Below are positions 1-64,000 of a stretch of 64,000 bases of DNA, piece after piece. How positions within the stretch are numbered: position 1 is the stretch's first letter; each line of letters opens with the position of its first letter. Both the position numbers and the translations under genes were made by a program. Source of the stretch: Candidatus Dormibacteria bacterium (GTDB taxonomy: Bacteria > Chloroflexota > Dormibacteria > Aeolococcales > Aeolococcaceae); NCBI GenBank assembly GCA_051002895.1, contig JBPCLW010000042.1:54293-118292 (forward strand), written 5' to 3'. The notes under the pieces were generated by a model. That model worked only from the letters and a program-made list of their open reading frames with translations, had not been told where the DNA came from and ran no database searches.

Positions 1-225
1 CTTGTAGAGGTATTGGGCCTCCGCCCGCTCGATGCGCGCCTTACCAAATTTTTCCTCGGGGCGGAAGGTCTCCTCGGTTACCGATCCGGTGATGAGGTTC
101 TTCAGCTTGGTGCGCACGATCGCCGTCCCCCGGCCCATCTTCATGTGATTGAAGCTGAGTACCTGAAAGAGGTCACCGTTGCGCTCAACGGTGTTGCCGG
201 GGCGGAGTTCACCTGCGTTGATCAT
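1..225 (-). CDS. efp: Elongation factor P, N-terminal part (gene runs off the window start)
   Basis: My reverse translation from ATG at 225..223 gives MINAGELRPGNTVERNGDLFQVLSFNHMKMGRGTAIVRTKLKNLITGSVTEETFRPEEKF..., a typical EF-P KOW domain. Its start overlaps the aroQ stop. Confidence 0.85.
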   Translation of the reverse strand, partial: MINAGELRPGNTVERNGDLFQVLSFNHMKMGRGTAIVRTKLKNLITGSVTEETFRPEEKFGKARIERAEAQYLYK

Positions 226-683
226 GCGCTGCCCCTCAATTGTGACCGCTCCTCGACGCCGCGCACCGCCGCTTCCAGGGCGAGAACATACCCCGAGGCG
301 CCGAGCCCAATGATGACGCCATCAGCCGCCCCCGCGGTGACCATGACCTGGCGAAAGTCCTCGCGGGCGAAGACGTTGCTGATGTGATATTCGATGACGA
401 GGCCCGGAAACGAGCGCATGGCGTCGGCCAGAGCCACGCTGGTGTGGCTCAGCCCTCCCGGATTGATGATGAGCGCATCGGCTCGGTCGTTCTCCTCCCC
501 GATAGCGTCGATGAGCGCACCCTCGTGATTGCTCTGCGAAAAGACCACCTCGACATCAAGCTCGTGGGCCCGGCGACCGATCGCCTGGGTGATGTCATCC
601 AGAGTCGAACGGCCATAGACCCTGGGTTCGCGGGTTCCGAGGCGGCCGAGGTTGGGGCCGTTGACGAGGAGGATGCGGGTCAC
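222..683 (-). CDS. aroQ: 3-dehydroquinate dehydratase, type II
   Basis: 153-aa ORF: ILLVNGPNLGRLGTREPRVYG...SNHEGALID...IINPGGLSHTSVAL...EYHISN, matching type II DHQase motifs. Confidence 0.9.
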   Translation of the reverse strand: MTRILLVNGPNLGRLGTREPRVYGRSTLDDITQAIGRRAHELDVEVVFSQSNHEGALIDAIGEENDRADALIINPGGLSHTSVALADAMRSFPGLVIEYHISNVFAREDFRQVMVTAGAADGVIIGLGASGYVLALEAAVRGVEERSQLRGSA

Positions 684-2254
684 CCGGACAGGACCTCCAT
701 GAGCTCGCGGCGCACCACTGACTCGGCGACGACCTCACCGAGTCTGACCGTCCCGCGCCGTTGCAGAAGCACCCAGCGAGGCTGCCCGGCAACCGCCTTC
801 TTGTCGTGGCCGAGGCGTTGTAGCACGCTATCGACACCGACGGCAGGCGTCGGGGAGAAACCGATGCCATCAAGCAGACGGTTCTGCCAGGCGATGTCGC
901 CCTCGGGGCACCCCGAGTGAGCGATCGAGAGGGCGCCGGCGACGCGCATGCCGGCCGCGACAGCCTCACCATGAGTCAGTTCGCCGTAGCCGGCGACAGC
1001 CTCGAGGGCGTGAGCCACGGTGTGGCCGTAATTGAGGACCGCCCGCAGCCCCTGCTCCTGACTGTCGGCGGTGACCACCGCCGCCTTCATCCCGGCGCAG
1101 CGCTCAATGATCAGAGCCAGCGATTCGACGTGAAACGCCAGCAATCGGGGCAGGGCACCATCGAGGATGGCCGGCAGTTCCTCGCTAGGGTCGATCATCG
1201 CGTACTTCGCCACCTCGCCCAGGCCCGAGAGGAGTTCGCGGCGCGGCAGGGTATCGAGCACGGTGGGGTCGGCGAGGACGGCTCGGGGCTGCCAGAAGGC
1301 ACCCGCGAGATTCTTCCCCGCGGCGAGATTGACGCCGGTCTTGCCGCCGATAGCGCTGTCGACCATGGCCAGAAGAGTGGTCGGCACGGTGATCCAGGCA
1401 GTGCCGCGCGCAAGGGTGGCGGCCACGAAGCCGGCAAGATCCCCGATCGACCCACCGCCAACGGCAACGATGCAATCCTGGCGACCGATCCCGGCCTCGG
1501 CGGCCCGCTCGAGCAGCCGTCCCGCCACCGCCCAGCTCTTGGCGGTCTCACCGCCGGCGACGGAGAGCAGATGGGCCCGGTAGCCTGATTGCCGCAGACG
1601 TGACCGCAGGCGCCGGCCGAGAACGCTGACCGTCCGATCGCAGATGATCACGACCTGGGAGCAGGCAGCGGGCAGATGACGTTCGAGCCAATCGGTGGCG
1701 CCAGGCTCGACGATGACCGGGTAGGCGGCACCACCTGTGCCCACCCGCGCGGCGTCGGCAAGGCTGACGAGGCTGCAGGCAACGCTCTCGAGGTCGCCCC
1801 GGGCGTCGACCCGAAGGTGGGCGCGAGCATAGGCGGCGCGCCGCTGGGTCCGGCAGCGGGCCAGATTGGCGACACGATCGCCGCGCACGAGTGGCCGGTC
1901 TGCGGCATCGCCGAGGCGACGGAGCAGTGTCTCGTCGTCGGCATCGAGGCAGACGACCCAGGCACGGTCGAGGAGTTCTTGTTGGGCGACGGGCTCGGCA
2001 AATAGGCCTCCACCGCAAGCGATGACGGAGGGTTGGGCCGCCTGCAGCAACTCGTTCACCACCTCGGACTCCATCTCGCGGAACCGGGGCTCGCCGACCG
2101 CTGAGAGAGCATCGCCGGTGGACTTCCCAGTTCGCTCCGCGATGACGCGGTCGGTGTCGTGAAATGTCCACCCGAGGTGCTCGGCGAGACGCCTTCCGAC
2201 AGTCGACTTCCCGGTGGCGGGCAGACCGACAAGAGCAATGGGCGGTGCGCTCAC
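680..2254 (-). CDS. aroK-aroB: Bifunctional shikimate kinase / 3-dehydroquinate synthase (fusion)
   Basis: The N-terminus has the shikimate kinase P-loop (GLPATGKSTVGRRLA...DTD). The C-terminal ~350 aa is AroB-like (GGGSIGDLAGFVAAT..., VPTTLLAMVDSAIGGKTGVN). Confidence 0.9.
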   Translation of the reverse strand: MSAPPIALVGLPATGKSTVGRRLAEHLGWTFHDTDRVIAERTGKSTGDALSAVGEPRFREMESEVVNELLQAAQPSVIACGGGLFAEPVAQQELLDRAWVVCLDADDETLLRRLGDAADRPLVRGDRVANLARCRTQRRAAYARAHLRVDARGDLESVACSLVSLADAARVGTGGAAYPVIVEPGATDWLERHLPAACSQVVIICDRTVSVLGRRLRSRLRQSGYRAHLLSVAGGETAKSWAVAGRLLERAAEAGIGRQDCIVAVGGGSIGDLAGFVAATLARGTAWITVPTTLLAMVDSAIGGKTGVNLAAGKNLAGAFWQPRAVLADPTVLDTLPRRELLSGLGEVAKYAMIDPSEELPAILDGALPRLLAFHVESLALIIERCAGMKAAVVTADSQEQGLRAVLNYGHTVAHALEAVAGYGELTHGEAVAAGMRVAGALSIAHSGCPEGDIAWQNRLLDGIGFSPTPAVGVDSVLQRLGHDKKAVAGQPRWVLLQRRGTVRLGEVVAESVVRRELMEVLSG

Positions 2255-3405
2255 GGGCGCAGACGCCGGATCGTCCGCCGGTAGCCGCGGAGGTTCCGCT
2301 TCGTCTCGCTGATCGCATCGCCGCCGAACTTCTCCAACACGGCAGCCGCCAGCGTCAGCGCGAACATTGCCTCCGCCACGACACCTCCGGCGGGGACGAC
2401 GCAGATGTCGCTGCGCTCGTAGTGAGCGTTGACCTCGGTACCGCTGCGCACGTCGACGCTCCGCAACGGAGAAAGCAGAGTGGAGATTGGCTTGAAATGG
2501 ACGAGGGCCCAGACCGGTTCGCCGTTACTGATACCGCCGGTGATGCCGCCGGCGCGGTTGCTGAGATGGCGGAAGGAGTTGCCGTGAAATGCAGGAGAGT
2601 CGTGGACGGCGGAACCAGGCGACGCCGCCGCCAGACACCCGGAACCAATCTCCACCGCCTTCACGGACTGAATGCTCATGAGCGCCTGGGCGAGCAGGCC
2701 GTCGAGGCGTCGGTCCCACTGCGAGTACGTGCCGATCCCGGCCACAACTCCACGGGCAACGACGCATGCCGTACCTCCGAGGGTATCGCCCCGCTGCCGG
2801 GCGTTGTCAATGGCGGCGACCATCTGCGCGCTCGCGGCAGCATCCGGACAGCGCACTGGGGATGTCTCGACCTCGCGACTATCGACGTCATCACGATGCT
2901 CGATGACGACATCGCCGATCCGTTCAGCCCACGACGAGATGGTCACGCCTAGGGGCGCCAGCAGGGCGATGGCGACAGCGCCAGCAGCAACGCGAGCCGC
3001 CGTCTCCCGCGCACTTGCCCGCTCCAGGACGTCGCGAGCGTCGTCGAGATCGTACTTCAGCATCCCGGCGAGGTCCGCATGGCCGGGGCGGACGCGAGTG
3101 ACCCGCTTACGGGTGAAGCCGGCCGCCCCGATCTGCATGGGCCCCTTCCAATTCTCCCAGTCGCGATTACGGATCACCAATGCAATCGGTGAGCCCAGGG
3201 TGCGCCCCCCGCGTACCCCGCCGACGATCTCCACCTGGTCCTGTTCGATGAGCTGACGCTTGCCCCGCCCGTGGCCCCCCTGGCGGCGCCGCAGGTGGGG
3301 ATCGATGTCGCGGCGACCGTCGAGTGGCAGCCCCGCCGGCACTCCCTCGATGATCACCGTCAACTGGGGCCCGTGGGACTCTCCGGCGGTCAGATAACGC
3401 AACAC
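2251..3405 (-). CDS. aroC: Chorismate synthase
   Basis: 384 aa, MLRYLTAGESHGPQLTVIIEGVPAGL..., RPGHAD, GGISNG motifs. Confidence 0.95.
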   Translation of the reverse strand: MLRYLTAGESHGPQLTVIIEGVPAGLPLDGRRDIDPHLRRRQGGHGRGKRQLIEQDQVEIVGGVRGGRTLGSPIALVIRNRDWENWKGPMQIGAAGFTRKRVTRVRPGHADLAGMLKYDLDDARDVLERASARETAARVAAGAVAIALLAPLGVTISSWAERIGDVVIEHRDDVDSREVETSPVRCPDAAASAQMVAAIDNARQRGDTLGGTACVVARGVVAGIGTYSQWDRRLDGLLAQALMSIQSVKAVEIGSGCLAAASPGSAVHDSPAFHGNSFRHLSNRAGGITGGISNGEPVWALVHFKPISTLLSPLRSVDVRSGTEVNAHYERSDICVVPAGGVVAEAMFALTLAAAVLEKFGGDAISETKRNLRGYRRTIRRLRP

Positions 3406-3584
3406 CGCCCGATTGTATTCGGACAGCTGTCACAGCAAGCAGAGAGCGAGTGCGACCTCGCGCCAGAGGCGCGCGATCACTTCGTGGCTATGCCGGTGAC
3501 CCTGACCACGAACGGCGATTCCACTCGATCGGCTAATCCATACTGTCCGCGTTGTGTCCTTTGGGACAGCAGAGAGTGATCGAC

Positions 3585-3773
3585 ATGATCGATCCCCGCG
3601 TCACACCCGAGCGGCTGCTCCGCATCGCCGACCTGTTCGCCATGAACGGCGACACGGTGACCGCGGTCCGCCTCCTCGACGACGTTCGCCACGGTGACGA
3701 TCCTCGCTGTCGGGACCTCGCCAGCGCCAGCATTGCCCGGTTTCGGCGCGAGCAGCTCCCCCGCACCGCCTGA
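3585..3773 (+). CDS. Hypothetical small protein (only plus-strand candidate in the window)
   Basis: ORF in the 378-bp gap between aroC and the bPH gene. Third codon positions are GC-rich, and there is a purine-rich stretch (gcagagag) upstream of the internal ATG (MIDPRV...). No recognisable family. Confidence 0.3.
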   Translation: MIDPRVTPERLLRIADLFAMNGDTVTAVRLLDDVRHGDDPRCRDLASASIARFRREQLPRTA

Positions 3774-3783
3774 GCACTGAGTC

Positions 3784-4359
3784 TCAGAGCCCTCCGGTCG
3801 ACGACGGCGGCGGTGGCGGTGGCGGCGGCGGTGACGGCAACGACGCGGTGGGTGCGGAGCTTGCCACACCGGTGCGATGCTCTTCGATGGCCTGAAGCAG
3901 GTCGTTGTAGAACGCGTCCGGCCGAGGGATGCGATGGAGCATCTCCACACCGTCGCGGCCCGCCGACTCGATCTCGATGTCGCCGGTGTGGATCATCCGC
4001 TCGGCGAGGGGCTTACGCACCGTCGTATCCTGGATACGATCCAAGGCAATCGACTCGGTGACCTTGGAAACCACTCCGCGGCTGACGACGATGCGGCGGC
4101 TGGTGAGCGTGAACGTGGCGCTCCGCCACTGCAGGAGTTTCACCCCGACCACGATGAGCGTCAGCAGGATGGTGATGAGTTCGATCGTGCCCTTGATGGC
4201 AGCGATGTTGGAACCCTCCACCACGCTCGGGGTCAGGGCCATGAGCACCGACACAGCGACGATGACGACCACCGCGACGAAGACCGCGGGGACGGTCACC
4301 GACCAGTGTTGGCGCGCCGTGGTGATCGCCCGCTCGCCGGTGAGCAGTTGGGTAGGCAT
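3784..4359 (-). CDS. Membrane protein with bacterial PH (bPH_2/YdbT-like) domain and poly-proline C-terminus
   Basis: Two N-terminal TM helices, then RRIVVSRGVVSKVTESIALDRIQDTTVRKPLAERMIHTGDIEIESAG, a typical bPH_2 pattern. The C-terminus is PSPPPPPPPPPSS. Confidence 0.7.
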   Translation of the reverse strand: MPTQLLTGERAITTARQHWSVTVPAVFVAVVVIVAVSVLMALTPSVVEGSNIAAIKGTIELITILLTLIVVGVKLLQWRSATFTLTSRRIVVSRGVVSKVTESIALDRIQDTTVRKPLAERMIHTGDIEIESAGRDGVEMLHRIPRPDAFYNDLLQAIEEHRTGVASSAPTASLPSPPPPPPPPPSSTGGL

Positions 4360-4371
4360 TGGCTTCTCCGC

Positions 4372-5139
4372 TCAGGTGACTGTGAAAAGGGTCTGATACA
4401 GGACGACGGTCGCTCCGATGCACAAGAACGGCCCATAGGGTATCGGGTCCTTGAGCCCGCGGACGCGGGTGACAAGCAAGAGAAAGGCCACCAAACCGCC
4501 GAGGAAGATCCCCGTAATCACCGCGCTGATCGCTTGGAGGTGGCTGAGGCCGTCGAAGGAGAGCCCGGTGATCGCGCCGATGAGCGCGCCGAGTTTCACG
4601 TCACCAAGACCGATGCCGCCACGCGAGGCGAGGCTGAAGAGCCAGAAGAATCCCGCGATGCAGACCGCCCCGGTGGCGGCGCGGCCCAGCGAGAGCCCTG
4701 GGGTGACAGTCGCCAGGATCAGGGCGATACCGATCGACGGGTAGGTAATCCAGTTGAGAATGAGCCGGTGCTTGAGGTCGAAGCCGATGATGTGGACAAA
4801 GATCGCCAGCCAGAGAAGGTGCTCAACCGAGAGCGTGGAGATGCCCTCACGAGAGACGAAGAGGGCGAACCCGAAGGCGCAGAGCGCCGGTGAGAGGGTC
4901 CGTTCCAGCCAGGTCCAGCCATAACGCTCGGAGAGCCAAGGCGGCGCTTTCGGAGGCTTCTCCCCCTTCTCGCGCGTAGCCGCGACGTCCCTGGCTATCG
5001 CCTTCTCGTAGTCCTCACGCTCCTCGCGTTCCTCCTCCTCCAATTTCTCCATCCTTTCGAGGAGGACCGCGAGCCACCCCGAGCCCAGTCCAACCGCGGC
5101 GCCAATGACGCCGAAGAGGATCCCCAGCCCCCAAGTCAC
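4372..5139 (-). CDS. Prepilin peptidase-like A24 family aspartic peptidase (no N-terminal methyltransferase domain)
   Basis: Polytopic membrane protein with GGIGLGDVKLGALIGAITG and an acidic loop. Start set at GTG 5139..5137, which overlaps the aroE stop (GTGA). The longer 356-aa ORF would overlap aroE. Confidence 0.7.
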   Translation of the reverse strand: MTWGLGILFGVIGAAVGLGSGWLAVLLERMEKLEEEEREEREDYEKAIARDVAATREKGEKPPKAPPWLSERYGWTWLERTLSPALCAFGFALFVSREGISTLSVEHLLWLAIFVHIIGFDLKHRLILNWITYPSIGIALILATVTPGLSLGRAATGAVCIAGFFWLFSLASRGGIGLGDVKLGALIGAITGLSFDGLSHLQAISAVITGIFLGGLVAFLLLVTRVRGLKDPIPYGPFLCIGATVVLYQTLFTVT

Positions 5140-5975
5140 ACGCCAACCCTCTCGTGGAGCGCCGCCCGGGCCGCGGACCAGGGAGGTTCCTCGCCCGTCC
5201 AGAGCTGAAAGGCGAGCATGCCCTGCTGAAGCAGCATCTCCAGTCCGTCGCAGGCGGGATGCCCGGCTTCGCGCGCGGCGGCGACGAGGTCCACCGGCCG
5301 CGGCCGGTAGCGCACGTCGGCAACGCCGCAGGTCGGAGGGAGGTCTCTGATGAAAAAGGGCATTGCCCGCAAGCCCGCCGAGGTGGCGTTGACCACGAGA
5401 GAGGCTGATCTCAGCGCATCGGCAAGCTCCGGTGATCGCCACCCCACCACTGAGCTGACCACGACTGGCCAGAGTTGATCGCGCACCGCCTCAGCCTGGC
5501 CGATGCGGCGGGTGGTGAGGACGATCCGTGCCGGTGCTCGGCTGAGCGCCAGGGCGCAGGCGGCAGCGACGCCACCACCGCCGACAATGACGACATCGGC
5601 ACCCCCCTTCACCCAGAGCTGGTTCGCGGAGAGTCCGAGTTGGAAACCGTCGGCATCGGTGTTGTCACCGATGAGGCGACCGCCCTCCACGGTGATGGTG
5701 TTGACGACACCGCAGAGCATCGCATCGCCGACGAGCTCGTCGCAGGCACTTGCCATGACCGCCTTGTGGGGGACGGTGACGTTGGCGCCGCGCACCTCAC
5801 CCGCTCGCATGCGCAGTAGCACTTCGGGTAGCTCGGCGGCGGAAACATCGACAAGTTGGTACCAACCACTGCGGCCGCAGGCGCGGAGCGCCGCCTCCTG
5901 CATCGCCGGGGATGGCGACTGGCGGATACCTGAGCCAATGAGCCAGAGCCTCACCGGGGCGGCATCCCCGCTCAT
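5136..5975 (-). CDS. aroE: Shikimate dehydrogenase
   Basis: SPSPAMQEAA..., NVTVPHK, NTD, VIVGGGGVAAA Rossmann motif. ATG at 5975 overlaps the mltG stop (ATGA); an alternative GTG lies at 5984. Confidence 0.85.
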   Translation of the reverse strand: MSGDAAPVRLWLIGSGIRQSPSPAMQEAALRACGRSGWYQLVDVSAAELPEVLLRMRAGEVRGANVTVPHKAVMASACDELVGDAMLCGVVNTITVEGGRLIGDNTDADGFQLGLSANQLWVKGGADVVIVGGGGVAAACALALSRAPARIVLTTRRIGQAEAVRDQLWPVVVSSVVGWRSPELADALRSASLVVNATSAGLRAMPFFIRDLPPTCGVADVRYRPRPVDLVAAAREAGHPACDGLEMLLQQGMLAFQLWTGEEPPWSAARAALHERVGV

Positions 5976-7000
5976 GGGGGGCACGGGGTGCCAAGGTACT
6001 TCTGCTTCAGTGCCTCGAAATCAGCGCCCGTCCTGGCGTAGTGATTGTGGCCGCAGGTGTCGCTGACGTAAAAGAGGTCATCGGTGCGGGCGGGTGCTAC
6101 CGCAGGCTGCACGTTGGCGAGCCCCGGATTCGAGATCGGTGTTGGCGGCAGGCCCGCGTGGAGGTAACTGTTGTAAGCGGTATCCACCTGGCGATCGGAG
6201 ACGCTCATCGCCTCGCCCACCTTGTTCAGCCCATACACGACGGTGGCGTCCACCTGGAGTCTCATTCCCCTGGCTAGCCGATTGTTGATGACCGCGGCGA
6301 CCAGCGGGCGATCATCGGCAAACTTCGCTTCGCGCTCGAGTATCGAGGCGATGACGAGACTGCCGTATGGGTTACTTGGGGAGAGCGCGGGGAGCACTCG
6401 CTGGGAAAAGTCATCGAGCTGCATCTGCACGATGTCATGGGCGGTGGCGCCCATGGGAACGGTGTAGCTGTCGGGGAAGAGAAATCCTTCCAGTGACGTC
6501 ACGCCCGCCGGTCGCATGCTCAGGAAGGGAGCATTGAAGTGGTCACGCTGCAGCGCCTGCAGGTACTGCTCGCGGGTGACGCCGAGCTGAGCGGCGTCGA
6601 CCTTGCTGGCCATCTGGTCGGCAGTCAGCCCTTCGGCGAGGAGGAGGCGGCGGGGGGGAACGTCAGCTGGGCCCTCTAGTTTGGCAATGATCGCGCTTGC
6701 GCCCATTCCCGAGTCGAGCTTGAACATGCCTGGCTGGAGATGGTCGCCCAGTCCCTTGAAGCGAGCAAAGAGTGTGAACCAGAACTTGCTCCGGAGGAGC
6801 CCCTTGGCGGAGAGATCACTGGAGACAGCGTCGAGCCCCTCCCCCGCGGTCACGGTGACGGCGACAATGTTTGCATGGTTGTTGCTGACTGGCTCCAGCT
6901 GGGGGCGACCGAAGAGGAGGGCACCACCACCAGCCGCGCCAAGAAGCACGAGCGCTACGAGGAGGACGACGACGATGATCCGACCGCGCGCGCCCCTCAC
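5972..7000 (-). CDS. mltG: Endolytic murein transglycosylase MltG (YceG-like)
   Basis: N-terminal TM helix, then a YceG-like domain (ASILEREA..., VINNRL..., LQVDATVVYG, YNSYLHAGLPPTPISNPG). Confidence 0.9.
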   Translation of the reverse strand: MRGARGRIIVVVLLVALVLLGAAGGGALLFGRPQLEPVSNNHANIVAVTVTAGEGLDAVSSDLSAKGLLRSKFWFTLFARFKGLGDHLQPGMFKLDSGMGASAIIAKLEGPADVPPRRLLLAEGLTADQMASKVDAAQLGVTREQYLQALQRDHFNAPFLSMRPAGVTSLEGFLFPDSYTVPMGATAHDIVQMQLDDFSQRVLPALSPSNPYGSLVIASILEREAKFADDRPLVAAVINNRLARGMRLQVDATVVYGLNKVGEAMSVSDRQVDTAYNSYLHAGLPPTPISNPGLANVQPAVAPARTDDLFYVSDTCGHNHYARTGADFEALKQKYLGTPCPP

Positions 7001-7440
7001 GCGGATCTTGCCGACCTCTGCGCATCCAGCCAGCCTTGGAGCATGAGCGCTGCCGCCACCGAGTCGATGACCTGACGTCGCCGAGCCCGGCGCATCCCCT
7101 GACTGATCAAGGAGCGCTCCGCCTGCCGGGTGGTGAAGCGCTCATCGCTCAGCTCCACGACGACTCCGAGCCGCAGAGCCGCCTCGGCGGCGAAGGTTCG
7201 TGCCCCCTCCGCTGCTGGGCCATCCTCACCGGACTGATCGAGCGGCAGCCCGACGACGAGGAGGCCGCACCTACGCTCGCCCACCGCGGTGGCCAGACGC
7301 GCCCAGAACTGTGGATGGTTTCGCTCGATCATGAGCAGAGGTGAAGCGATCGTCCGTGTGGGATCTGCTGCCGCCAGTCCGACGCGCCGAGTGCCGATAT
7401 CGACGCCGACAACTCTGACGCCCGAATCCTCAGGGGTCAT
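6997..7440 (-). CDS. ruvX: Putative pre-16S rRNA nuclease / Holliday junction resolvase-like YqgF
   Basis: VVGVDIGTRRVGLAAADP...LLVVGLPL...DERFTT, the YqgF family pattern. Confidence 0.9.
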   Translation of the reverse strand: MTPEDSGVRVVGVDIGTRRVGLAAADPTRTIASPLLMIERNHPQFWARLATAVGERRCGLLVVGLPLDQSGEDGPAAEGARTFAAEAALRLGVVVELSDERFTTRQAERSLISQGMRRARRRQVIDSVAAALMLQGWLDAQRSARSA

Positions 7441-9131
7441 CAGGGCGTCGACTTGGTTGGCGGAGTGACGAAGTTCTCGTCGATCTGAATCCGTGACGCA
7501 AAGAGTGGCATGAAGAAGAACTGGACCGGTGTCTCGGTGATATCCACTGACTGCACCCGGTCCACACGGTGGCTGATGATCTTGCGCACATCGTCGAGGC
7601 TCTTCCCCGTGAGCGAATCTTTCAGCTGCTCGAAGTGGATATCGGGTCGATGGTAGTCGGTGGCCGTGACAGACAGCGCCAGGTGCCCATCATCGCCCGC
7701 CTGGATGATGCTCGTCTGAACAACCTGCAGCTTTTCGGGGATGAGGGTATCCCCAGTGGGGACCAGGGCTTGCAGGTCGGTGAGGAGCACGGTTCGCACG
7801 TCGGCAGGACTGTAGAACGTCGCCTTGGCGTGAAGAGAAACGGTGATCTGGGTCGGCGGGAACGAATCGTCGGCCTTGGGTAGCGATGGCTGTACGTCGC
7901 TGGCAATGGTTTTCCCGCCACCGTTGGGATCCGTCGCCACCTCCTTGTTCTGTTCCTTGGCGACAAGATCGGCGTTCACCTTGTCGGTGAGCTGCTTCTG
8001 CAGGGTCGCGACCTGGGTGTTCCAGGCGGTGACGTTGTCGGCGCTGACGACGGTCACGGTCTTGGCATCGGTGCCACCGCCCGCTGGTTGAGGATTGTCA
8101 ACCTTGAAATCGACACCCGGCGTGCAGCTATTGAGAGGATCGCTGCACGGATCCTCCCCCGGACCGAAGATGACCACACTGTGGGCGCTGACGTTCTGAC
8201 CCTTTCCCTGGGCCAGGGAGACAACTGGCAACGGATTGCTCACCGGACCGGCGATGGGGTTGCTCTTCGTGAAGGTCAGCACCGTGGGCTGGGACACCTG
8301 GAAGTTGACGGGAGGGTTGGTATTGCTCACGAGCCGATAGCCCTTCGGCACCGGCGCCAGACCAAAGGGGTTGCTGGTCGGCTGTGACCAGTAAGGGTTG
8401 GCGGGATTGGCAATGGTGATCACCACCTGAGTGGTTGCGTTCGTTGCCGGGATCTGCTTCTGGCCCGAGGCGGTGGCCTGAAACTGTGCGCTCGCATCGG
8501 TGGTCGCCACCTGGGTAAGAATGTGGTCAGGCTGCTTGGATTCCGCCTGGTCGGGTGTCCCCTGGATGGTGGGGCTGACACTGACGGGCGTCGCATTCAG
8601 GGTGACAACGATCTTCGCCGAGGGGCTGAGAACGAGGAAGAGTAAGAGCCCGATGATTCCGAGGCCAATGAGGGCGAAATAGAGGGGACGGCGCCGTCCC
8701 CTACTGGCCTTCTCGGCCACTGCGGGGACCCTCCGCCTGGCCCCTGGCGGTGCCGGCGGTGCCGCCGGAGTGGCCGCTGCAGCGATCGCGGGCGGAGGCG
8801 CGGTCGCGATCGCGCCGGCATGAGGCGCATCCGCGACACCCTCGCCAGGGCCGGCGCGGGGGATGCCACGTTCCCAGGCTGCAACCGACGCGAAGACCGG
8901 GAAGCCCCCATTGCGGGCGAGTTGGTGTATGCGGGTATCGTCACTGACGATCGACAATGCCCGTTCGTCCTTGCTGGCGAACTGACTGAGGAGACGAATG
9001 TTGAGCGGCGCCTGAAACACCGCGGCATCGGGTGGGAGGACGAGCGCCACCTCGCGCTCCGGAGTAGCGCGAATCTTTTCGATCAATTCCGCAATTTCAT
9101 CATCACCGTCGACGTGGACAACCTTAGGCAT
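7440..9131 (-). CDS. Bitopic membrane protein of unknown function (563 aa)
   Basis: A ~95-aa cytoplasmic N-domain (MPKVVHVDGDDEIAELIEKIR...), an Ala/Pro-rich linker, one TM helix (LYFALIGLGIIGLLLFLVL) and a ~390-aa Thr/Gln/Pro/Val-rich extracytoplasmic domain. Flanked by coupled genes. Confidence 0.65.
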   Translation of the reverse strand: MPKVVHVDGDDEIAELIEKIRATPEREVALVLPPDAAVFQAPLNIRLLSQFASKDERALSIVSDDTRIHQLARNGGFPVFASVAAWERGIPRAGPGEGVADAPHAGAIATAPPPAIAAAATPAAPPAPPGARRRVPAVAEKASRGRRRPLYFALIGLGIIGLLLFLVLSPSAKIVVTLNATPVSVSPTIQGTPDQAESKQPDHILTQVATTDASAQFQATASGQKQIPATNATTQVVITIANPANPYWSQPTSNPFGLAPVPKGYRLVSNTNPPVNFQVSQPTVLTFTKSNPIAGPVSNPLPVVSLAQGKGQNVSAHSVVIFGPGEDPCSDPLNSCTPGVDFKVDNPQPAGGGTDAKTVTVVSADNVTAWNTQVATLQKQLTDKVNADLVAKEQNKEVATDPNGGGKTIASDVQPSLPKADDSFPPTQITVSLHAKATFYSPADVRTVLLTDLQALVPTGDTLIPEKLQVVQTSIIQAGDDGHLALSVTATDYHRPDIHFEQLKDSLTGKSLDDVRKIISHRVDRVQSVDITETPVQFFFMPLFASRIQIDENFVTPPTKSTP

Positions 9132-9144
9132 CAGTCAGTACCCC

Positions 9145-10413
9145 TCACACCTTCATGGCTTTCATGACTCGGCGCATGAGGTCGCCGAGCGGCTGGTCAG
9201 CGTCATCGGCAAGAGACACTGCGTGGTGGGCAAGTCCCATCGGAGTGATGTCCTGGCTGCCGACGAGCAAGCCGGTGGTATCGAATACGCCCTGGACATC
9301 GTCGGGGCCGAGCACCTTGATCGTAGGTTGCCGGCTGAACGGCAGGCTTTCGGTCCAGTCGACGGCGGCAAGTTGCTCGCTCACCTCGGGAAGGGATGCG
9401 CCGCCGCCGGCCAGGTAGAGCGCCGGCGGCAGTTGCTCGCGGCCAGCCAGTTCCTCGAGGGTGAGCGCCACTCCCTGGGCGAGCACCTCCGCGGTCGGTT
9501 CGACGGTCCGGTGAGCGATCGCGTTCTGCTCCGCGGCGAGCCGCCCATCGGTGTGAGCAAGCTTGAATTTCTCCGCGTCTTCCAGGTTCATGTCGAGTTC
9601 GCTGGCGAGGCGTTTGGTAAAGGAGCGGCCACCCAGAGCAAACATCCGAGTCGCCTCGATGCCACCCCGACGTACGACCGCGACATCAGTGGTACCGCCG
9701 CCGATGTCAACGAAGATCCCGCCGAACTCGTACACATCTTCAGTGGCACACCCCCGCGCCATGGCGTACGGCTCGGCGACGGTGGCGACGAGGTCGAGGT
9801 CGAGCTCCTGAGCGATGGTCTGCAGCGCGCCGATGTGGGTCAGCGGCGCGAAGGTGTTGAAAACGGTGATCTCGATAACGTTACCGGAGAAGTCGAGGGG
9901 ATTGGTCACCGCGTAGCCGTCGATGTGAACGGCGGTGATCGTGGAGTGGACGAGCTTGACATTCACCTCGCTGACGCCCAGTTCGCTCGACATCTGTCGC
10001 ACCGCCTCCTTCATGGCACGGCGCTGAACCGCCTGGAGCGCGGTGGCAAGGTCGGCCTGGGTGATGCGCGCCTGGGGGTTGGGGCGAGTCATGGTCATGG
10101 TGGTGCTGAAGCCACGCACCTGCTCGCCGGCGATACCCATCACCGCCTGCCCAGGGATGGCACCACACATGTCCTCGGCTTCGGTGAGTGCCTTATCGCA
10201 GTTTTCAATGACTCCCTGAATGTCCGCCACCGCTCCGGCATGCATGTCGGAGAGCGACTGCCGTACCTTGCCAACACCAACGACGATGCCGTTCTGATCC
10301 TCACGCTTCACCACCAGCGCTTTGACGAACTCCGTACCGATGTCGATCACCGTGAAGTGACTCTGGTACTCATTGCGGCGGCGAAGTAGCGGGAACCTGC
10401 GGCGCTGCATCAT
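9145..10413 (-). CDS. FtsA/PilM-like actin-fold ATPase
   Basis: Actin/HSP70-fold phosphate motifs (VIDIGTEFVKALVV; FVDIGGGTTDVAVV; LAGGGASLP). The C-terminal DLMRRVMKAMKV looks like an amphipathic membrane-targeting helix. Start ATGATG overlaps the alaS stop. Confidence 0.7.
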   Translation of the reverse strand: MMQRRRFPLLRRRNEYQSHFTVIDIGTEFVKALVVKREDQNGIVVGVGKVRQSLSDMHAGAVADIQGVIENCDKALTEAEDMCGAIPGQAVMGIAGEQVRGFSTTMTMTRPNPQARITQADLATALQAVQRRAMKEAVRQMSSELGVSEVNVKLVHSTITAVHIDGYAVTNPLDFSGNVIEITVFNTFAPLTHIGALQTIAQELDLDLVATVAEPYAMARGCATEDVYEFGGIFVDIGGGTTDVAVVRRGGIEATRMFALGGRSFTKRLASELDMNLEDAEKFKLAHTDGRLAAEQNAIAHRTVEPTAEVLAQGVALTLEELAGREQLPPALYLAGGGASLPEVSEQLAAVDWTESLPFSRQPTIKVLGPDDVQGVFDTTGLLVGSQDITPMGLAHHAVSLADDADQPLGDLMRRVMKAMKV

Positions 10414-12998
10414 CGGTGCACAGCCTCACCAAGGGAAGAACTGAGGACCTGTCTCGCCTCACCGCGACGGGCAGCGTCCTTCAGGCTTCCCCGGGCAAAC
10501 TCGGGGCGCCCCCCGCCCCGACCGCCCGATGCCTCCGCGGCGGAACGTACCAGGTCTCCCGCATTGACACCTGCGGCGCGCGCATCAGGGCCGACCTTCA
10601 CCGCGATCACGTTCTCACCGAGAATGACTGCAACTCCGCGGCCGGCGACATGTTCGGCGAAGAGGCGATCTATGGTGGCACTGACCTCGTTGGTGTCCAA
10701 CGAGAATCGGTCGACAAGAGCCACTCGGTAGCCTGCAACCTCGTGCACCTCAGCCGCAGCCAACGCCGCCACGACCTCGGTTCCTCCTCCGCTCTGCTGA
10801 CGACGCCGGAGGTCACGATTCTGATCGAGGAGTTGCTGCACCCTCACCGCCACCTCTTCGGGACGCGACTTCAGGGCACGGGCCGTTTCCCGCAACGTCC
10901 GCTCATTCTCTGCCCAGTGCAGTTCGGCCGCCTCGCCGGTGACCATGTCGATGCGACGGATGCCCTGTCCCACAGAGGACTCCGAGAGGATGATCGCCGC
11001 CCCGACGTCGCCGCTGCGATGCACGTGCGTACCGCCGCAGAGCTCGCGCGTCCAGCCGCCAAAGTCGACGACGCGGACCTTCTCAGCGTAGCTCTCGTCG
11101 AGAAGAGCGATGGCCCCACTGGCGCGAGCATCGCTCAGCGCCATCAGGTCAACGGAGCGCTCGAAATTGCGGCGGATGGCGGCGTTGATTCGACCCTCAA
11201 TATCACGCATTTCCCGGGCAGTCAGGGGCCGGGTGAAGGAGAAGTCGAAGGTTGCGTGGTCGGGACCCACGTAGCTTCCCCGCTGCACGATGCCGTCCCC
11301 CAGCACCTCGCGGAGGGCTCGATGGAGGAAATGGGTGGCGCTGTGATGGCGCGCCGTCTGAGCCCGCCGAGCAGCGTCGACGAGGGCCTCGACAGAGGCT
11401 CCGGAGAGCAGCTCGCCGGCGGTCACCCGAACCCGGTGCAGCCGGGCCTCGCCCTGATGGACAGTGTCTAGGACCGCCGCATGTCCTCCTTCCCAGCAAA
11501 TCTCGCCGCGGTCTCCGACCTGCCCACCACCCTCGGCGTAGAAGGGGCTGATGTCGAGGAGGACCACGTCCTCCTCGCCGACCACGAGGCGATCGCGTTC
11601 TGGCTCGACGCCGATGCGCGACACGGTCGCGGCACCGCGGAGATCCTCGTAGCCCACGAATGTGGTGGTTGGCAGCACCGGCCCACTCTCGAAACCAACG
11701 CGCACGCCGACCGCCTTGCTCGACGCACGTTGAGCGGCGAGAGCGACGTTGAATTCTGAGCGATCGACCGTCGCGCCCCGCTGAGCTGCCATCTCCATGG
11801 TTAACTCGATGGGGAAGCCAAAGGTATCGTACAGACGGAACGCATCGCCGCCCGGAATCACCGTGGTGCCCCGGTCGAGTAGCGCCTCGAGCCGCGCAGA
11901 CCCTGCGTCCAGGGTTCGAGCAAAGCTCTCCTCCTCGTGACGCAGCGTCTGCTGGACCATCCCGGCATGCTCACCAACCTCGGGGTACACCTTCTCCACC
12001 GAGCCGGCGACGTCGTCGACGGCATCGGCCAGACCACCCTGGAGACCGACCCGACGGCCGTGGAGGGCAGCCCTGCGGATCACCCGCCGGAGCACGTAAC
12101 CGCGGCCCTCATTGCCGGGCACGACGCCGTCGGAGAGCAGGAAGACGGCGGCCCGGGCGTGGTCGGCGAGAATGTTGAGCGCTCGACGACGATCTGGCGT
12201 CTCCGTAGTGCCGGCACTGCGCCGCTCGAACCCGGCGACGATCGGCGTGAAGATGTCGGTGTCGTAGTTACTGCGTACGTTCTGGATCACGCTGGTGATC
12301 CGCTCCAGGCTCATCCCCGTGTCCACGGTGCGCTTGGGCAAGAGCGTCCGGGCGCCATCCTCGGCTTGGTCGAACTCCATGAACACCAGGTTCCAGATCT
12401 CCAGCCAGCGGTTCCCCCCGCACTCGTCATCGGGCCGGCAGTCTGCGCGGCCGCAGGAGCACGGAGAGCCCCAATCCCAATAGATCTCACTGTCGTAGCC
12501 GCAGGGACCGGTCGGACCCGCCTGCCACCAGTTGTCAGTGAAGCGGCAGATGCGGTCCTTGGGCACCCCGATCCGGCCCGTCCACAGCCGCTCTGCCTCG
12601 TGGTCGTCCGGGTAGATGCTCGGCCACAGACGCCCCGGATCGAGGTCCCACTCGCGGGTGAGAAGCTCCCAGGCGAACTCTATGGCTCCCTCTTTGAAGT
12701 AATCGCCGATCGACCAGTTGCCGAGCATCTCGAAGAACGTGTGGTGGGTGGAGTCGCCCACTGATGCGATGTCATCAGTGGCCAGCCCAGAACCGCGGAA
12801 GCATTTCTGACATGACGCCAGCCGCGGGGTGGGGGAAACCTTCTCGCCGCTGATGTACGGCTTGAGTGGCACCATCCCGGCCACGGTGAAGAGAAGCGAC
12901 GGATCGTCGTGGGGAATGAGCGAGGCGCTGGGGAGCAGGTGATGCCCCCGGTCCTCGAAGAAGCGGAGAAAACGCTCCCGGATCTCTGGGCTGCGCAC
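10410..12998 (-). CDS. alaS: Alanyl-tRNA synthetase
   Basis: 862 aa, MRSPEIRERFLRFFEDRGHH..., editing-domain HHSATH and CGGTHV motifs, C-terminal DHHA1-like region. Confidence 0.97.
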   Translation of the reverse strand: MRSPEIRERFLRFFEDRGHHLLPSASLIPHDDPSLLFTVAGMVPLKPYISGEKVSPTPRLASCQKCFRGSGLATDDIASVGDSTHHTFFEMLGNWSIGDYFKEGAIEFAWELLTREWDLDPGRLWPSIYPDDHEAERLWTGRIGVPKDRICRFTDNWWQAGPTGPCGYDSEIYWDWGSPCSCGRADCRPDDECGGNRWLEIWNLVFMEFDQAEDGARTLLPKRTVDTGMSLERITSVIQNVRSNYDTDIFTPIVAGFERRSAGTTETPDRRRALNILADHARAAVFLLSDGVVPGNEGRGYVLRRVIRRAALHGRRVGLQGGLADAVDDVAGSVEKVYPEVGEHAGMVQQTLRHEEESFARTLDAGSARLEALLDRGTTVIPGGDAFRLYDTFGFPIELTMEMAAQRGATVDRSEFNVALAAQRASSKAVGVRVGFESGPVLPTTTFVGYEDLRGAATVSRIGVEPERDRLVVGEEDVVLLDISPFYAEGGGQVGDRGEICWEGGHAAVLDTVHQGEARLHRVRVTAGELLSGASVEALVDAARRAQTARHHSATHFLHRALREVLGDGIVQRGSYVGPDHATFDFSFTRPLTAREMRDIEGRINAAIRRNFERSVDLMALSDARASGAIALLDESYAEKVRVVDFGGWTRELCGGTHVHRSGDVGAAIILSESSVGQGIRRIDMVTGEAAELHWAENERTLRETARALKSRPEEVAVRVQQLLDQNRDLRRRQQSGGGTEVVAALAAAEVHEVAGYRVALVDRFSLDTNEVSATIDRLFAEHVAGRGVAVILGENVIAVKVGPDARAAGVNAGDLVRSAAEASGGRGGGRPEFARGSLKDAARRGEARQVLSSSLGEAVHR

Positions 12999-13110
12999 GG
13001 TGTCCTGCTGATGGAGTCCCCGGATGGGCAGACGACGACGGGCAGGAGACGGCGCCGGCCGGGGAATCGTCTGATTCTATCGAACTCACAAGACCGACAG
13101 GTCGGCGCTG

Positions 13111-13932
13111 TCAGACGGGCTCGGTACCACCGAACTCACGCTTCAGATGCTCGATGGCGGCGCGCTGGAGTCGGGAGACGTGCATTTGCGAGATACCGAG
13201 CCGCTTGGCGACCTCGGCCTGAGGCAGCTGATCGATGAAGCGCATCGCCATGATCCGCCGCTCGCGGGGGCTGAGATGCTCCATGGCCCGCGCCAGAACC
13301 GCCTTCATCTCCACGCGTTTGAGATTCTCGTCCTCGAACCCCAGGCGGTCGGCGAGGCTGCCGGAGTCGTCCTCGCTCGAACTTGGTGGCGCGCTGAGCG
13401 AGATCGTGTGCTGGGCCGGTCCGACCTCGAGAGCAGCGAGCACGTCATCGGTGTCGAGGCCGAGATGCGCAGCGATCTCCTCGATCGACGGCAGACGTCC
13501 CAGTTCGCCCTGCAGCACCTGCTCGGCGCTATGAACGCGGAGCAGGTTCTCCTGCAATCGTCGGGGTACTCTGATCGCCCAGCTACGATCGCGAAAGTAC
13601 CGGCGAATCTCGCCCATGATCGTGGGCGTCGCAAAGGTGCTGAACTCGTTCTCCAGCGAGGGGTCGAAGCGGTCGATGGCGTGAATGAGGCCAACGAACC
13701 CCACCTGCTCGATGTCCTCCAGCGGCTCGCCGCGGTTGGCGAAGCGCCGGGCGATGAAGCGCACGAGGTCCTGGTTGAGCTCGATGACACGGTCGCGGAT
13801 GTACGGGTCGCGGGTCTGCTTGTACTCCCGCAGGAGGCCCCGGACCAGTTCGCGCTGTGGCGTGGACGCAGGCTTGGCCAGCGTGCGGGGTGCCGTCGCC
13901 ACCGGGGGCCCGGTGGGCGGCGAACCGGTCAC
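13111..13932 (-). CDS. RNA polymerase sigma factor, SigB/F/G-type (group 3 sigma-70)
   Basis: Region 2 (EDIEQVGFVGLIHAIDRFDP...FSTFATPTIMGEIRRYFRD), region 3 and region 4 HTH (QAEVAKRLGISQMHVSRL). Confidence 0.85.
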   Translation of the reverse strand: MTGSPPTGPPVATAPRTLAKPASTPQRELVRGLLREYKQTRDPYIRDRVIELNQDLVRFIARRFANRGEPLEDIEQVGFVGLIHAIDRFDPSLENEFSTFATPTIMGEIRRYFRDRSWAIRVPRRLQENLLRVHSAEQVLQGELGRLPSIEEIAAHLGLDTDDVLAALEVGPAQHTISLSAPPSSSEDDSGSLADRLGFEDENLKRVEMKAVLARAMEHLSPRERRIMAMRFIDQLPQAEVAKRLGISQMHVSRLQRAAIEHLKREFGGTEPV

Positions 13933-14384
13933 GATGACGAGGTTCGGTACTTGGTCAGCCGGACCCGTAGGCCCCCGCTGCTCTCGTCGACGCGGTAACG
14001 GAACTCGTCGACAAAGAGGCCCATCACCTTGAGCGCCAACTCGTGGTGCTCGCCGTGCTGAGGGTGCAGCGGTGCGCCAGCCGCAGCCAACGCTGCCTCG
14101 CGCCCCGCCTCGAGCTCGGCGCGGGAGCAGGTGCTACGCACGTGCACCTCGAGTCCCGCGTCGCTGAGGTTGACCACGATCCGGATCTGACCATAGCCGC
14201 GACCAGCCGCGCGCTCCAGAAGGACGATCGCGTTCTCATAGGCTTGAGACACTGCGATGACGAGGTCATCGAGCGCCTCGACATGGAGGCCGGCGACGCT
14301 GGCGAAACCGGCCACCGCCCGTTTGGCGACAACGATGTAGCGACGATCGGCGGGGAGGCGGAGCTCGGACGTGGTCTGTCCCAT
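13929..14384 (-). CDS. Anti-sigma factor, RsbW/SpoIIAB-like serine kinase (HATPase_c-like)
   Basis: 151 aa, translationally coupled upstream of the sigma gene. The pattern VVAKRAVAGFA...LDDLVIAVSQAYENAI...IRIVVN resembles anti-sigma regulatory kinases. Confidence 0.6.
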   Translation of the reverse strand: MGQTTSELRLPADRRYIVVAKRAVAGFASVAGLHVEALDDLVIAVSQAYENAIVLLERAAGRGYGQIRIVVNLSDAGLEVHVRSTCSRAELEAGREAALAAAGAPLHPQHGEHHELALKVMGLFVDEFRYRVDESSGGLRVRLTKYRTSSS

Positions 14385-14419
14385 GCTGGTTCTCCTACCC
14401 CAATGGATCGCCGCCCAAA

Positions 14420-14614
14420 CTACCCCCGCACCTTCGCTGGCATCGCAGCCCGACCGGCAGCGGCACCCTCGTCGACGGCCCCCGCGATCTCCGCCTCCCA
14501 GGCGCGGTCGAGTTGGTCCCGCCGGGCGGCCCGAACCCGCCAGAAGACGACGGCGGCGCCCAGGGCACCGGCCGCCAGTAGGCTCTTGGGGCCGACGGGG
14601 AAACGCACACGCAT
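14420..14614 (-). CDS. Hypothetical small single-pass membrane protein
   Basis: MRVRFPVGPKSLLAAGALGAAVVFWRV... has one hydrophobic helix. Weak call with no family match. Confidence 0.3.
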   Translation of the reverse strand: MRVRFPVGPKSLLAAGALGAAVVFWRVRAARRDQLDRAWEAEIAGAVDEGAAAGRAAMPAKVRG

Positions 14615-14645
14615 CGCTGTCCTCCAGGCTGCCGGGGAACTCGGA

Positions 14646-14921
14646 TTATGGCGGACCCTCGTGCCGAGGGGGGCGCACCAGCAGCGCGCCGAGGCCCTCG
14701 AAGAGGGCAACTCCGAGGCCCTCGGCAAGGGGATGCAGGGGGCCGATGGCAGGGCCGCCGGTGTGCAGCGCCACCGCCACCGTCTCGCCGACCATGACCC
14801 CGCCGGCGGCGAGCAGAACTGTCCAGAAGTACTTGCCGCGGCCGGGGAGTACGAGCCGGGTGACTTGGGCGCCCAGGAGTACGAAGATGACGGCGAGGAC
14901 GAGAGCCGGGGAGAGCGTCAC
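14646..14921 (-). CDS. Hypothetical small multi-pass membrane protein
   Basis: 91 aa with about 3 hydrophobic helices (MTLSPALVLAVIFVLLGAQV..., WTVLLAAGGVMVGETVAVAL...). Confidence 0.4.
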   Translation of the reverse strand: MTLSPALVLAVIFVLLGAQVTRLVLPGRGKYFWTVLLAAGGVMVGETVAVALHTGGPAIGPLHPLAEGLGVALFEGLGALLVRPPRHEGPP

Positions 14922-15180
14922 CGATCAGGAGCACCCTGTGATCACAGAGGGTCACGGCTCCCGCACCGACCGCGCCGTCCTGGGCTGAGCCCAAGGACCA
15001 GGTGGGTTCCCGCAGGACACCTTTCCCCTTCCTCGTCGTGAGGCGTGAGGGCCAGTGCCAGATGTTGGGATCCCGTCATCGGAAATGTTGGTCCAGCCAC
15101 GTGGGATGGCTGCGACCGGGCGGAAGCCGACACCATCGTAGCGCAGGTGCCGCTCGACAACGCGGGTCGCCAGCGCATTG

Positions 15181-16458
15181 TCAGGCGTCGCTTTGCTGCT
15201 TCCGCAGGATGGCATCGACGTGCTCGCCCAATGCGGCGGCGGGCGTCGTTGTCTGGCTGCGTCCCACCAAGTCGCGAACCGTGATCGTGCCATCGCGAGC
15301 CTCATCGCTGCCCACGATCACCGCCACTCGAGATCCACTCCTCTCGGCATTGCGGAGGCGGCGATCCAGACGACGATCGCTGGCGTCGACAACCGCCTCG
15401 CGACCGGCCCCGCGAAGTTGATCGGCGTGGCCAAGGGCAACGTTCAGAGACGCCGCATCAAGCGAGATGACGGTGATTGCAGTGCGCTGGGCGGCATTGG
15501 GCCCCAGCCCTGCCGTCTCGCACACATGAAGGATGCGCTCGACCCCGAGCGCATATCCGACACCCGGGGTCGATGGAAAGCCCAGAACGGCGGCCAATCC
15601 ATCGTAGCGCCCTCCCCCGCCGAGCGCGTTCTGAGCTCCCTGGAGAGACTCGTGCCAGACCTCGAACGTGGTGTGCGCGTAGTAGTCCAAGCCGCGGACA
15701 AGTCGGGGATTCAGTCTGTAGGGCACGCGTCCCCGCAAACCCGACTGCACCCGCTCGAAGAATTCGCGGCTGGGCGCGGAGAGTGACCCCGCGATGTCCG
15801 GCGCGCCGGCAACGAGTCCAGAATCGCGCTTGCAATCGAGAAGCCGCAGGGGATTGATCTCGAGGCGTCGCGTGCAATCGTCACAGAGCTGTTGGCGGTG
15901 GGGGGTGTAGTAAGCGACCAGCGCCGCCCGATAGCGAGTGCGATCGTCGAGGTCGCCAAGCGTGTTGAGTTGCAGCGAGATTCCCTCGATGCCAAGGCTC
16001 TGGAAGTATCGCCACGCCAGATCGACGACCTCGACGTCAAATCCCGGTGAGTGCTCGCCGATGGCCTCGACACCTACCTGCCAGAACTGACGGTAGCGCC
16101 CCGCCTGCGGCCGGTCGTACCGGAACTGGGGACCCGCATATCGCACCCGAACCGGCCGCGTCTCCTGGTCCAGGTGGGCCTGAAGGACCGCACGCACTGC
16201 GCTCGGAGTGGTTTCGGGACGCAGCGTGATCGAGCGATCACCGCGGTCGCGAAACGTGTACATCTCCTTCTCGACGACATCGGTGCCCGCGCCCGTTCCC
16301 CTTTCGAACAACTCGGTGGCCTCGAAGATCGGCGTCTCCAGGAGCGCGTATCCTGAGCGCTGCGCCAGGTCAGCGTGGCTCCGGAGAATCCACTCCCAGC
16401 GCGGTGAGCGGTCTGGAAGGATGTCCTGGGTGCCCCGGGGGGCGGTGATCGCAGGCAT
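15181..16458 (-). CDS. hisS: Histidyl-tRNA synthetase
   Basis: MPAITAPRGTQDILPD..., class II motifs (FRYDRPQAGRYRQFWQ; GGGRYDGL). Confidence 0.95.
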   Translation of the reverse strand: MPAITAPRGTQDILPDRSPRWEWILRSHADLAQRSGYALLETPIFEATELFERGTGAGTDVVEKEMYTFRDRGDRSITLRPETTPSAVRAVLQAHLDQETRPVRVRYAGPQFRYDRPQAGRYRQFWQVGVEAIGEHSPGFDVEVVDLAWRYFQSLGIEGISLQLNTLGDLDDRTRYRAALVAYYTPHRQQLCDDCTRRLEINPLRLLDCKRDSGLVAGAPDIAGSLSAPSREFFERVQSGLRGRVPYRLNPRLVRGLDYYAHTTFEVWHESLQGAQNALGGGGRYDGLAAVLGFPSTPGVGYALGVERILHVCETAGLGPNAAQRTAITVISLDAASLNVALGHADQLRGAGREAVVDASDRRLDRRLRNAERSGSRVAVIVGSDEARDGTITVRDLVGRSQTTTPAAALGEHVDAILRKQQSDA

Positions 16459-16639
16459 GGCCGGTCAGTGTACTGGCCGTTCGGCGCCTTGCCCCACGCT
16501 TCTCGTCCCCAAAAGCCGACCGCGTCGGCTGGATCTCCGTCGTCATCGTGTGATCCCCGATGCGCCCTCATGCTCTGCAATAGATCGAGGCGCGGTGTCC
16601 TCAGGGATTACTTGGCTGGGAGGGGTCCGCCAGCCCCTA

Positions 16640-17650
16640 TTAGCCGCCGCTGGCGGCGATGTTGTATCCGGTGAAGGCCATGATCGTGGTGAGCTTGCCC
16701 GCGGTCTTCGGAGGAATGGTGGCGGCCTGCAGCAGAATGTATTTGTCGGTTACGGAGGAATAGTCGCCGGGCGCGAGGAAGGGGCCGAAGACGCTGCGCG
16801 CAGCGTCCTGGGTGAACGAACCGCCCTTGGTGGCGGTGAAGGTCTCGGTCTGGTCGAGAGCGAAGAAGGTCAGGGCGCCGCCGTCGGCGGTCTTGAAGGC
16901 AACGCTGATGTCAGGGTGCTCCGTGAATCGGAAGGCGATGATCTGGTTATTCCCAGGCCCGTTCTTGACCTCCGCGGCCAGGTTGTCGGCGACTCCGCGG
17001 GTTTGGACGTTGGCCGTGAGGTTGGTGGGGTCGGTGGGGGCCCCGTTGGCGATGGCCGAGTTGAGGTAGCTCACCAGCGCCCCGCTGACCTCGGTCTGAT
17101 CCATTACCCAACTCTTGGCGTCGGCAGGGCTGGTCAGCTCCGCGTATCCGTCGACGCCCACGGCCACGTTGGGGAGCTCTGTGTTGGCGAGGACGGCGGA
17201 CTGCCACTTGGCAAGCCACGGAGCCTTGGCGTCCACCTTGATGAAGCACACCAGGTACACGTTGACGCCTCTGGCGCTGGTGTACTTGATGGTGCCGAGA
17301 AAGAACGCGGGATAGCTGGACTGGTGAGGAACCCAGACCTTCAGGTCGGAGCTGGTTGGGGCCTTATCCGGGGGCTTGCCGAGATTCTTGGTGGCCTCAA
17401 CGCCAGCATCGTCAACGGTTGCGAGCGGCGGTGTCTCCACCGTGTTCATTAGGGTGGCGTCCTGCTGCTGGCCCGCTGTCGTGCTCACCTTGTCCCAGTT
17501 CTTGAGCGCGGCCATGGCCTCGACGGGGGTCACCAGATGGGGACCCGGGGTGGCGGTGGCACCGCTGCCGCCTCCCGAGCCACCGCAGGCGGCGAGCAGC
17601 ACGCTTCCCACCAGGGTGAGGATGACGCCGACATCTCGAGCCCGGGTCAC
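16640..17650 (-). CDS. Hypothetical lipoprotein
   Basis: Signal peptide plus lipobox (VGSVLLAAC|GGSGGGSG). The rest has no recognisable family. Confidence 0.65.
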   Translation of the reverse strand: MTRARDVGVILTLVGSVLLAACGGSGGGSGATATPGPHLVTPVEAMAALKNWDKVSTTAGQQQDATLMNTVETPPLATVDDAGVEATKNLGKPPDKAPTSSDLKVWVPHQSSYPAFFLGTIKYTSARGVNVYLVCFIKVDAKAPWLAKWQSAVLANTELPNVAVGVDGYAELTSPADAKSWVMDQTEVSGALVSYLNSAIANGAPTDPTNLTANVQTRGVADNLAAEVKNGPGNNQIIAFRFTEHPDISVAFKTADGGALTFFALDQTETFTATKGGSFTQDAARSVFGPFLAPGDYSSVTDKYILLQAATIPPKTAGKLTTIMAFTGYNIAASGG

Positions 17651-17873
17651 AGCGCCGCCTCCGTTCCCGGCGGAAAGTCCGGCATGCTATCGCCGTGGAA
17701 GGTTGGATTCTCGTGCTTCAGTGACGCCACCTTCTCGAAGCAACGACCGCACTGCACCTGAGGCCCCCACACGCTGTCTCCGGGGGACTGTAGCAGCTTT
17801 GTCAATGGCCATCGGGAAGTCCGCACTTATGGCCAAGCAGAAATCCGCGCCCCTGGCCATGACGTCGGCGGTG

Positions 17874-18038
17874 TCAGGTCTTCGGTGAGCGATCACCTCC
17901 TCGCGACTTCGCCTCCTTCATGCGAAACGACTCGCCTTCGGTCACCGCGATGCGCCGGTGCGCGACAGCGGTTAGGCTGGCCGTGCGGCGGAGGGCGGGC
18001 CCGCTGACCAGCGGTCCGACGAGGGTGACCTCGTTCAT
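17874..18038 (-). pseudogene. Possible single-stranded DNA-binding protein (SSB) N-terminal remnant
   Basis: MNEVTLVGPLVSGPALRRTASLTAVAHRRIAVTEG... follows the SSB OB-fold start pattern (MN.V.L.G.L..DPELR.T.sG.aVa.frlAv). It terminates after 54 aa, has no good RBS, and sits in a 650-bp otherwise non-coding gap. Confidence 0.3.
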
Positions 18039-18307
18039 GGTCGGCCCGCGACCGCGACTGGTGTCCTCGAGAGGGCTCTCGCCCGCCTCGGGAATCACGG
18101 GCTGTTGGCTCGCGTGGGCATCTCCGTGCCGAGCGACCGGGCAACGCTCTCTGGACAGCGACGGCCCTCCGATTGCGCCACGCAACCCCGATGTTGGCGA
18201 ACAAGCCGACGGTCACCTTGCCCTCGGTAGTGGCCGTGCCGCAGCCTTGTCCACCCGTGCAGCGTGACCTTGACGCGGTGAGCGTTCGCAAGTATCGGAG
18301 TTGACCG

Positions 18308-20443
18308 CTACCCCGTGTCCCGCGCAACCGTGTGCACATCGCGAACCGCCTCGAGGCGCTCCATGAGACGGCTGAGCTGGGTCAGGTTCTGGATCTCGAC
18401 AATGGTGGAGATGACTGCCGTCTTGTCGTCGTACACCTGGACGTCAGCACCCGACAGGTTGATCTTGGACTCGGCGATCACCGCGGCGATGTCGCGGAGG
18501 AGGCCGGTGCGATCCCATGCCTCGATCTTGATGTTGATGGGGTACACCTGCCGGCCATCCCGCTCCCAGTCCACCTCCACGATCCGATCAGCGTCGGGCG
18601 CAAGGCGCACGTTCGAGCAGGCGGCGCGGTGGACAGTGACGCCCTTGCCGCGGGTCACGTAGCCGCGAATCGGCTCACCCGGAACCGGCTTGCAGCACTG
18701 TGCCATCGTCGTCACCATGCCGCCAATGCCGTGGACCTGGACCTGACCGCTGGGCCGCGGGGTACTCGTCAACGGGATGGAGAGGCCGTGGTCGTCCGTC
18801 GTCGGTGCCTCGCGATCGCTGAACCGCAGCACAACCCCGCGTGGGGAGAGTTCTCCGTATCCAAGCGCGGCCAGGAAATCGTCGATGGTATTCATCTTGA
18901 AATCCTTGGCCAGTTCGAGGAGGCGATCGTCCTTGATGCTGCTCAGAGATGTCTGGCGAAGGCGTCGGAACTCCTTGTCGAGGAGTTCCCGTCCCTTCTG
19001 GACGTTCTCCTCGCGACGCTCCTTCTTGAACCAGCTCCGGATCTTTTCCCGGGCCGAACTGGTCTTGACGAAGGTCAGCCAGTCTCGCGACGGTCCATGA
19101 TGCGCCTTGGTCGTCAGCACCTCCACGATGTCGCCGTTCTGGAGACGGTAATCGAGGGGCACCATCCGACTGTTGACCTTGGCGCCGATACAGTGATGGC
19201 CCACATCGGTGTGGACGCGATAGGCGAAGTCGACCGGCGTGCTCCCGGTGGGGAGTGAGCGCACATCGCCGCGCGGGGTGAAGACAAAGACTTCGTCCTG
19301 GAAGATGTCGACCTTCACCGTGTCGACGAACTCCTCGGCAGTCATCACTTCCTTCTGCCAGTCCATGAGCAGGCGTAACCATCCGTAGCGCTCGTCGAAG
19401 CGCGTCTGCCCGGCTCCGCCCGCCTTGTAATGCCAGTGAGCGGCGACGCCGTACTCCGACGTGTGGTGCATGTCGTGGGTGCGAATCTGCACCTCCATGG
19501 GCTCGCCCGTGTGCGATACCACCGTGGTGTGCAGGGACTGGTAGCCATTGCCCTTGGGCATGGCAACGTAATCCTTGAACCGGCCCGGGATCGGTTTCCA
19601 GAGCGAGTGAACGACGCCAAGTGCGCCGTAGCAGTCCTTGACGGTGTCGACAAGGATGCGGATGGCGACCAGGTCGTAGATCTCGTCGAACTCCTTCTGC
19701 TGACGATGCATCTTCTCGTAGATGGAGTAGACGTTCTTCGGCCGGCCACTGATTTCCGCGTGTACCTCGAGCGGTTCGAACTCGCGCTCGAGTATCTCCG
19801 TGACGTCGCGGATGAAAGCTTCGCGCTCATTTCTTCGGCTCTGAAGCTTGGCCTCGACAGCTAGGTAGTTGTCGGGATCGAGTTGAGCGAAGGCGAGGTC
19901 CTCGAGCTCGGCCTTGATCTGCCAGATGCCGAGCCGGTGAGCGAGCGGCGCGTAAATGTCAAGCGTCTCGCGACTGATTCGCTCCCGCCGCTCCGGCTTG
20001 TGCGCTGCCACTGTGCGCATGTTGTGGAGCCGGTCCGCGAGCTTGATGAGGACAACGCGGATGTCCTCCGCCATGGCGACCAGCATCTTGCGGATGTTCT
20101 CGGCCTGCGCCTGCTCCCGCGTATGGAGGTGGATCTTGCCGAGCTTGGTGACTCCCTCGACGAGCCGGGCCACGTGCTCGTTGAACTCGTGACGGAGGTC
20201 CTCGAGGGTGACGTCCGTGTCCTCGACCGTGTCGTGGAGCAGAGCGGCGACCAATGTGTCGGGGTCGAGCCGCAGTTCCGCGAGCAACCCAGCCACGGCA
20301 AGGGGGTGCTCGACGTAGGGTTCGCCAGAGAGCCTGAACTGACCCGAGTGTGCTCGGTTCGCAAGCTCGTACGCACGCCGCAGGGCGTCCCGATCGGTAT
20401 CCGAGAGATAGGCGGTCTTCGCCGCCAATTCAGCGTACGGCAT
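18308..20443 (-). CDS. relA: Bifunctional (p)ppGpp synthetase/hydrolase RelA/SpoT homolog
   Basis: 711 aa with an HD domain (HPLAVA...LLHDTVEDT), a synthetase domain (YQSLHTTV), and TGS and ACT C-terminal domains. Confidence 0.95.
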   Translation of the reverse strand: MPYAELAAKTAYLSDTDRDALRRAYELANRAHSGQFRLSGEPYVEHPLAVAGLLAELRLDPDTLVAALLHDTVEDTDVTLEDLRHEFNEHVARLVEGVTKLGKIHLHTREQAQAENIRKMLVAMAEDIRVVLIKLADRLHNMRTVAAHKPERRERISRETLDIYAPLAHRLGIWQIKAELEDLAFAQLDPDNYLAVEAKLQSRRNEREAFIRDVTEILEREFEPLEVHAEISGRPKNVYSIYEKMHRQQKEFDEIYDLVAIRILVDTVKDCYGALGVVHSLWKPIPGRFKDYVAMPKGNGYQSLHTTVVSHTGEPMEVQIRTHDMHHTSEYGVAAHWHYKAGGAGQTRFDERYGWLRLLMDWQKEVMTAEEFVDTVKVDIFQDEVFVFTPRGDVRSLPTGSTPVDFAYRVHTDVGHHCIGAKVNSRMVPLDYRLQNGDIVEVLTTKAHHGPSRDWLTFVKTSSAREKIRSWFKKERREENVQKGRELLDKEFRRLRQTSLSSIKDDRLLELAKDFKMNTIDDFLAALGYGELSPRGVVLRFSDREAPTTDDHGLSIPLTSTPRPSGQVQVHGIGGMVTTMAQCCKPVPGEPIRGYVTRGKGVTVHRAACSNVRLAPDADRIVEVDWERDGRQVYPINIKIEAWDRTGLLRDIAAVIAESKINLSGADVQVYDDKTAVISTIVEIQNLTQLSRLMERLEAVRDVHTVARDTG

Positions 20444-20488
20444 CGTCAGATCAGTCTACCCAGGAACCCGGTGATATTCGGCCAGGGC

Positions 20489-21946
20489 TCAGTAGGCGCG
20501 CGCCAGCACCGCAACATGACGTGACTCCTCGCCACAGGCGATGCATACCCCCACCTCCCCATCGCGATCACCACGGAGGTTGCGGATCGTCAGCGCGTGG
20601 ACCGCGGCGATGACCCTGGTCTCGCAGGCGGGAGCGTTGCAGAACGGGGCGTTGGCGAAGACGGGGCGCTCTTCGAACGCCGCGGTGAGCTCGTCGAGAG
20701 TGCGCACCTCGACCGAGCGTTGGGCGAGCGCGCTCTTGGCCCGCGCCAACATCCGTGACTGGGCATCCTCCAGAAGCTGCGGCAGTTGACCTGCGAGAGC
20801 ATCCAGGGGGAGGGTCCATGACTCGCCGTCAACCCGCCGGGTGACGGTGATCTCCCCCTGAGCAAGGTCCTTGGGTCCGACGGTCACGCGCAGCGGCACC
20901 CCACGAAGCTCCCAATGGGCGTACTTCTCGCCGGGTCGGATCCCCTCGCGACGATCCACCTTGAGCCGCACGCCGGTGGCGCCCGCCTCAATCCGGGAGA
21001 CCGCGTCGTCGACGAGGCGGCTGCCCTCGGTGTCATTGCTCCGGGTAATGGGAACAACGATGACCTGAACCGGTGCCACGCGTGGAGGTAGCACCAGGCC
21101 AGCGTCATCACCATGGGCCATGATGACGCCACCGATGATGCGCGTCGAGAGACCCCACGACGTCTGATACGGATTCTGTTGGGTGTTCTGCCGATCCGTG
21201 TACGAGATCCCGTACGCCCTGGTGAAGTTCTGACCGAGATGGTGGGATGTCGCCCCCTGGAGCGCCCACCCGTCCGACATCATCGCCTCGATGGAGAGCG
21301 TGTACTTGGATCCGGCGAACTTCTCAGACTCGGTCTTGCGCCCGCGGATCACCGGAATGGCCAGCCATTCCTCGGCGAGCTCCCGGTAACACTCGAGCAT
21401 GGTGTCGACTTCCGATGCCGCCTCGTCGATGGTCTCATGGAAGGTGTGACCCTCCTGCCAGAGAAACTCAGTGGTGCGCAGGAAGAGACGGGTCCGCTTC
21501 TCCCAGCGCATAACGTTGGCCCACTGGTTGATGCGCACCGGCAGATCGCGATAGCTCTGGATCCACTTCGCGTACATCGAGCAGATGATGGTTTCGCTCG
21601 TGGGCCGGATCGCCAAGCGCTCCTCGAGCTTCTTCTCTCCGCCATGGGTCACCCAGGCCACCTGCGGCGCGAACCCCTCGACATGGTCGGCCTCGCGCTG
21701 GAGAAAGCTCTCGGGGATGAGCAGTGGGAAGTACATGTTCTCGTGACCGGTCCGCTTGATCATCGCGTCAAGGGCGTCGCGCACGTTCTCCCAAAGCGCG
21801 TATCCGTAGGGCCGGATGACCATGCAGCCTTTCACCGGCGCGTAGTCCGCGAGCTCCGCGCGGCGGATGACATCGGTGTACCAACGGTCGAAGTCCTCGG
21901 ACTGCAGGGCGATGTGCTGCAACTTTGCTGTGGTCATTTCAGCCAT
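20489..21946 (-). CDS. proS: Prolyl-tRNA synthetase (archaeal/eukaryote-like form with C-terminal Zn-binding domain)
   Basis: MAEMTTAKLQH...FDRWYTDVIRRAELADY...IRPTSETI..., C-terminal ...CIACGEES...ARAY. Start verified as ATG 21946..21944; the longer ORF would run towards ispG. Confidence 0.92.
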   Translation of the reverse strand: MAEMTTAKLQHIALQSEDFDRWYTDVIRRAELADYAPVKGCMVIRPYGYALWENVRDALDAMIKRTGHENMYFPLLIPESFLQREADHVEGFAPQVAWVTHGGEKKLEERLAIRPTSETIICSMYAKWIQSYRDLPVRINQWANVMRWEKRTRLFLRTTEFLWQEGHTFHETIDEAASEVDTMLECYRELAEEWLAIPVIRGRKTESEKFAGSKYTLSIEAMMSDGWALQGATSHHLGQNFTRAYGISYTDRQNTQQNPYQTSWGLSTRIIGGVIMAHGDDAGLVLPPRVAPVQVIVVPITRSNDTEGSRLVDDAVSRIEAGATGVRLKVDRREGIRPGEKYAHWELRGVPLRVTVGPKDLAQGEITVTRRVDGESWTLPLDALAGQLPQLLEDAQSRMLARAKSALAQRSVEVRTLDELTAAFEERPVFANAPFCNAPACETRVIAAVHALTIRNLRGDRDGEVGVCIACGEESRHVAVLARAY

Positions 21947-21989
21947 GAACCGCCGAGTATATCTGCCTGCATCTCCAATCCAGCCCCGA

Positions 21990-23165
21990 TCAGACGAGGG
22001 GCAGCGGCGTAACGGGCCGTTTGTCGCCTCTCTCGCCGACACCCTCGGGCAGCGGCTGGCCCGCGGCAATCAGGCGCTCGTCCTCAGCGGCAATGGCTCG
22101 CAATTCCTCCACGAGTGCGCTGATGAGTTGCTCCTGCGGCATGGAAGCGATGACCTTGCCACCCTTGTAGAGGATCCCCTTCTGACGACCACCGGCGATA
22201 CCGATGTCAGCGTGCATTCCCTCGCCGGGCCCGTTGACGACGCAGCCCATGACCGACACGTTGATGGTCCGCTTCACACCCTGAAGCGCCTCCTCAACGC
22301 GCTCAACCATAGGGAACATGTCGATCTCCAGGCGTCCGCACGTTGGGCAGGCGATGAGATTGGGGCCACTCCCCTTCTCGTCGAGATTGGCGAGAATCTG
22401 CCGGGCCACCCTCACCTCTTCCTCGGGCTCGCCGACGAGAGAGACGCGGATGGTGTCACCGATGCCCTCGTTGAGGAGGATGCCGATGCCCATGGCGCTC
22501 TTGATGCTCCCTTGCGTCACCGGGCCGGCCTCGGTGAGGCCCAAGTGAAGCGGGTAGCGATTCCCCAACGCTGCGAACTTGCGGTTGACAGCGATGTTGG
22601 TCAGCACGTCGCTCGCTTTCAGCGACACCTTGATCTGGGTGAAGTTGAGCTCTTCGAGAATGCGAATGTGACCCAGCGCCGCCTCGACCATATTCCCGGC
22701 GACATCGTTGATGCTGCCCCCCCGCCCGCGCTCCAATCCCTTGCGATTGGGGATGCTTCCCGCATTGACGCCGATGCGGATCGGCACGCCTCGGGACTTG
22801 GCCTCCGATGCGATGTCACGCACCTTCACCTGGTCGGTGATGTTGCCCGGATTGAGGCGCAGGCAGGCGACGCCTGCGTCCAGGGCCATGAGCGCGAGCG
22901 GGGCGTCATAGTGGATATCGGCGACAATTGGCAGCGCCGAGCCGCGAACGATGTCGCGCAGGGCGAGCCCCGCCTCGCGAGTATCGCAGGTGACGCGAAT
23001 GATGTCGGCACCCGCCTGTGCCGCCCGATCAATCTGCGCAAGGGTGTCGGATACATTCTCGGTCTGTGTCTTCGTCATCGTCTGGACGGAGACCTGAGCC
23101 GCCCCACCGATGACGACGTCACCGACGCGGACGGGGACGGTGCGTCGGCGATTGGCTGGGATCAT
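21990..23165 (-). CDS. ispG: 4-hydroxy-3-methylbut-2-enyl diphosphate synthase
   Basis: RRRTVPVRVGDVVIGGAAQVSVQTMT..., CPTCGR, MGCVVNGPGE motifs. Confidence 0.95.
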   Translation of the reverse strand: MIPANRRRTVPVRVGDVVIGGAAQVSVQTMTKTQTENVSDTLAQIDRAAQAGADIIRVTCDTREAGLALRDIVRGSALPIVADIHYDAPLALMALDAGVACLRLNPGNITDQVKVRDIASEAKSRGVPIRIGVNAGSIPNRKGLERGRGGSINDVAGNMVEAALGHIRILEELNFTQIKVSLKASDVLTNIAVNRKFAALGNRYPLHLGLTEAGPVTQGSIKSAMGIGILLNEGIGDTIRVSLVGEPEEEVRVARQILANLDEKGSGPNLIACPTCGRLEIDMFPMVERVEEALQGVKRTINVSVMGCVVNGPGEGMHADIGIAGGRQKGILYKGGKVIASMPQEQLISALVEELRAIAAEDERLIAAGQPLPEGVGERGDKRPVTPLPLV

Positions 23166-24424
23166 CTCGCGCCCGCGGAGAGGTTGTTGATGTCGCTGAG
23201 GGTAATGGCCACGAAAATTAGGATAAGCACCGCCAGCCCCACCGCGTAGGTTGCGGCTTCGTGTTTGGGGTCGAGGCGGCGACCCCGGATCCCCTCGATG
23301 ACGAGGAAGAGGAAGCGCCCTCCGTCCAGGAAGGGGATTGGTAGGACATTGACGAAGCCCAGACTGAGACTGATCAACCCGATGAGGTTGATGAAGGGGA
23401 TTGCGCCGGCTCGAAAGGAGTCGTCGGCAGCTGAGGCGATTCCCACCGGGCCACTGAACTGCTGGGCACAGCTGGGATGGACGACCACCTCGGCCAGCCC
23501 CCGGGCAGTGTCGCCAATGAAACCGGCAACGTGACTGATGCCGGCCCCAATGGCGGATAGCGGCGACTTGCTGGGAATACCCGGCGAATATCCGATGCGC
23601 CAGGCCCCATGCAGGCCATCACCGTCAGTCCCCCCGTCGCTCACGTTGTCGAGACGCAACCCGTCCAGCGGTTGGTGGCCGCGAGCTGCCGAGTAGCTGC
23701 TCTCGATGACTCCGCCGATCGTGTGCCCAGTGAGGAGCCTTGCCGGATCACCGTTTCCCACGGAATGGCCATCGATCTGGGTGACACCCACCGACTCTCG
23801 TTGACAGCCGCTTCCCGTGTACACGACGAGGTGGGGAGTGATCGTTCCCCGCGCGCTGCTGCCGTCCGAGTGCTGAAGGACAACCGGTACGGGCAGACCG
23901 TTGGAACTGAGCGTTGCGCTGTAGAGGGAACTCGCAGCCGCGTCCGTCGATGTGGAATCGATTGTCATGCCGTTGACAGAGATGATGGTGTCACCACTGC
24001 GCACGCCAGCACGATCTGCGGGCCCGGCAGCTGTCACACCCGACGGTATCGATTGCGTGGCGACGATGGCCAGACAGATTGCGCCGAGGATGAAGTTGGA
24101 GATGATCCCGGCAAGGACAGTGAGCATCTTCTTCCACAGCGATGCTCGGTAGAAGTTGCGCGCGCCAGCGTCCTCCTCCCCCTCGATGCCCAGCATTCCC
24201 GCCATACGCACGAACCCGCCAAGCGGCAGCACCCGCACCGCGTACACCGTCTCGCCGCGTCGGAACCTCAGCAGCCGGGGGCCGAAGCCCACGGCAAACT
24301 CGTCCACTCGGATGCCCGAGAGCTTGGCGAGGACGTAGTGGCCACCCTCGTGGACGATGACGACAATTGTGATGAGCACTACGAATGCAAGGACGAAGGT
24401 GAGAACGCCGCCGACGGTCGCCAT
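23162..24424 (-). CDS. rseP: RIP metalloprotease RseP (M50 site-2 protease)
   Basis: HEGGHY zinc motif in the first TM helix, a PDZ region, and a C-terminal LNLLPIP-like NVLPIPFLDGG. ATG 24424 overlaps the dxr stop (TGATG). Confidence 0.85.
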   Translation of the reverse strand: MATVGGVLTFVLAFVVLITIVVIVHEGGHYVLAKLSGIRVDEFAVGFGPRLLRFRRGETVYAVRVLPLGGFVRMAGMLGIEGEEDAGARNFYRASLWKKMLTVLAGIISNFILGAICLAIVATQSIPSGVTAAGPADRAGVRSGDTIISVNGMTIDSTSTDAAASSLYSATLSSNGLPVPVVLQHSDGSSARGTITPHLVVYTGSGCQRESVGVTQIDGHSVGNGDPARLLTGHTIGGVIESSYSAARGHQPLDGLRLDNVSDGGTDGDGLHGAWRIGYSPGIPSKSPLSAIGAGISHVAGFIGDTARGLAEVVVHPSCAQQFSGPVGIASAADDSFRAGAIPFINLIGLISLSLGFVNVLPIPFLDGGRFLFLVIEGIRGRRLDPKHEAATYAVGLAVLILIFVAITLSDINNLSAGAR

Positions 24425-25581
24425 CAGTGATGCGTGCTCCGCACCGTGAGCAGTTCCGTCGCCCGAATGCGGGCCCAAGCGTCAGCAGCTACGACGTCCT
24501 CGAGACTGGGCTCGATCACGTGATCCGCGGTCACCACCGTCTCCTCGACGAGAGGGACGATGTCATTGAACCGACACGCCCCGCGGAGGAAGGCGTCGAC
24601 GAGCACCTCGTTTGCCGCGTTCAGCACCGCTGGTGCGACCCCGCCCTGTTCTCCCGCAGCTCGGGCCACCGCCACCGCGGGGAACCGCCCGGGGTCGGCG
24701 GGGAGCAGTTCCAGTGGGGACACGGCCAAGGGATCGACAGCCGCGGCGACATCGCTCAGACGAGCGCCGTCGTTGAGGGCCAGAGCGATGGGGACGCGCA
24801 TGTCGGCATGCCCGAGTTGCGCCATGGTGGCGCCGTCGCAGAACTCGACCATGGAATGAATAATCGAGGTTGGGTGGATGAGCACGTCGATTCGTGCGTA
24901 ATCGACCTCGAATAGGAAGTGGGCTTCGATGATTTCCAAGCCCTTATTCATCATCGTCGCGGAGTCGATGGTGATCTTCGGTCCCATCTTCCAGGTGGGA
25001 TGGCGCAGCGCTTCTGGGGCGGTGATGGAGCCGAAGGTCGCAGGATCCCGGTTCCGGAATGGGCCGCCGCTGGCAGTGAGGATGAGTCGCCGCACCGTAT
25101 CCGCCCGCTCCCCGCGCAGGCACTGCCAGAGCGCGGAGTGCTCGCTGTCGATAGCCAGAATGCGCGAGCCGGTCACCGCCGCCAGGCGGGTGACCAACTC
25201 TCCGGCCATGACCAGGACCTCCTTGGTCGCGGTCGCGACCGTCCGGCCCGCGCCGATGGCGGCCAGCGTGGGCCGCAGGGCGGCGGCTCCGGTGATGGCA
25301 ACGCAGACGACATCAGATGGCAGAGCTGCGATGTCACAGATGGCATCGAGGCCCACCCCGACAGACGAGGCGAGGCCCGTGGAGGCCCTGACCCCGGCTT
25401 CGAGCAGGGCGCCGCGTGGCACCGAAAATCGCTCCATGACCTCGGCGAGTCCGCGGGCGTTATTGGCGGCGGTGGCGCCGACGAGCTCGAAACGGTCGGG
25501 ATGCCGAGCGATGACGTCGCACGCTTGGGTACCGACCGAGCCGGTAGCCCCGAGAAGGACGACGCGACGCCGTCCGCTCAC
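24424..25581 (-). CDS. dxr: 1-deoxy-D-xylulose 5-phosphate reductoisomerase
   Basis: VVLLGATGSVGTQ..., LAIDSEHSA, NKGLEIIEA. Start set at GTG 25581..25579, overlapping the cdsA stop (GTGA). The upstream ORF extension is Arg-rich junk. Confidence 0.92.
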   Translation of the reverse strand: MSGRRRVVLLGATGSVGTQACDVIARHPDRFELVGATAANNARGLAEVMERFSVPRGALLEAGVRASTGLASSVGVGLDAICDIAALPSDVVCVAITGAAALRPTLAAIGAGRTVATATKEVLVMAGELVTRLAAVTGSRILAIDSEHSALWQCLRGERADTVRRLILTASGGPFRNRDPATFGSITAPEALRHPTWKMGPKITIDSATMMNKGLEIIEAHFLFEVDYARIDVLIHPTSIIHSMVEFCDGATMAQLGHADMRVPIALALNDGARLSDVAAAVDPLAVSPLELLPADPGRFPAVAVARAAGEQGGVAPAVLNAANEVLVDAFLRGACRFNDIVPLVEETVVTADHVIEPSLEDVVAADAWARIRATELLTVRSTHH

Positions 25582-26390
25582 GCCGGCGTGCCGATGAGAT
25601 GGAGGAAGCAGAGAACCGCCGGACCGACGAGCAGCAGACTGTCGAGACGATCGAGCACACCGCCGTGGCCGGGAATGAGGTTGCTCGAGTCCTTCACGTC
25701 CGCCTGCCGTTTCAGCGCTGACTCCGCCAGGTCGCCGCCCTGCGCGGAGATGCCGATCACGGCCCCCATCGCACCCGCCCAGTACCAATCCAGGCCGATC
25801 ACAGCTACCCCGATCGCCATGCTCACCGCGATGGCCCCGCAGAGACCGCCCACCGCACCCTCGACAGTCTTGCTCGGCGACACCCTGGAGAAGAAGGGGT
25901 GGCGCCCAAGGGCGAAACCGGTGAAATAGGCGAGGGTGTCACAGGCCACGACCGAGCCAATCACAGTAGCGATGAGCACGAGGTCGAAGCGGGCATCGCC
26001 GGCGCGGTAGTGGGCGATGCCCAGCAGGCTGCCGAGACCGACGCCCAGGTAGAGGCCGCCGGCGAGAGATGCCGCCCAGGAGGAGAACGGGGTCACGGTG
26101 ACGAGACCCACCAGGAGACCGACGCCGATCGCGCCCGACAGGATGTACTCCAGGCTCCCGGCGGCCCCAGGAAGAATGGCGCGTTGCGACGTCCACACCG
26201 CCACGGTGATGAGCAGCCAGAGCTGCGGCTCGAGGCCAACGAGGCGACGGAGTAGTCCACGGAGTTCGAATGCTCCCACCGCAGCCGCGAGAGCCACCAG
26301 CACATCGAGGGCGATGCCGCCGAGAACCAGGCCGCCGAGAACCACGAGGATGAGCACCACCGCCGAGATAACACGCGGCAACAGGTCCAT
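25578..26390 (-). CDS. cdsA: Phosphatidate cytidylyltransferase
   Basis: Polytopic membrane protein with the C-terminal signature SALKRQADVKDSSNLIPGHGGVLDRLDS. Start taken at MDLLPRVISAV.... Confidence 0.85.
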   Translation of the reverse strand: MDLLPRVISAVVLILVVLGGLVLGGIALDVLVALAAAVGAFELRGLLRRLVGLEPQLWLLITVAVWTSQRAILPGAAGSLEYILSGAIGVGLLVGLVTVTPFSSWAASLAGGLYLGVGLGSLLGIAHYRAGDARFDLVLIATVIGSVVACDTLAYFTGFALGRHPFFSRVSPSKTVEGAVGGLCGAIAVSMAIGVAVIGLDWYWAGAMGAVIGISAQGGDLAESALKRQADVKDSSNLIPGHGGVLDRLDSLLLVGPAVLCFLHLIGTPA

Positions 26391-26418
26391 ACGTCGAACC
26401 GATCGCCTGGCGGCCGGC

Positions 26419-27192
26419 TCAGCCAACCCGCGACTCGGTCGTGGCAGCCACAACAGGTGGCTCGGCGGCGCCGAAGCGACGCTGGCGCGAGGCAAATGAA
26501 CGAAGAGCAATGTCAATGTCCGCAGGCCCGAAGTCAGGCCAGAGAGCGTCGGTGACAAAAAGCTCAGCGTAGGCCATCTGCCAGAGCATGAAGTTGCTCA
26601 CCCTCAGTTCCCCGGCGGTGCGAATGACCAGGTCAGGGTCGGGCAGACCTGCCGTGTACAGGGCTCCGGAGAGCGTCATCTCATCGAGCTCGGTGAGGTC
26701 GGCACCGCCGCTGGCGAGGTCTCGCACCGCGGCGACGATCTCCGAACGCCCTCCGTAATTGATGGCGACATTGAGGATGGCCCTGATATTGCCTGACGTG
26801 TAGTCCTCGGCCGCCTCGACCTTCTCACACAGCCCGCTGCTCAGCCGGCTGCGATCACCGATGACACGGATCTGAACGCCGTTTTCGTGCAGCTCTCCCA
26901 CCTCGGAGTCGATGGTCTCCTCGAAGAGCCGCATCAGCGCGGTCACCTCTCGGCGCGGTCGCGACCAGTTTTCGGTGCTGAAGGCGTACAGCGTGAGGAT
27001 GTGAACGCCAGCGGCATTGCAGGCCTCCATCACCGGGCGGATCGCCCGCACTCCGGCGCGGTGGCCGAGGACCCGCGGCAGATGCTGACGCTTTGCCCAG
27101 CGACCGTTGCCGTCCATGATCACGCCGATATGCCGCGGCAGGTTGGCCTGGTCGGGCATGGGGATCGCGGCAGGGACGGGGGGACGCTGCAT
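26419..27192 (-). CDS. uppS: Isoprenyl transferase (undecaprenyl diphosphate synthase family)
   Basis: HIGVIMDGNGRWA, LTLYAFSTENW, RTAGELRVSNFMLWQ motifs. Confidence 0.93.
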   Translation of the reverse strand: MQRPPVPAAIPMPDQANLPRHIGVIMDGNGRWAKRQHLPRVLGHRAGVRAIRPVMEACNAAGVHILTLYAFSTENWSRPRREVTALMRLFEETIDSEVGELHENGVQIRVIGDRSRLSSGLCEKVEAAEDYTSGNIRAILNVAINYGGRSEIVAAVRDLASGGADLTELDEMTLSGALYTAGLPDPDLVIRTAGELRVSNFMLWQMAYAELFVTDALWPDFGPADIDIALRSFASRQRRFGAAEPPVVAATTESRVG

Positions 27193-27246
27193 CCTTCTGA
27201 CTGAGAACGGCGCTGGCCGCGGTGTCGTTTCGGCGACTCGCCGGGC

Positions 27247-27840
27247 TCAGACCTCGAGGATCTCAGCCTCCTTCTTCTTGGCGATGTCGTCGACTCGACC
27301 AGTGAACTGATCGGTGATCTTCTGGATCTCGCTCAGAGACCGCTCCAACTCGTCCCGACTAACATGGCCGTCCTTCTCCACCTTGCGCACGTGCTCGACT
27401 TCGTCGCGGCGGATGTTGCGCACCGCGATGCGCCCCTCCTCGGCTTTGGAGTTGACCACCTTCACGAAGTCCTTACGGCGGTCCTCGGTGAGAGGAGGAA
27501 TAGCGATTCGGATGATCTGGCCGTCGTTACTGGGATTGAGGCCAAGGTCCGCCCTCTGGATCGCCTTCTCGATGGGACTGATGGCCGTCTTGTCATACGG
27601 CTTGATGACGATCAGTCGAGGCTCGGGAGCGCTGATGTTGGCGATCGATTGCATGGGCTGCTCGATGCCGTACAGGTCCACCTGCAGGCGCTCGACGAGC
27701 GAAGGATTGGCGCGACCCGTGCGAATGCTGGTGAGCTCTTTGAGAAGAGCTTCGACGGACTTCTCCATGCGCACCTCTGCCTCGACGAGGCGCTCCTCGA
27801 TTTGCTCGAGCGCCTCCTCGCTCTTGCTGCGCTCGCTCAC
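27247..27840 (-). CDS. frr: Ribosome recycling factor
   Basis: [15 protein letters not shown]..., [13 protein letters not shown]... are typical RRF. GTG start overlaps the pyrH stop. Confidence 0.95.
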
Positions 27841-28619
27841 CGGCCACCCTCTCCGCTGTCGACCCGGGTGCCGATGTCGGCACCGAGAATGACGTTCTCG
27901 ATGTTCCCCTCAGAGTGGAGATCGAAGACGATGATCGGGGTCTTGTTCTCCATGCAGAGGGTCAGCGCCGTGCTGTCCATGACGGTGAGCCCGCGGTTCA
28001 GCACCTCGAGATAGGTGAGGTGATTGAGACGCGTAGCACTGCGATCCTTCAGAGGGTCGGCCGTGTAGATGCCGTCCACTTTCGTGGCCTTGAGGAGCAC
28101 GTCGGCACCGATCTCGGCGGCCCTGAGAGCTGCGGTTGTGTCCGTGGTGAAGAACGGACTGCCGTGACCGCCAGCCAGGATGACGACCCGGCCCTTCTCG
28201 AGATGGCGGATTGCTCGCCGGGGAATGAACGGTTCTGCGACCTGCTGCATGGTGATCGCGGTCTGCACCCGGCACTGCATGCCGGCACGCTCGACGGCAT
28301 CACGAAGTGCCAGCGCGTTGATGACGGTGCCCAACATCCCCATGTAGTCGCCGGTGGCTCGGTCGAGACCCTGAAGGCTTGCCTCCATGCCCCGGACGAT
28401 GTTGCCACCACCCACAACGATGGCGACCTGCACGCCTCGCTCGTGGACGCGACTGATCTCAGTAGCGATGCGACGAACCGTGCCATGGTCGATGCCGTAC
28501 ACAGCGTCACCGAGCAGCGCTTCACCAGAGAGCTTGAGGATGACGCGCGAGAACACCGGTGCGCTGCTGCCAATCGGCGTCGCCTCCGTCATTGAGACCG
28601 CCGCCGTTTCGGCATTCAT
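27837..28619 (-). CDS. pyrH: UMP kinase
   Basis: [11 protein letters not shown]..., [22 protein letters not shown]. Confidence 0.95.
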
Positions 28620-29269
28620 CCCTCGGTCGTCTCGCTGCTGCTGATGCCGCTGCGAGATTCACCCACGTGGAAGCGCGCGAAGCGAGCCACCGAGATGTTC
28701 TCACCGAGCTTGGCGATTGCCTCCTGGACGAGATCGTTCACCTTCTTCTTGCCCCCTCCCTCGTTGCGGATCCAGGGCTGCTCCAGCAGGCAGACCTCGC
28801 TGTAGAAGGCGTCGATCTTGCCCGTGAGAATCTTTTCGATGATGTTGTCCGGCTTGCCCGCCATCTGGGCGCGGTAGACGTTCATCTCCCGCTCAACCAA
28901 CTCTGCGGGCACCTCGTCACGACCGACATATTGAGTGGTCGACATGCCGGCAACCTGCAGGGCCAGCTCCCTGGCCAGCTGCCGGAAATCATCTGTCTTG
29001 GCGACGAAGTCCGACTCACAGTTCACTTCGACCAGGACGCCGAGCTTGGCGAGGCCACCGGAGGCGTGCACGTATGCCTCGACGGTGCCCTCGTTGGTGG
29101 AGCGCCCTGACTTGCCGGCGGCCTTGACCAGGCCTTTCTCGCGCAGCCAGTCCTTGGCGCGTTCGACGTCGCCCTCAGTGGCCTCGAGCGCGCGCTTGCA
29201 GTCCATCATCCCCGCACTGGTCATCTCGCGGAGCTCCTTGACCTGCGACGCTGTGACTGAGGGCACCAC
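28616..29269 (-). CDS. tsf: Translation elongation factor Ts
   Basis: [37 protein letters not shown].... Confidence 0.93.
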
Positions 29270-30135
29270 TAGGACTTCTCCTCCTCGGTTCCACCGGTAG
29301 CGGCGCCGGCAAAATCCGCCTCCTCGACCTTGGCGGTGCCCTCGGATTTTTCCGCTGCCGCTGCCGCGGCGGCGGCTTCGTCGGCAGCGCGGGCAGCGGC
29401 CTCGGCCTCAGTGCGCTCCCGCTTCTCCTTCTCCTCCATCTCTCGCTCGGAGAGGGCGCGCTGGCCTTCGAGAATCGCCTCCGCGAGGGCGCTCACCACC
29501 AGCTTGCAACTCCGAATGGCGTCATCGTTGCCAGGAATGACGTGCTGCACCTTGTCGGGGTCACAGTTGGTATCCACGATGGCGACAATCGGGATGTTCA
29601 GTTTGTTCGCCTCGGTGACCGAGAGACGCTCCTTCTTGCAGTCGATGATGAAGACGGCACCGGGCAGGCGCTTCATGTCCACCATGCCGGCGAAGTTGCG
29701 CTCGAGACGATCGAGATCGTCGCGAGAGGTATTCGCCTCCTTCCCACTCATGCGCTCGAAGTCCCCCCGGGCATGCATGGTGCGGAGCTCAACGAGCCGC
29801 TTCAGCTGCCGCTGAATGATCCCGAAATTGGTGAGCATGCCGCCCATCCAGCGGTGGACGACGTAGGGTTGACCGGTCTGGGCACAGGCGTCGCGGATAG
29901 CGTCATGAGCCTGCTTCTTGGTTCCCACAAAGAGGACCTTGTCGCCGCCAGCGACGGTATCGCGCACGAACGTGCAGGCCACATCCAGAAGCTTCTGGGT
30001 CTGTTCCAGGTCAATGATGTGCAGACCATTGCGCGACGTGAAGATGTAGTCGCGCATCTTGGGATTCCACCGGCTGGTCTGGTGGCCGAAGTGGACTCCG
30101 GCCTCGAGCAACTGGCGGAGGGTTGCTGCCGGCAT
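29269..30135 (-). CDS. rpsB: 30S ribosomal protein S2 (with Ala/Glu-rich C-terminal tail)
   Basis: [19 protein letters not shown].... GGAGG lies 5 nt upstream of ATG 30135. The C-terminal ~60 aa is low-complexity ([29 protein letters not shown]...). Confidence 0.93.
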
Positions 30136-30263
30136 GGCGGCGCCTCCAGGATGGGTTGGTGCGTCCGCTCGGGTCGTGACCGCACCCAAAGGGACCCGCG
30201 GACACGCGTTGACCGAGCGTGTGAGATGGCCGCATCGTAGCAGAGCGCTTTGCGGGCAGGAGA

Positions 30264-31676
30264 CTACAGAACGTAGCGGCGGAGATCCTCGCTGCGCAGC
30301 AGCCCCTCGAGACGGGTCTGCACCATCTTGGCGTCGACCACGATCTCCCTTCCCACGTGGTCCTCAGCAGCAAAGGACACCTCCTCGAGGACCTTCTCGA
30401 GGATGGTGAAGAGTCGTCGGGCGCCGATGTTCTCGTCCTGCTCGTTCACCTGAAACGCCTGCTGAGCGATCTCGGCGACGCCGTCATCGGGGAAGAGCAG
30501 GACGACGTTCTCAGTGCCCAAGAGCGCCGCGTACTGCTTGGTGAGGGAATTGCTGGGCTCGCGGAGAATCCGGCGTAGGTCGGACTCGGTCAGCGAGCTG
30601 AGTTCCACGCGGATGGGGAAGCGGCCCTGAAACTCGGGGATGAGGTCGCTCGGCCGGGCCACCGTGAACGCCCCCGCAGCAATGAAGAGGATGTGCTCGG
30701 TGTGCACCGCCCCGTAGCGAGTGTGCACGGTGGATCCCTCCAGAAGTGGCAGGAGATCGCGCTGCACACCCTCGCCACTGATGTCGGGCCCGTGATCCGA
30801 CGCCGGTCCACAGATCTTGTCGACTTCGTCGATGAAGACAATCGCTGCCTCCTCGACATCGTGGATGGCATCGTCGTAGACGCGATCCATGTCGATGAGC
30901 CGGTCGGATTCCTCTTGGGTGAGGGCGACACGGGCGTCAGCGACGGTCATGCGCTTGGCCCGCTTGCGGGGCGGAGCCATCTGCGAGAAGAAGTCGGAGA
31001 GAGAGGAGCCCATCTCCTCCATGCCGCTCCCGGTCATCCCCTCGAAGGGCGGCTGGAAAGGTTCCTCGACCTCGATGTCGATGAGGCGCTCCTCCAGCTG
31101 CTGGGCGGCGAGCTGTCGACCGAGCCGGCGGCGGAGGCGCGCGCGGCGCTCCTCGTCCTTTTTGGCAGGTTCAGCAGGATCCGGTGTGGCAACGATCGGA
31201 GATGCTGCCGGGCGCTTGGACATCTCCCCATCGACGAGGCTACTGAGCACGCGTTCACCAGCGGCAGCCTTGGCCTGATCCTCGACCTCGGCGATGCGAC
31301 CATCCTGGACCTCGGTGATGGTTGTCTCCAGGAGGTCGCGGACGATCGCCTCGACATCCCGGCCGACGTACCCGACCTCGGTGAACTTCGTGGCCTCGAC
31401 CTTGATGAAGGGGGAGGCGGTGAGACGCGCCAGTCGGCGGGCAATCTCAGTCTTGCCCACGCCGGTGGGCCCGATCATGAGGATGTTCTTGGGCAGCACC
31501 TCGCCGCGCATGTCGTCGGGGAGACGGCGGCGCCGGACTCGGTTGCGTAATGCCACGGCGACGGCGCGCTTGGCCGCGTCCTGGCCGATGATGTACTCGT
31601 CGAGCCGCGCCACGATCTCCCGGGGCCGGAGATCGTCCGCCACCGGCGACGAAGGCTGGCCCAGGGCATCGGTCAT
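30264..31676 (-). CDS. hslU: ATP-dependent protease ATPase subunit HslU
   Basis: [29 protein letters not shown]..., [25 protein letters not shown]. Confidence 0.95.
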
Positions 31677-32248
31677 GTCGGCGCCTCGATCACCGGAGTT
31701 GGTTCCGGCACCTGCGGTGCCCCGCTCAGCGTCTCGACCGTGATCTGCGCGTTGGTGTAGATGCAGAGCGACGCTGCGATCGCCAAGGAGCGGCGGACGA
31801 CCTCGGCGCTGGCAAGGTCGGTGTTCTCCACCAGTGCCTTGGCGGCGGCGTGGGCATATGGACCGCCGCTACCGATGGCCGCAATGTCGTCGTCGGGCTC
31901 GATGATCTCGCCGTCGCCAGAGAGCAGCAGCAGACTCTCTGCGTCGGCGACGATGAGCATTGCTTCGAGGTGCCGGAGGTACTTGTCGGCTCGCCACTCT
32001 TTGGCCAGTGCCACGGCCGCGCGCAGGAGGTTGCCGGCATGCCGATCGAGCTGCTGTTCGAACTTGTCGAAGAGGGTGAGCGCGTCGGCAACGGCGCCGG
32101 CAAACCCCGCGACGACGGTGTTGCGATGGAGTCGGCGCACTTTGGCAGCCCGGTGCTTCATGACCACGTCGCCAACGGTGACCTGACCATCGCCGCCGAT
32201 CGCCACCTCACCGCCCCGACGCACCGCGACGATGGTGGTGGCGTGCAT
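31673..32248 (-). CDS. hslV: ATP-dependent protease subunit HslV
   Basis: [13 protein letters not shown]... (Thr active site next to the start), GDGQVT. ATG at 32248 verified; the upstream ORF extension was rejected. Confidence 0.9.
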
Positions 32249-32256
32249 GCGCGGTG

Positions 32257-34665
32257 TCACGTGGTGGTGGCGCCCACCTTGACGCCCTTTGGAGGTCGGT
32301 ACTTGCAGCCCGGGTAGCCCGAGCAACTGACGAAGGGACCGAAACGACCCTGACGCGTCACCAGCGGCTTGCCGCAGTCCGGACAGGCGTCGCCGGTTGG
32401 TTGCGCGGGCGGCCCGGCGACAGCCTGTGTCGTCCCCGGCCGGATGTACTTGCAGCCGGGATAACCGGTGCAGCCCACGAAGCTCCCACGCCGTGATGAC
32501 TTCCGGGCCATCGGCTTGCCGCAGTCAGGGCAGGCGCCGAGTTCCTCGTTGGCCGGTGGCGGACCGTCGGCAGGTTGCGCCCCCTCCTGCGGCTTGATGT
32601 ATCGGCAGGTCGGGTAGCCGCTACAGCCAACGAACGGCCCGCGACGCGACTGCCGCTCGACCAAGGGCTTGCCGCACTGAGGACAGTCCTCCCCCGTCGT
32701 CGCGGACACCTTCTTGTCCTTGATGTATGAGCAGTCGGGATAGCGCGAGCAGCCCGTGAACTCGCCGAAGCGGCCCTCGCGGACCACGAGCTCCCCGATC
32801 TCGCACTCCGGGCACATCTCCCCCGTCGGCGTCACCGGAACTTTGACCCGCTGCATGTCCGTCTCGGCCTTCTCAACGGTGGCGTTGAAGGGGTCATACC
32901 ACTCCCGCACAGTCGGCTCGTAGGCCCGCTCCCCCACCTCGACGGCATCGAGTTTCTTCTCCAGCCCAGCGGTAAAATCGACATCAACGATGTCGGGAAA
33001 GTGCTCGCGGAGCAGACTATCCACGGTTGTGCCCAGAGCGCTGGGATGGAGACGACGCTCCTCCTGGCGCACATAGTTGCGCTCCTGGATGACCTCGATG
33101 GTCGGCGCGTATGTCGAGGGTCGGCCAATGCCACGCTCCTCGAGTTCCTTGATCAGCGAAGCCTCGGTGTAGCGAGGCGGTGGCTGGGTAAAGCGCTGCT
33201 CAGCAACCGCCTGCCCGCACGGCAGGGAGTCTCCGACGTTGAGGGCGGGGAGGCGTTCCTCCTTCTCCTTGTCGTCGTCACCGCGCTTCCACACCTTCTG
33301 AAAACCGTCGAACTTCAGCACCGATCCAGTGGCTCGGAAAGCGTGGTCACCGGCCACGATGGTGGCGCGGGTGTTGAGGAAGCGCGCTGCCGCCATCTGG
33401 CTGGCGACAAATCGCCGCCAGATGAGTTCGTAGAGCCGGAGCAGCGAGGGGTCGACGTGATCGGCGATCTGCGCCGGGGTACGGCGGACATCGGTGGGAC
33501 GGATCGCCTCGTGGGCGTCCTGGATGTTGTGAGTGGCCGGCCCCTTCTTCGCCTTCGGCTGGCCCTTGCGGACGTAGCCCTCGCCGTACGTCTGGGCGAT
33601 GTGCTGCGCTGCGGCATCGCGGGCCACGTCGCTGATCCGCGTCGAATCCGTTCGCATGTAGGTGATGAGACCGACCGGTCCAGAGCTGCCGAGGTCCGCT
33701 CCCTCATAGAGTTGCTGGGCGATGCTCATGGTGCGGCGAGGCGAGATGCGCAGCCGGGTGCTGGCATCCTGCTGCAGGGTGCTCGTCGTATACGGGGGTA
33801 GCGCGTTGCGAGAGATCTCGTTGCTCTCCACCCCCTCGACGACGAACGGCGGCTGCTGAGTGTCGCGCGTCGCATCAACGATCAGCGTCGGCTGCCTGTT
33901 GCTGCGACGCACCTCACCGTCCGGGCCAAGAGCCTCCTTGGTCCGCGGCTCTAGCGCGGTGAAGTTGAGGGCGGCGAGGATCTCCAATGCCTGCGCCTGG
34001 GTGCCGAGTTCCGCCCTCTCAGGCTCGGCGGTGGCGCGACGGCCGAGATATCGTGCCCGGAAGTCGCTCTCCTGCTTGCGCAGCAGGGCGTCCAGGGACC
34101 ACGTCTCCTTGGCGATGAACGCCGCAATCTCACTTTCCCGATCGACGACGAGGCGCACCGCCACCGACTGCACTCGCCCCGCGGAGAGGCCCTTGCGAAC
34201 CTTGCGCCAGAGCAACGGACTGAGGCGGTAACCGACGAGACGATCGATCACCCGGCGCGCCTCCTGAGCGTGGACGAGGTCGCGGTCGATCTTCCGGGGA
34301 TCCTTGAGAGCTGCACCGACCGCCGCACTGGTGATCTCGTGAAACACCACACGGTCAGGATTCTTCAGATTCAGGGCCTCGGCAAGGTGCCAGGCAATCG
34401 CCTCTCCCTCGCGGTCGGGGTCGGCGGCGAGCAGGGTGACGTCAGCCTTCTTCACTGCGTCACGGAGTTCCTTGATCTGCTTCTCCTTCCCCTTGATCAC
34501 GATGTAATCGGGGGTGAAGCCGTTGTCGACGTCGACGCCGATTTTCGACTTGGGGAGGTCGCGGACGTGCCCCATCGAGGCTTTGACGGTATAGCCGGCG
34601 CCAAGGAACTTGGCGAGGGTGCGCGCCTTGCTCGGCGACTCGACGATGATCAGGCTCTTGGGCAT
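32257..34665 (-). CDS. topA: DNA topoisomerase I with four C-terminal zinc-ribbon repeats
   Basis: [17 protein letters not shown]... Toprim domain, catalytic region YMRTDSTR, then 4 copies of CP.C(G/E)...GRFG.F.GCS.YP.C.Y. Confidence 0.96.
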
Positions 34666-34790
34666 GGGATTCTCGGTGCCGGGGCTGAATGGTGCGATCG
34701 GGTCGATCGGTGGCAGAGCCGGCCGATCATAACAGCGGGTTCTCGGAGGGCCTCGGGGCTCATCTCCCTCTCACTCTAGACCCGACATGA

Positions 34791-35666
34791 TCACCCGGTG
34801 GCCCGGAGCACCAAACCTCCCGGCAAGCTCCGCACTGCCCCGGCCAGTTCCAGAGCAGAGAGCCGGGCTGCAGTCTCGGCAGCATCGAGGCCGAGGAGAG
34901 CAGCCACCGTATCGGGGTGGATCGGATCCGCGCCAAGGCGGTCGAGGAGGGTGCGCAGTGGTGCCGAGAGTGCGGTGCGACCACCTTGGGCACGCGTTGC
35001 CGGGACAACGGTGAGACCGAGTTCAGGGATCGACTCGACGAGGTCTTCAACTCCGAGGTAGGGCCGGACACCATCGCGGATGAGGAGATTGCAGCCGTGG
35101 TGCTGCTCGGCGCGGATCGAGCCGGGGACGGCGAGCACCTCACGACCAAGATCGGCCGCCCAGCGAGCGGTGCTCAGAGCCCCGCTGCGTTCCGTGGCCT
35201 CGACGACAACGACGACCCTGGCCAGAGCTGCGATCAGGCGGTTCCGCCGGGGAAAGAGGAACCCCTCGGGAGTTCGCTGCGACGGATACTCGGTGACCAG
35301 CAGGCCACCGGCGCGGACGCGCTCGCGAAGCCCGCCATGCTCTCGCGGATAGTCGATGTCAAGGCCGCAGCCGAGCACGGCAACCGTGCCTCCCCCGGCG
35401 TCGAGTGCTCCCCCATGAGCCGCCGCATCAATGCCGCGCGCAAAGCCACTGATGACAGTGACGCCGAGCCCGATAAGTTCGGTAGCGATGCTGCGGGCGA
35501 TCTCCAAACCTCCCAGCGTTGCCCGTCGCGCGCCGACGACGGCAACGCCCAGGTCGCCGAGCCGCCCCGAGCCGTCCAGCCAGAGTCCCGCAGGAGGCTG
35601 CGTCAGGTGTTCCAGTTCGGGCGGCCATCCCTCGCCGTGGCGCGGTAACCAGCGACGGCCGGTCAC
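34791..35666 (-). CDS. dprA: DNA processing protein DprA (Rossmann-fold core, short form)
   Basis: VAVVGARRAT..., ISGFARGIDAAAHGGAL, AVLGCGLD..YP, VVVVEA..RSGALSTARWA. GTG start overlaps the stop of the comM 3' fragment. Confidence 0.85.
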   Translation of the reverse strand: MTGRRWLPRHGEGWPPELEHLTQPPAGLWLDGSGRLGDLGVAVVGARRATLGGLEIARSIATELIGLGVTVISGFARGIDAAAHGGALDAGGGTVAVLGCGLDIDYPREHGGLRERVRAGGLLVTEYPSQRTPEGFLFPRRNRLIAALARVVVVVEATERSGALSTARWAADLGREVLAVPGSIRAEQHHGCNLLIRDGVRPYLGVEDLVESIPELGLTVVPATRAQGGRTALSAPLRTLLDRLGADPIHPDTVAALLGLDAAETAARLSALELAGAVRSLPGGLVLRATG

Positions 35667-36307
35667 GTCGCCACCGCCGTCTCACCGCGGTGGCGCAGGG
35701 CTTCGGCGAGGTGGGTGTCGGCAACCGCATCGCACGCATGCAGGTCAGCGATGGTGCGCGCGACTCGAAGGACGCGAACGTACCCCCGGGCGGACAGACC
35801 CAGACGCTCGCCCGCCCGGCCCAGCATCCGGCGCGCGGCCGGCTGCAGAGCACAGGCGACGACGAGACGGTCGCCGGTGAGCAGCCGGTTGAGCCCGCCG
35901 CGCTCAGCCTGCCGTTGCCGAGCGCCGCTGACCCGAGCACGGATCGCCTCCGACGATTCCGGTGCGCGGGCTGCCAGGAGAGCATCCGCGGGGACTCGGG
36001 GAACCGCGACGTTGAGATCCATGCGATCGCGAAGCGGACCGGAGAGCCGACGGTGGTACGCATTGAGCTGACGGGCATCGCAGCGGCAGAGACGCGTGGG
36101 ATCCCCGAGATGACCGCAGGGACACGGATTGGCTGCGGCCACGAGGGTGAGTTCAGCGGGCATCGCCACCGACCCGCGCGCCCGGGCGATGACGATGCGG
36201 TGTTCCTCGAGCGGTTGGCGCAACGCCTCGAGGTGGGCGCGGGGAAATTCGCAGATCTCGTCGAGGAAGAGAACGCCGCCGTGCGAGGGCGTGCAACGTT
36301 GACGCAT
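35663..36307 (-). pseudogene. comM: comM/yifB 3' fragment (C-terminal ~205 aa of Mg-chelatase-like competence ATPase), preceded by 9 element-derived codons
   Basis: MRQRCTPSH|GGVLFLDEICEF...LRQPLEEHRIVIARA...LVAAANPCPCG...RFSGPLRDRMDL-like motifs. The ATG at 36307 lies in the element's terminal repeat. Confidence 0.85.
36284..36307. repeat. Left terminal inverted repeat / att arm of the element
   Basis: The plus strand GTGCAACGTTGACGCAT (36291..36307) matches the reverse complement of 44281..44299 (GTGTTACGCTTTGACGCAT) at 15 positions, with 2 mismatches and a 2-nt indel. Confidence 0.6.
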
Positions 36308-36358
36308 GAGACTATCGGCGGCCGATCCACAGCTCTGAGCGCGTCGTCCCCCGACCCC

Positions 36359-37267
36359 TCAGCAGCCAGGCCGCTGGAGTGGGTCCCCCTCGTGACGTGC
36401 GCCCCCATCGTATTCATTGAAGAATCCTGCGTTCATTCGCACGTCCTCCTCGATTCGCTGCACCACGTCCACCCCGAGGCCATACTCACGGAGCAGGTCG
36501 CAGAGATGTTCGCCATCGATCAACTCCACGGGTGGCGCTCCATCACGACTGGCCTCGTTTTGTGCATCACGAGTGAAGCTGCCCGTGGTGATCAGCAGGC
36601 CCTTCTCTCCGCGCCCCGCCATGGCGCCCCGGAAGTCACGGACCGAGGCGGAGGACACAGAGCCCTTGTAGCGCTTGCACTGGAAGTAGATGGGGAAGCT
36701 GACGAGCGATAACCGGTAGACGCCTACGCCGTCGATGCCTCCGTCGCCACTCTTGCCCGTCACGGTCACGTTGACAAATCCGGCTTCGCGAAGGATGCGT
36801 TGAGCAAGCCTCTCGAACCCGTCGGGCGGAAGTTCGAGCAGCCGACTGATCAGCGTGTCTTTCCAGGTTGCTTCCGCCTGTTCGTCAGCCTCTTCCTCGA
36901 CGGGGACTGCTCGCCGCTCCTTGCGACGCCGAAGGAGATCGGCACGCCATGCCTTGTTTTCGTTCTCCGTCGCCTTCTCGTCGAGGGCCAGGCCGTGATC
37001 GGTAATCGCCCATACCCCCCGGCTGCTGTTGACGAGGGCGCCAATTCCTTTGAGATGAGTCCGCGCCCAGTGGAGCCGATACTCGAGTTCTGACATCCGG
37101 CCGTTCCCATGCGGCACTGCCTGCAACTCCTCGGAGTAGGCCTCGTCTTCGAGGACCTTCTCAGTCATCTCTCTGACCGTGGCGGACCCCCCTAGGGCCT
37201 TGGTCGCCTGGAGGGCGGGCCACATGAAGACGTGATACGGAGGAATGGATAGCTTTGGATCGGGCAT
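36359..37267 (-). CDS. mrr: Mrr-family type IV restriction endonuclease (Mrr_N winged helix + Mrr_cat)
   Basis: N-terminal IPPYHVFMWPALQATKALGG...; catalytic core GKSGDGGIDGVGVYRL....IYFQCKRYKGSV...FRGAM...GLLITTGSFT. Confidence 0.8.
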   Translation of the reverse strand: MPDPKLSIPPYHVFMWPALQATKALGGSATVREMTEKVLEDEAYSEELQAVPHGNGRMSELEYRLHWARTHLKGIGALVNSSRGVWAITDHGLALDEKATENENKAWRADLLRRRKERRAVPVEEEADEQAEATWKDTLISRLLELPPDGFERLAQRILREAGFVNVTVTGKSGDGGIDGVGVYRLSLVSFPIYFQCKRYKGSVSSASVRDFRGAMAGRGEKGLLITTGSFTRDAQNEASRDGAPPVELIDGEHLCDLLREYGLGVDVVQRIEEDVRMNAGFFNEYDGGARHEGDPLQRPGC

Positions 37268-37454
37268 TGCCGCGTAATGCTAGCCCAGGGTTGGATACGG
37301 ATTGCTCAGGCTCAGACGGCCGAGATGCGATGGGGAGCAGCATCGGCTCGACGGCATCTCAGCACGCTAGGGCTCCCCAGGGCGCTTGCCGTCGGAGCCG
37401 CCGCTCCTAGAATCGATTTCCGACTCCGCCTACGTCGCTGGAGACGTGATAGCC

Positions 37455-37484
37455 GCTCAGACGGCAAATAAAGCCCGTCTGAGC
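37455..37484. terminator. Perfect 10-bp stem hairpin between terS and mrr (possible intrinsic terminator or insulator)
   Basis: GCTCAGACGG-caaataaagc-CCGTCTGAGC. No clear U-tract on the coding (minus) strand; CGTTTCC follows on the plus strand. Confidence 0.35.
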
Positions 37485-37548
37485 CGTTTCCGGGCCTCCT
37501 GTGGCGTACATCCAGCCCTGCGGCGATCTGAGATCGAAAGGCAGCGAG

Positions 37549-38006
37549 CTAGCCGCCGGAGAGCAGCCTGTCGAGCTCGTCCAGGGGTTCGTCCTTTCCG
37601 GTGACGATGCGACTGCGCGACGTCGGCGAAAGGCCCAGGGCGTCCGACAGGTGAGCGATCTCCCGTCCCGTGTCCCGGTACACCCGCCACGCCGGACGCG
37701 ATACCTCGCCGCCGCGGGCATTCGTGGTTGTGTACCCGCCGGTCGAGAGGTCCGTCCGGGCCTGCCGGTGATGCCAAACCATCCCCGCGAAGACTTCCAG
37801 GAGGGCTCCATCTGGCCCGCAGGAGACCCCATCCCCTCCAGTTCTGCGGCGACCTCGCAGAAGATGTGTCGCTGACCGGCGGGCATCCCACGCGGCGGTG
37901 TAGGGGTAGCCGTTCGCGGCTTCGGGGCGCGGCGGTTCACCCGCGACGGACGCGTCTCGCCGCGCAAGACTTTGAGTTCGACAGGGGCGGGGCGCCTTCC
38001 TCTCAT
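37549..38006 (-). pseudogene. Phage terminase small subunit (P27-family-like), interrupted by one frameshift
   Basis: The N-terminal frame reads MRGRRPAPVELKVLRGETRPSRVNRRAPKP...MPAGQRHIFCEVAAELEGMG. The family-like C-terminal part (...GPDGALLEVFAG...NARGGEVSRPAWRVYRDTGREIAHLSDALGLSPTSRSRIV) continues in another frame. The switch is near the G-run at 37822..37839. Confidence 0.6.
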
Positions 38007-38275
38007 ACGATCAGCCTAACCCACCCCTCGACGTTTTCGGGATCTCGGTACGGGCTCTTGGCTGCTGAGGCCGTCGGCCCGCACGGATTTTGCGTCCGCG
38101 GCATGCCCCCACCCCGCCCTGACGAAGCGGATCCGGGGTGAAGCTCCGAGGACCGTATGCACGCGGTTACGCGTCCGTCGTGAACATCTTTCGCGAGAGC
38201 ACAACGACACAGGCAAGAAGGAAAGACGCGGCTCCCGAAGCATCACCAACGGAAGCCGCACCTACTTGCTTACCT

Positions 38276-39157
38276 TTAGGCCGCTGGCCCGAGTCCAGTG
38301 ATGACGACGACGCCTGGGCTGTTGATGACCTGAACGTCGAAACGACTGACAACGCGCAGACCGATCGCGTCGAACTCCGCATAGCGTTCGGCGAGAACTA
38401 ACGCCTGCCCTTCCAAATCGACGCCCAGGTGAACCTGTGACGAATCGATGAGGGCAGCAGTTCCGAGCGGCATGTTCGGCGTCGGCACGACAGGACGGCT
38501 CAACAGCATGTCGGTGCTTTGCTGCGAAGGATTGGGAACTAGCAGCGAACGGCCGAGCGAGTCCTTCTGCTTCATCAGAACGCCGAGTGTCCGCGTGTTG
38601 ACCAACCACACGTCGGGGTCTGCGGCTGCGTCCAGCGAAGTCGTGAGGGCGTCGGTGAACACGTTGAGACCGGAACCGCTTGGATATACGGTCGTGTTGC
38701 TCGCGTCGATCGTTGTTCCGGCGAGCGGGAGAAGTCCAGTGATCCCCGCACCGGAGTTGCCTGCGAGCAACGCGGTGTCAACCACCTTCGTGAGTCGCTT
38801 GGTGATGATCTCGGTCGCGGCACTCAGCGGATCGGCTGCCGCGCTGCGGATAGTCTCGTTGGAGATCAGGACGATGATCTTCAGGCCCTTCAGTCCCCGC
38901 GGGAAAAGCACAACCTCGTTTGTGGTCGCAGCCACCGGGATGATCTCGTCGCCTGCCGCATGGAAGGCCGTGGTCGGGTTCACGGGAACGTCCAACGTGG
39001 GTAAGTGGAGTGGCCCGCTGATTGAGTGCGAGTGGATCGACTCCAGCGACAGAACGGCGGAGTCCCCCACAAGCGGCGAGTAGATGATCGCGTCCCATTC
39101 CTCGGCTGTGAGTTGATAGCCGAATCCGCTCGTCTGCGGTACCAAAGAGCCTGGCAT
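38276..39157 (-). CDS. HK97-fold phage major capsid protein (no delta domain)
   Basis: 293 aa; ...KRLTKVVDTALLAGNSGAGITGLLP...VWLVNTRTLGVLMKQKD.LGRSLL...RPVVPTPNMP.GTAALID... is typical of the Phage_capsid family. GAGG RBS lies 8 nt upstream of the ATG. Confidence 0.8.
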   Translation of the reverse strand: MPGSLVPQTSGFGYQLTAEEWDAIIYSPLVGDSAVLSLESIHSHSISGPLHLPTLDVPVNPTTAFHAAGDEIIPVAATTNEVVLFPRGLKGLKIIVLISNETIRSAAADPLSAATEIITKRLTKVVDTALLAGNSGAGITGLLPLAGTTIDASNTTVYPSGSGLNVFTDALTTSLDAAADPDVWLVNTRTLGVLMKQKDSLGRSLLVPNPSQQSTDMLLSRPVVPTPNMPLGTAALIDSSQVHLGVDLEGQALVLAERYAEFDAIGLRVVSRFDVQVINSPGVVVITGLGPAA

Positions 39158-39255
39158 GACAGTTACCTCGTGTCGTTAGACGTTGAGGGTCTGCCATCCC
39201 GGCTCACCCGATTGCGACGGCCATCCCGGCTTGTGTCGCGATCTCAGTGACAAGC

Positions 39256-39723
39256 CTACTCCCCCCGGCTCGGTTGTGCTAGGCCCCTGCGAGCGAGCGC
39301 ATCACCGAACGAGATACCTGGCCCGCCCGTCGGCACCACCTGCTGCCCTCCACCCGGCAACGGCCTCGGCATTTGAGGACGCTTCGTTCCGGGGCGCTTG
39401 CCGACGATCGCCTGAACCGCTGCAGTGACCTTGTCGGGGTCGACGTCGCCCGCCTCCGTGAGCATCGAAGCGACTTCCACGCCATCGAGCCAAACGTCGC
39501 CGGACTCCGACAGTGCGGCCGACGCAAGTCTCTCGATCTCGCGCCTGTGAAGCGCCTCGACGCGAGCCTCAGCAGCCGCTAGCCTCTGCTCACGCTCCGA
39601 CAGCTTCGCAACGATGTCTGAGTACCTTTTGCCCTCTCTCGGCTCCGGTGGGTCGCTGGTAGGCGGAGCGGGAACGTCTGCGGGCGGCGGAGTTGGTTGC
39701 GGCTCTGGTGTTGGGGTAGGCAT
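39256..39723 (-). CDS. Scaffolding-like protein (Pro-rich N-terminus, coiled coil)
   Basis: 155 aa directly upstream of the capsid gene. It has a coiled-coil segment (SEREQRLAAAEARVEALHRREIERLA) then ...DVWLDGVEVASMLTEAGDVDPDKVTAAVQAIV, resembling actinophage scaffold proteins. GGGAG RBS. Confidence 0.5.
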   Translation of the reverse strand: MPTPTPEPQPTPPPADVPAPPTSDPPEPREGKRYSDIVAKLSEREQRLAAAEARVEALHRREIERLASAALSESGDVWLDGVEVASMLTEAGDVDPDKVTAAVQAIVGKRPGTKRPQMPRPLPGGGQQVVPTGGPGISFGDALARRGLAQPSRGE

Positions 39724-39727
39724 CGAG

Positions 39728-40402
39728 CTATCTCCCTCTGCGCACGATGCGCGACTGACGTTGTTGTTGCGGTCTGCGCGGATGCAACTTGCCCGCTCGC
39801 ATCCCGCTCTCGATGGTCATTCTGATCTCGGCGTCCTCAAGTCCGATCTGCTCGGCCGTCGCAGTCAACGCAGTTCGGACGCCCTCGTACGTCAATAGAC
39901 CGCCCGCGACGATCTCGCCAAGTGCCAGTGCCGCGTTATTGAGCATCGAGTTGCGCTCGCCCTCACGCGCCGTAGCGAGCTTCTTCAACTCAGACATCAT
40001 CGCGGCATTCGCCCAGCGTCGATCCCTTCTGTCGGCCTCGGCTAGCGGGCCGAGTTTCGCTCGTCGTGATTCGACATCGTGAAGCCCTGACGACCCGCTG
40101 ATGGACCCGAGGACTATTCGGAGCAGCCGGTTCAGTTCCGGGAAACGATGATGTTGCTGTGGCTTCCGGGTGAAGTCGCTCACAGTCGTCTGAATCAACA
40201 CCCCAACCGGTGTATCGACCCAGCTACGGTCGTGAGGCAACTCTGGAGTGTCGGCAATCACATCGCCAGTCGTGATGTCGATTGCGAAGGCGTGAACCTC
40301 GACGCTCGCGCTTCGCGCATCGGGATCGGCCGCTAGTGTCTGCGCAAGGCGTTCGTTAGCCTCATTTGTGCGGCGTCTGCGAGCGAGTTCGTCGCTTCTC
40401 AT
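39728..40402 (-). CDS. Hypothetical replication-associated protein with primase-C-terminal-like helical module
   Basis: The C-terminus GERNSMLNNAALALGEIVAGGLLTYEGVRTALTATAEQIGLEDAEIRMTIESGMRAG resembles the helical module I recall on actinobacterial plasmid/phage primase-polymerase proteins. No catalytic prim-pol domain is visible. Confidence 0.45.
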   Translation of the reverse strand: MRSDELARRRRTNEANERLAQTLAADPDARSASVEVHAFAIDITTGDVIADTPELPHDRSWVDTPVGVLIQTTVSDFTRKPQQHHRFPELNRLLRIVLGSISGSSGLHDVESRRAKLGPLAEADRRDRRWANAAMMSELKKLATAREGERNSMLNNAALALGEIVAGGLLTYEGVRTALTATAEQIGLEDAEIRMTIESGMRAGKLHPRRPQQQRQSRIVRRGR

Positions 40403-40653
40403 CGTTGTTTCTCTGAATCACGACGTGGTGTGTCACCGCGGACCTCGGCGGCGCGTCTCCACGCCGAAGGAACGACGACGTGAAACATCTTCTCGGTGTG
40501 TGCCTCGCCCGTTGTGCGATCGACCTCCGTCACCTCGACCATCTGCTGGTCGAGCGCCAGGAGTCGTGTTGGCACAAATATGCGATCGCCGATACCCGCG
40601 TCATACGCGGGTGGATCGTTGCCTTCGTCCGGCCAATCTTTTCGCTGCGTCAT
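40399..40653 (-). CDS. Hypothetical protein (84 aa)
   Basis: ORF translationally coupled on both sides (4-nt overlaps). No family recognised. Confidence 0.45.
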   Translation of the reverse strand: MTQRKDWPDEGNDPPAYDAGIGDRIFVPTRLLALDQQMVEVTEVDRTTGEAHTEKMFHVVVPSAWRRAAEVRGDTPRRDSEKQR

Positions 40654-40847
40654 GTGACCTCCTGCTGTTGGTCGAGTTCTGCTGCTATCGCGTGCCGGAC
40701 CGCGTCCGGCTGTAGACGGACTAGTTGAGCGACAACACGCGCCAGGGCTTCGAGCTCGGCGCGCGTCGCGGCAGTCTCGGCAGCGAGCGCTGCGTGTTCG
40801 CGTGCATGGGCGACCAACGCTTCGGCAGTGTCCAGGTCAACCGTCAT
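40650..40847 (-). CDS. Hypothetical helical protein (65 aa)
   Basis: Ala/Glu/Leu-rich helical ORF, first gene after the iteron region, coupled to the next ORF. Confidence 0.45.
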   Translation of the reverse strand: MTVDLDTAEALVAHAREHAALAAETAATRAELEALARVVAQLVRLQPDAVRHAIAAELDQQQEVT

Positions 40848-40950
40848 CGGAAACCCACCCTTTGCGATTGGTGCGATCGCCTGTGGGGAGCCCTAGCGTT
40901 AGTCGCGGTTGACGATGCTGCTCCCCAAGCCGCGGGACGCGACCAGAACT

Positions 40951-40975
40951 GCAACCCCCTTTCAGTAGGGGTTGC
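40951..40975. other. Hairpin adjacent to the iteron array
   Basis: GCAACCCC-ctttcagta-GGGGTTGC, an 8-bp perfect stem. Confidence 0.5.
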
Positions 40976-40978
40976 ATT

Positions 40979-41117
40979 GGTTCCCGCTACCCCGGTTCCG
41001 AGTGGTTCCGCGATCGGTTCCGTACTTGAAATCGATAACGGTTCCCAGCCGTTCCTGGTTCCCGAGGAACCCCCAAGAGACGGGAGCGGTTCCGTATTCA
41101 GAATCGGTCTTGGTTCC
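40979..41117. repeat. Iteron-like array: 8 direct GGTTCC copies plus 1 inverted (GGAACC) in 139 bp, a candidate replication origin
   Basis: GGTTCC at 40979, 40994, 41004, 41016, 41040, 41057, 41088 and 41112. GGAACC at 41066 and a near-copy CGTTCC at 41050. The array ends 4 nt before the AAA ATPase stop codon (41122..41124), in a non-coding gap. Confidence 0.6.
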
Positions 41118-41121
41118 CGGC

Positions 41122-42102
41122 TCATTCGCGGGTCTTCCGATAGCGCAACGCGTCTAGGACGATCTGCTTGCGACGTCCCAGATCGTGACGGCGAAGCTCG
41201 GTCAATGCGGTCGTTCCGGTGGCGTCCAAGGGAACCCCGAGATCGTCGAGCGCCTTCACGCAATCGTGAGTCCCGGCTACGTATTGGTGTGGCGTCAGCA
41301 CGTGACGCAGCTCCGACTCTTCCTCGCGACGGAGCACAACCTTTGCCGGCACCCAATTCAATCGCGAGTGCGTGCGTGTCAGCGTGACCTCTGTACGGTC
41401 CTTCGACGTCTCCAAGCGCCACACCAGATCGACGTCATCCACCTTCGCGGACGAGCCGCGCTGACCCTTACTCGCATCCTTGCCAGCGTGATCCAGCCGC
41501 CAAAGGGCCACGCCCTCGGCTTTCAGACGCCATCCCGTGTGCTTGTAGAACGAGCGATACGTGTCGGCGACGTTCTCGTCACCCTCAACGACGCGTGCCA
41601 TCGTGTCGAGTACCACGAGTGACGCAGCGTGCCTTTGGACGAGTTCCAGCAGTTGCTTGCCGCCCGCATCGGTGTCGAGCGGCTTCAGCGACGTGAGCTG
41701 GTAGTAGTGGAGGCGGCTGAGGTCACTGTCTGGGCCGTAGCCGAGGTCAGTCAGCCGCTCGCGCAGATCGTCAGCGGTCATTTCGCGGTCGATGTACACG
41801 ACGTCGATCTGTTCCTGTGACTCAGTCGCTCCGAGGTAGGGCCGACCGTTCGCGCGCGCAGCAACGACGTCGAGGACGAGCAGCGACTTGCCTTCCTTCG
41901 GCTCCGAGTACATAGCGACCTGGCGGTGCTCGGGGACGATCTGGTCGATGACGTACTCGCCGGACTGAGTTTCCTCTTTCCAGAACTCGGGCCAATCGAT
42001 CGGTGTGGGCTCCCCCGTCTCGGACGAGACATCGGCACGAGCTCGTGGTTCGCTGACGGAAGGCGAGGGTTGCGCGGGCGTGCTTCTGATGCGCCCCATC
42101 AC
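41122..42102 (-). CDS. RepA-like RecA-fold ATPase (AAA_25-like) with C-terminal winged-helix-like tail
   Basis: MYSEPKEGKSLLVLD (deviant Walker A), LVVLDTMARV (Walker B), LWRLDHAGKD...GSSAK..DVDLVWRL, a typical AAA_25/RepA pattern. Confidence 0.65.
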   Translation of the reverse strand: MMGRIRSTPAQPSPSVSEPRARADVSSETGEPTPIDWPEFWKEETQSGEYVIDQIVPEHRQVAMYSEPKEGKSLLVLDVVAARANGRPYLGATESQEQIDVVYIDREMTADDLRERLTDLGYGPDSDLSRLHYYQLTSLKPLDTDAGGKQLLELVQRHAASLVVLDTMARVVEGDENVADTYRSFYKHTGWRLKAEGVALWRLDHAGKDASKGQRGSSAKVDDVDLVWRLETSKDRTEVTLTRTHSRLNWVPAKVVLRREEESELRHVLTPHQYVAGTHDCVKALDDLGVPLDATGTTALTELRRHDLGRRKQIVLDALRYRKTRE

Positions 42103-42156
42103 CGATCACCGGCTGAGGTCAGGACGATTTCGCTAAACTTCTCGTGCCGCGAATGA

Positions 42157-42178
42157 CCCGGGTGTCTCCGCACCCGGG
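42157..42178. terminator. Hairpin between the regulatory ORFs and the ATPase gene
   Basis: CCCGGGTG-tctccg-CACCCGGG, an 8-bp stem 4 nt downstream of the 59-aa ORF stop on the minus strand. No U-tract. Confidence 0.3.
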
Positions 42179-42181
42179 CCT

Positions 42182-42361
42182 TCACGCTACCTTCCTCCGT
42201 CGATGAGACGTAGGCGGCTCACCTACGGATCGAATTCGCTCGGCCAGTTGGTGTAGTGCAGCGGGAGCTTGGATCGTCAGAGGCAGCCCCTGCGAATCGC
42301 GCTCGGCTGCAACCATGCGACGGAGTTCGTCCGTATCGGGCACGCGGGCCGCGACGCTCAT
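42182..42361 (-). CDS. Hypothetical small protein (59 aa)
   Basis: ATG 42361 overlaps the XRE gene stop (ATGA). No family recognised. Candidate accessory regulator or directionality factor. Confidence 0.4.
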   Translation of the reverse strand: MSVAARVPDTDELRRMVAAERDSQGLPLTIQAPAALHQLAERIRSVGEPPTSHRRRKVA

Positions 42362-42576
42362 GAAGCCACCCCGGACGGCTCGCACAGAAGGTCAGCAACC
42401 TTGCAACCGATGCAGCGCGCCATGAGCACGATGGACGGACGGCTCGGCGTGCCGCGTCCTGTCTCCCAGCGATACACCGCCTGCACGCTGCGGTTGCACG
42501 CGACCGCTAGATGTTCACGCGCTAGATTTGCGGCCTCGCGGCGAGCGCGAAGTCTGGATGGCGAAAAATCGGACAC
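42358..42576 (-). CDS. XRE-family helix-turn-helix transcriptional regulator
   Basis: LRARREAANLAREHLAVACNRSVQAVYRWETGRGTPS...LMARCIGCKVADLL is an HTH_3 pattern. GTG start with GAGG 7 nt upstream. Confidence 0.7.
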   Translation of the reverse strand: MSDFSPSRLRARREAANLAREHLAVACNRSVQAVYRWETGRGTPSRPSIVLMARCIGCKVADLLCEPSGVAS

Positions 42577-42579
42577 GGC

Positions 42580-42597
42580 GACACCTCGCTAGGTGTC
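42580..42597. promoter_or_regulatory. Perfect palindrome over the XRE gene RBS (candidate operator or SD-sequestering hairpin)
   Basis: GACACCT-cgct-AGGTGTC. On the minus strand the AGGTGTC half contains the GAGG Shine-Dalgarno. Confidence 0.4.
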
Positions 42598-42700
42598 TGC
42601 CTGTCACGGATCTCGACTTCAGGATCGTCTAAGTCTCAGCGAGATGCTGGAGCGAGCGGCGATCTGGACTGTGCAGACGTTGATCGAATTAGCTACGTGC

Positions 42701-42730
42701 AGCATAGCGCGATCCGAGTCGGCTCGTCAA
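42701..42730 (-). promoter_or_regulatory. Candidate sigma-70-type promoter for the xre-rep-capsid gene string
   Basis: Minus strand TTGACG (42730..42725), an 18-nt spacer, then TATGCT (42706..42701), in the relatively AT-rich int-xre spacer. Confidence 0.35.
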
Positions 42731-42782
42731 ACGCGCCTGCCTTACTGCGGACTTTCCGTTCAAGGCCGCGCTAGCTCAGAAA

Positions 42783-44282
42783 CTAGACGCGCCACATGAC
42801 GCGCACGCGCGCACGGTCGTATGTGTTGCGCCCTCTCGTGGCCGGTGCGACACGCACCTCTGCGATGAGGTCGCGGATGGTGGCGCGCCGTTGTGGGTCG
42901 TCGAACTTGTCCCATGCCGACCGCAAGGGACGGGGGGTGCAGTGCAACGACTCGCGACCGCGGAGTTCGTCGTAGTGCCGCTGTGCGCGTCCCAGCCGGT
43001 CGTTGATGCCGACACGCATGGCGGACCATTCAGACCGCGAGAACTCGCCCGCGCCGAACGCGGTGGCCAGCCCGTTGAGTTCCTGCTCCAACGCAGCGAC
43101 AGCATGCAGCGCCTCGCTCTGAGCCGTGTCGGTATCGGCGTCGAGGATGCGGTCCAGTGCGCCGTCGTCGACGGCGATCAGCACGCGCTCGATGACGTCA
43201 GACTCAAGTTCGTCAGCGCCGACGCGAATGCCGCCGCAACCGTGGAATCCTGGCCCCTTCGCGCAGATGTAGCAGGGACGGGCAGCGCGGACGATGTTGC
43301 CTTCGCTGTCGCGCCAGGCCGCTGCCGGACGTGACACCAACCGAGCGTCGCAGATGCCGCAACGCGCGACGCCGCCGCCGAGAAGGTGTGTCCTACCCGC
43401 TGACCACGCGGCACGTCTCGCGGGGTTGGAGAGCAGCCGACGGAGAGCATCGCTGTCAGCGGGCCTGATGATCGTCGCCCACTCGACGGTCGTCGAGGTG
43501 ATCGGTGCAAGTCGGCTCGATCGGGTGTGAGCCTCGCGACGCCCATGCTCGCGACGCCCGCTGATACGCGCCGACAACAGCAAGTTGCGGAGCACCGTTG
43601 GAGTCCATGGCGCGCCCTTGACGGTGGCGACGCCGCGCTTCTCGAAATCTCGGCACAACGAGCGGATGGCCTCGCCATTGAGCACGCGTCTCGCCGCCTC
43701 GCGCACTACCTCGGCCTCGGCGTCGCGGAGCGTCTTGCGATCGTCGTCATAGCCGTAGGGACGGGTGCCGCCGCCGCTCAATGTGCCTGCCTCCGCGATT
43801 TCTTTCATCTTGCGGCGGACGCGGTCGCTCTTGTGCTCGCTCTCTCCGCGCGCTACCGCACCAACGATCCGGGCGATCATCCTGCCGGTGGACTTGGTGA
43901 GGTCAAGCACCCCAGCGCGAGCCGTCTCAATAGTGACCCCGGCCGCTTCAACGATGGTGATGAATCGTTCCAGCTCAATCGGGGAACGGTGCAGCCGGTC
44001 AGGATGCCAGGCGACCAGTAGACCAACGTCGCCGGCCGTGATGTCCCCGAGCAGCCGTTCGTACTCCGGTCGGGTCTTGCCGCTGAACGCGCTGATGTCG
44101 TTGTCGGAGTACACCCGGATGCGCTCTTGTGGGTAGCCCCGCCGTCCACAAAGAGGGCGGCAATCCTCCTCTTGCCGAGCTACGCCGAGTCCAGCGCCCT
44201 CGCGGTCATCGGAGATCCGGACGTAGATCGCGGCGACGCCGCGCGCCGCCTCCGGCTCGGCTTCGGCGGGTGGGGTCATCAT
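42783..44282 (-). CDS. Large serine recombinase (integrase)
   Basis: AAIYVRISDDREG...ARQEEDC (catalytic Ser region), resolvase domain, recombinase domain and a Cys-rich zinc ribbon (CGICDARL...CYICAKGPGFHGC), then a coiled-coil C-terminus. ATGATG start at 44282..44277. Confidence 0.9.
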   Translation of the reverse strand: MMTPPAEAEPEAARGVAAIYVRISDDREGAGLGVARQEEDCRPLCGRRGYPQERIRVYSDNDISAFSGKTRPEYERLLGDITAGDVGLLVAWHPDRLHRSPIELERFITIVEAAGVTIETARAGVLDLTKSTGRMIARIVGAVARGESEHKSDRVRRKMKEIAEAGTLSGGGTRPYGYDDDRKTLRDAEAEVVREAARRVLNGEAIRSLCRDFEKRGVATVKGAPWTPTVLRNLLLSARISGRREHGRREAHTRSSRLAPITSTTVEWATIIRPADSDALRRLLSNPARRAAWSAGRTHLLGGGVARCGICDARLVSRPAAAWRDSEGNIVRAARPCYICAKGPGFHGCGGIRVGADELESDVIERVLIAVDDGALDRILDADTDTAQSEALHAVAALEQELNGLATAFGAGEFSRSEWSAMRVGINDRLGRAQRHYDELRGRESLHCTPRPLRSAWDKFDDPQRRATIRDLIAEVRVAPATRGRNTYDRARVRVMWRV

Positions 44283-44303
44283 GCGTCAAAGCGTAACACT
44301 CGG
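44281..44303. repeat. Right terminal inverted repeat / att arm of the element
   Basis: ATGCGTCAAAGCGTAACAC (44281..44299) is an inverted copy of 36291..36307. It contains the comM 5'-fragment stop codon (44286..44288) and part of the integrase start. Confidence 0.6.
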
Positions 44304-45185
44304 ATGGGCCAGGGAGATCTCGCCGGGCTGAGCCAGGCCACTGCCACCGCCGACCAACCCGGCGCGGGAAACCGAGTGATGGGGAGCCCGGAACGGTGGC
44401 CTCAAGCTCGTGGCCGAGCGGTCGGCCAGGCGTCCCTTCAGGGAGTACAGGGCGGCGACCTCAAGGGCGTCCTCGGGCTCGAGATCCGGAAGGAGCGAGG
44501 CAAAGGCCCGAGCCAGCATCGTCTTGCCTGCGCCCGGTGGCCCGAGTAGGAGGACATTGTGTCCACCTGCGGCGGCGATCTCAAGCGCGCGTTTCGCCGT
44601 TGCCTGACCGCGGATCTCGGCAATGTCGGGCTCGGGCGCGCCCGTGGTGGCCTTCATCGGCGTCGCCATCGGGAGTTCGACGCGTCCCTCGAGATGCGCG
44701 ACGGCGCCGGTGAGATGCTCGACACCAACTACATGGAGCCTGTCGACCAGCGCGGCCTCGGCCCCGTTCTCAGCGGCGACAAGGAGCTGCCGCACCCCAT
44801 GAGCCGCCAGACAACGTGCCATCGCCAGGACACCGGCAACGGGCCGCACCCTGCCATCGAGGGCCAGTTCGCCGATACAGGCAATGCCGTCCAGCCGGAG
44901 CTGTTCGCGTTCTGTGCACAGAATTGCCAAGGCCATGCTGAGATCGAATCCAGAGCCTTCCTTGGGCAATTCCGCCGGCGCCAGATTGACGGTCACCCGC
45001 TGCGCGGGGAGCCCGAACCCAGCGTTGCGCAGAGCTGCCCGCACCCGCTCCCGGGCCTCAAAGATGGCGCGATCAGCGAGGCCCACCACGGTAAAGCTGG
45101 GGAGCCCGTTGGCGACGTCAGCCTCCACCAGCACGGGGACACCGCTGATGCCGAGCACAGCGCAACTCATAGCAGTCGCAGTCAT
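44286..45185 (-). pseudogene. comM: comM/yifB 5' fragment (N-terminal ~294 aa) plus 5 element-derived codons
   Basis: VPVLVEADVANGLPSFTVVGLAD..., GFDL.MALAIL, RGQATAKRALEIAAAGGHNVLLLGPPGAGKTMLA, ...PFRAPHHSVSRAGLVGGGS..PGEISLAH|PSVTL*. Confidence 0.88.
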
Positions 45186-45192
45186 ACATCAC

Positions 45193-45198
45193 AGTATA
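45193..45198 (-). promoter_or_regulatory. -10-like hexamer TATACT 7 nt upstream of the comM ATG (possible leaderless transcript)
   Basis: Minus strand ...ATAGGATATACTGTGATGTATG. No Shine-Dalgarno and no convincing -35. Confidence 0.25.
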
Positions 45199-45262
45199 TC
45201 CTATGGTCCGAAGCGGGGCACGGGGCGAAGCCCTGAAGGTCCGGGAAACGCTGCACGCGACC

Positions 45263-45631
45263 TCACCCACCGACAGCGCTCACGATGTGGTCAATCCGCA
45301 ACGGATCCAAATCTGCGTCGAGCAGAACGGCTACGACGTCGATCCGGCAACGCCTCCCCCGCCGTCCGGTCGCAGCCATGTAGGCGTGGAGCAGTGCCCG
45401 CAGCTTCTCCTGCTTGCGCCAGTCCACCGCCTCCTGGGGCGGACCGAAAGCAGCACTGCGACGCGCCTTGACCTCGACGACGACGAGGACGTCGCCATCC
45501 TCGCAGACGATGTCGACCTGACCCAGCCGGCAGCGCCAATCGAGATCGAGGATGCGCAGGCCACGCTCACGGAGATACGCCACCGCGGCGGCCTCACCAG
45601 CGGGACCCGCGCGCTCCCTGCTGGAGCGCAC
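45263..45631 (-). CDS. yraN: YraN family endonuclease (UPF0102)
   Basis: GEAAAVAYLRERGLRILDLDWRCRLGQVDIVCEDGDVLVVVEVKARR...FGPPQEAVDWRKQ...RIDVVAV. Confidence 0.8.
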   Translation of the reverse strand: MRSSRERAGPAGEAAAVAYLRERGLRILDLDWRCRLGQVDIVCEDGDVLVVVEVKARRSAAFGPPQEAVDWRKQEKLRALLHAYMAATGRRGRRCRIDVVAVLLDADLDPLRIDHIVSAVGG

Positions 45632-45668
45632 GCGATCCGCCGGTGCCCCTCGTGCTTCCCCGGAGGGC

Positions 45669-46211
45669 CTAGGCGTGCTCCCCCTCGACGCCCACCGCGG
45701 CCGCTTCAGCCTCCGCGTCGGCGCGCACCGCGGCGGGATCCGCCTCGGTCAACGTCTCCTCCACCGCGTCAGACCGGGCCTCGGCGAGATCCTCGTCGGG
45801 AACCAGCACCTGCTCGTCCGGAGCGGCACCGGAGCGACGCACCATGACATCGCCGCCCACGGGGTTGCGGCGCTCGCGGATGCGGGCCCGCTTGCCGACC
45901 TTGTCACGGAGATAGAAGAGCTTGGCGCGGCGCACGTCACCGTGACGCAACACCTCGATCTTGTCGAGCCGCGGAGAGTGCACGAGGAATGTGCGCTCGA
46001 CACCAACCCCGTGCGAAGCGATGCGACGCACGGTGAAACTGGCGCCAATCCCCGTCTTGCGCTGGAGACCGATGACGATCCCCTCGAAGACCTGAATGCG
46101 CTCCCGGGTTCCCTCGACGACCTTGGCGTGCACCCGCACGGTGTCTCCGGGTCGAAGGACCGGGACCTCCTTCTTCTCCTGCTCACGACGCAGGAGATCA
46201 ATGACATTCAC
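45669..46211 (-). CDS. rplS: 50S ribosomal protein L19 with ~60-aa acidic/Ala-rich C-terminal extension
   Basis: [31 protein letters not shown]...[18 protein letters not shown].... Confidence 0.95.
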
Positions 46212-46918
46212 GACCTACCTCCAGAAGTTGCCGCGGACCGTAGCAGATCGGGCCGGTGACGACGGGTTGAATCCTCTCGCTGCTGCTGCTTCCACGCGGA
46301 GATCGCGGCGTGATTGCCGCTGCGCAGAACCTCGGGTACCTGCCTCCCCTCGAACTCGGCGGGGCGGGTGTAGAGCGGTGCTTCGAAACCGCCACCCGTT
46401 GTCTCTGAAAACGTTTCATCGCCAAGCGACTCCGGTGCACCGACGACGCCGGGTATGAGCCGGGCGACGGCCTCGATAACCGCCATCGCCGCCACCTCGC
46501 CGCCACTGAGAACGTAGTTCCCCACGGAGAGTTCCTCACCGATCTCCTCACGCGCCCGGGCATCGACGCCCTGGTAGCGCCCACAGACCAACAGCAACGC
46601 TCTGCTCGCGGCCAACTCCTGAGCGACATCCTGAGTGAGGATGCGACCCTGCGGGGAAAGCAGGATCGAACGTATACCGGGGACTGCGACACGTACGGCG
46701 CGCACCGCCCGGATGATCGGCTCCGGCTTCAGCACCATCCCGGGCCCTCCGCCGAAGGCAATGTCATCGACTTGGCGATGGCGATTGTCGGTGTGCGCGC
46801 GGAGGTCGTGGACGTGCAGTTCGATGTCGCCACGCTCCCGGGCACGCCCCACAACCCCGATACCCAACGGACCGGGAAAGATCTCGGGGAAGATGGTGAG
46901 AACGTCAAAGCGCGTCAC
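46208..46918 (-). CDS. trmD: tRNA (guanine37-N1)-methyltransferase
   Basis: [18 protein letters not shown]..., [24 protein letters not shown]. Confidence 0.95.
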
Positions 46919-47436
46919 GCGTCCTCCTCCCAGGGGGTCAGGGTGACCTCTCTCCTCTCGATGTCAACGCCGGAGATGAACGCCCCGACCATGGGGAAGC
47001 GACGCTCTCCAGCACCGGTATCCACAACCAGCGTGTCGTGGACCGATCCCGGTTCGACGTCGGAAACGAGGCCGATACGCGTCCCTGCGGTATCCGCAGC
47101 GGTACATCCCACCAGTTGCCAGACGAACCACTCGCTCTCGGGGAGCGTCCGGACACTCTCGGGATATACGCAGAGATACTGCCCGCGGAGCTTCTCCACC
47201 GCCTCAGGTGTGGCGTGTCCGCGGAAGCACAGCAGCACTTCGTGGGGTGCGATCACCCGCGTAGAGCGAACCGTCAACTCCTCGCCGGTGTCCTCTACGG
47301 TGAGGCGCAGCCCCGCGGTGAAACGATGGGGATCGTCGCCGAGCACCTCGACGCGAGCACCGCCCTGGACGCCATGCGACCGTCGCACCACAGCGGTGCG
47401 AATGAGGGCGGGCGTGACAGCGGGGCGACTGGTCAC
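46915..47436 (-). CDS. rimM: 16S rRNA processing protein RimM
   Basis: Its position between the KH protein and trmD, plus an RimM/PRC-barrel pattern (RSHGVQGGARVEVL...; WFVWQLVGC). Confidence 0.85.
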   Translation of the reverse strand: MTSRPAVTPALIRTAVVRRSHGVQGGARVEVLGDDPHRFTAGLRLTVEDTGEELTVRSTRVIAPHEVLLCFRGHATPEAVEKLRGQYLCVYPESVRTLPESEWFVWQLVGCTAADTAGTRIGLVSDVEPGSVHDTLVVDTGAGERRFPMVGAFISGVDIERREVTLTPWEEDA

Positions 47437-47678
47437 TGGTCCTCAGCGACCTCAAGCTGAACCCGCTGGTGTCCGCGCAGACCCGCGGCGCGCACTACCG
47501 CGCGAGCAGCGTCGATATTGCGGCCACCACGGCCAATGAGCTTGCCCATATCGGCGTCGGCAACAGCCACCTCGATGATGGTGGTCCGGCCGCGGGGAAT
47601 CTCCGTGACCTCGACGGCACCACGGTCACTGACGACACCCTCGACGATGAAACGGGTGAGGTCGACGTAATCGGTCAC
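47433..47678 (-). CDS. KH domain RNA-binding protein (UPF0109, YlqC-like)
   Basis: 81 aa with [18 protein letters not shown]. Conserved position between rpsP and rimM. Confidence 0.8.
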
Positions 47679-48028
47679 GCCGGGGTCTCCTCGGCCTCGG
47701 GCTGGCCGTCACCGCTTGTCGGCGGCGGCGCAGGTTCCACCGCCGGAGCGTCGGTGACGGGAGCGGGCCGCAGGGGACGCGAGCCCTTGGGCAGGATGCC
47801 CTGAGCAACGAGCAGGTCGCGGGCGGTGTCGCTGGGGCGGGCGCCCCGCCGCAACCACTCGCGGACTCGGTCGGCATCGAGCTCCACCTTGCGCTCCGCG
47901 GGCAGCGGATCGTAGGTGCCCAGCGCCTCGATGAAGCGTCCATCGCGGGGGCTACGGGAGTCGGCGACGACAATCCGATAGAAGGGCCGCTTCGTCGTCC
48001 CTACCCTCTTCAGGCGAATCTTGACCAA
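47675..48028 (-). CDS. rpsP: 30S ribosomal protein S16 with Pro/Ala-rich C-terminal tail
   Basis: [40 protein letters not shown].... Confidence 0.93.
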
Positions 48029-48042
48029 AACCTCTCCTTTCC

Positions 48043-49503
48043 TTATCTGACCTTGAGTTTATTCTTCTTGCTGTTGGCCCGAGGCCCCGACAACTGCCGG
48101 TTCAACTCCTCGGGATTTCCCAAGCCAAGTCCGTCGAGCTTCGACGTATCCATGTTCTTCAGCTGCTGCAGCATGCGTGCCTTACCGCGCATGCCCTTGC
48201 CCCCCCCCTTGCCACCGAGAGTCCTGAACATCGTCTGGGTCTGCTCAAAACCCTTGAGCATTTTGTTGACCTCGGCGACGGGAACGCCGCTGCCGATGGC
48301 TACCCGCTTGCGGCGCGACCCCTTGACGATGTCGGGATGGGTACGCTCGTGGCGGGTCATGGAGAGCACGATCGCCTCCATGCGACCGAGATCCTTCTCG
48401 GTGGGCATGCTCGCCCCGGCCTGCCTGATCATCTCGCGGCCCCCTGGAATCATCTTGAGGATGCCCTCGATTGGTCCCATGTTGCGAAGTTGGCGCATCT
48501 GCAGCAGCCAGTCGTCCATGGTGAAACGGCCTTCGAGGAGCTTGGCTGCGGATTCCTCAGCCTCCTCCTCGCTGACGCTGGCCTGAGCCCGCTCGATGAG
48601 GGTGAGAACGTCGCCCATCCCGAGGATGCGCGAGGCCATCCGGTCGGGCTGAAAGGTCTCCAGCTCACTGACCTTCTCGCCGACGCCGCAGTAGAGGATC
48701 GGTTTGCCGATGGCCTGCTTCATGGAGAGCGCCGCGCCGCCGCGGGCGTCGCCATCGAGTTTGGTGAGGATGACCCCGTCGACGCCGATCTGTTCCTCGA
48801 AGGCCCGGGCCACGTTCACCGCTTCCTGACCGGTCATGGCGTCCACCACGAGGAGCGCGTCAGCGACCTTGACCCTGCGACGCACTTCCTTCAGTTCGTC
48901 GAGCATGGTCTGGTCGATCTGCAGCCGACCGGCGGTGTCGAGGATGACGACGTCGCAGTTCAACCGCTTCGCCTCCTCCACGCCACGTTTGCAGAGTTCC
49001 GGCGGCGACCTCTTGCCATCGGGCATCGCCACGGGAATCTGGTTGTCTCTGCCGAGCCTCTCCAACTGCTGGGCCGCGGCGGGGCGGTAGATGTCGGCGG
49101 CGACAAGGAGCGGTCGATGTCCCTCACGGCGCGTGGCCAGAGCGAGCTTCGCTGCCGAGGTGGTCTTACCGCTGCCCTGAAGGCCCAGCAGCATGATCAC
49201 TGTCGGCGGCTGCGACTGGTAGGCGATCTTGCGCTGTTCGCCACCGAGCAGTTCGACGAGTTCCTCATTGACGATCTTCACGATCAGTTGCCCGGGGGTC
49301 AGCGATTCGAGAATCTCCGCTGCCGCACAGCGCTCGCGGATGCGGTCAACGAATTGGCGCGCGACCTTGAAGTTGACGTCAGCTTCGAGGAGAGCGAGGC
49401 GCACCTCCCGGAGACCGGCGTCGACCTCCTCCTTGGTGAGACGACCCCGGCCGGAGAAGGACTTGAAAGCGTCACCGAGCCGGTCAGTGAGGGAGTCGAA
49501 CAT
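48043..49503 (-). CDS. ffh: Signal recognition particle protein Ffh
   Basis: [16 protein letters not shown]..., [20 protein letters not shown], Met-rich M domain. Confidence 0.96.
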
Positions 49504-49826
49504 CAGCCCTGAGCCTCCACCCGATCGCCGAGCAGCGTACGCAGTTCCATCTCCACCTGCTCTCTACGTTCTAGCTCCGCGGCGTGACCCAGGCGCTCCT
49601 CGTAGCGCTCGAGGGCTGTGATGCCACGCCGGACGAGGTCATGCGCCCCGCTGCGGCTGACCCCGAGGTGTTCGGCAAGCTCGGAGACCGACCAGTCCTC
49701 CTCGAGATGAAGTCGGCAGGCCTCCCGCTGGTGCTCTGTGAGCAGAGTGCCGTAGACGTCGAGGAGCCGCTGCAGCCGGGCATGCCGGTCGAGTTCGATG
49801 GAGCGGGACGCGGCTGTCAAGGCCAA
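49503..49826 (-). CDS. ylxM: YlxM-like putative DNA-binding protein (UPF0122)
   Basis: LLDVYGTLLTEHQREACRLHLEEDWSVSELAEHLGVSRSGAHDLVRR. Conserved position upstream of ffh. Confidence 0.8.
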   Translation of the reverse strand: MALTAASRSIELDRHARLQRLLDVYGTLLTEHQREACRLHLEEDWSVSELAEHLGVSRSGAHDLVRRGITALERYEERLGHAAELERREQVEMELRTLLGDRVEAQG

Positions 49827-49855
49827 GGCCTGGACAGATTAGCACTTCGACCGTG

Positions 49856-50830
49856 TCAGCCCGGAACAGCCGGCACCTCGAGGACACCGTGGAAGAGCGC
49901 GTCGAGATACGCCTGCGGATCAAAGACATTGAGGTCGTCGATCCCCTCCCCCATCCCCACCAACTTCACCGGGATGCCCAGTTCCTCCTCAATGGCGAGA
50001 ACGGTTCCCCCGCGTGAGGTCCCGTCGAGCTTGGTGAGAACGATCCCCGTGAGCCTCACCGCCTCGTTGAAGACGCGGGCTTGGGCAATCGCATTCATAC
50101 CGGTCGGCGCCTCAACGACGAGTAGGGTCTCGTGCGGCGCGTCGGGAATCAGGCGCTCGCAGACGCGGCGCACCTTGGTGAGCTCGGCCATGAGGTTGGC
50201 CTTGGTGTGCAGCCGTCCGGCGGTGTCGATGAGAAGCACATCGACATGGCGGCTGATGGCCGCCTGCACCGCGTCGAAAACGACCGCTCCGGGATCGGCG
50301 TTGGATTGACCGTGGGCGACCATCTCAGCGTGCGCACGGCTCGCCCAGATCCGCATCTGATCAACCGCCGCGGCACGGTAGGTGTCGGCGGCGGCGATGA
50401 GGACCGTTCTTCCCTCCTCATGGAGACGGTGAGCGAACTTGCCCAGCGTCGTCGTCTTGCCACTGCCGTTGACGCCAACCGCGACCACAACTGCGGGAAC
50501 CGCGTCCATGTTGAGGCGGCGCTGACGCGTGGAGAGGACGTTGAGCATCTCAGCCTTGAGACCGCGGATTGCCTCCTCGGGCGTGGAGATGCGCTCCTCC
50601 TTCACCCGTTCCCTGAGATTATTGACGCATCGTTCGGCCACCGCCATCCCGCAGTCGGCGCCAACCAGGATGGTGAGGAGGTCGTCGTAGAAGTCGTCGT
50701 CCAGGTCGCGCCGCAGCAAGACCGTATCGCGCACCTGCTCGCTGAAGGAGAGCGACGCCCGATCCATGCGGCGCGACATGCGCTTCCACCATGCCTCCCG
50801 GCGGGGCTGGGGGACGAGCGCCGGAGTCAC
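49856..50830 (-). CDS. ftsY: Signal recognition particle receptor FtsY
   Basis: VVAVGVNGSGKTTTLGKFA, DTYRAAA, DTAGRLH, TKLDGTSRGG. Confidence 0.93.
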   Translation of the reverse strand: MTPALVPQPRREAWWKRMSRRMDRASLSFSEQVRDTVLLRRDLDDDFYDDLLTILVGADCGMAVAERCVNNLRERVKEERISTPEEAIRGLKAEMLNVLSTRQRRLNMDAVPAVVVAVGVNGSGKTTTLGKFAHRLHEEGRTVLIAAADTYRAAAVDQMRIWASRAHAEMVAHGQSNADPGAVVFDAVQAAISRHVDVLLIDTAGRLHTKANLMAELTKVRRVCERLIPDAPHETLLVVEAPTGMNAIAQARVFNEAVRLTGIVLTKLDGTSRGGTVLAIEEELGIPVKLVGMGEGIDDLNVFDPQAYLDALFHGVLEVPAVPG

Positions 50831-53800
50831 GAGGCTACGCGGCGCAAAGGCGAAGTGGCGACGCCGAGAACGTCACCAGTGGGGATCTCCGCAGCGGCGA
50901 ATCGGACGCTGAGAACACTGCTCACCCCGCTCTTGTCGATGGTGACTCCGTAGAGTGCGTCAGCAGCAGCCATGGTCACGTGGTTATGCGTCACGACCAC
51001 GAACTGTTGCTCTGACGATAGGCGTTTGAGCAGCCGTGTGAAGCGCAGTACGTTGCTCTCGTCGAGGGCAGCGTCGACCTCATCGAAAACGTAGAACGGA
51101 CTGGGGTTGACCTGCTGAAGCGCGAAGACCATGGCCAGCGAGGTCATCGCCCGCTCCCCTCCGGAGAGGTGGCTCAGCGGTTGTAGCCGCTTGCCGGCGG
51201 GCTGGGCAAGGATCTCGACGCCAAGCGTCTCCTCGACACGGAGATCAAGCGTGCTGCTCTCGTGATGGCTCGATGCGACCTCCTCGAGACCCAGCCTGGC
51301 GCGCCCTCCGGGAAAGAGCTCGCCGAAGAGTGCGGCAAAGTGCGTGCCGACGGTGCTGAGTACGGAGTGAAAGCGTTCCGTAGCCTCCCCGCCAAGCCGA
51401 CGGGCGAGCGAGCGTATGGCGGCGGTGGCGGCAAGGAGATCATCGCGGTCGCAGCGGAGGTGCGCAGACCGCTCCTCGAGAGCCACCAGCTGCTCGATGG
51501 CAAGGGCATTCACCGGCCCCATGGCAGCGACACGCCGCTCCAACCGAACAATCTCCCGCTCCGCTCTCTCTGCCGCTTCTGTGTCCAGTTCGCTCACCTC
51601 GTCGTCAACCTCGTCACGCATGACCTCGGCGAGCTCGCCCACCCGCACCCCGGCGTCGGCCACCTCGAGCTGCGCAGCGGCAACCTCGTCCTCAGCGCGC
51701 GCCACCACGACGCGGATCTCCCCACGCTCAGTCTCTCGGGCCGCCACCTGAATGTCAGCCCTGATGACCGCCGGTGCGGTGCGTTCCAGGGCGTCGAATG
51801 CGTCGACCACTGCGCGGGCCGCCGTGGCCGCGGCACGTGCAGCGGCCCGACCCCTGACGATCGCGGCCACGATCTCGATCTCGGTGGCAGCAACACGTTG
51901 CTGGGCGCCAGCAAGGTGCTGCGCGGTGATCCGCCAACGCTGCTCCTCCTCGATCCGGCGCTGCTCAGCGGCGTCGGCGATGCGGCGGATCTCGGCAAGC
52001 TCAGTGTCAATGCTGCGGATCTCAGCCTCGACTCTCTCGCGTTCCCTGCGCCGCTTCGTGACAGCCCCGCGAGCCCGCGCAACCTCCTCTCGCGCCGCCA
52101 CCTCGGCGGTGGATGCCTCCTCGACGTCTGCTCGCGCTCGGGCGGCAGCCTCGGCGGCAGCTCTGGAATCCTCACTGCGACGGGCAAGCTCACCGCGCAA
52201 CTGGCTGACCCGGACCCGCTCCGCCTCCGCGGCGGCACTGCCGGCGATCACCGCCGCGTCCACCTCGCCAAGCGTGTTGCGTTGCTGGGCGAGTTCCCTC
52301 GACGCCGCCTCAGACTCATAGTCGACAGCGCGAAGCTGGGTACGCGTTTCCTTGAGGCTGACGGCAGCCCGATGCTCGGCCTCCTCCGCTGCCACGGCAG
52401 CGGCGCGGGCCACGCCCTCGGCGGCGACCAGCTCGAGGGTCTCGCCGCGACGGCCGCCGCCACGAAGCCCGGCGCTGCTCACCACCGTCCCGTCGGCAAG
52501 CACGGCGCGACCGCCGAAACGAGCCACGGCGGCGCGGGCGGATACGAGATCGGCCGCCAGCCAGATGTCACCCAGGCAATGCCACGCCGCGGCGGCGGCC
52601 CGAGGAGCGACCTCGACACCGGCAAGCGCGGGCCGCAGTCCCGCGCCAGCCACAGCCGAGGACGTGGGCGCGTCGGCGCCGGCGGCGAGAACCTCCTCGC
52701 GGATGGGAGAACGAGCGAGATGGGGGACGGCCCCATCGACGTCATCGACGATCCAGGCGCCGAGATGCGCCTCGAGAGCGGCTTCGATCGCTGCCGCGTC
52801 GCCGGGATCGCGAACTCGAATGGCGTCAAGGAGCCGCACCGCTCCCAGCTCGCGAGCGACGGCGGCGATGGCCCCGTCGCCGCCCAGCGCCCCGGCGACC
52901 TGGCCGCGTAGGCTGGCAGCGCGAGCCAGAGCTTCCCGGCTGACCTCGCGACGCTCCCCCAGCGCAGTCTCAGCGAGGACCACATCGCTGCGAACTTCGC
53001 TAACGGCGGCGGCGGCTCGCTCGAGGCGGGCGCCGAGAGCAGTGACAGCATCGAGGGCTTCGCGGCGGCGAACGTGCAGCGCCTCGGCGACGAATGCCAG
53101 CTTGGTCGCACGTTCGCCGGCCGCGCGGATTTCGGTTTCCAGAGTCTGCGCTGCCTCGTCGAAGAGGCTGAGTTGCGCGGTCAACTGCCGCGCTGCAGCC
53201 TGCTCGCGGAGGTTCATCTCCATGGCGGCGGCGACGGCCCGGTCCGCCACGTCGAGCTCCGTCTCTGCGGCGGCGGCCGTCTGCTCGGCGAGCCGCTGCT
53301 CAGCACCCAACTCGGCAAGCCTCGCAGTGAGCTCAACCTCGCGATCTCGAGCACCGGCATCCGAGCCGATCAGTTCACGGCGAGCAAGGCCGGCCTCGGT
53401 CAGCTCACGGGTCGCTGCGGCAACCTCCAGACGGGCGGCCGCGCGCTGCAGAACGCCGTTGCGGCGGCGGTCGGCATGGCGCCGGACCTCACCGCCGCCA
53501 CGCTCTGCGTCGATGCGTGCGGATTCCAGCGCCGCTGCGGCGGCCCGCTGCTGGGCACGGGCGGCATCAAGCTGGTCACGCTCGGTACCGAGCTCAACGA
53601 GAAACGCACTCTCGGCGTCGGTAGCCGCCTCGAGCCGGCGCTGTGCCGTCTCCAGGCGACGGCGGCCCCGGCGCAGTTGGGCTCGAGCAGCGCGCCACTC
53701 CTCGCGGGCCAGGCTGCCGCGCAAGTCGGCGAGACGATCCGTGTGGATGCGGGCCTCCCGCGCAGCCTCCGCATCGACGGTGAGTTGGGCGAGATGGGGC

Positions 53801-54396
53801 TCGCACTCCTCCAGGCGGTCGGAGAGCCGCTGGACGACGACGTCTGCGTTGTCGACGCGGCGGAGAGCGTCCTCGCAGGCGACGCGGATGAAGCGGACGC
53901 CAGCGGCCTGCTCAACTAGGGCCCGTCGTTGGCGCGGCGTCGCCTCGATGATCGCATCGATGTCGTTTTGCGCCACCACGGCATACCCGGACTGGGTGAG
54001 CCCGGTGATCCCAAGGAGCCGCTCAACGTCACGCAGTCGCGTCCGTTGGCCGTTCAACCGATACTCGATCTCACCTCCTCGAACGAGGCGACGGACCACT
54101 GAGACCTCAGCATCATCGAGGCGGATCCGGGCATCCTCGTTGTCGAGGACAATCTCGACCTCGGCGACGCCCATCCGACCGCGGCCGTCACCGCCCGCAT
54201 AGATCACCTCGTCCATGCGCTGACCGCGCAACTCACGCGCGTTCGTCTCCCCGAGGCCCCAGCGGATGGCGTCGACGAGATTGCTCTTGCCGCTCCCGTT
54301 GGGACCGACGATGGCGGTGAGCCCAGACTCGAAGACGATCTCCTCACGGCGAGCAAACGTCTTGAACCCGCTGATGGCGATCCGGGAGAGCTTCAT
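50827..54396 (-). CDS. smc: Chromosome segregation protein SMC
   Basis: MKLSRIAISGFKTF...GPNGSGKSN, long coiled coils with a hinge, C-terminal LSGGERAMTSLA...FYVFDEVDAALD. The ORF can also start 6 codons upstream (54414). Confidence 0.95.
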   Translation of the reverse strand: MKLSRIAISGFKTFARREEIVFESGLTAIVGPNGSGKSNLVDAIRWGLGETNARELRGQRMDEVIYAGGDGRGRMGVAEVEIVLDNEDARIRLDDAEVSVVRRLVRGGEIEYRLNGQRTRLRDVERLLGITGLTQSGYAVVAQNDIDAIIEATPRQRRALVEQAAGVRFIRVACEDALRRVDNADVVVQRLSDRLEECEPHLAQLTVDAEAAREARIHTDRLADLRGSLAREEWRAARAQLRRGRRRLETAQRRLEAATDAESAFLVELGTERDQLDAARAQQRAAAAALESARIDAERGGGEVRRHADRRRNGVLQRAAARLEVAAATRELTEAGLARRELIGSDAGARDREVELTARLAELGAEQRLAEQTAAAAETELDVADRAVAAAMEMNLREQAAARQLTAQLSLFDEAAQTLETEIRAAGERATKLAFVAEALHVRRREALDAVTALGARLERAAAAVSEVRSDVVLAETALGERREVSREALARAASLRGQVAGALGGDGAIAAVARELGAVRLLDAIRVRDPGDAAAIEAALEAHLGAWIVDDVDGAVPHLARSPIREEVLAAGADAPTSSAVAGAGLRPALAGVEVAPRAAAAAWHCLGDIWLAADLVSARAAVARFGGRAVLADGTVVSSAGLRGGGRRGETLELVAAEGVARAAAVAAEEAEHRAAVSLKETRTQLRAVDYESEAASRELAQQRNTLGEVDAAVIAGSAAAEAERVRVSQLRGELARRSEDSRAAAEAAARARADVEEASTAEVAAREEVARARGAVTKRRRERERVEAEIRSIDTELAEIRRIADAAEQRRIEEEQRWRITAQHLAGAQQRVAATEIEIVAAIVRGRAAARAAATAARAVVDAFDALERTAPAVIRADIQVAARETERGEIRVVVARAEDEVAAAQLEVADAGVRVGELAEVMRDEVDDEVSELDTEAAERAEREIVRLERRVAAMGPVNALAIEQLVALEERSAHLRCDRDDLLAATAAIRSLARRLGGEATERFHSVLSTVGTHFAALFGELFPGGRARLGLEEVASSHHESSTLDLRVEETLGVEILAQPAGKRLQPLSHLSGGERAMTSLAMVFALQQVNPSPFYVFDEVDAALDESNVLRFTRLLKRLSSEQQFVVVTHNHVTMAAADALYGVTIDKSGVSSVLSVRFAAAEIPTGDVLGVATSPLRRVAS

Positions 54397-54489
54397 CCGG
54401 ACGATTCTCCGCACATTGCCGGGGTCACGTCAACATCTAGGGTTTCCCGCCTTCGACACCACAAGATATGGTACTCGCCGCGAACTGGA

Positions 54490-55557
54490 TCACGATGGGG
54501 CGGGACCGGACGGGCGGGAGCCGCCCCGGCCCCGTCCGCCCCGACGGCCCCGGCGGCTGCGCTTCTTGGGCTCGGGCTCCGCTGGTGGATCGGGATCACG
54601 CTGCCGACCGACGAGCGCCTCGGCGGCGGCGCGGATGGTGCCGAGAATGCCGCGGCGCCCGGCACTGGCCGCCGGCGTTTCTGCGGACCGAACATCTCGG
54701 CCGCCCCGTCCACCGGCACCGCGATCAGCGGCCACCTCGGTGACCCGGCGACGTACCCGCGCCGGCTCCGCCGCGGCTCCCCGCGCCGCCACCCGAGCCG
54801 CGCCGGCAGCGCGCGATGTCGTCCCCTTGGGCTCGGCCCCGACGGCCTGAAGGCACTCGAGCGCTGCGTGCGCGGCGGCCTGCTCGGCGGCCTGCTTGGT
54901 GGGCCCGCGGCCCTCGCCGTATGGGCGACCCTCGAGGGTTGCCGTCGCGTGGTACTCGCGCTGGTGCCCGGGCCCCCCTACCGTGGTGACGCGGTAGTGA
55001 GGAGGAACGGAGAAGCGCTCCTGCCCGAGTTCCTGCAACCGCCCCTTGTGGTTCTCGTCGGTCCAGTCGGCGAGATCGCCGATGTTCTGCAGGAACACCC
55101 GAGTGGCCACGCGATAGCCCTGGTCGAGGAAGATGGCACCGATTAGTGCCTCGAAAGAATTGGCCAGAAGTGACGGCAACTGGCGGGCCCCTGTCTTGAC
55201 GGCGCCACGACCGAGGAGCAGGGCCTCTCCGAGCCCGAGGCGCTCCGCCAGTCGCGCCAGCGACACCGTGTTGACAAGCGCCGCGCGAAGCTGGGTGAGT
55301 TGTCCTTCGTCGTATGCGGGGAAGCGGCGGAAGAGGTATTCCCCAACGACCAATTCCAGCACCGCGTCGCCGAGATATTCCAAACGCTCGTTGTCGTGAC
55401 CGGGAGCGCTGAGTTCTCCCCGCTCGTTGTTCCACGACGCATGAGTCATGGCCTCACGCAGCAGAGCAAAGCGGCGGAAGCTGATACTGAGACGCTCTTG
55501 CAGACCGTCGAGCTGCGCCTGCTCCTCGGGCTCGAGCGGCGACGTGTGTCGCGGCAT
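54490..55557 (-). CDS. rnc: Ribonuclease III with ~130-aa Arg/Gly/Ala-rich C-terminal extension
   Basis: FRRFALLREAMTHAS..., NERLEYLGDAVLELVVGEYLF, dsRBD (...GPGHQREYHATATLEGRPYGEGRGPTKQAAEQAAA), then a ...RGGRDV...KKRSRRGRRGGRGRGG tail. ATG 55557 verified. Confidence 0.88.
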   Translation of the reverse strand: MPRHTSPLEPEEQAQLDGLQERLSISFRRFALLREAMTHASWNNERGELSAPGHDNERLEYLGDAVLELVVGEYLFRRFPAYDEGQLTQLRAALVNTVSLARLAERLGLGEALLLGRGAVKTGARQLPSLLANSFEALIGAIFLDQGYRVATRVFLQNIGDLADWTDENHKGRLQELGQERFSVPPHYRVTTVGGPGHQREYHATATLEGRPYGEGRGPTKQAAEQAAAHAALECLQAVGAEPKGTTSRAAGAARVAARGAAAEPARVRRRVTEVAADRGAGGRGGRDVRSAETPAASAGRRGILGTIRAAAEALVGRQRDPDPPAEPEPKKRSRRGRRGGRGRGGSRPSGPAPS

Positions 55558-55715
55558 TGGTTCCCCCGCCCCGGCCGCGGGCGTGCCGGGAGCTCGGGTG
55601 GCGACGGAAGGGCCGGATGGCCCAGACGGCGTCGTGGTCGCACCGCGGGCCCCGGAGCGGCGCCGTGGCGGTCGCTTGCCAACGGGGTCGACGGGCACTG
55701 CCGGAGCGGAAACGT

Positions 55716-55967
55716 CTAGCTGCTCACCGCCTCGACCTTCTCCTGGATGTACGACCAGGCCTGGCCCACCGTCATGATCTTCTCGGCGTCCTCGTCGCTG
55801 ATCTCCATCTGGTACTCCTCCTCGAAGGCCATGATCAGCTCCACCAGGTCGAGGGAGTCCGCGTTGAGATCCTCGACGAAGTTCGCCTCCGGTGTCACCT
55901 GGTCCAGCTCCACGCCGAGCTGATCGGCGACGATCGTCTTGAACCGGTCGAAGGTCAGGTCTGGCAT
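55716..55967 (-). CDS. acpP: Acyl carrier protein
   Basis: [19 protein letters not shown]...[20 protein letters not shown]. Confidence 0.93.
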
Positions 55968-56222
55968 CGGTGCTCCCTTGTGTTGCTGGGGCGGCGGTGT
56001 CCACCGCCGGATCTGCGGAAACAGTAGCGTCCGGAGCACGGAACGCGAACCGTCCCGATGCGCCATCGACCATCTGAGTTGGACCCTGGTGAGAAGCCGG
56101 GGGGGTGGGAACGGTTTCGGCGGCCACCCGGGGAGGCGCGAGGCGACTGGGGCCTCCCCTGCGGCTGCTCTCCTGTGTGTCGGGCACGATCTCTCCCGAC
56201 TCTGGGGATGGCTGTCCGGGCA

Positions 56223-56975
56223 TCAGGCCCCCAGGCCCCCATCAACGTGGAGGACGCAGCCACTGATGTACGAGGCCTCCGGCAAAGCCAGGAAGCGAAT
56301 TGCCGCAGCGACCTCCTCGGGTGTGCCGAGGCGCTGCACGGGAATGGTTGCGACCGCGGTATCGCGAACATCGTCGCCGAGGTCGGCGGTCATGTCGGTG
56401 GCGATGAAACCGGGAGCCACCGCGTTGACGGTGATGCCCCGGGACCCGACCTCGCGGCAGAGTGACTTGGTGAGCCCGATGAGCCCGGCCTTGGCCGCCG
56501 CATAGTTCGACTGCCCAGCGTTACCACTGACACCGGAGATGCTGGCGACGTTGACGATGCGTCCGCTGCGCTGCTTCAACATCGGACGCAGCGCTGCTTT
56601 GCACACGTGAAATGCAGCGGTGAGATCCACGGCGAGAACGGCATCCCAATCAGCCGTGCTCATCCGCAGCGCCAGGTTGTCGCGGGTGATCCCGGCGTTG
56701 TTGACCACAATATCCATGCGCCCCAGAGCCTCGATGGCCCTGGGGACGAGTTGCCCGGCCTCGCCGACGGCGGCGAGGTCACCCGGAAGCGTCGCGCTGC
56801 GCACGCCGTGCGCTTCCGTGGCCTGGGCGACCTCCGCGGCGATGGTGGGGTTGCTGGTGAAGGCGATGGCAACATCGGCCCCCGCCTGCGCCAGGGCGAG
56901 CACGGTGGCTCGGCCGATCCCCCTCGTCCCCCCGGTGACCAGCGCCACCTGCCCGGCGAGCGGCCGCTCAACCAT
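56223..56975 (-). CDS. fabG: 3-oxoacyl-ACP reductase
   Basis: ALVTGGTRGIGRA..., NNAGITRD, SNYAAAKAG (SDR YxxxK), IPVQRLGTPEE. Confidence 0.92.
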   Translation of the reverse strand: MVERPLAGQVALVTGGTRGIGRATVLALAQAGADVAIAFTSNPTIAAEVAQATEAHGVRSATLPGDLAAVGEAGQLVPRAIEALGRMDIVVNNAGITRDNLALRMSTADWDAVLAVDLTAAFHVCKAALRPMLKQRSGRIVNVASISGVSGNAGQSNYAAAKAGLIGLTKSLCREVGSRGITVNAVAPGFIATDMTADLGDDVRDTAVATIPVQRLGTPEEVAAAIRFLALPEASYISGCVLHVDGGLGA

Positions 56976-57888
56976 GCACGGCCACTCCGAGCCGCCCGGG
57001 GAGCGCCGCCGCGTCGGTGGGGGTACTCACACTCAGGGTGTGGAAGCTGGGATCGATGCGCCGGACCAGGCCACAGAGCACCGATCCTGGGCCGACCTCA
57101 ACAAGGACGTCCGCCCCCAAGGAGCGCAGGGTTGCCACGGTGTCTATCCAGCGCACCGGCGCCTCCAGCTGGCGGCGGAGGCGTTCACGGATCCCCTCGG
57201 CATCGCGGACCGCCGCAGCATCGAGGTTAGCGACGACAGGTATCTCGGGATCGCTCAACGGGGCCTGCGCCAGCGCTATCGCGAAACGAGCAGCGGCCTC
57301 GGCCATGAGGGGAGAGTGGAAAGCGCCACTGACATCGAGGGGCATAACACGACGGGCACCGGCCTCCCGGCAAGCGGCCGAGGCGCCTTGGACAGCATCG
57401 ATTGCTCCGCTGATCACTACCTGACCGGGTGCGTTGACGTTGGCGACTACGACGACCCCGGTGACACCAGAACATATCGCGTCCACGCGGGCGACATCGA
57501 GCCCGATGACCGCAGCCATGGTGCCCTCCCGCATGGCCGCCATGGCCCGGCCGCGCTCGATCACCAGTGCCATCGCCGTCTCCGGGGTAAGCGCATGGGC
57601 AGCGACGCAGGCCGCGTACTCCCCGATGGAATGACCTGCCACGCCAACGATGTCGAGATCGTGGGGAAGCGCCGCTGCCAGCGTCACCTCAGTGAGGAAC
57701 AGCGCGGGCTGGGCTATCTCGGTGGGACGCAGGCCCTGGGCGTCGCCGCGCAACGCGGAACCGAGGTCAAGACCGGTTGTGGTCGCTACAGCGATCAGAC
57801 GGGCTCCAATCTCGGTGTCGACAAGACCGTCGGCCATTCCCGGCGATTGGCTTCCCTGACCAGGGAAACAGAGAACGATGCGAGGCAC
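56968..57888 (-). CDS. fabD: Malonyl CoA-ACP transacylase
   Basis: VLCFPGQGSQSPGM..., GHSIGEYAA, SGAFHSPLM. Start set at GTG 57888; the upstream ORF extension overlaps rpmF. Confidence 0.88.
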   Translation of the reverse strand: MPRIVLCFPGQGSQSPGMADGLVDTEIGARLIAVATTTGLDLGSALRGDAQGLRPTEIAQPALFLTEVTLAAALPHDLDIVGVAGHSIGEYAACVAAHALTPETAMALVIERGRAMAAMREGTMAAVIGLDVARVDAICSGVTGVVVVANVNAPGQVVISGAIDAVQGASAACREAGARRVMPLDVSGAFHSPLMAEAAARFAIALAQAPLSDPEIPVVANLDAAAVRDAEGIRERLRRQLEAPVRWIDTVATLRSLGADVLVEVGPGSVLCGLVRRIDPSFHTLSVSTPTDAAALPGRLGVAVHG

Positions 57889-57908
57889 AGGGGGAGCCGG
57901 GCCGACCG

Positions 57909-58085
57909 CTACTCGGTGACCACAACCTCGCGGCCACTGTAGTGACCGCAGTTGGGGCAGACTCGGTGGGGGCGCCGGGGCTTCCGACACGCGGGGCAGG
58001 GGTTCAGCGTGGGCAGGACCAATGCGTGATGAGAGCGGCGGAAATCGCGGCGCCGGCTGCTGGTTCGTTGCTTGGGGAGAGGCAT
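57909..58085 (-). CDS. rpmF: 50S ribosomal protein L32 (Zn-ribbon form)
   Basis: MPLPKQRTSSRRRDFRRSHHAL...CPACRKPRRPHRVCPNCGHY. Confidence 0.9.
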   Translation of the reverse strand: MPLPKQRTSSRRRDFRRSHHALVLPTLNPCPACRKPRRPHRVCPNCGHYSGREVVVTE

Positions 58086-58209
58086 GCGTTGAACTCCGGG
58101 ACTGGACGGGCGCGCGATAGAGGCGCTGCGCCAACAACGCCAGTATAGTCGCCCGCTCAGTCCGATCTCAATGGGGCCCTCGGTAGCGGGACGGCGGCCG
58201 ACTCTGGCC

Positions 58210-58779
58210 TCAGTGGCGTCGCCGCTTGGGGGGCTTGGGGAGGGCGGCCATCCCATTGCGGACGGTGGTCATCGCCTTGCCAAGGTGCTCTTCAAGCGTT
58301 GCCATGACTTCGCGGGCATAGCCGTCGGCCTCCGCAGTGACCTGGGCGGCTGCGGTCTCGGCGTCAGCGGCGACCGCGACGGCACGCTGCTGCGCCTCGG
58401 CGAGGACGGCGTGGCTGTTGACCAGCTGCTCGGCCCGAGCCGAGCCATCGGCGACGAGTTGCTCCGCTCGCGACGTAGCGTCAGCGAGGAGGGCATCAGC
58501 GTGGGCCACGGCGGCCTCGGTGAGCCGCTGCGCCTCCTCGTCCGCAGCCTCGAGGATCCGCCCCCGGTCGTCGACAGTGTGTTTCGCCTCGGCAACCTCA
58601 TCAGGGAGGGAAAGGCGGGCACGATCGATGAGGTCGACGATCTCATCCTCGTTGACAACAACGCTGGCGGTGAAGGGGAGCCGGCGGCTCTCTCCCACCA
58701 TCGCTTCCACGGCATTGAGGAGGTCAATGACCGAGGCGTCGGGGATAGGTGGCGGAGCGGGGACGTGGGTGTCGGTCAT
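58210..58779 (-). CDS. Hypothetical coiled-coil protein
   Basis: 189 aa; an N-terminal segment ...DLLNAVEAMVGESRRLPFTASVVVNEDEIVDLIDRARLSLPDEV, then Ala/Glu-rich heptad-like repeats and a basic tail. Coupled to coaD. Confidence 0.6.
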   Translation of the reverse strand: MTDTHVPAPPPIPDASVIDLLNAVEAMVGESRRLPFTASVVVNEDEIVDLIDRARLSLPDEVAEAKHTVDDRGRILEAADEEAQRLTEAAVAHADALLADATSRAEQLVADGSARAEQLVNSHAVLAEAQQRAVAVAADAETAAAQVTAEADGYAREVMATLEEHLGKAMTTVRNGMAALPKPPKRRRH

Positions 58780-59270
58780 GTGGTGATCCCAAACTTGGTC
58801 CGCATCGCTGCGGCGCTGGCGGGGGGAACGACCTCGTCGACGCTACCGCCCAGGCGGCAGACCTCCTTGATGATCGACGAGGAGATGAAGACATTGGCGA
58901 AGGCGGTCATGAGAAACACGGTGTGAACGCGGGGATTGAGGCGTCGGTTCATGAGTGCCATCTGGAACTCGTTCTCGAAGTCGCTGACCACGCGCAGCCC
59001 GCGGACGATGGCAGTCGCCCCTACCCTCTCCGCAAAGTCCACCGTGAGGCCCTCGAAGGCAGTGATCTCCACGCGATTGCCAAGCTCTCCAACGGAGTCA
59101 CGGATCAGCTCGATGCGCTCCAGAGCGGTGAAGAGCGGTTCCTTGCCGGGGTTGCGCAGCACGGCCATGACGACACGGTCGAAAATCAGTGAGGCGCGCT
59201 CGAGGATGTCGAGATGACCGAGCGTCACCGGGTCGAAACTGCCTGGGTACAGGGCCACCCTCTCGGTCAC
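58776..59270 (-). CDS. coaD: Phosphopantetheine adenylyltransferase
   Basis: VALYPGSFDPVTLGHLDILERA.... GTG 59270 overlaps the rsmD stop (GTGA). Confidence 0.9.
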   Translation of the reverse strand: MTERVALYPGSFDPVTLGHLDILERASLIFDRVVMAVLRNPGKEPLFTALERIELIRDSVGELGNRVEITAFEGLTVDFAERVGATAIVRGLRVVSDFENEFQMALMNRRLNPRVHTVFLMTAFANVFISSSIIKEVCRLGGSVDEVVPPASAAAMRTKFGITT

Positions 59271-59827
59271 GGTTCGCCGGTCTCCCCCTCCCGACGGAAG
59301 AACGTCAGTGCCGTCAGCCCGTACACCGCTCGACGGATCTGTAGCAGTTCGCCCAGGTGGTCGGGAAGCCGCCGGGCGGCGTGATGTTCGCACACCACAA
59401 GTTCCGGGGCCAGATCTCCAAGACGCCCGAGGGCTCTCGTCAGCTCCTCGTCCCGGTACGGAGCGTCCAGAAAAACGAGATTGGCGACGAGGGTCTCCTG
59501 GCGCCTCAGCCAGGCGATGACATCGCTGGTGACAACCCCACAGCGATCGGTGCAGCCGAAGCGGTCAGCGCTGGCAGCGATGAGTCGCGACGTTCCCGCA
59601 TGCCGCTCGACGAAAAGGACGTGGGCAGCACCGCGGGAGAGCGCCTCGAAGCCCACCGAACCAGCCCCGGCGTAGAGGTCGACGATCCGCCAACCATCCA
59701 TGTTCTGCCCGAGAATGTTGAAGAGCGCCGCGCGCACCATGCTCCGTGTCGGTCGAACCTGCGCCCCCCCCGGCGTGGGAATGACGCGACCTCTCCAGGC
59801 TCCGCCGGTGATGCGTGTCTCCGCCAT
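59267..59827 (-). CDS. rsmD: 16S rRNA (guanine966-N2)-methyltransferase
   Basis: RITGGAWRGRVI..P.....RPT...VRAALFNILG, DLYAGAGSVGFEALSRGA, VFLDAPY. Confidence 0.88.
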   Translation of the reverse strand: MAETRITGGAWRGRVIPTPGGAQVRPTRSMVRAALFNILGQNMDGWRIVDLYAGAGSVGFEALSRGAAHVLFVERHAGTSRLIAASADRFGCTDRCGVVTSDVIAWLRRQETLVANLVFLDAPYRDEELTRALGRLGDLAPELVVCEHHAARRLPDHLGELLQIRRAVYGLTALTFFRREGETGEP

Positions 59828-59831
59828 GGGA

Positions 59832-61901
59832 TCAGTCGAGGTCGAAAACGGCGCGGTAGCCGTGCATCGCTTCGCGCAGCGGCCCATGGGCGGTGAGGTC
59901 GGGATCATTGTCGAGCCAGGCGACGGCAGCCCGCCGGGCGCGCTGAAGCATGGCGATGTCGAGCAGGTCGGCAGCCATCATCTCCGGCAGCCCGTGCTGG
60001 CGGAGACCCACGACATCGCCGGGGCCGCGGAGCCGGAGGTCGAGCTCGGCGAGGTCGAACCCGCTCTCCGTGCTCGCCAGCGCCTCGAGCCGCTGTGATC
60101 CCTCGACATCCATTGCTCCCTGAAAGAGCAGGCAATGCGAGCGGTGCTGGCCGCGCCCGACGCGGCCCCGGAACTGATGGAGTTGGGCCAGGCCGAAACG
60201 CTCGGCGCCCTCGATGAGCATGATGGTGGCGTTGGCCACGTCCACGCCGACCTCGACGACCGACGTCGCCACCAGGATGTCGCTCTCACCGCAGGCGAAC
60301 CGGTCCATGGTCGTCTCCTTCTCGCGCGCGGGCAGCCGTCCGTGGAGAAGCGCCACCCGCAGCTCGGGGAAGACCTCGCGAGAGAGCCGCTCAAACTCAG
60401 CGGTCGCAGATTTCACGCCCAGCTTGTCTGATTCTTCGATGAGCGGACAGATGACAAAGGCCTGGCGTCCGGCGGCGATCTCGGTACGGATGAAAGCGCA
60501 AGCCTCATCGCGACCGAAGGGCGGGACCACCCGGGTGCGCACCGGCTGCCGCCCAGGGGGCATCTCGCGAAGTTCACTGGCGTTGACGTCTCCGTAGAGG
60601 GTGAGATGCAGAGAGCGCGGGATTGGCGTCGCCGACATGGCCAGGAAGTTGGGCATGGCTTGGGCTTTGCGGCGCAGCCTTTGTCGCTGGGCAACGCCGA
60701 AACGATGTTGTTCATCGACAACGACAAGGCCGAGATCGGCGAACACGACCTCGTCCTCGATGAGCGCGTGAGTTCCGACAATGAGCGCGTCCTGTCCACC
60801 CGCAAGGCCGTCGAGGATCTCGCGACGAGCCCGCTGCGACGTGCTGCCGAGGAGCAGCCGCGGTGGCAGGTCGTGAGGCGCGAGCAGGCTCTCCAGCGTC
60901 GTGAAGTGTTGCCGGGCGAGGATCTCGGTGGGCGCCATCACCGCGGTCTGTCGCCCGGCCCGGTGGGTCATCAGCGCCGCCATGGCGGCGACCACCGTCT
61001 TGCCGCTGCCCACGTCGCCCTGGAGCAGCCGGTTCATGGGTCCAGGGTCCGCCATGTCGGTGAGAATCTCGTGGGCTGCGACGCGCTGGCCGTCGGTGAG
61101 GCGAAACGGCAGCGAGTGGGCAAACTCCCGAGCAGTCTCGATGACATAAGCGATCTCGATTCCCTGCGAGGAGAGTCGGCGGCGCCGAGCGCGTTCGGCC
61201 GCCACCTGGAGTAGGAAGAGTTCCTCGAATGCAACACGTTCTCTGCCGGCCTCGGCATCATTGAGATTGGCGGGCGAGTGGAGGGAGCGCAACGCCTCAC
61301 CGAGTGGCGGCAGTCCCTCACTCGCGCGGACGCTGGGGGGAAGGCGGTCGGGTAGCTCGTCAGTGAGGGGCAGCAAGGGCTCGATGAGTTCACGGAGCCG
61401 GCGTGAGCTCAAACCCTGAGTTTCCGAGTACACCGGAGCCAGGCGTCCGACATGGAGTTGGTCGGATCGAGAGCGCTCGAATTTCGGGCTCTGAAAACTG
61501 AGACCGTTGGGCGACCGCACCACCTTGCCAGCGAGGAGCACCTCCATGCCCGGAGTGAGACCGCGAGTGATGCGGTGGTTGAACCAGACTGCGCTGGCAA
61601 CGCCGCTCTCATCCTCAACCGTCGCCTCGACTAGTTGCTTCTTCTGTCGCGGGCTCCAGAACGCGACAATGCTGCGGATCCGCACTCGCCCGGTCTGCTG
61701 CCGACCCGGCGTCAAGTGAGCCAACGGCGTCACCTCGGTGGTGTCCTCATAGCGACGGGGCATTCGCGTGAGGAGGTCACTCACGGTCTCGATGCCGAGC
61801 TTCTTCATGAGCTGCACTTGGCGGTGGCCGATTCCGAAGATCCTGCCGACCGCAGTGTCGGCGCGAAGCCCGGCACCCCCCGTGCTCACGCTTGCCACCA
61901 T
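59832..61901 (-). CDS. recG: ATP-dependent DNA helicase RecG
   Basis: Wedge domain, LLQGDVGSGKTVVA, VVDEQHRFGV, MSATPIPR, HGRL, LHQFRGRVGRG. Start taken at MVASV... downstream of the degV stop. Confidence 0.93.
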   Translation of the reverse strand: MVASVSTGGAGLRADTAVGRIFGIGHRQVQLMKKLGIETVSDLLTRMPRRYEDTTEVTPLAHLTPGRQQTGRVRIRSIVAFWSPRQKKQLVEATVEDESGVASAVWFNHRITRGLTPGMEVLLAGKVVRSPNGLSFQSPKFERSRSDQLHVGRLAPVYSETQGLSSRRLRELIEPLLPLTDELPDRLPPSVRASEGLPPLGEALRSLHSPANLNDAEAGRERVAFEELFLLQVAAERARRRRLSSQGIEIAYVIETAREFAHSLPFRLTDGQRVAAHEILTDMADPGPMNRLLQGDVGSGKTVVAAMAALMTHRAGRQTAVMAPTEILARQHFTTLESLLAPHDLPPRLLLGSTSQRARREILDGLAGGQDALIVGTHALIEDEVVFADLGLVVVDEQHRFGVAQRQRLRRKAQAMPNFLAMSATPIPRSLHLTLYGDVNASELREMPPGRQPVRTRVVPPFGRDEACAFIRTEIAAGRQAFVICPLIEESDKLGVKSATAEFERLSREVFPELRVALLHGRLPAREKETTMDRFACGESDILVATSVVEVGVDVANATIMLIEGAERFGLAQLHQFRGRVGRGQHRSHCLLFQGAMDVEGSQRLEALASTESGFDLAELDLRLRGPGDVVGLRQHGLPEMMAADLLDIAMLQRARRAAVAWLDNDPDLTAHGPLREAMHGYRAVFDLD

Positions 61902-61923
61902 CTGACCCGAGCGAGAGCGCCGC

Positions 61924-62772
61924 TCAGCCCGGAGCCGCCGCGCGGATATAGCCGATGCCCACCGTGCCGGGGCCGACGTACGTGCCCACGACGGGGCCGA
62001 TCTCACCACTGCGGATCGTCAGTTCCGGATAGGCCCCGGCCAAGCGTGCTCGCAGTGGGCCAAGCTTCGTTGAATTGTCCGCGTGATAGGCCGCCACCGC
62101 CTCCAACTCGCCGACCGCGGCCACCTTCTCGAAGAGAAGATCAACGCCTTGCTGCTCGTTGCGAGCGCGCGCCACCGGCGTGATCTCCCCATCGTGACAT
62201 GCGAGCAGCGGCTTCACCTTCAGCATGCCGCCGAGGAACGCCCGGGCCCGGCCGATGCGACCGCCGCGCTGGAGGTAGATCAAGGTATCGAGGAGCATGT
62301 AGATCCCGGTACGGTTGATCCGACCTTCGAGCGCCGTCACGATGTCGTCTGCGCTCTTGCCTGCGACGATGTCCTCGAGGGTGGCAAAGAGCAGCACCTG
62401 GAGACCGCCACTGGCGGTCCCCGAATCGATCACCCGAACCCGCCGGTCCCCGAATTCTTGCGATGCTAGGTGCGCGGATTGCAGTGTCCCCGAGAGCTTC
62501 GATGTGATGTGGACAGAGATGACTACATCATCGTCGGACACGAGGAGTTGCCGGTAGACCGCAGCAAACGCCTCCGGCGACGGCTGCGATGTGGACGGCT
62601 GATGGTCGCCGCTGCGCAACCGCTCGTAGAACGCGGAGGCAACGAGTTCCACGCCGTCCTTGAACTGCTCGTCACCAAAGCGCACGGTGAGCGGGACCAC
62701 GCGAATGCCAAAACGATGGGCGTCCTCGGAGGTGAGATCAGAGGTGCTGTCAGTAACGAGGCTGACGGTCAT
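61924..62772 (-). CDS. degV: DegV family fatty-acid-binding protein
   Basis: VSLVTDSTSDLTSEDA..., SGTLQSA, IGPVVGTYVGPG. Confidence 0.9.
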   Translation of the reverse strand: MTVSLVTDSTSDLTSEDAHRFGIRVVPLTVRFGDEQFKDGVELVASAFYERLRSGDHQPSTSQPSPEAFAAVYRQLLVSDDDVVISVHITSKLSGTLQSAHLASQEFGDRRVRVIDSGTASGGLQVLLFATLEDIVAGKSADDIVTALEGRINRTGIYMLLDTLIYLQRGGRIGRARAFLGGMLKVKPLLACHDGEITPVARARNEQQGVDLLFEKVAAVGELEAVAAYHADNSTKLGPLRARLAGAYPELTIRSGEIGPVVGTYVGPGTVGIGYIRAAAPG

Positions 62773-64000
62773 TCCAGGGAAAGCACATACGGATAGTGGT
62801 CCTGCCCGCCGCGGTGAACCTCGAATTCCGTCGTGGGATGCTGGTTGCGGAGTAGCTCCACCAACCGGGCCGCCCGGGCGTCGTCGACCTCGCTCCCCCA
62901 GTACACGGTGACGAGCTGCGGGGACGGTTCCTGGTTGCCCAGGGCGGTGACGACGACATCCTCCACGGTCTCACCAACCTGAACGATCTCGCCATCGATG
63001 ATGGCGATCGCCTCGCCCTTGCGGATCTGCAGCCCGTTCGAGGTCGTTGCCCGGACCGCCAGGGTGACCTCCACGGCGCTGACGCGGGCAATAGCATCGG
63101 CCATGGCCGCAGCGTTTGTGGTGGCATCGCTGTCGCTGGAGAGAGCCAAGAGTGCACTGATGCCCTGCGGGAGGTTGCGCGTTGGCACCACGATGACGTC
63201 AACGCCCTCGGCGATAGCGTCGACCTGTTGCGCGGTGAGAATGACGTTGCCATTGTTGGGGAGGATGATCACCTGTTCCGCGTTGCTTGCCCGGACAGCG
63301 GTGAGAAGGTCCTCGATGGACGGATTCATGGTCTGTCCGCCCTCCACGACGACGTCACAGCCGAGCGACTTAAGGATCTCCCGGAACCCCTCCCCCGGAG
63401 CGACGCTGACGACGGCGAGCGGCTTGACCGGCGCAGGAGTCGGGGTCTGGGGAGCAGCCGCAGCCGCAGCCTCAGCAGCATCGGCCCGCTCGAGAACATC
63501 GTGGTGCTGGCCCGACATGTCCTCGACCTTGAGCTTCGCCAGCCCTCCGCGCTGCGAGGCAATGGCAATCAGCGCTGCAGGGTCGGCGGTGTGGATGTGG
63601 ACGCGCACAAGATCAGCATCACCAACCACGAGAGCTGAATCGCCCATCGGACCCAGTTCGTCCCGGATGGCTGCAGCGTCGAGGCCGGGTCCATTGATGA
63701 GGAACTCTGTGCAGTACCCCCATCCCTCCTCGGGCTCGGCCACTGCGGCAGCGCCCTGCCGCGGGGAGGGAGCCAGGTCGGCGACGACCGCCTCATCTGC
63801 AGCAAACGGCAGGCGCACTCGCGGCTCGCCGGCGCGACGCCGCGGGGTGACCAACGCCGGCTGGGCCCCCTGGGTCTCACTGAGAGCGCGGGCAAAGCCT
63901 TCGAGGATGACCGCCAACCCGAAACCTCCGGCATCGACGACGTTGGCGTCGCGGAGGACCTGGAGCTGGTCGATGGTCCGTTCCACTGCGGCGTGCGCTT
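62769..64000 (-). CDS. yloV: DAK2 domain fusion protein YloV (5' end beyond the window)
   Basis: ...VVDAGGFGLAVILEGF... (DhaL-like), then the C-terminal module VIILPNNGNVILTAQQ.... The reading frame stays open to position 64000. Confidence 0.85.
   Translation of the reverse strand, partial: AHAAVERTIDQLQVLRDANVVDAGGFGLAVILEGFARALSETQGAQPALVTPRRRAGEPRVRLPFAADEAVVADLAPSPRQGAAAVAEPEEGWGYCTEFLINGPGLDAAAIRDELGPMGDSALVVGDADLVRVHIHTADPAALIAIASQRGGLAKLKVEDMSGQHHDVLERADAAEAAAAAAPQTPTPAPVKPLAVVSVAPGEGFREILKSLGCDVVVEGGQTMNPSIEDLLTAVRASNAEQVIILPNNGNVILTAQQVDAIAEGVDVIVVPTRNLPQGISALLALSSDSDATTNAAAMADAIARVSAVEVTLAVRATTSNGLQIRKGEAIAIIDGEIVQVGETVEDVVVTALGNQEPSPQLVTVYWGSEVDDARAARLVELLRNQHPTTEFEVHRGGQDHYPYVLSLE

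What the first reader, a model, noticed from the sequence alone, without database searches (positions are those of the whole stretch)
35663..45185. comM (competence/Mg-chelatase-like ATPase) is cleanly split by an 8-kb insertion next to dprA
ORF 44286..45185 carries the N-terminal part of a ComM/YifB protein (Lon-like domain, Walker A GPPGAGKT) and ends ...PGEISLAH followed by 5 foreign codons (PSVTL*). ORF 35663..36307 starts with 9 foreign codons (MRQRCTPSH) and then continues GGVLFLDEICEF... through the rest of the family. Joining at H|GG gives ...GEISLAHGGVLFLDE..., the contiguous motif expected in this family, for a total of about 499 aa. No residues are lost or duplicated, which points to site-specific integration and to precise excision restoring comM. 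comM sits directly upstream of, and is coupled to, dprA, so the insertion lies in a transformation/recombination operon. This resembles known 'phage regulatory switch' cases such as comK, sigK and spsM.
Basis: partly seen in the sequence, partly recalled or inferred. Interest (0 to 1): 0.8.

Follow-up and report, generated by a model that had tools for sequence, protein, structure and literature searches.

The report
Small mobile element splitting comM
An 8-kb mobile element carrying its own serine integrase, a capsid gene and a restriction enzyme sits exactly inside the DNA-repair/competence gene comM of an uncultured soil-type bacterium; the split is real and clean, but this is the commonest known landing site for this kind of integrase, so it is a good example rather than a new phenomenon.

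Summary
comM is split at His294/Gly295, between Walker A and Walker B, by an 8,023-bp element (window 36284..44304 plus one CA). A natural empty site exists. A 98%-identical strain (L081) has intact comM-dprA, and its two alignments to the window overlap by only 2 nt, the CA core.

A large serine recombinase (LSR) gene starts 22 nt from the core. The rebuilt attP has perfect 11-nt inverted repeats 15 nt either side of CA. About 22 of 80 LSR relatives from Dormibacterota, Actinomycetota (including Bifidobacterium breve) and Chloroflexota sit at the same comM codon, in either orientation.

The cargo is an HTH regulator, a RepA-like AAA_25 ATPase with a GGAACC iteron cluster, a scaffold-like protein, an HK97 capsid protein, a frameshifted P27 small terminase and an Mrr nuclease. 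No portal, large terminase, tail or lysis gene was recognised among the ORFs I screened. It therefore looks like a phage satellite.

LSR targeting of Mg-chelatase/comM is already documented: 12.4% of site-specific LSRs (Durrant 2022) and phage WO. The "regulatory switch" reading is untested.

Verdict: a real feature and a new member of a known kind, of modest interest.

The parts
45263..45631 (-). yraN (UPF0102), the gene upstream of comM in the host operon
   Evidence: Pfam PF02021, E=2.9e-26. Same gene order in the empty-site contig L081.
44305..45185 (-). comM 5' part, residues 1-294: Lon-like ChlI domain and Walker A GPPGAGKT. The ORF runs on to 44286 through 5 element-derived codons (PSVTL*).
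   Evidence: Matches L081 1-3612 at 97.9% identity with no gaps.
44305..44306 (-). attL crossover dinucleotide CA (first two bases of the His294 codon)
   Evidence: The two L081 alignments overlap by exactly these 2 nt. Junction sequences.
44279..44304 (-). Integrase-proximal arm of attP (P'): TCCGAGTGTTACGCT followed by the 11-nt repeat TTGACGCATGA. This repeat contains the comM' stop codon (TGA) and the integrase ATG.
   Evidence: Homologous arms with the same 22-nt core-to-ATG spacing occur in L003 and L004.
42783..44282 (-). Large serine recombinase (integrase), 499 aa
   Evidence: Pfam Resolvase 2.5e-25, Recombinase 4.8e-10, Zn_ribbon_recom 1.1e-3. PHROG 95 integrase 3.3e-78. Y20, R22, S24 and D26 are invariant in a 35-sequence alignment.
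42787..42804 (-). Terminator-like hairpin overlapping the integrase stop codon
   Evidence: Consensus scan only; weak evidence.
42701..42730 (-). Sigma-70-like promoter match upstream of the HTH gene
   Evidence: TTGACG-18-TATGCT, 9 of 12 matches. Consensus match only.
42358..42576 (-). XRE-type HTH regulator, 72 aa
   Evidence: Pfam HTH_31 1.4e-9 and HTH_3 1.8e-7. PHROG repressor / CII-like families.
42182..42385 (-). orf67, conserved small ORF of unknown function; one candidate for a directionality factor
   Evidence: No family hit. 47-54% identical counterparts in the related elements L165 and L166.
41122..42102 (-). RepA-like AAA_25 ATPase (replication helicase-like), 326 aa
   Evidence: Pfam AAA_25 9.7e-24. 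Matches the ATPase part of PHROG primase/helicase families. 34% identical to a gene on the circular IMG/VR contig L155.
40979..41117 (-). Iteron cluster, candidate replication origin: 9-10 copies of GGAACC/GGTTCC in about 140 nt
   Evidence: The whole 64-kb window holds only 46 copies. Also found as direct repeat D1.
40650..40847 (-). orf65, conserved small ORF
   Evidence: 41-46% identical counterparts in L165 and L166. No family hit.
40399..40653 (-). orf84, small ORF of unknown function
   Evidence: Called as a gene in L082 and L164. No family hit.
39728..40402 (-). orf224, a composite protein. Its N part resembles a small ORF of related elements; its C part resembles the linker of their Prim-Pol/AAA_25 protein.
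   Evidence: tblastn against L165 and L166. Weak match to the N-terminus of a PHROG helicase family.
39256..39723 (-). Scaffold-like protein, 155 aa
   Evidence: PHROG 4708 head scaffolding protein, 7.2e-7. 50% identical counterpart directly upstream of the capsid gene in L165, L166 and L167.
38276..39157 (-). HK97-fold major capsid protein, 293 aa, without a delta domain
   Evidence: TIGR01554 94.9 bits against a cut-off of 27.5, profile positions 113-384 of 385. Pfam Phage_capsid 2.4e-17. PHROG 10.
37549..38006 (-). P27-family small terminase, read in two frames with a -1 shift near 37825-37835
   Evidence: N part matches PHROG 83. C part matches Pfam Terminase_4 4.2e-10 and TIGR01558. Frames shown. 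The same sequence is present in L082 and L164.
37472..37485 (-). Terminator-like hairpin after the terminase gene
   Evidence: consensus scan only.
36359..37267 (-). Mrr-type (type IV, modification-dependent) restriction endonuclease, 302 aa; defence cargo
   Evidence: Pfam Mrr_cat 9.2e-31 and Mrr_N 1e-18. PADLOC mREase_IV 3e-23 and PDC-S02 7e-27.
36284..36309 (-). Integrase-distal arm of attP (P): the 11-nt repeat TCATGCGTCAA followed by CGTTGCACGCCCTCG. It supplies the ATG of the comM 3' ORF.
36282..36283 (-). attR crossover dinucleotide CA
35663..36281 (-). comM 3' part: third base of the His294 codon (36281), then residues 295-499 (Walker B VLFLDE, rest of the AAA+ domain, Mg_chelatase_C). 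The ORF starts at 36307, and its first 8 codons (MRQRCTPS) are element-derived.
   Evidence: Matches L081 3611-5332 at 97.6% identity with no gaps.
34791..35666 (-). dprA; its start overlaps the comM stop by 4 nt
   Evidence: Pfam DNA_processg_A 4.8e-64. dprA follows the comM 3' fragment in L002, L003, L004, L011, L029, L042 and L044.

Best explanation
An 8,023-bp integrative mobile element has inserted into comM by attP x attB recombination, catalysed by its own large serine recombinase (LSR). The crossover is the CA dinucleotide of the His294 codon. It separates Walker A (in the N fragment) from Walker B (in the C fragment), so ComM helicase is inactivated. No host base is lost, so excision would restore the gene exactly.

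Shown:
- The boundaries, the 2-bp crossover and a natural empty site.
- An intact LSR gene starting 22 nt from the core.
- A 54-bp attP with perfect 11-nt inverted repeats.
- The same target codon used by LSR relatives across three phyla.

Inferred:
- The element is a phage-satellite-like island. It has its own regulator, RepA-like ATPase, iteron origin, scaffold-like protein, HK97 capsid protein and small terminase, plus an Mrr defence gene. No portal, large terminase, tail or lysis gene was recognised among the ORFs I screened. It would rely on a helper phage for transfer.
- In the integrated state the integrase has no room for its own promoter: the comM' stop lies 3 nt before its ATG. It would therefore be transcribed, and possibly translationally coupled, from the host yraN-comM operon.
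- Excision needs an unidentified directionality factor.
- comM is most likely used because it is a dispensable gene with an extremely conserved DNA stretch. Loss of ComM may also protect the element from being cured by transformation.
For: Split, joint and gapless alignment to intact ComM.

Empty site in a roughly 98%-identical strain, with a 2-nt alignment overlap.

Occupied site identical in independent assemblies.

LSR domains and invariant catalytic residues.

attP inverted repeat.

Family evidence:
- 15-16 genome loci have the comM N fragment, ending at residue 294-309, directly upstream of an LSR relative.
- 6 loci have the C fragment, starting at residue 278-293, adjacent to the LSR and divergent from it.
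- Two database proteins are ComM-N::LSR fused gene calls.

Cargo annotation. Iterons.

A conserved small-element lineage shares the capsid (67%), scaffold-like protein (50%), orf65, orf67 and LSR (47%). Other comM-bounded elements of about 8 kb carry a small terminase, Prim-Pol or a capsid gene.

Literature:
- Mg chelatase is targeted by 12.4% of site-specific LSRs, and competence genes are enriched among targets (PMC10083194).
- Phage WO sr1WO integrates into the Mg chelatase gene (PMC9203015).
- comM is a hotspot for mobile elements (PMC12378983).
Against: - No excised circle or attP junction was found in IMG/VR or JGI metagenome contigs. Mobility today is inferred only from the polymorphic site.
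- The small terminase is frameshifted in every copy seen.
- Compared with its relatives L165 and L166, the element lacks a Prim-Pol domain, and orf224 looks rearranged. The element may be partly defective.
- No helper phage is identified.
- No directionality factor is identified.
- Satellite status rests on gene content only; SatelliteFinder was not run, and the absence of portal, large terminase, tail and lysis genes rests on Pfam, PHROG and NCBIfam hits for the ORFs I chose to screen, not on a complete six-frame survey of the 8 kb.
- Promoter and terminator calls are consensus matches no more frequent than in shuffled sequence.
Confidence: 0.8

Rival explanations
1. Regulatory switch (active lysogeny). 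The element excises reversibly under a particular condition, such as competence or DNA damage. This restores ComM when it is needed. The element persists as an episome through its RepA/iteron module and then re-integrates, as prophages do in comK, sigK and spsM.
For: - Precise in-frame restoration is possible.
- The LSR and att sites are intact.
- The integrase lies directly behind comM', so host operon transcription could feed it.
- The element has a replication module.
- The split comM shows no decay: dN/dS is 0.12 against the intact allele, like neighbouring genes, with no stops or frameshifts.
Against: - There is no evidence of excision.
- A low dN/dS is equally expected from a recent insertion, and the counts are small (24 synonymous, 8 non-synonymous).
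- The closest relatives sit in the opposite orientation (L003, L004), so coupling to the comM promoter is not conserved.
- ComM is an accessory helicase, not a regulator.
- The same site is used by very different cargoes, from 6-kb islands to elements larger than 10 kb. That fits a safe-harbour or sabotage logic better than a host-adapted switch.
Confidence: 0.1
2. Immobile remnant. The element integrated by the LSR mechanism but is now a decaying cryptic island that can no longer replicate, package or excise.
For: - The small terminase frameshift is fixed in three datasets.
- The Prim-Pol domain is missing and orf224 is composite, relative to L165 and L166.
- No attP was detected.
Against: - The LSR keeps all family-invariant residues.
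- The attP arms keep a perfect 11-nt inverted repeat.
- The site is polymorphic between strains that are about 98% identical.
- Element copies from four datasets are 99.97-100% identical.
- All other ORFs are open.
Confidence: 0.2
3. Integrative plasmid-like or mobilisable element rather than a phage satellite. The RepA/iteron module is its core, and the capsid and terminase genes are acquired fragments.
For: - AAA_25 RepA-like gene plus iterons.
- A related circular 8.1-kb contig, L155, has an LSR and AAA_25.
- The B. breve comM element L011 has no virion genes.
Against: - The capsid and scaffold-like pair is conserved at 50-67% identity and in the same order in L165, L166 and L167.
- No relaxase or conjugation gene was recognised among the ORFs I screened.
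Confidence: 0.12
4. Assembly chimera: the split is an artefact of metagenome binning or assembly.
For: The window comes from a metagenome-type contig. The attR junction DNA is seen only in the window itself.
Against: - The attL junction is identical in two independent Logan assemblies.
- The junction-derived C-fragment protein is recorded from NCBI and Logan.
- The same architecture recurs in more than 20 unrelated genomes.
Confidence: 0.01

Closest known systems
Mg-chelatase/comM-targeting large serine recombinase elements catalogued by Durrant et al. 2022 (PMC10083194)
   Same: [quoted passage not shown] Diverse LSR clusters converge on this one gene, which is reported as the target of 12.4% of predicted site-specific LSRs, and competence genes are enriched among targets.
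   Different: That survey used isolate genomes and was aimed at tool discovery. I could not check whether the His294 CA site, this LSR clade, or Dormibacterota hosts are in it.
Wolbachia prophage WO, sr1WO group (PMC9203015)
   Same: A serine recombinase integrates the element into the host magnesium chelatase gene, leaving gene halves on both flanks. Its att sites were rebuilt in the same way, from an uninterrupted allele.
   Different: WO is a full-size tailed prophage in an alphaproteobacterial endosymbiont. Sequence relatedness and the exact site were not compared.
phiRv1 / phiRv2 'small prophage-like elements' of Mycobacterium tuberculosis, classed as PICI-type satellites by SatelliteFinder (PMC10085698)
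   Same: About 9-10 kb. From my own knowledge, phiRv1 has a serine integrase at one end, a primase/replication gene, and capsid and terminase-type genes without a full virion set.
   Different: From my own knowledge (Bibb & Hatfull 2002), phiRv1 targets the REP13E12 repeat, not comM. The present element has no prohead protease.
Phage regulatory switches: Listeria phi10403S/A118 in comK, B. subtilis skin in sigK, SPbeta in spsM
   Same: An element bearing a serine recombinase splits a host gene, and precise excision rebuilds it. This much was tested in silico.
   Different: In those systems, conditional excision and the need for the restored gene are shown experimentally. Nothing of that kind is available here, and the element is not a complete phage.
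AbaR / Tn7-like islands and other mobile elements in comM of Gram-negative bacteria (PMC11441513, PMC12378983, PMC10293859)
   Same: The same host gene is inactivated. The proposed benefit is that reduced transformation prevents curing of the island.
   Different: Those insert by Tn7-type transposition with a target-site duplication, not by a 2-bp serine-recombinase crossover. The hosts are Proteobacteria.

Membership tests
ComM/YifB (the interrupted host gene) | ChlI/Lon-like N domain, AAA+ Mg_chelatase domain with Walker A and B, and Mg_chelatase_C, contiguous with orthologues | tested here: met
   Pfam on both fragments. The joined protein matches ComM 8rxd at E=3.4e-112 with no gap at the joint. 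A 13-sequence alignment shows none either. It is 98% identical to the intact allele P0242.
Large serine recombinase (serine integrase) element | Resolvase catalytic domain with a serine nucleophile, plus recombinase domain and zinc-ribbon domain | tested here: met
   PF00239 2.5e-25 and PF07508 4.8e-10. PF13408 is weak: 19.7 bits, below the 25.3 cut-off. S24, R22, Y20 and four Cys are invariant in the family alignment.
Large serine recombinase (serine integrase) element | 2-bp crossover with no target duplication or long direct repeat | tested here: met
   The empty-site alignments overlap by exactly 2 nt, CA. attL and attR share only CA.
Large serine recombinase (serine integrase) element | attP of about 50 bp with imperfect inverted-repeat arms, next to the integrase gene | tested here: met
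   TCATGCGTCAA-15 nt-CA-15 nt-TTGACGCATGA. The ATG lies 22 nt from the core.
Large serine recombinase (serine integrase) element | Catalytic activity, and dependence of excision on a directionality factor | not testable with these tools
   No directionality factor is recognisable. The candidates are orf67, orf65, orf84 and the HTH protein.
comM-targeting LSR elements (Durrant 2022; phage WO sr1WO) | An LSR gene at the edge of an insert that splits a Mg-chelatase/ComM homologue, recurring across divergent LSRs | tested here: met
   About 22 of 80 genome loci holding LSR relatives (35-69% identity) sit at the same codon. Fused ComM-N::LSR gene calls are P0146 and P0172.
Phage satellite (PICI-like / phiRv1-like) | Small size, an integrase, a regulator and a replication module with an origin | tested here: met
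   8,023 bp with an LSR, an XRE-type HTH, AAA_25 and a GGAACC iteron cluster.
Phage satellite (PICI-like / phiRv1-like) | Packaging or capsid-hijack genes present, but no complete virion or lysis gene set | tested here: met
   HK97 capsid protein, scaffold-like protein and P27 small terminase are present. No portal, protease, large terminase, tail or lysis family appeared in the Pfam, PHROG or NCBIfam scans of the ORFs I screened; the screen covered the main minus-strand ORFs and a few others, not every ORF in the insert. Caveat: the terminase is frameshifted.
Phage satellite (PICI-like / phiRv1-like) | Induction, packaging and transfer by a helper phage | not testable with these tools
   No helper was identified. 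The capsid protein has only 6 relatives in 5.8 billion proteins, and those whose context I examined are on small elements.
Phage satellite (PICI-like / phiRv1-like) | Classification by SatelliteFinder models | not tested
Phage regulatory switch (active lysogeny) | Excision precisely restores an interrupted host gene | tested here: met
   Met in silico only.
Phage regulatory switch (active lysogeny) | Excision is conditional, and the restored gene is required under that condition | not testable with these tools
   No attP or attB junction was found in public contigs. No expression data are available.

The most novel reading that the evidence does not exclude
The element is a genuine reversible switch. 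Integration places the integrase, without a promoter of its own, directly behind and translationally coupled to the truncated comM. The host's yraN-comM-dprA promoter then keeps integrase present, and a small element-encoded directionality factor under the XRE regulator decides when comM is rebuilt. The excised circle survives on its RepA/iteron origin and re-integrates. This would be the first such switch on a recombination or transformation gene in the uncultured phylum Dormibacterota, and it would be carried by a capsid-encoding satellite rather than a phage.
Probability: 0.08. Interest if true: 0.6.

Novelty: new member of a known kind. Interest (0 to 1): 0.3.

Why it matters
This is a clean natural example of serine-integrase site specificity. 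It offers a 2-bp core, a 54-bp attP, an empty and an occupied allele in strains about 98% identical, and relatives that use the same dinucleotide in both orientations.

It extends the known comM/Mg-chelatase integration hotspot to Dormibacterota. It also extends it to a lineage of 8-9-kb elements that carry their own capsid and scaffold-like genes. These are plausible phage satellites in phyla where none have been studied.

The att sites and the integrase could be tested directly as a genome-engineering tool. The finding does not open a new biological question, because both the target gene and the mechanism are already documented.

Tried and rejected
- Exact search for the rebuilt attP in IMG/VR and in JGI metagenome contigs found nothing.
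- Exact search for the rebuilt attB in metagenome contigs found nothing. The real empty site differs by one synonymous base (ATA for ATC) and lies in a Logan assembly. It was found through the 90% protein cluster of the N fragment instead.
- A back-translated search for the capsid protein in IMG/VR gave only one weak hit.
- An exact lookup of the Mrr protein found nothing on record.
- tblastn of the cargo proteins against the 80 genome loci gave almost nothing. Cargo is therefore not conserved across comM-targeting elements; only the LSR and the site are.
- tRNA and Rfam scans of the whole window found nothing, so a tRNA/tmRNA-type att site is excluded.
- I considered whether in-frame ComM-N::LSR fusions are functional. 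I rejected this: only 2 of about 16 junctions are fused. In 9 of 16 an in-frame TAA/TAG sits within the conserved attP arm, and most integrase ATGs are out of frame.
- I considered whether the ATG that restarts the comM C fragment is an adaptation to keep dprA translated. It is simply the mirror image of the integrase start inside the 11-nt inverted repeat.
- The dN/dS comparison of split and intact comM cannot separate a recent insertion from continued selection.

Full report
**1. The observation**

Both ORFs are on the minus strand at the stated coordinates. ORF 44286..45185 (299 aa) ends ...GSGLAQPGEISLAH, followed by PSVTL*. ORF 35663..36307 (214 aa) begins MRQRCTPSH, followed by GGVLFLDEICEF....

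Pfam places the first fragment on ChlI plus Mg_chelatase profile positions 1-109 of 207. It places the second on positions 104-205 plus Mg_chelatase_C. Walker A (GPPGAGKT) is in the first piece and Walker B (VLFLDE) in the second.

The conceptual join of 499 aa aligns without a gap across the joint in two comparisons:
- The solved Legionella ComM, 8rxd (E=3.4e-112).
- Twelve intact orthologues, in which H294, G296, V297, L298, F299, D301 and E302 are invariant.

dprA (34791..35666) overlaps the comM stop by 4 nt.

The best-named relatives of ComM are all from Candidatus Dormibacterota, at 63-65% identity. The closest integrase and DprA relatives are also from Dormibacterota MAGs. The host is therefore probably a member of that phylum.

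**2. A natural empty site fixes the boundaries**

The 90%-identity protein cluster of the N fragment contains a 490-aa member, P0242. It is an intact ComM, 482/490 identical to the joined protein, with no gaps and with ...PGEISLAHGGVLFLDE... at the joint.

Its contig is L081, a Logan assembly of SRR22405861. It carries rimM-trmD-rplS-yraN-comM-dprA with nothing in between.

By blastn, L081 1-3612 equals window 47916-44305 (97.9% identity, no gaps). L081 3611-5332 equals window 36283-34562 (97.6% identity, no gaps). The two alignments overlap by exactly two bases, CA, the first two bases of the His294 codon. The insert is therefore 36284..44304 plus one copy of CA, 8,023 bp in all.

The occupied state is not an assembly artefact:
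- L082 (SRR33880236) is 100% identical to window 48639-37585.
- L083 (SRR24198228) is 100% identical to window 44763-42383.
- L164 (JGI 3300009400) is 99.965% identical to window 43470-37772.
- The C-fragment protein, with its junction-derived N-terminus, is on record from both NCBI and Logan.

**3. Integrase and attachment sites**

The gene at the comM-proximal edge (42783..44282) encodes a 499-aa large serine recombinase (LSR). It has Resolvase, Recombinase and weak zinc-ribbon domains, and matches PHROG 95 integrase at 3.3e-78. It retains the family-invariant Y20, R22, S24 and D26 and four cysteines.

attL and attR share only CA. Rebuilding attP gives TCATGCGTCAA-15 nt-CA-15 nt-TTGACGCATGA. 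That is a perfect 11-nt inverted repeat placed symmetrically around the core, 54 bp in all.

The right-hand repeat contains the stop codon of truncated comM (TGA) and, 3 nt later, the integrase ATG. The left-hand repeat supplies the ATG of the C-fragment ORF. That ATG is simply the mirror image of the integrase start.

From established knowledge of serine integrases, a 2-bp crossover and a quasi-palindromic attP of about 50 bp next to int are the defining geometry. The central dinucleotide alone sets orientation.

**4. The site is a family property**

A pattern scan of one genome per species found 436 LSR relatives, and I retrieved 80. tblastn with the joined ComM, together with motif inspection, shows two arrangements.

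*Same orientation as the window.* In 15-16 loci the comM N fragment ends at residue 294-309 immediately upstream of the LSR. These loci come from Acidimicrobiia, Pseudonocardiaceae, Herbidospora, Planomonospora, a Chloroflexota MAG and a Bifidobacterium breve MAG (L011).

*Opposite orientation.* In 6 loci the comM C fragment, starting at residue 278-293, lies adjacent to the LSR and divergent from it. This group includes the closest Dormibacterota relatives, L003 (69% identity) and L004 (56%).

In L003 and L004 the integrase-proximal arm is homologous to the window's and keeps the 22-nt core-to-ATG spacing. It is joined to the other half of comM. The same CA is therefore used with the attP core reversed (TG when read in the integrase direction).

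Where both ends are present, the elements measure about 6.0 kb (L011), 8.4 kb (L008) and 8.6 kb (L023). Several others exceed 10 kb.

Two database proteins (P0146 and P0172, 772 and 776 aa) and the B. breve ORF L011 2115..4496 (793 aa) are in-frame ComM-N::LSR read-throughs. Most junctions instead carry an in-frame TAA/TAG within the conserved arm, so the fusions look incidental.

dprA follows the comM C fragment in every locus that extends far enough.

**5. What the element carries**

All recognisable genes are co-oriented with comM. In order from the integrase end:
- LSR.
- XRE-type HTH regulator (42358..42576).
- orf67.
- RepA-like AAA_25 ATPase (41122..42102).
- A 274-nt spacer.
- orf65, orf84 and orf224.
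- Scaffold-like protein (39256..39723).
- HK97 major capsid protein (38276..39157): TIGR01554, 94.9 bits against a cut-off of 27.5.
- P27-family small terminase (37549..38006).
- Mrr-type type IV restriction enzyme (36359..37267).

The spacer holds 9-10 GGAACC/GGTTCC hexamers within 140 nt. The whole 64-kb window holds only 46. This is a plausible iteron origin.

No portal, protease, large terminase, tail or lysis family was hit among the ORFs I scanned. I screened the main minus-strand ORFs and a few others, not every ORF in the insert.

The terminase is read in two frames with a -1 shift near a GGGG run. The shift is present in three datasets. It is therefore real and fixed: either a pseudogene or a programmed frameshift.

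The capsid protein has only six relatives in the 5.8-billion-protein set. The 67%-identical ones lie on small elements with the same order: LSR, orf67, Prim-Pol/AAA_25, orf65, small ORFs, scaffold-like protein, capsid, then variable reverse-strand cargo (L165, L166, L167).

L165's integrase is 47% identical to the window's. It splits a different P-loop gene, not comM.

Other comM-bounded elements of about 8 kb carry HTH_17, Prim-Pol and Terminase_4 (L008) or a capsid gene (L023). The B. breve island carries neither.

The most economical reading is a lineage of satellite-like elements. They encode their own capsid shell but depend on a helper for everything else. LSR specificity is swapped between lineages.

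Relative to L165 and L166, the window's element lacks Prim-Pol and has a composite orf224. It may therefore be partly defective.

**6. How it most likely works**

*Shown.* LSR-type integration at CA splits ComM between Walker A and Walker B. This should abolish the helicase while leaving both halves intact.

*Inferred.*
- In the integrated state the integrase has no space for a promoter. It is probably transcribed from the host operon, possibly by termination-reinitiation after comM'.
- A hairpin overlaps the integrase stop, and a sigma-70-like match precedes the HTH gene (weak evidence). The rest of the island may therefore be a separate unit.
- No terminator-like site lies between Mrr and the comM C fragment, so dprA may be read through from the island.
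- Excision would need a directionality factor. None is recognisable.

**7. Is it a regulatory switch?**

The sequence allows it, but nothing supports it specifically:
- No attP or attB junction was found in public contigs.
- dN/dS of split against intact comM is 0.12 (24 synonymous, 8 non-synonymous changes). Neighbouring genes give 0.13-0.36. This fits a recent insertion as well as continued selection.
- The opposite orientation in the nearest relatives argues against a conserved coupling to the comM promoter.

The literature already offers simpler explanations:
- Mg chelatase/ComM homologues are the target of 12.4% of predicted site-specific LSRs, and competence genes are enriched among LSR targets (PMC10083194).
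- Phage WO sr1WO integrates into the Wolbachia Mg chelatase gene (PMC9203015).
- comM is disrupted by many kinds of mobile element, possibly to avoid curing by transformation (PMC12378983; PMC11441513).

**8. Verdict**

The finding is real and precisely resolved. It is a new member of a known kind: an LSR element at the comM hotspot. The modestly new aspects are the Dormibacterota host and the capsid-encoding cargo of about 8 kb. Interest 0.3.

Noticed in passing
L100 3-98; L132 2-166; L142 7-129; L126 5711-5025; L120 10081-11268: comM has a second LSR hotspot. In several IMG/VR loci the comM fragment ends or starts at about residue 80-83 (the GFDL motif of the Lon-like domain), right next to an LSR relative of 34-39% identity, instead of at His294.
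   Followed up: partly
L003 ~4767-4804; L004 ~9904-10001; also L002, L029, L042, L044, L152: The closest integrase relatives use the same CA of the His codon but are inserted in the opposite orientation. The integrase is divergent from the comM 3' fragment, so the attP core dinucleotide is flipped. The 22-nt core-to-ATG spacing is kept.
   Followed up: partly
L011 2115-4496 (Bifidobacterium breve MAG); L018 junction; proteins P0146, P0172: The comM N fragment reads in frame into the integrase with no stop codon. This gives predicted chimeric proteins of 772-793 aa. The B. breve island is only about 6 kb and carries Excalibur-domain and SHOCT-domain proteins rather than virion genes.
   Followed up: partly
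window 37825-37835 (within 37549..38006, minus strand): The P27-family small terminase needs a -1 frame change at a GGGGATGGGGTC stretch. The identical sequence is present in a Logan assembly and a JGI assembly, so it is not an assembly error.
   Followed up: partly
window 37331-37379 and 40884-40927: A hairpin-forming module of about 50 nt (TGGGGAGCAGCATCG...ACGCTAGGGCTCCCCA) occurs twice inside the element in inverted orientation. One copy is in the terminase-Mrr spacer and the other in the iteron/origin spacer. Its function is unknown.
   Followed up: partly
L165 3621-4169 and 12837-13397: A related element has a capsid protein 67% identical and an integrase 47% identical to the window's. 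It splits a different P-loop ATPase gene (AAA_31/CpaE-like) right at its GGTGRSTLA Walker A region instead of comM. The insert is about 8.7 kb.
   Followed up: partly
L155 (IMG/VR contig, 8,256 bp): This contig has a 127-nt terminal direct repeat, so it is probably circular. It carries an LSR relative (32% identity) and an AAA_25 protein 34% identical to the window's. It may be a free or excised form of a related small element.
   Followed up: partly
L051 7821-9275; L071 7395-8954; L054; L066 (Nonomuraea / Streptosporangium): An apparently uninterrupted comM lies 0.7-1 kb upstream of a more distant LSR relative (35-38% identity), with no dprA detected nearby. The target site of these elements was not worked out.
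   Followed up: no
L086, L095, L111, L113, L135, L139, L146, L149, L158, L160 (IMG/VR): Integrase relatives sit at the extreme end of predicted prophages of 23-60 kb. The same LSR family therefore serves full-size temperate phages as well as the small islands.
   Followed up: no
window 1-64000: There is no tRNA or tmRNA gene, and no Rfam family reaches its gathering score, anywhere in the 64-kb window.
   Followed up: yes

Follow-up and report, generated by a model that had tools for sequence, protein, structure and literature searches.

In this study, we analysed a window of 64,000 nt from a Candidatus Dormibacteria contig (JBPCLW010000042.1 of assembly GCA_051002895.1, positions 54,293 to 118,292, forward strand) and found that the competence gene comM of this uncultured soil bacterium is interrupted by an island of 8,023 bp, which was very probably inserted there by its own large serine recombinase through the joining of attP and attB sites at a central CA dinucleotide. 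The gene, a member of the YifB/ComM family on the minus strand, is broken at the codon for His294. In coordinates of the window, used throughout, the gene fragments and the insert are:

35663 to 36283, minus strand: comM 3′ fragment, from the His294 codon onward (H-GGVLFLDE...) to the stop codon, matching Pfam Mg_chelatase (profile positions 104-205) and Mg_chelatase_C
36284 to 44306, all genes on the minus strand: the whole integrated island, 8,023 bp including one copy of the core; contigs of two metagenomes (X7 and X8) skip the same 8,023 nt
44305 to 45185, minus strand: comM 5′ fragment, residues 1-293 plus the CA of the His294 codon, matching Pfam ChlI (2e-40) and Mg_chelatase (profile positions 1-109)

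The 3′ part of comM lies in an open reading frame (35663 to 36307, minus strand) that begins MRQRCTPSH-GGVLFLDE..., and the 5′ reading frame (44286 to 45185) continues five codons (PSVTL) into the island as far as a TGA at 44288..44286, ending ...PGEISLAH-PSVTL*. When the fragments are fused at the His codon, the product is a protein of 499 aa that matches TIGR00368 (YifB family) in a single stretch over residues 7-492, with 518.5 bits against a cut-off of 362.4. Downstream of comM lie dprA (34791 to 35666) and topA (32257 to 34665), as in relatives. The G+C content of the island is ~0.61-0.64, against 0.66-0.73 in its flanks and ~0.62-0.73 across the 32-49 kb part of the window. In 80 out of 80 ComM loci from other genomes the motif at the insertion site is unbroken, reading PGE(I/V)SLAH.GVLFLDE in most and showing small variants in nine; the closest ComM matches to the window among these loci are from Candidatus Dormibacterota (60-65% identity). 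The insertion site is in the most conserved part of comM, beside the Walker B residues, and ComM is disrupted by the island. ComM is a helicase that promotes the integration of heterologous transforming DNA, and its gene is a recurrent target of mobile elements (PMC11472951). In one Dormibacterota genome (L015, 852..2845) the ComM match spans 1,994 nt for ~492 residues with the attB motif intact, which suggests an insertion or frameshift elsewhere in the gene. Just upstream of comM in the window, 45153..45711 is a polymorphic stretch, where contigs of the metagenome runs X1, X2, X4, and X6 skip 45154..45710 and have 14 other letters (TACGCGCGAGCCTG).

The boundaries of the island were determined by comparison with contigs from eight public metagenome runs (X1-X8) that are nearly identical to the junction region of the window. 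Long contigs of the sediment samples X1 and X2 traverse both junctions with zero differences, those of X3-X5 extend across one or both, and those of X6 across the junction with the comM 3′ fragment. By contrast with these occupied sites, one contig of 5,332 nt from a rock metagenome (X7) and one of 866 nt from a soil metagenome (X8), which are unrelated and come from different studies, join 36281 directly to 44305, skipping 8,023 nt and leaving two letters ambiguous. The ambiguous bases at the joint are TG on the plus strand, that is, CA on the coding strand. Before 44305 these contigs read CAGATCTCGTCGAGGAAGAGAACGCCGCCG, which is window 36252..36281, and after 36283 they read GGCCAGGGA(G/T)ATCTCGCCGGGCTGAGCCAG, which is the window from 44307 onward; on the coding strand the unoccupied site is CTGGCTCAGCCCGGCGAGATCTCCCTGGCC-CA-CGGCGGCGTTCTCTTCCTCGACGAGATCTG. 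The parts of the attB site in the window are the following, none of them assigned to a strand:

36252 to 36281: attB half-site, B′ arm (comM 3′ side), the same 30 letters as precede 44305 in X7 and X8
36282 to 36283: first copy of the core, reading TG on the plus strand and CA on the coding strand, at the joint of 36281 with 44305
44305 to 44306: second copy of the core, again reading TG on the plus strand and CA on the coding strand
44307 to 44336: attB half-site, B arm (comM 5′ side); the 30 letters after 36283 are identical in X8 and differ by one SNP in X7

On either side of the CA, the adjoining base of the attB arm is not that of the attP arm (C/G before, C/T after), and the overlap is therefore exactly 2 bp. 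Since these are the only bases common to both junctions, a recombinase that needs an identical overlap would cross over only there. The original prediction had placed the crossover at the CA of the His codons (36282..36283 and 44305..44306), had reconstructed attB as ..TCCCTGGCC CA CGGCGGCGTT.., and had pointed to empty comM sites in relatives as the comparison to make. The empty sites of X7 and X8 bear this out, with the junction where it was predicted and an attB that is identical letter for letter, and both the 2-bp ambiguity at the empty joint and the symmetry of attP about the CA agree with the proposed crossover. The flanks of the X7 and X8 contigs are ~96-99% identical to the window, and their hosts are sister strains without the island, not products of its excision. 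Coming from sister strains of another population, these sites establish the boundary rather than present-day excision. The presence of the island in X1-X6 and its absence from such closely related strains indicate that it was gained or lost recently. Excision is predicted to leave the scar ..TCCCTGGCC-CA-CGGCGGCG.. and a circle with the junction ..GCACGCCCTCG-CA-TCCGAGTGTTACGC... No back-joining attP contig of an excised circle was seen in any of the runs, which consist of assembled contigs, a form of data that drops rare forms, and IMG/VR, when searched for the attP junction, contained no match. A loose end at 44309 in X1 and X5 had the look of a second element near the same spot; it disappeared on focused re-alignment of the junction and was set aside as the partial match of an unrelated contig.

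With the centre set by the empty site, each end of the island was found to retain one arm of attP, as had been predicted:

36284 to 36309, no strand: P arm of attP, integrase-distal; one copy of the repeat makes up its outer 11 bp (36299..36309, TTGACGCATGA), and the arm is missing from the empty-site contigs
44279 to 44304, no strand: P′ arm of attP, integrase-proximal; its outer 11 bp (44279..44289, TCATGCGTCAA) are the second copy

Set in register, the ends read AGTC-TCATGCGTCAA-CGTTGCACGCCCTCG-CA-TCCGAGTGTTACGCT-TTGACGCATGA-TGAC. The attP site contains a perfect 11-bp inverted repeat, with TCATGCGTCAA at -26..-16 and the complementary TTGACGCATGA at +16..+26, exactly in register about the CA. 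Overall it is symmetric, ungapped, at 16 out of 30 positions; the inner 15 nt of the arms contribute only five of the matches, so that the symmetric part is the outer 11 bp. Because a generic inverted-repeat search, which returned 205 pairs in 9 kb, did not single out the end repeat, a position-specific null was needed, and the length of the repeat would not by itself make it significant; its position and register do. As a control, 30-mers drawn at random from the window were paired 2 million times about the centre that the empty site independently defines; an in-register run of at least 11 had a frequency of 2e-5 and at least 16 matches in 30 a frequency of 3.4e-3. Elsewhere in the window, ~53092 is the sole place with a contiguous in-register palindromic run of at least 11 (here 12), for a 2-nt centre and 30-nt arms. 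The strings that the original prediction had given for the left end (GTGCAACGTTGACGCAT, 36291..36307) and the right end (ATGCGTCAAAGCGTAACAC, 44281..44299) are present at these positions, and its view of attP as an imperfect palindrome of ~50 bp centred on the crossover dinucleotide holds, with a repeat similarity that exceeds the random control (p ~2e-5 for the in-register 11-bp run). Its description of the ends as imperfect inverted repeats is correct as far as it goes; the 15 matches that it counted need a 2-nt gap, and the ungapped 11-bp repeat in register describes the ends better. A shifted zinc-ribbon motif was sought by eye in the attB arms, where there was no convincing match.

The only recombinase gene of the island lies at the end next to the comM 5′ fragment:

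42783 to 44282, minus strand: large serine recombinase (integrase), 499 aa, apparently intact; Resolvase 2.5e-25, Recombinase 4.8e-10, PHROG 95 integrase 3e-78

Its catalytic domain (PF00239, 2.5e-25) covers residues 17-166 and includes the nucleophilic Ser24, in the motif YVRISD, which is invariant in an alignment of 27 homologues; the PF07508 (Recombinase) match of 4.8e-10 passes the cut-off. The zinc-ribbon domain Zn_ribbon_recom (PF13408) was found at 1e-3 and 19.7 bits, below the curated cut-off of 25.3 bits; the homologues have PF13408, and Cys308, Cys311, Cys340, and Cys349 are invariant in the same alignment. Homologues cover up to 100% of the integrase, and its best matches in the PDB are large serine integrases, including the phiC31 integrase. 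Pfam and PHROG searches revealed no other recombinase and no transposase in the 8 kb, and no recombination directionality factor was identified in the island. Large serine recombinases cross over by a 2-bp staggered cut at the centre of attP and attB. Taken together with the data above, this mechanism makes the CA the only compatible crossover position.

Single-protein scans for close relatives of the integrase in metagenome and viral contigs found nothing, and relatives were then recovered with a profile built from the 27 homologues. Many of the recovered loci have comM fragments directly upstream of int, and in two cases (proteins P0026 and P0052) gene callers had fused the integrase homologue to the ComM N-terminus. 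Integrases 43-65% identical to that of the window are found, in one orientation or the other, at the very codon of comM that is broken in the window, giving 13 junctions with the window included. At all 13 the break is at the same His codon and the ATG of the adjoining gene, which is int except in L098, is exactly 22 nt from the core; the consensus of the int-proximal arm over the 13 junctions is CnCnAGnnTTACACTnnnACnC. At 14-20 nt from the core, the two arms of attP in the window, L084, and L081 have the outer motif GT(C/G)AA.G in mirror image, and L084, of which both ends are known, again has an overlap of exactly 2 bp, CA. Five islands are co-oriented with comM (the window, L089, L086, L133, and L150) and eight are inverted (L081/L082, L084, L090, L095, L096, L098, and L100). 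Read in the direction of int, the core is CA in the five co-oriented islands and TG in the eight inverted ones. It is self-evident that a host CA is TG on the complementary strand; it is not self-evident that the arms stand on opposite sides of this dinucleotide. Since the int-proximal arms are homologous and equally spaced on opposite sides of one host dinucleotide, the attP cores of the two groups must be flipped. As has been shown for Bxb1 and phiC31, the core alone sets the polarity of integration, which predicts the CA/TG pattern of the comM islands. To judge from their sequences, these islands would represent a natural polarity flip, with orientation set by the non-palindromic core.

Some of the recovered loci depart from this arrangement. 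An island of ~9.5 kb with an integrase 41% identical to that of the window (L136) is inserted at the same comM position, where the host codon is Asp (GAY) and GA replaces CA; its junctions (2460..2600 and 11980..12110) have an 11-bp common core, ACGCTCGCGGA, and its int starts 46 nt away. Seven loci (L085, L094, L097, L164, L087, L101, and L111) encode integrases 45-58% identical to that of the window and do not adjoin comM. In L111 a similar int-proximal arm (..CCAGTGTTACACTATATGCC-ATG) stands beside a different host sequence, and its retention there suggests target switching within the integrase family. No described comM-targeting serine integrase was found in the literature searched, which did not extend to the target-gene histogram of the LSR survey (10.1101/2021.11.05.467528).

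We propose that the integrase recombines a quasi-palindromic attP of ~54 bp, TCATGCGTCAACGTTGCACGCCCTCG-CA-TCCGAGTGTTACGCTTTGACGCATGA on the coding strand, with the attB partner ..GGCGAGATCTCCCTGGCC-CA-CGGCGGCGTTCTCTTCCTCGACGAG.., which encodes GEISLAH-GGVLFLDE next to the Walker B motif. By analogy with the known mechanism, both sites would be cut in a staggered manner at the central CA, and a 180-degree rotation of subunits would be followed by religation; the symmetric arm segments would be the putative contacts of the integrase. The expected outcome is one attP arm per end and one CA per junction, with no other duplication. Since CA is non-palindromic, the orientation would be fixed, with int pointing the same way as comM. 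The start codon of int (44282..44280, minus strand) lies inside the P′ arm, 22 nt from the core, so that integration places int directly behind the truncated comM 5′ fragment and in frame with it, the CA and the 22 nt adding up to 24 nt. In the window a TGA two codons upstream of the int ATG separates the two; L086 and L133 lack such a stop codon and are predicted to encode a ComM-N::integrase fusion of 772-776 aa (P0026 and P0052). On the other side of the island, the distal arm has a mirrored ATG (36307..36305, minus strand) in frame with the comM 3′ fragment and with no obvious ribosome-binding site; it is a possible start for a candidate C-terminal ComM product of 214 aa (MRQRCTPSH-GGVLFLDE...).

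Other explanations of the locus were considered. Insertion by a DDE or Tn7-like transposon, as with AbaR in Acinetobacter, or by a tyrosine recombinase, with the inverted repeats as transposon ends, would fit with the known insertion of Tn7-like AbaR islands, among other elements, into comM (PMC11472951), and inverted repeats do occur at the island ends. Yet the 8 kb contain neither a transposase nor a tyrosine recombinase, the repeats are set back by 16 nt from the termini, just 2 bp are duplicated at the flanks, and the same codon is used by many islands whose only common end-proximal gene is the serine recombinase. This explanation is largely refuted, and we regard it as exceedingly improbable. 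There is a small chance that the boundaries and the CA are right and that the sequence near the int start is mainly a signal for int expression, not an integrase half-site. In 9-12 of the 13 int-proximal arms the block TTACACT (+9..+15) is conserved; the distal arms have no mirror image of it. Its TAnnnT pattern, 7 nt ahead of the ATG, is that of a -10 element, and its role may lie in expressing int and not in binding. An expression signal would nevertheless leave unexplained the mirrored GT[C/G]AA.G on the non-coding distal arm (the window, L084, and L081); moreover, no sigma-70-like site was called at the junction, and the reconstructed attP fails even relaxed criteria, its TTGCAC-N18-TACGCT scoring 6/12. 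In line with this, the idea that attP rebuilds a -35/-10 promoter for a leaderless int mRNA is unsupported, no passing site being present at the integrated junction or in attP.

The island might also be a fixed, decaying, and immobile remnant whose att sites are historical scars. Both the frameshift of its small terminase gene (described below), seen in the window and in the independent X1-X3 assemblies, and the failure to see a circle junction in assembled contigs or IMG/VR are compatible with this. Against it, the integrase is full-length with all invariant residues present, both att junctions are undamaged and symmetric, occupancy varies among near-identical strains, and a terminase defect would hit packaging, not integration or excision. 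We consider a remnant unlikely; the island, inserted by its serine integrase, may still be capable of movement.

The original prediction had called the island a prophage. It is indeed an integrated element bearing phage genes; a full prophage it is not, since its size of 8,023 bp and the absence of portal, large terminase, tail, and lysis genes (by Pfam and PHROG searches of the island) make 'satellite-like integrative island' the more fitting term. Besides the integrase and two small or unassigned proteins, it encodes:

36359 to 37267, minus strand: Mrr-type restriction endonuclease, cargo at the island end; Pfam Mrr_cat 9e-31, Mrr_N 1e-18
37549 to 38006, minus strand: small terminase (P27/Terminase_4 type) with a 1-nt frameshift at ~37827; PHROG 83 match at residues 1-60 only
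38276 to 39157, minus strand: HK97-type major capsid protein; Pfam Phage_capsid 2.4e-17, PHROG 10 major head protein 8e-26
39256 to 39723, minus strand: head-scaffolding-like protein; PHROG 4708 7e-7, no Pfam match
41122 to 42102, minus strand: AAA_25 replication ATPase (RepA/primase-helicase-type); Pfam AAA_25 1e-23, PHROG DNA polymerase/primase and primase families

Its structural genes are limited to those for the capsid, the scaffold-like protein, and the frameshifted small terminase, which falls short of the complete gene set of a temperate prophage. Read through the frameshift, the small terminase covers profile positions 4-96 of 98 in PF05119 (4.6e-13). An additional A follows 37827 in a related copy from X8; X1-X3, assembled independently, show the same letters as the window. 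This frameshift suggests that the island may be decaying. The layout, a small island with an integrase, a replication module, and head genes and with no full virion set, is that of a satellite and recurs in L081-L084, L086, and the contig of P0007. Judged by its genes, the island is a putative phage satellite. The relatives are 8-10.5 kb in size and follow the same plan with other cargo at the end (TIR_2, DUF4760, or DUF6941), some of them adding a prohead protease or a DUF3631 primase-associated protein. The genes next to the island ends vary (L084 11512..12366; L081 17633..18190 and 11536..11940; window 36359..37267), and this position, holding TIR_2, DUF4760, DUF6941, or Mrr, looks like a putative slot for defence cargo. 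In IMG/VR, no relative exceeds 44% identity and none adjoins comM. In X1 and X2, and partly in X3, X4, and X6, the Mrr gene with its 3′ end (36399..37226 of the window) is also represented by short variant contigs at about half the depth, which differ by clusters of substitutions and by CT inserted after 37191. Each of these samples seems to contain either two haplotypes of the Mrr cargo region or else a related second copy.

Among characterized systems, the integrase of Bxb1 resembles that of the island in being a large serine recombinase of ~500 aa with a quasi-palindromic attP of ~50 bp and a non-palindromic 2-bp core. Ghosh, Kim and Hatfull reportedly found in 2003 that the central dinucleotide of Bxb1, non-palindromic and of 2 bp, alone sets orientation. 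The best PDB match of our integrase, 9iu2 ('Integrase', 500 aa, E = 7e-9), is a distant relation, which may, to guess from its length of 500 aa, be the Bxb1 integrase. Bxb1 differs in its target, groEL1 instead of comM, and in its carrier, a 50-kb phage instead of an 8-kb island, and the start codon of int inside attP sets the island apart. Like the island, Bxb1 integrates inside a host ORF and disrupts it (PMC8092301). The comM-island family, with homologous attP arms that have CA or TG relative to int, would be a natural equivalent of an experiment on phiC31. Smith, Till and Smith are said to have switched the polarity of phiC31 integration in 2004 by changing the core dinucleotide. The phiC31 integrase itself has another target and matches ours only in the catalytic-domain region (E ~2e-4). 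The integrase of the Listeria phages A118 and phi10403S inserts in comK. This is likewise a serine integrase splitting a competence gene, here a regulator (comK) rather than the ComM helicase, in another phylum and carried by a full-size phage; the A118 integrase is the subject of PMC3556126. In Acinetobacter, the Tn7-like AbaR/AbGRI islands and other elements in comM often carry defence systems (PMC11472951). They have in common with our island the target gene and even its domain (the Mg-chelatase domain of comM), with Mrr as cargo here and TIR_2 in L084, and differ in moving by Tns-type transposition instead of site-specific serine recombination with a 2-bp overlap. The PICI, capsid-forming PICI, and P4-like satellites are similar in size (8-10 kb), in combining an integrase and a replication module with a few head or packaging genes, and in having no portal, large terminase, tail, or lysis genes. 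The usual satellites have a tyrosine integrase, whereas the island has a serine integrase and its head module consists of capsid, scaffold, and TerS only, which makes it a putative relation of theirs at most.

In summary, the island is a clean but ordinary example of the known serine-integrase mechanism and leaves the understanding of serine integrases unchanged. It provides a fully specified and computationally well-supported set of integrase, attP, and attB from an uncultured phylum (its relatives being Dormibacterota), and the position of attB in a highly conserved stretch of a near-universal gene makes the set a candidate tool for orthogonal integration, and a marker with which to find similar islands. 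More tentatively, and with doubt prevailing, the results may be read together as pointing to an undescribed family of capsid-encoding satellites in Dormibacterota and neighbouring soil phyla, in which integration rewires an int that starts inside attP and the CA/TG flip made two lineages. If this were true, the comM promoter would drive a co-oriented int, which in some cases would be expressed as a ComM-N::Int fusion, and in the circle int would follow the operon of the island itself; two lineages with opposite regulatory wiring would occupy the same universal comM motif, with different defence cargo (Mrr and TIR) at their ends. With the island described here, serine integrases join the mobile elements that target comM and so inactivate the transformation helicase, and the comM islands provide a case from nature in which polarity is switched through the core dinucleotide.
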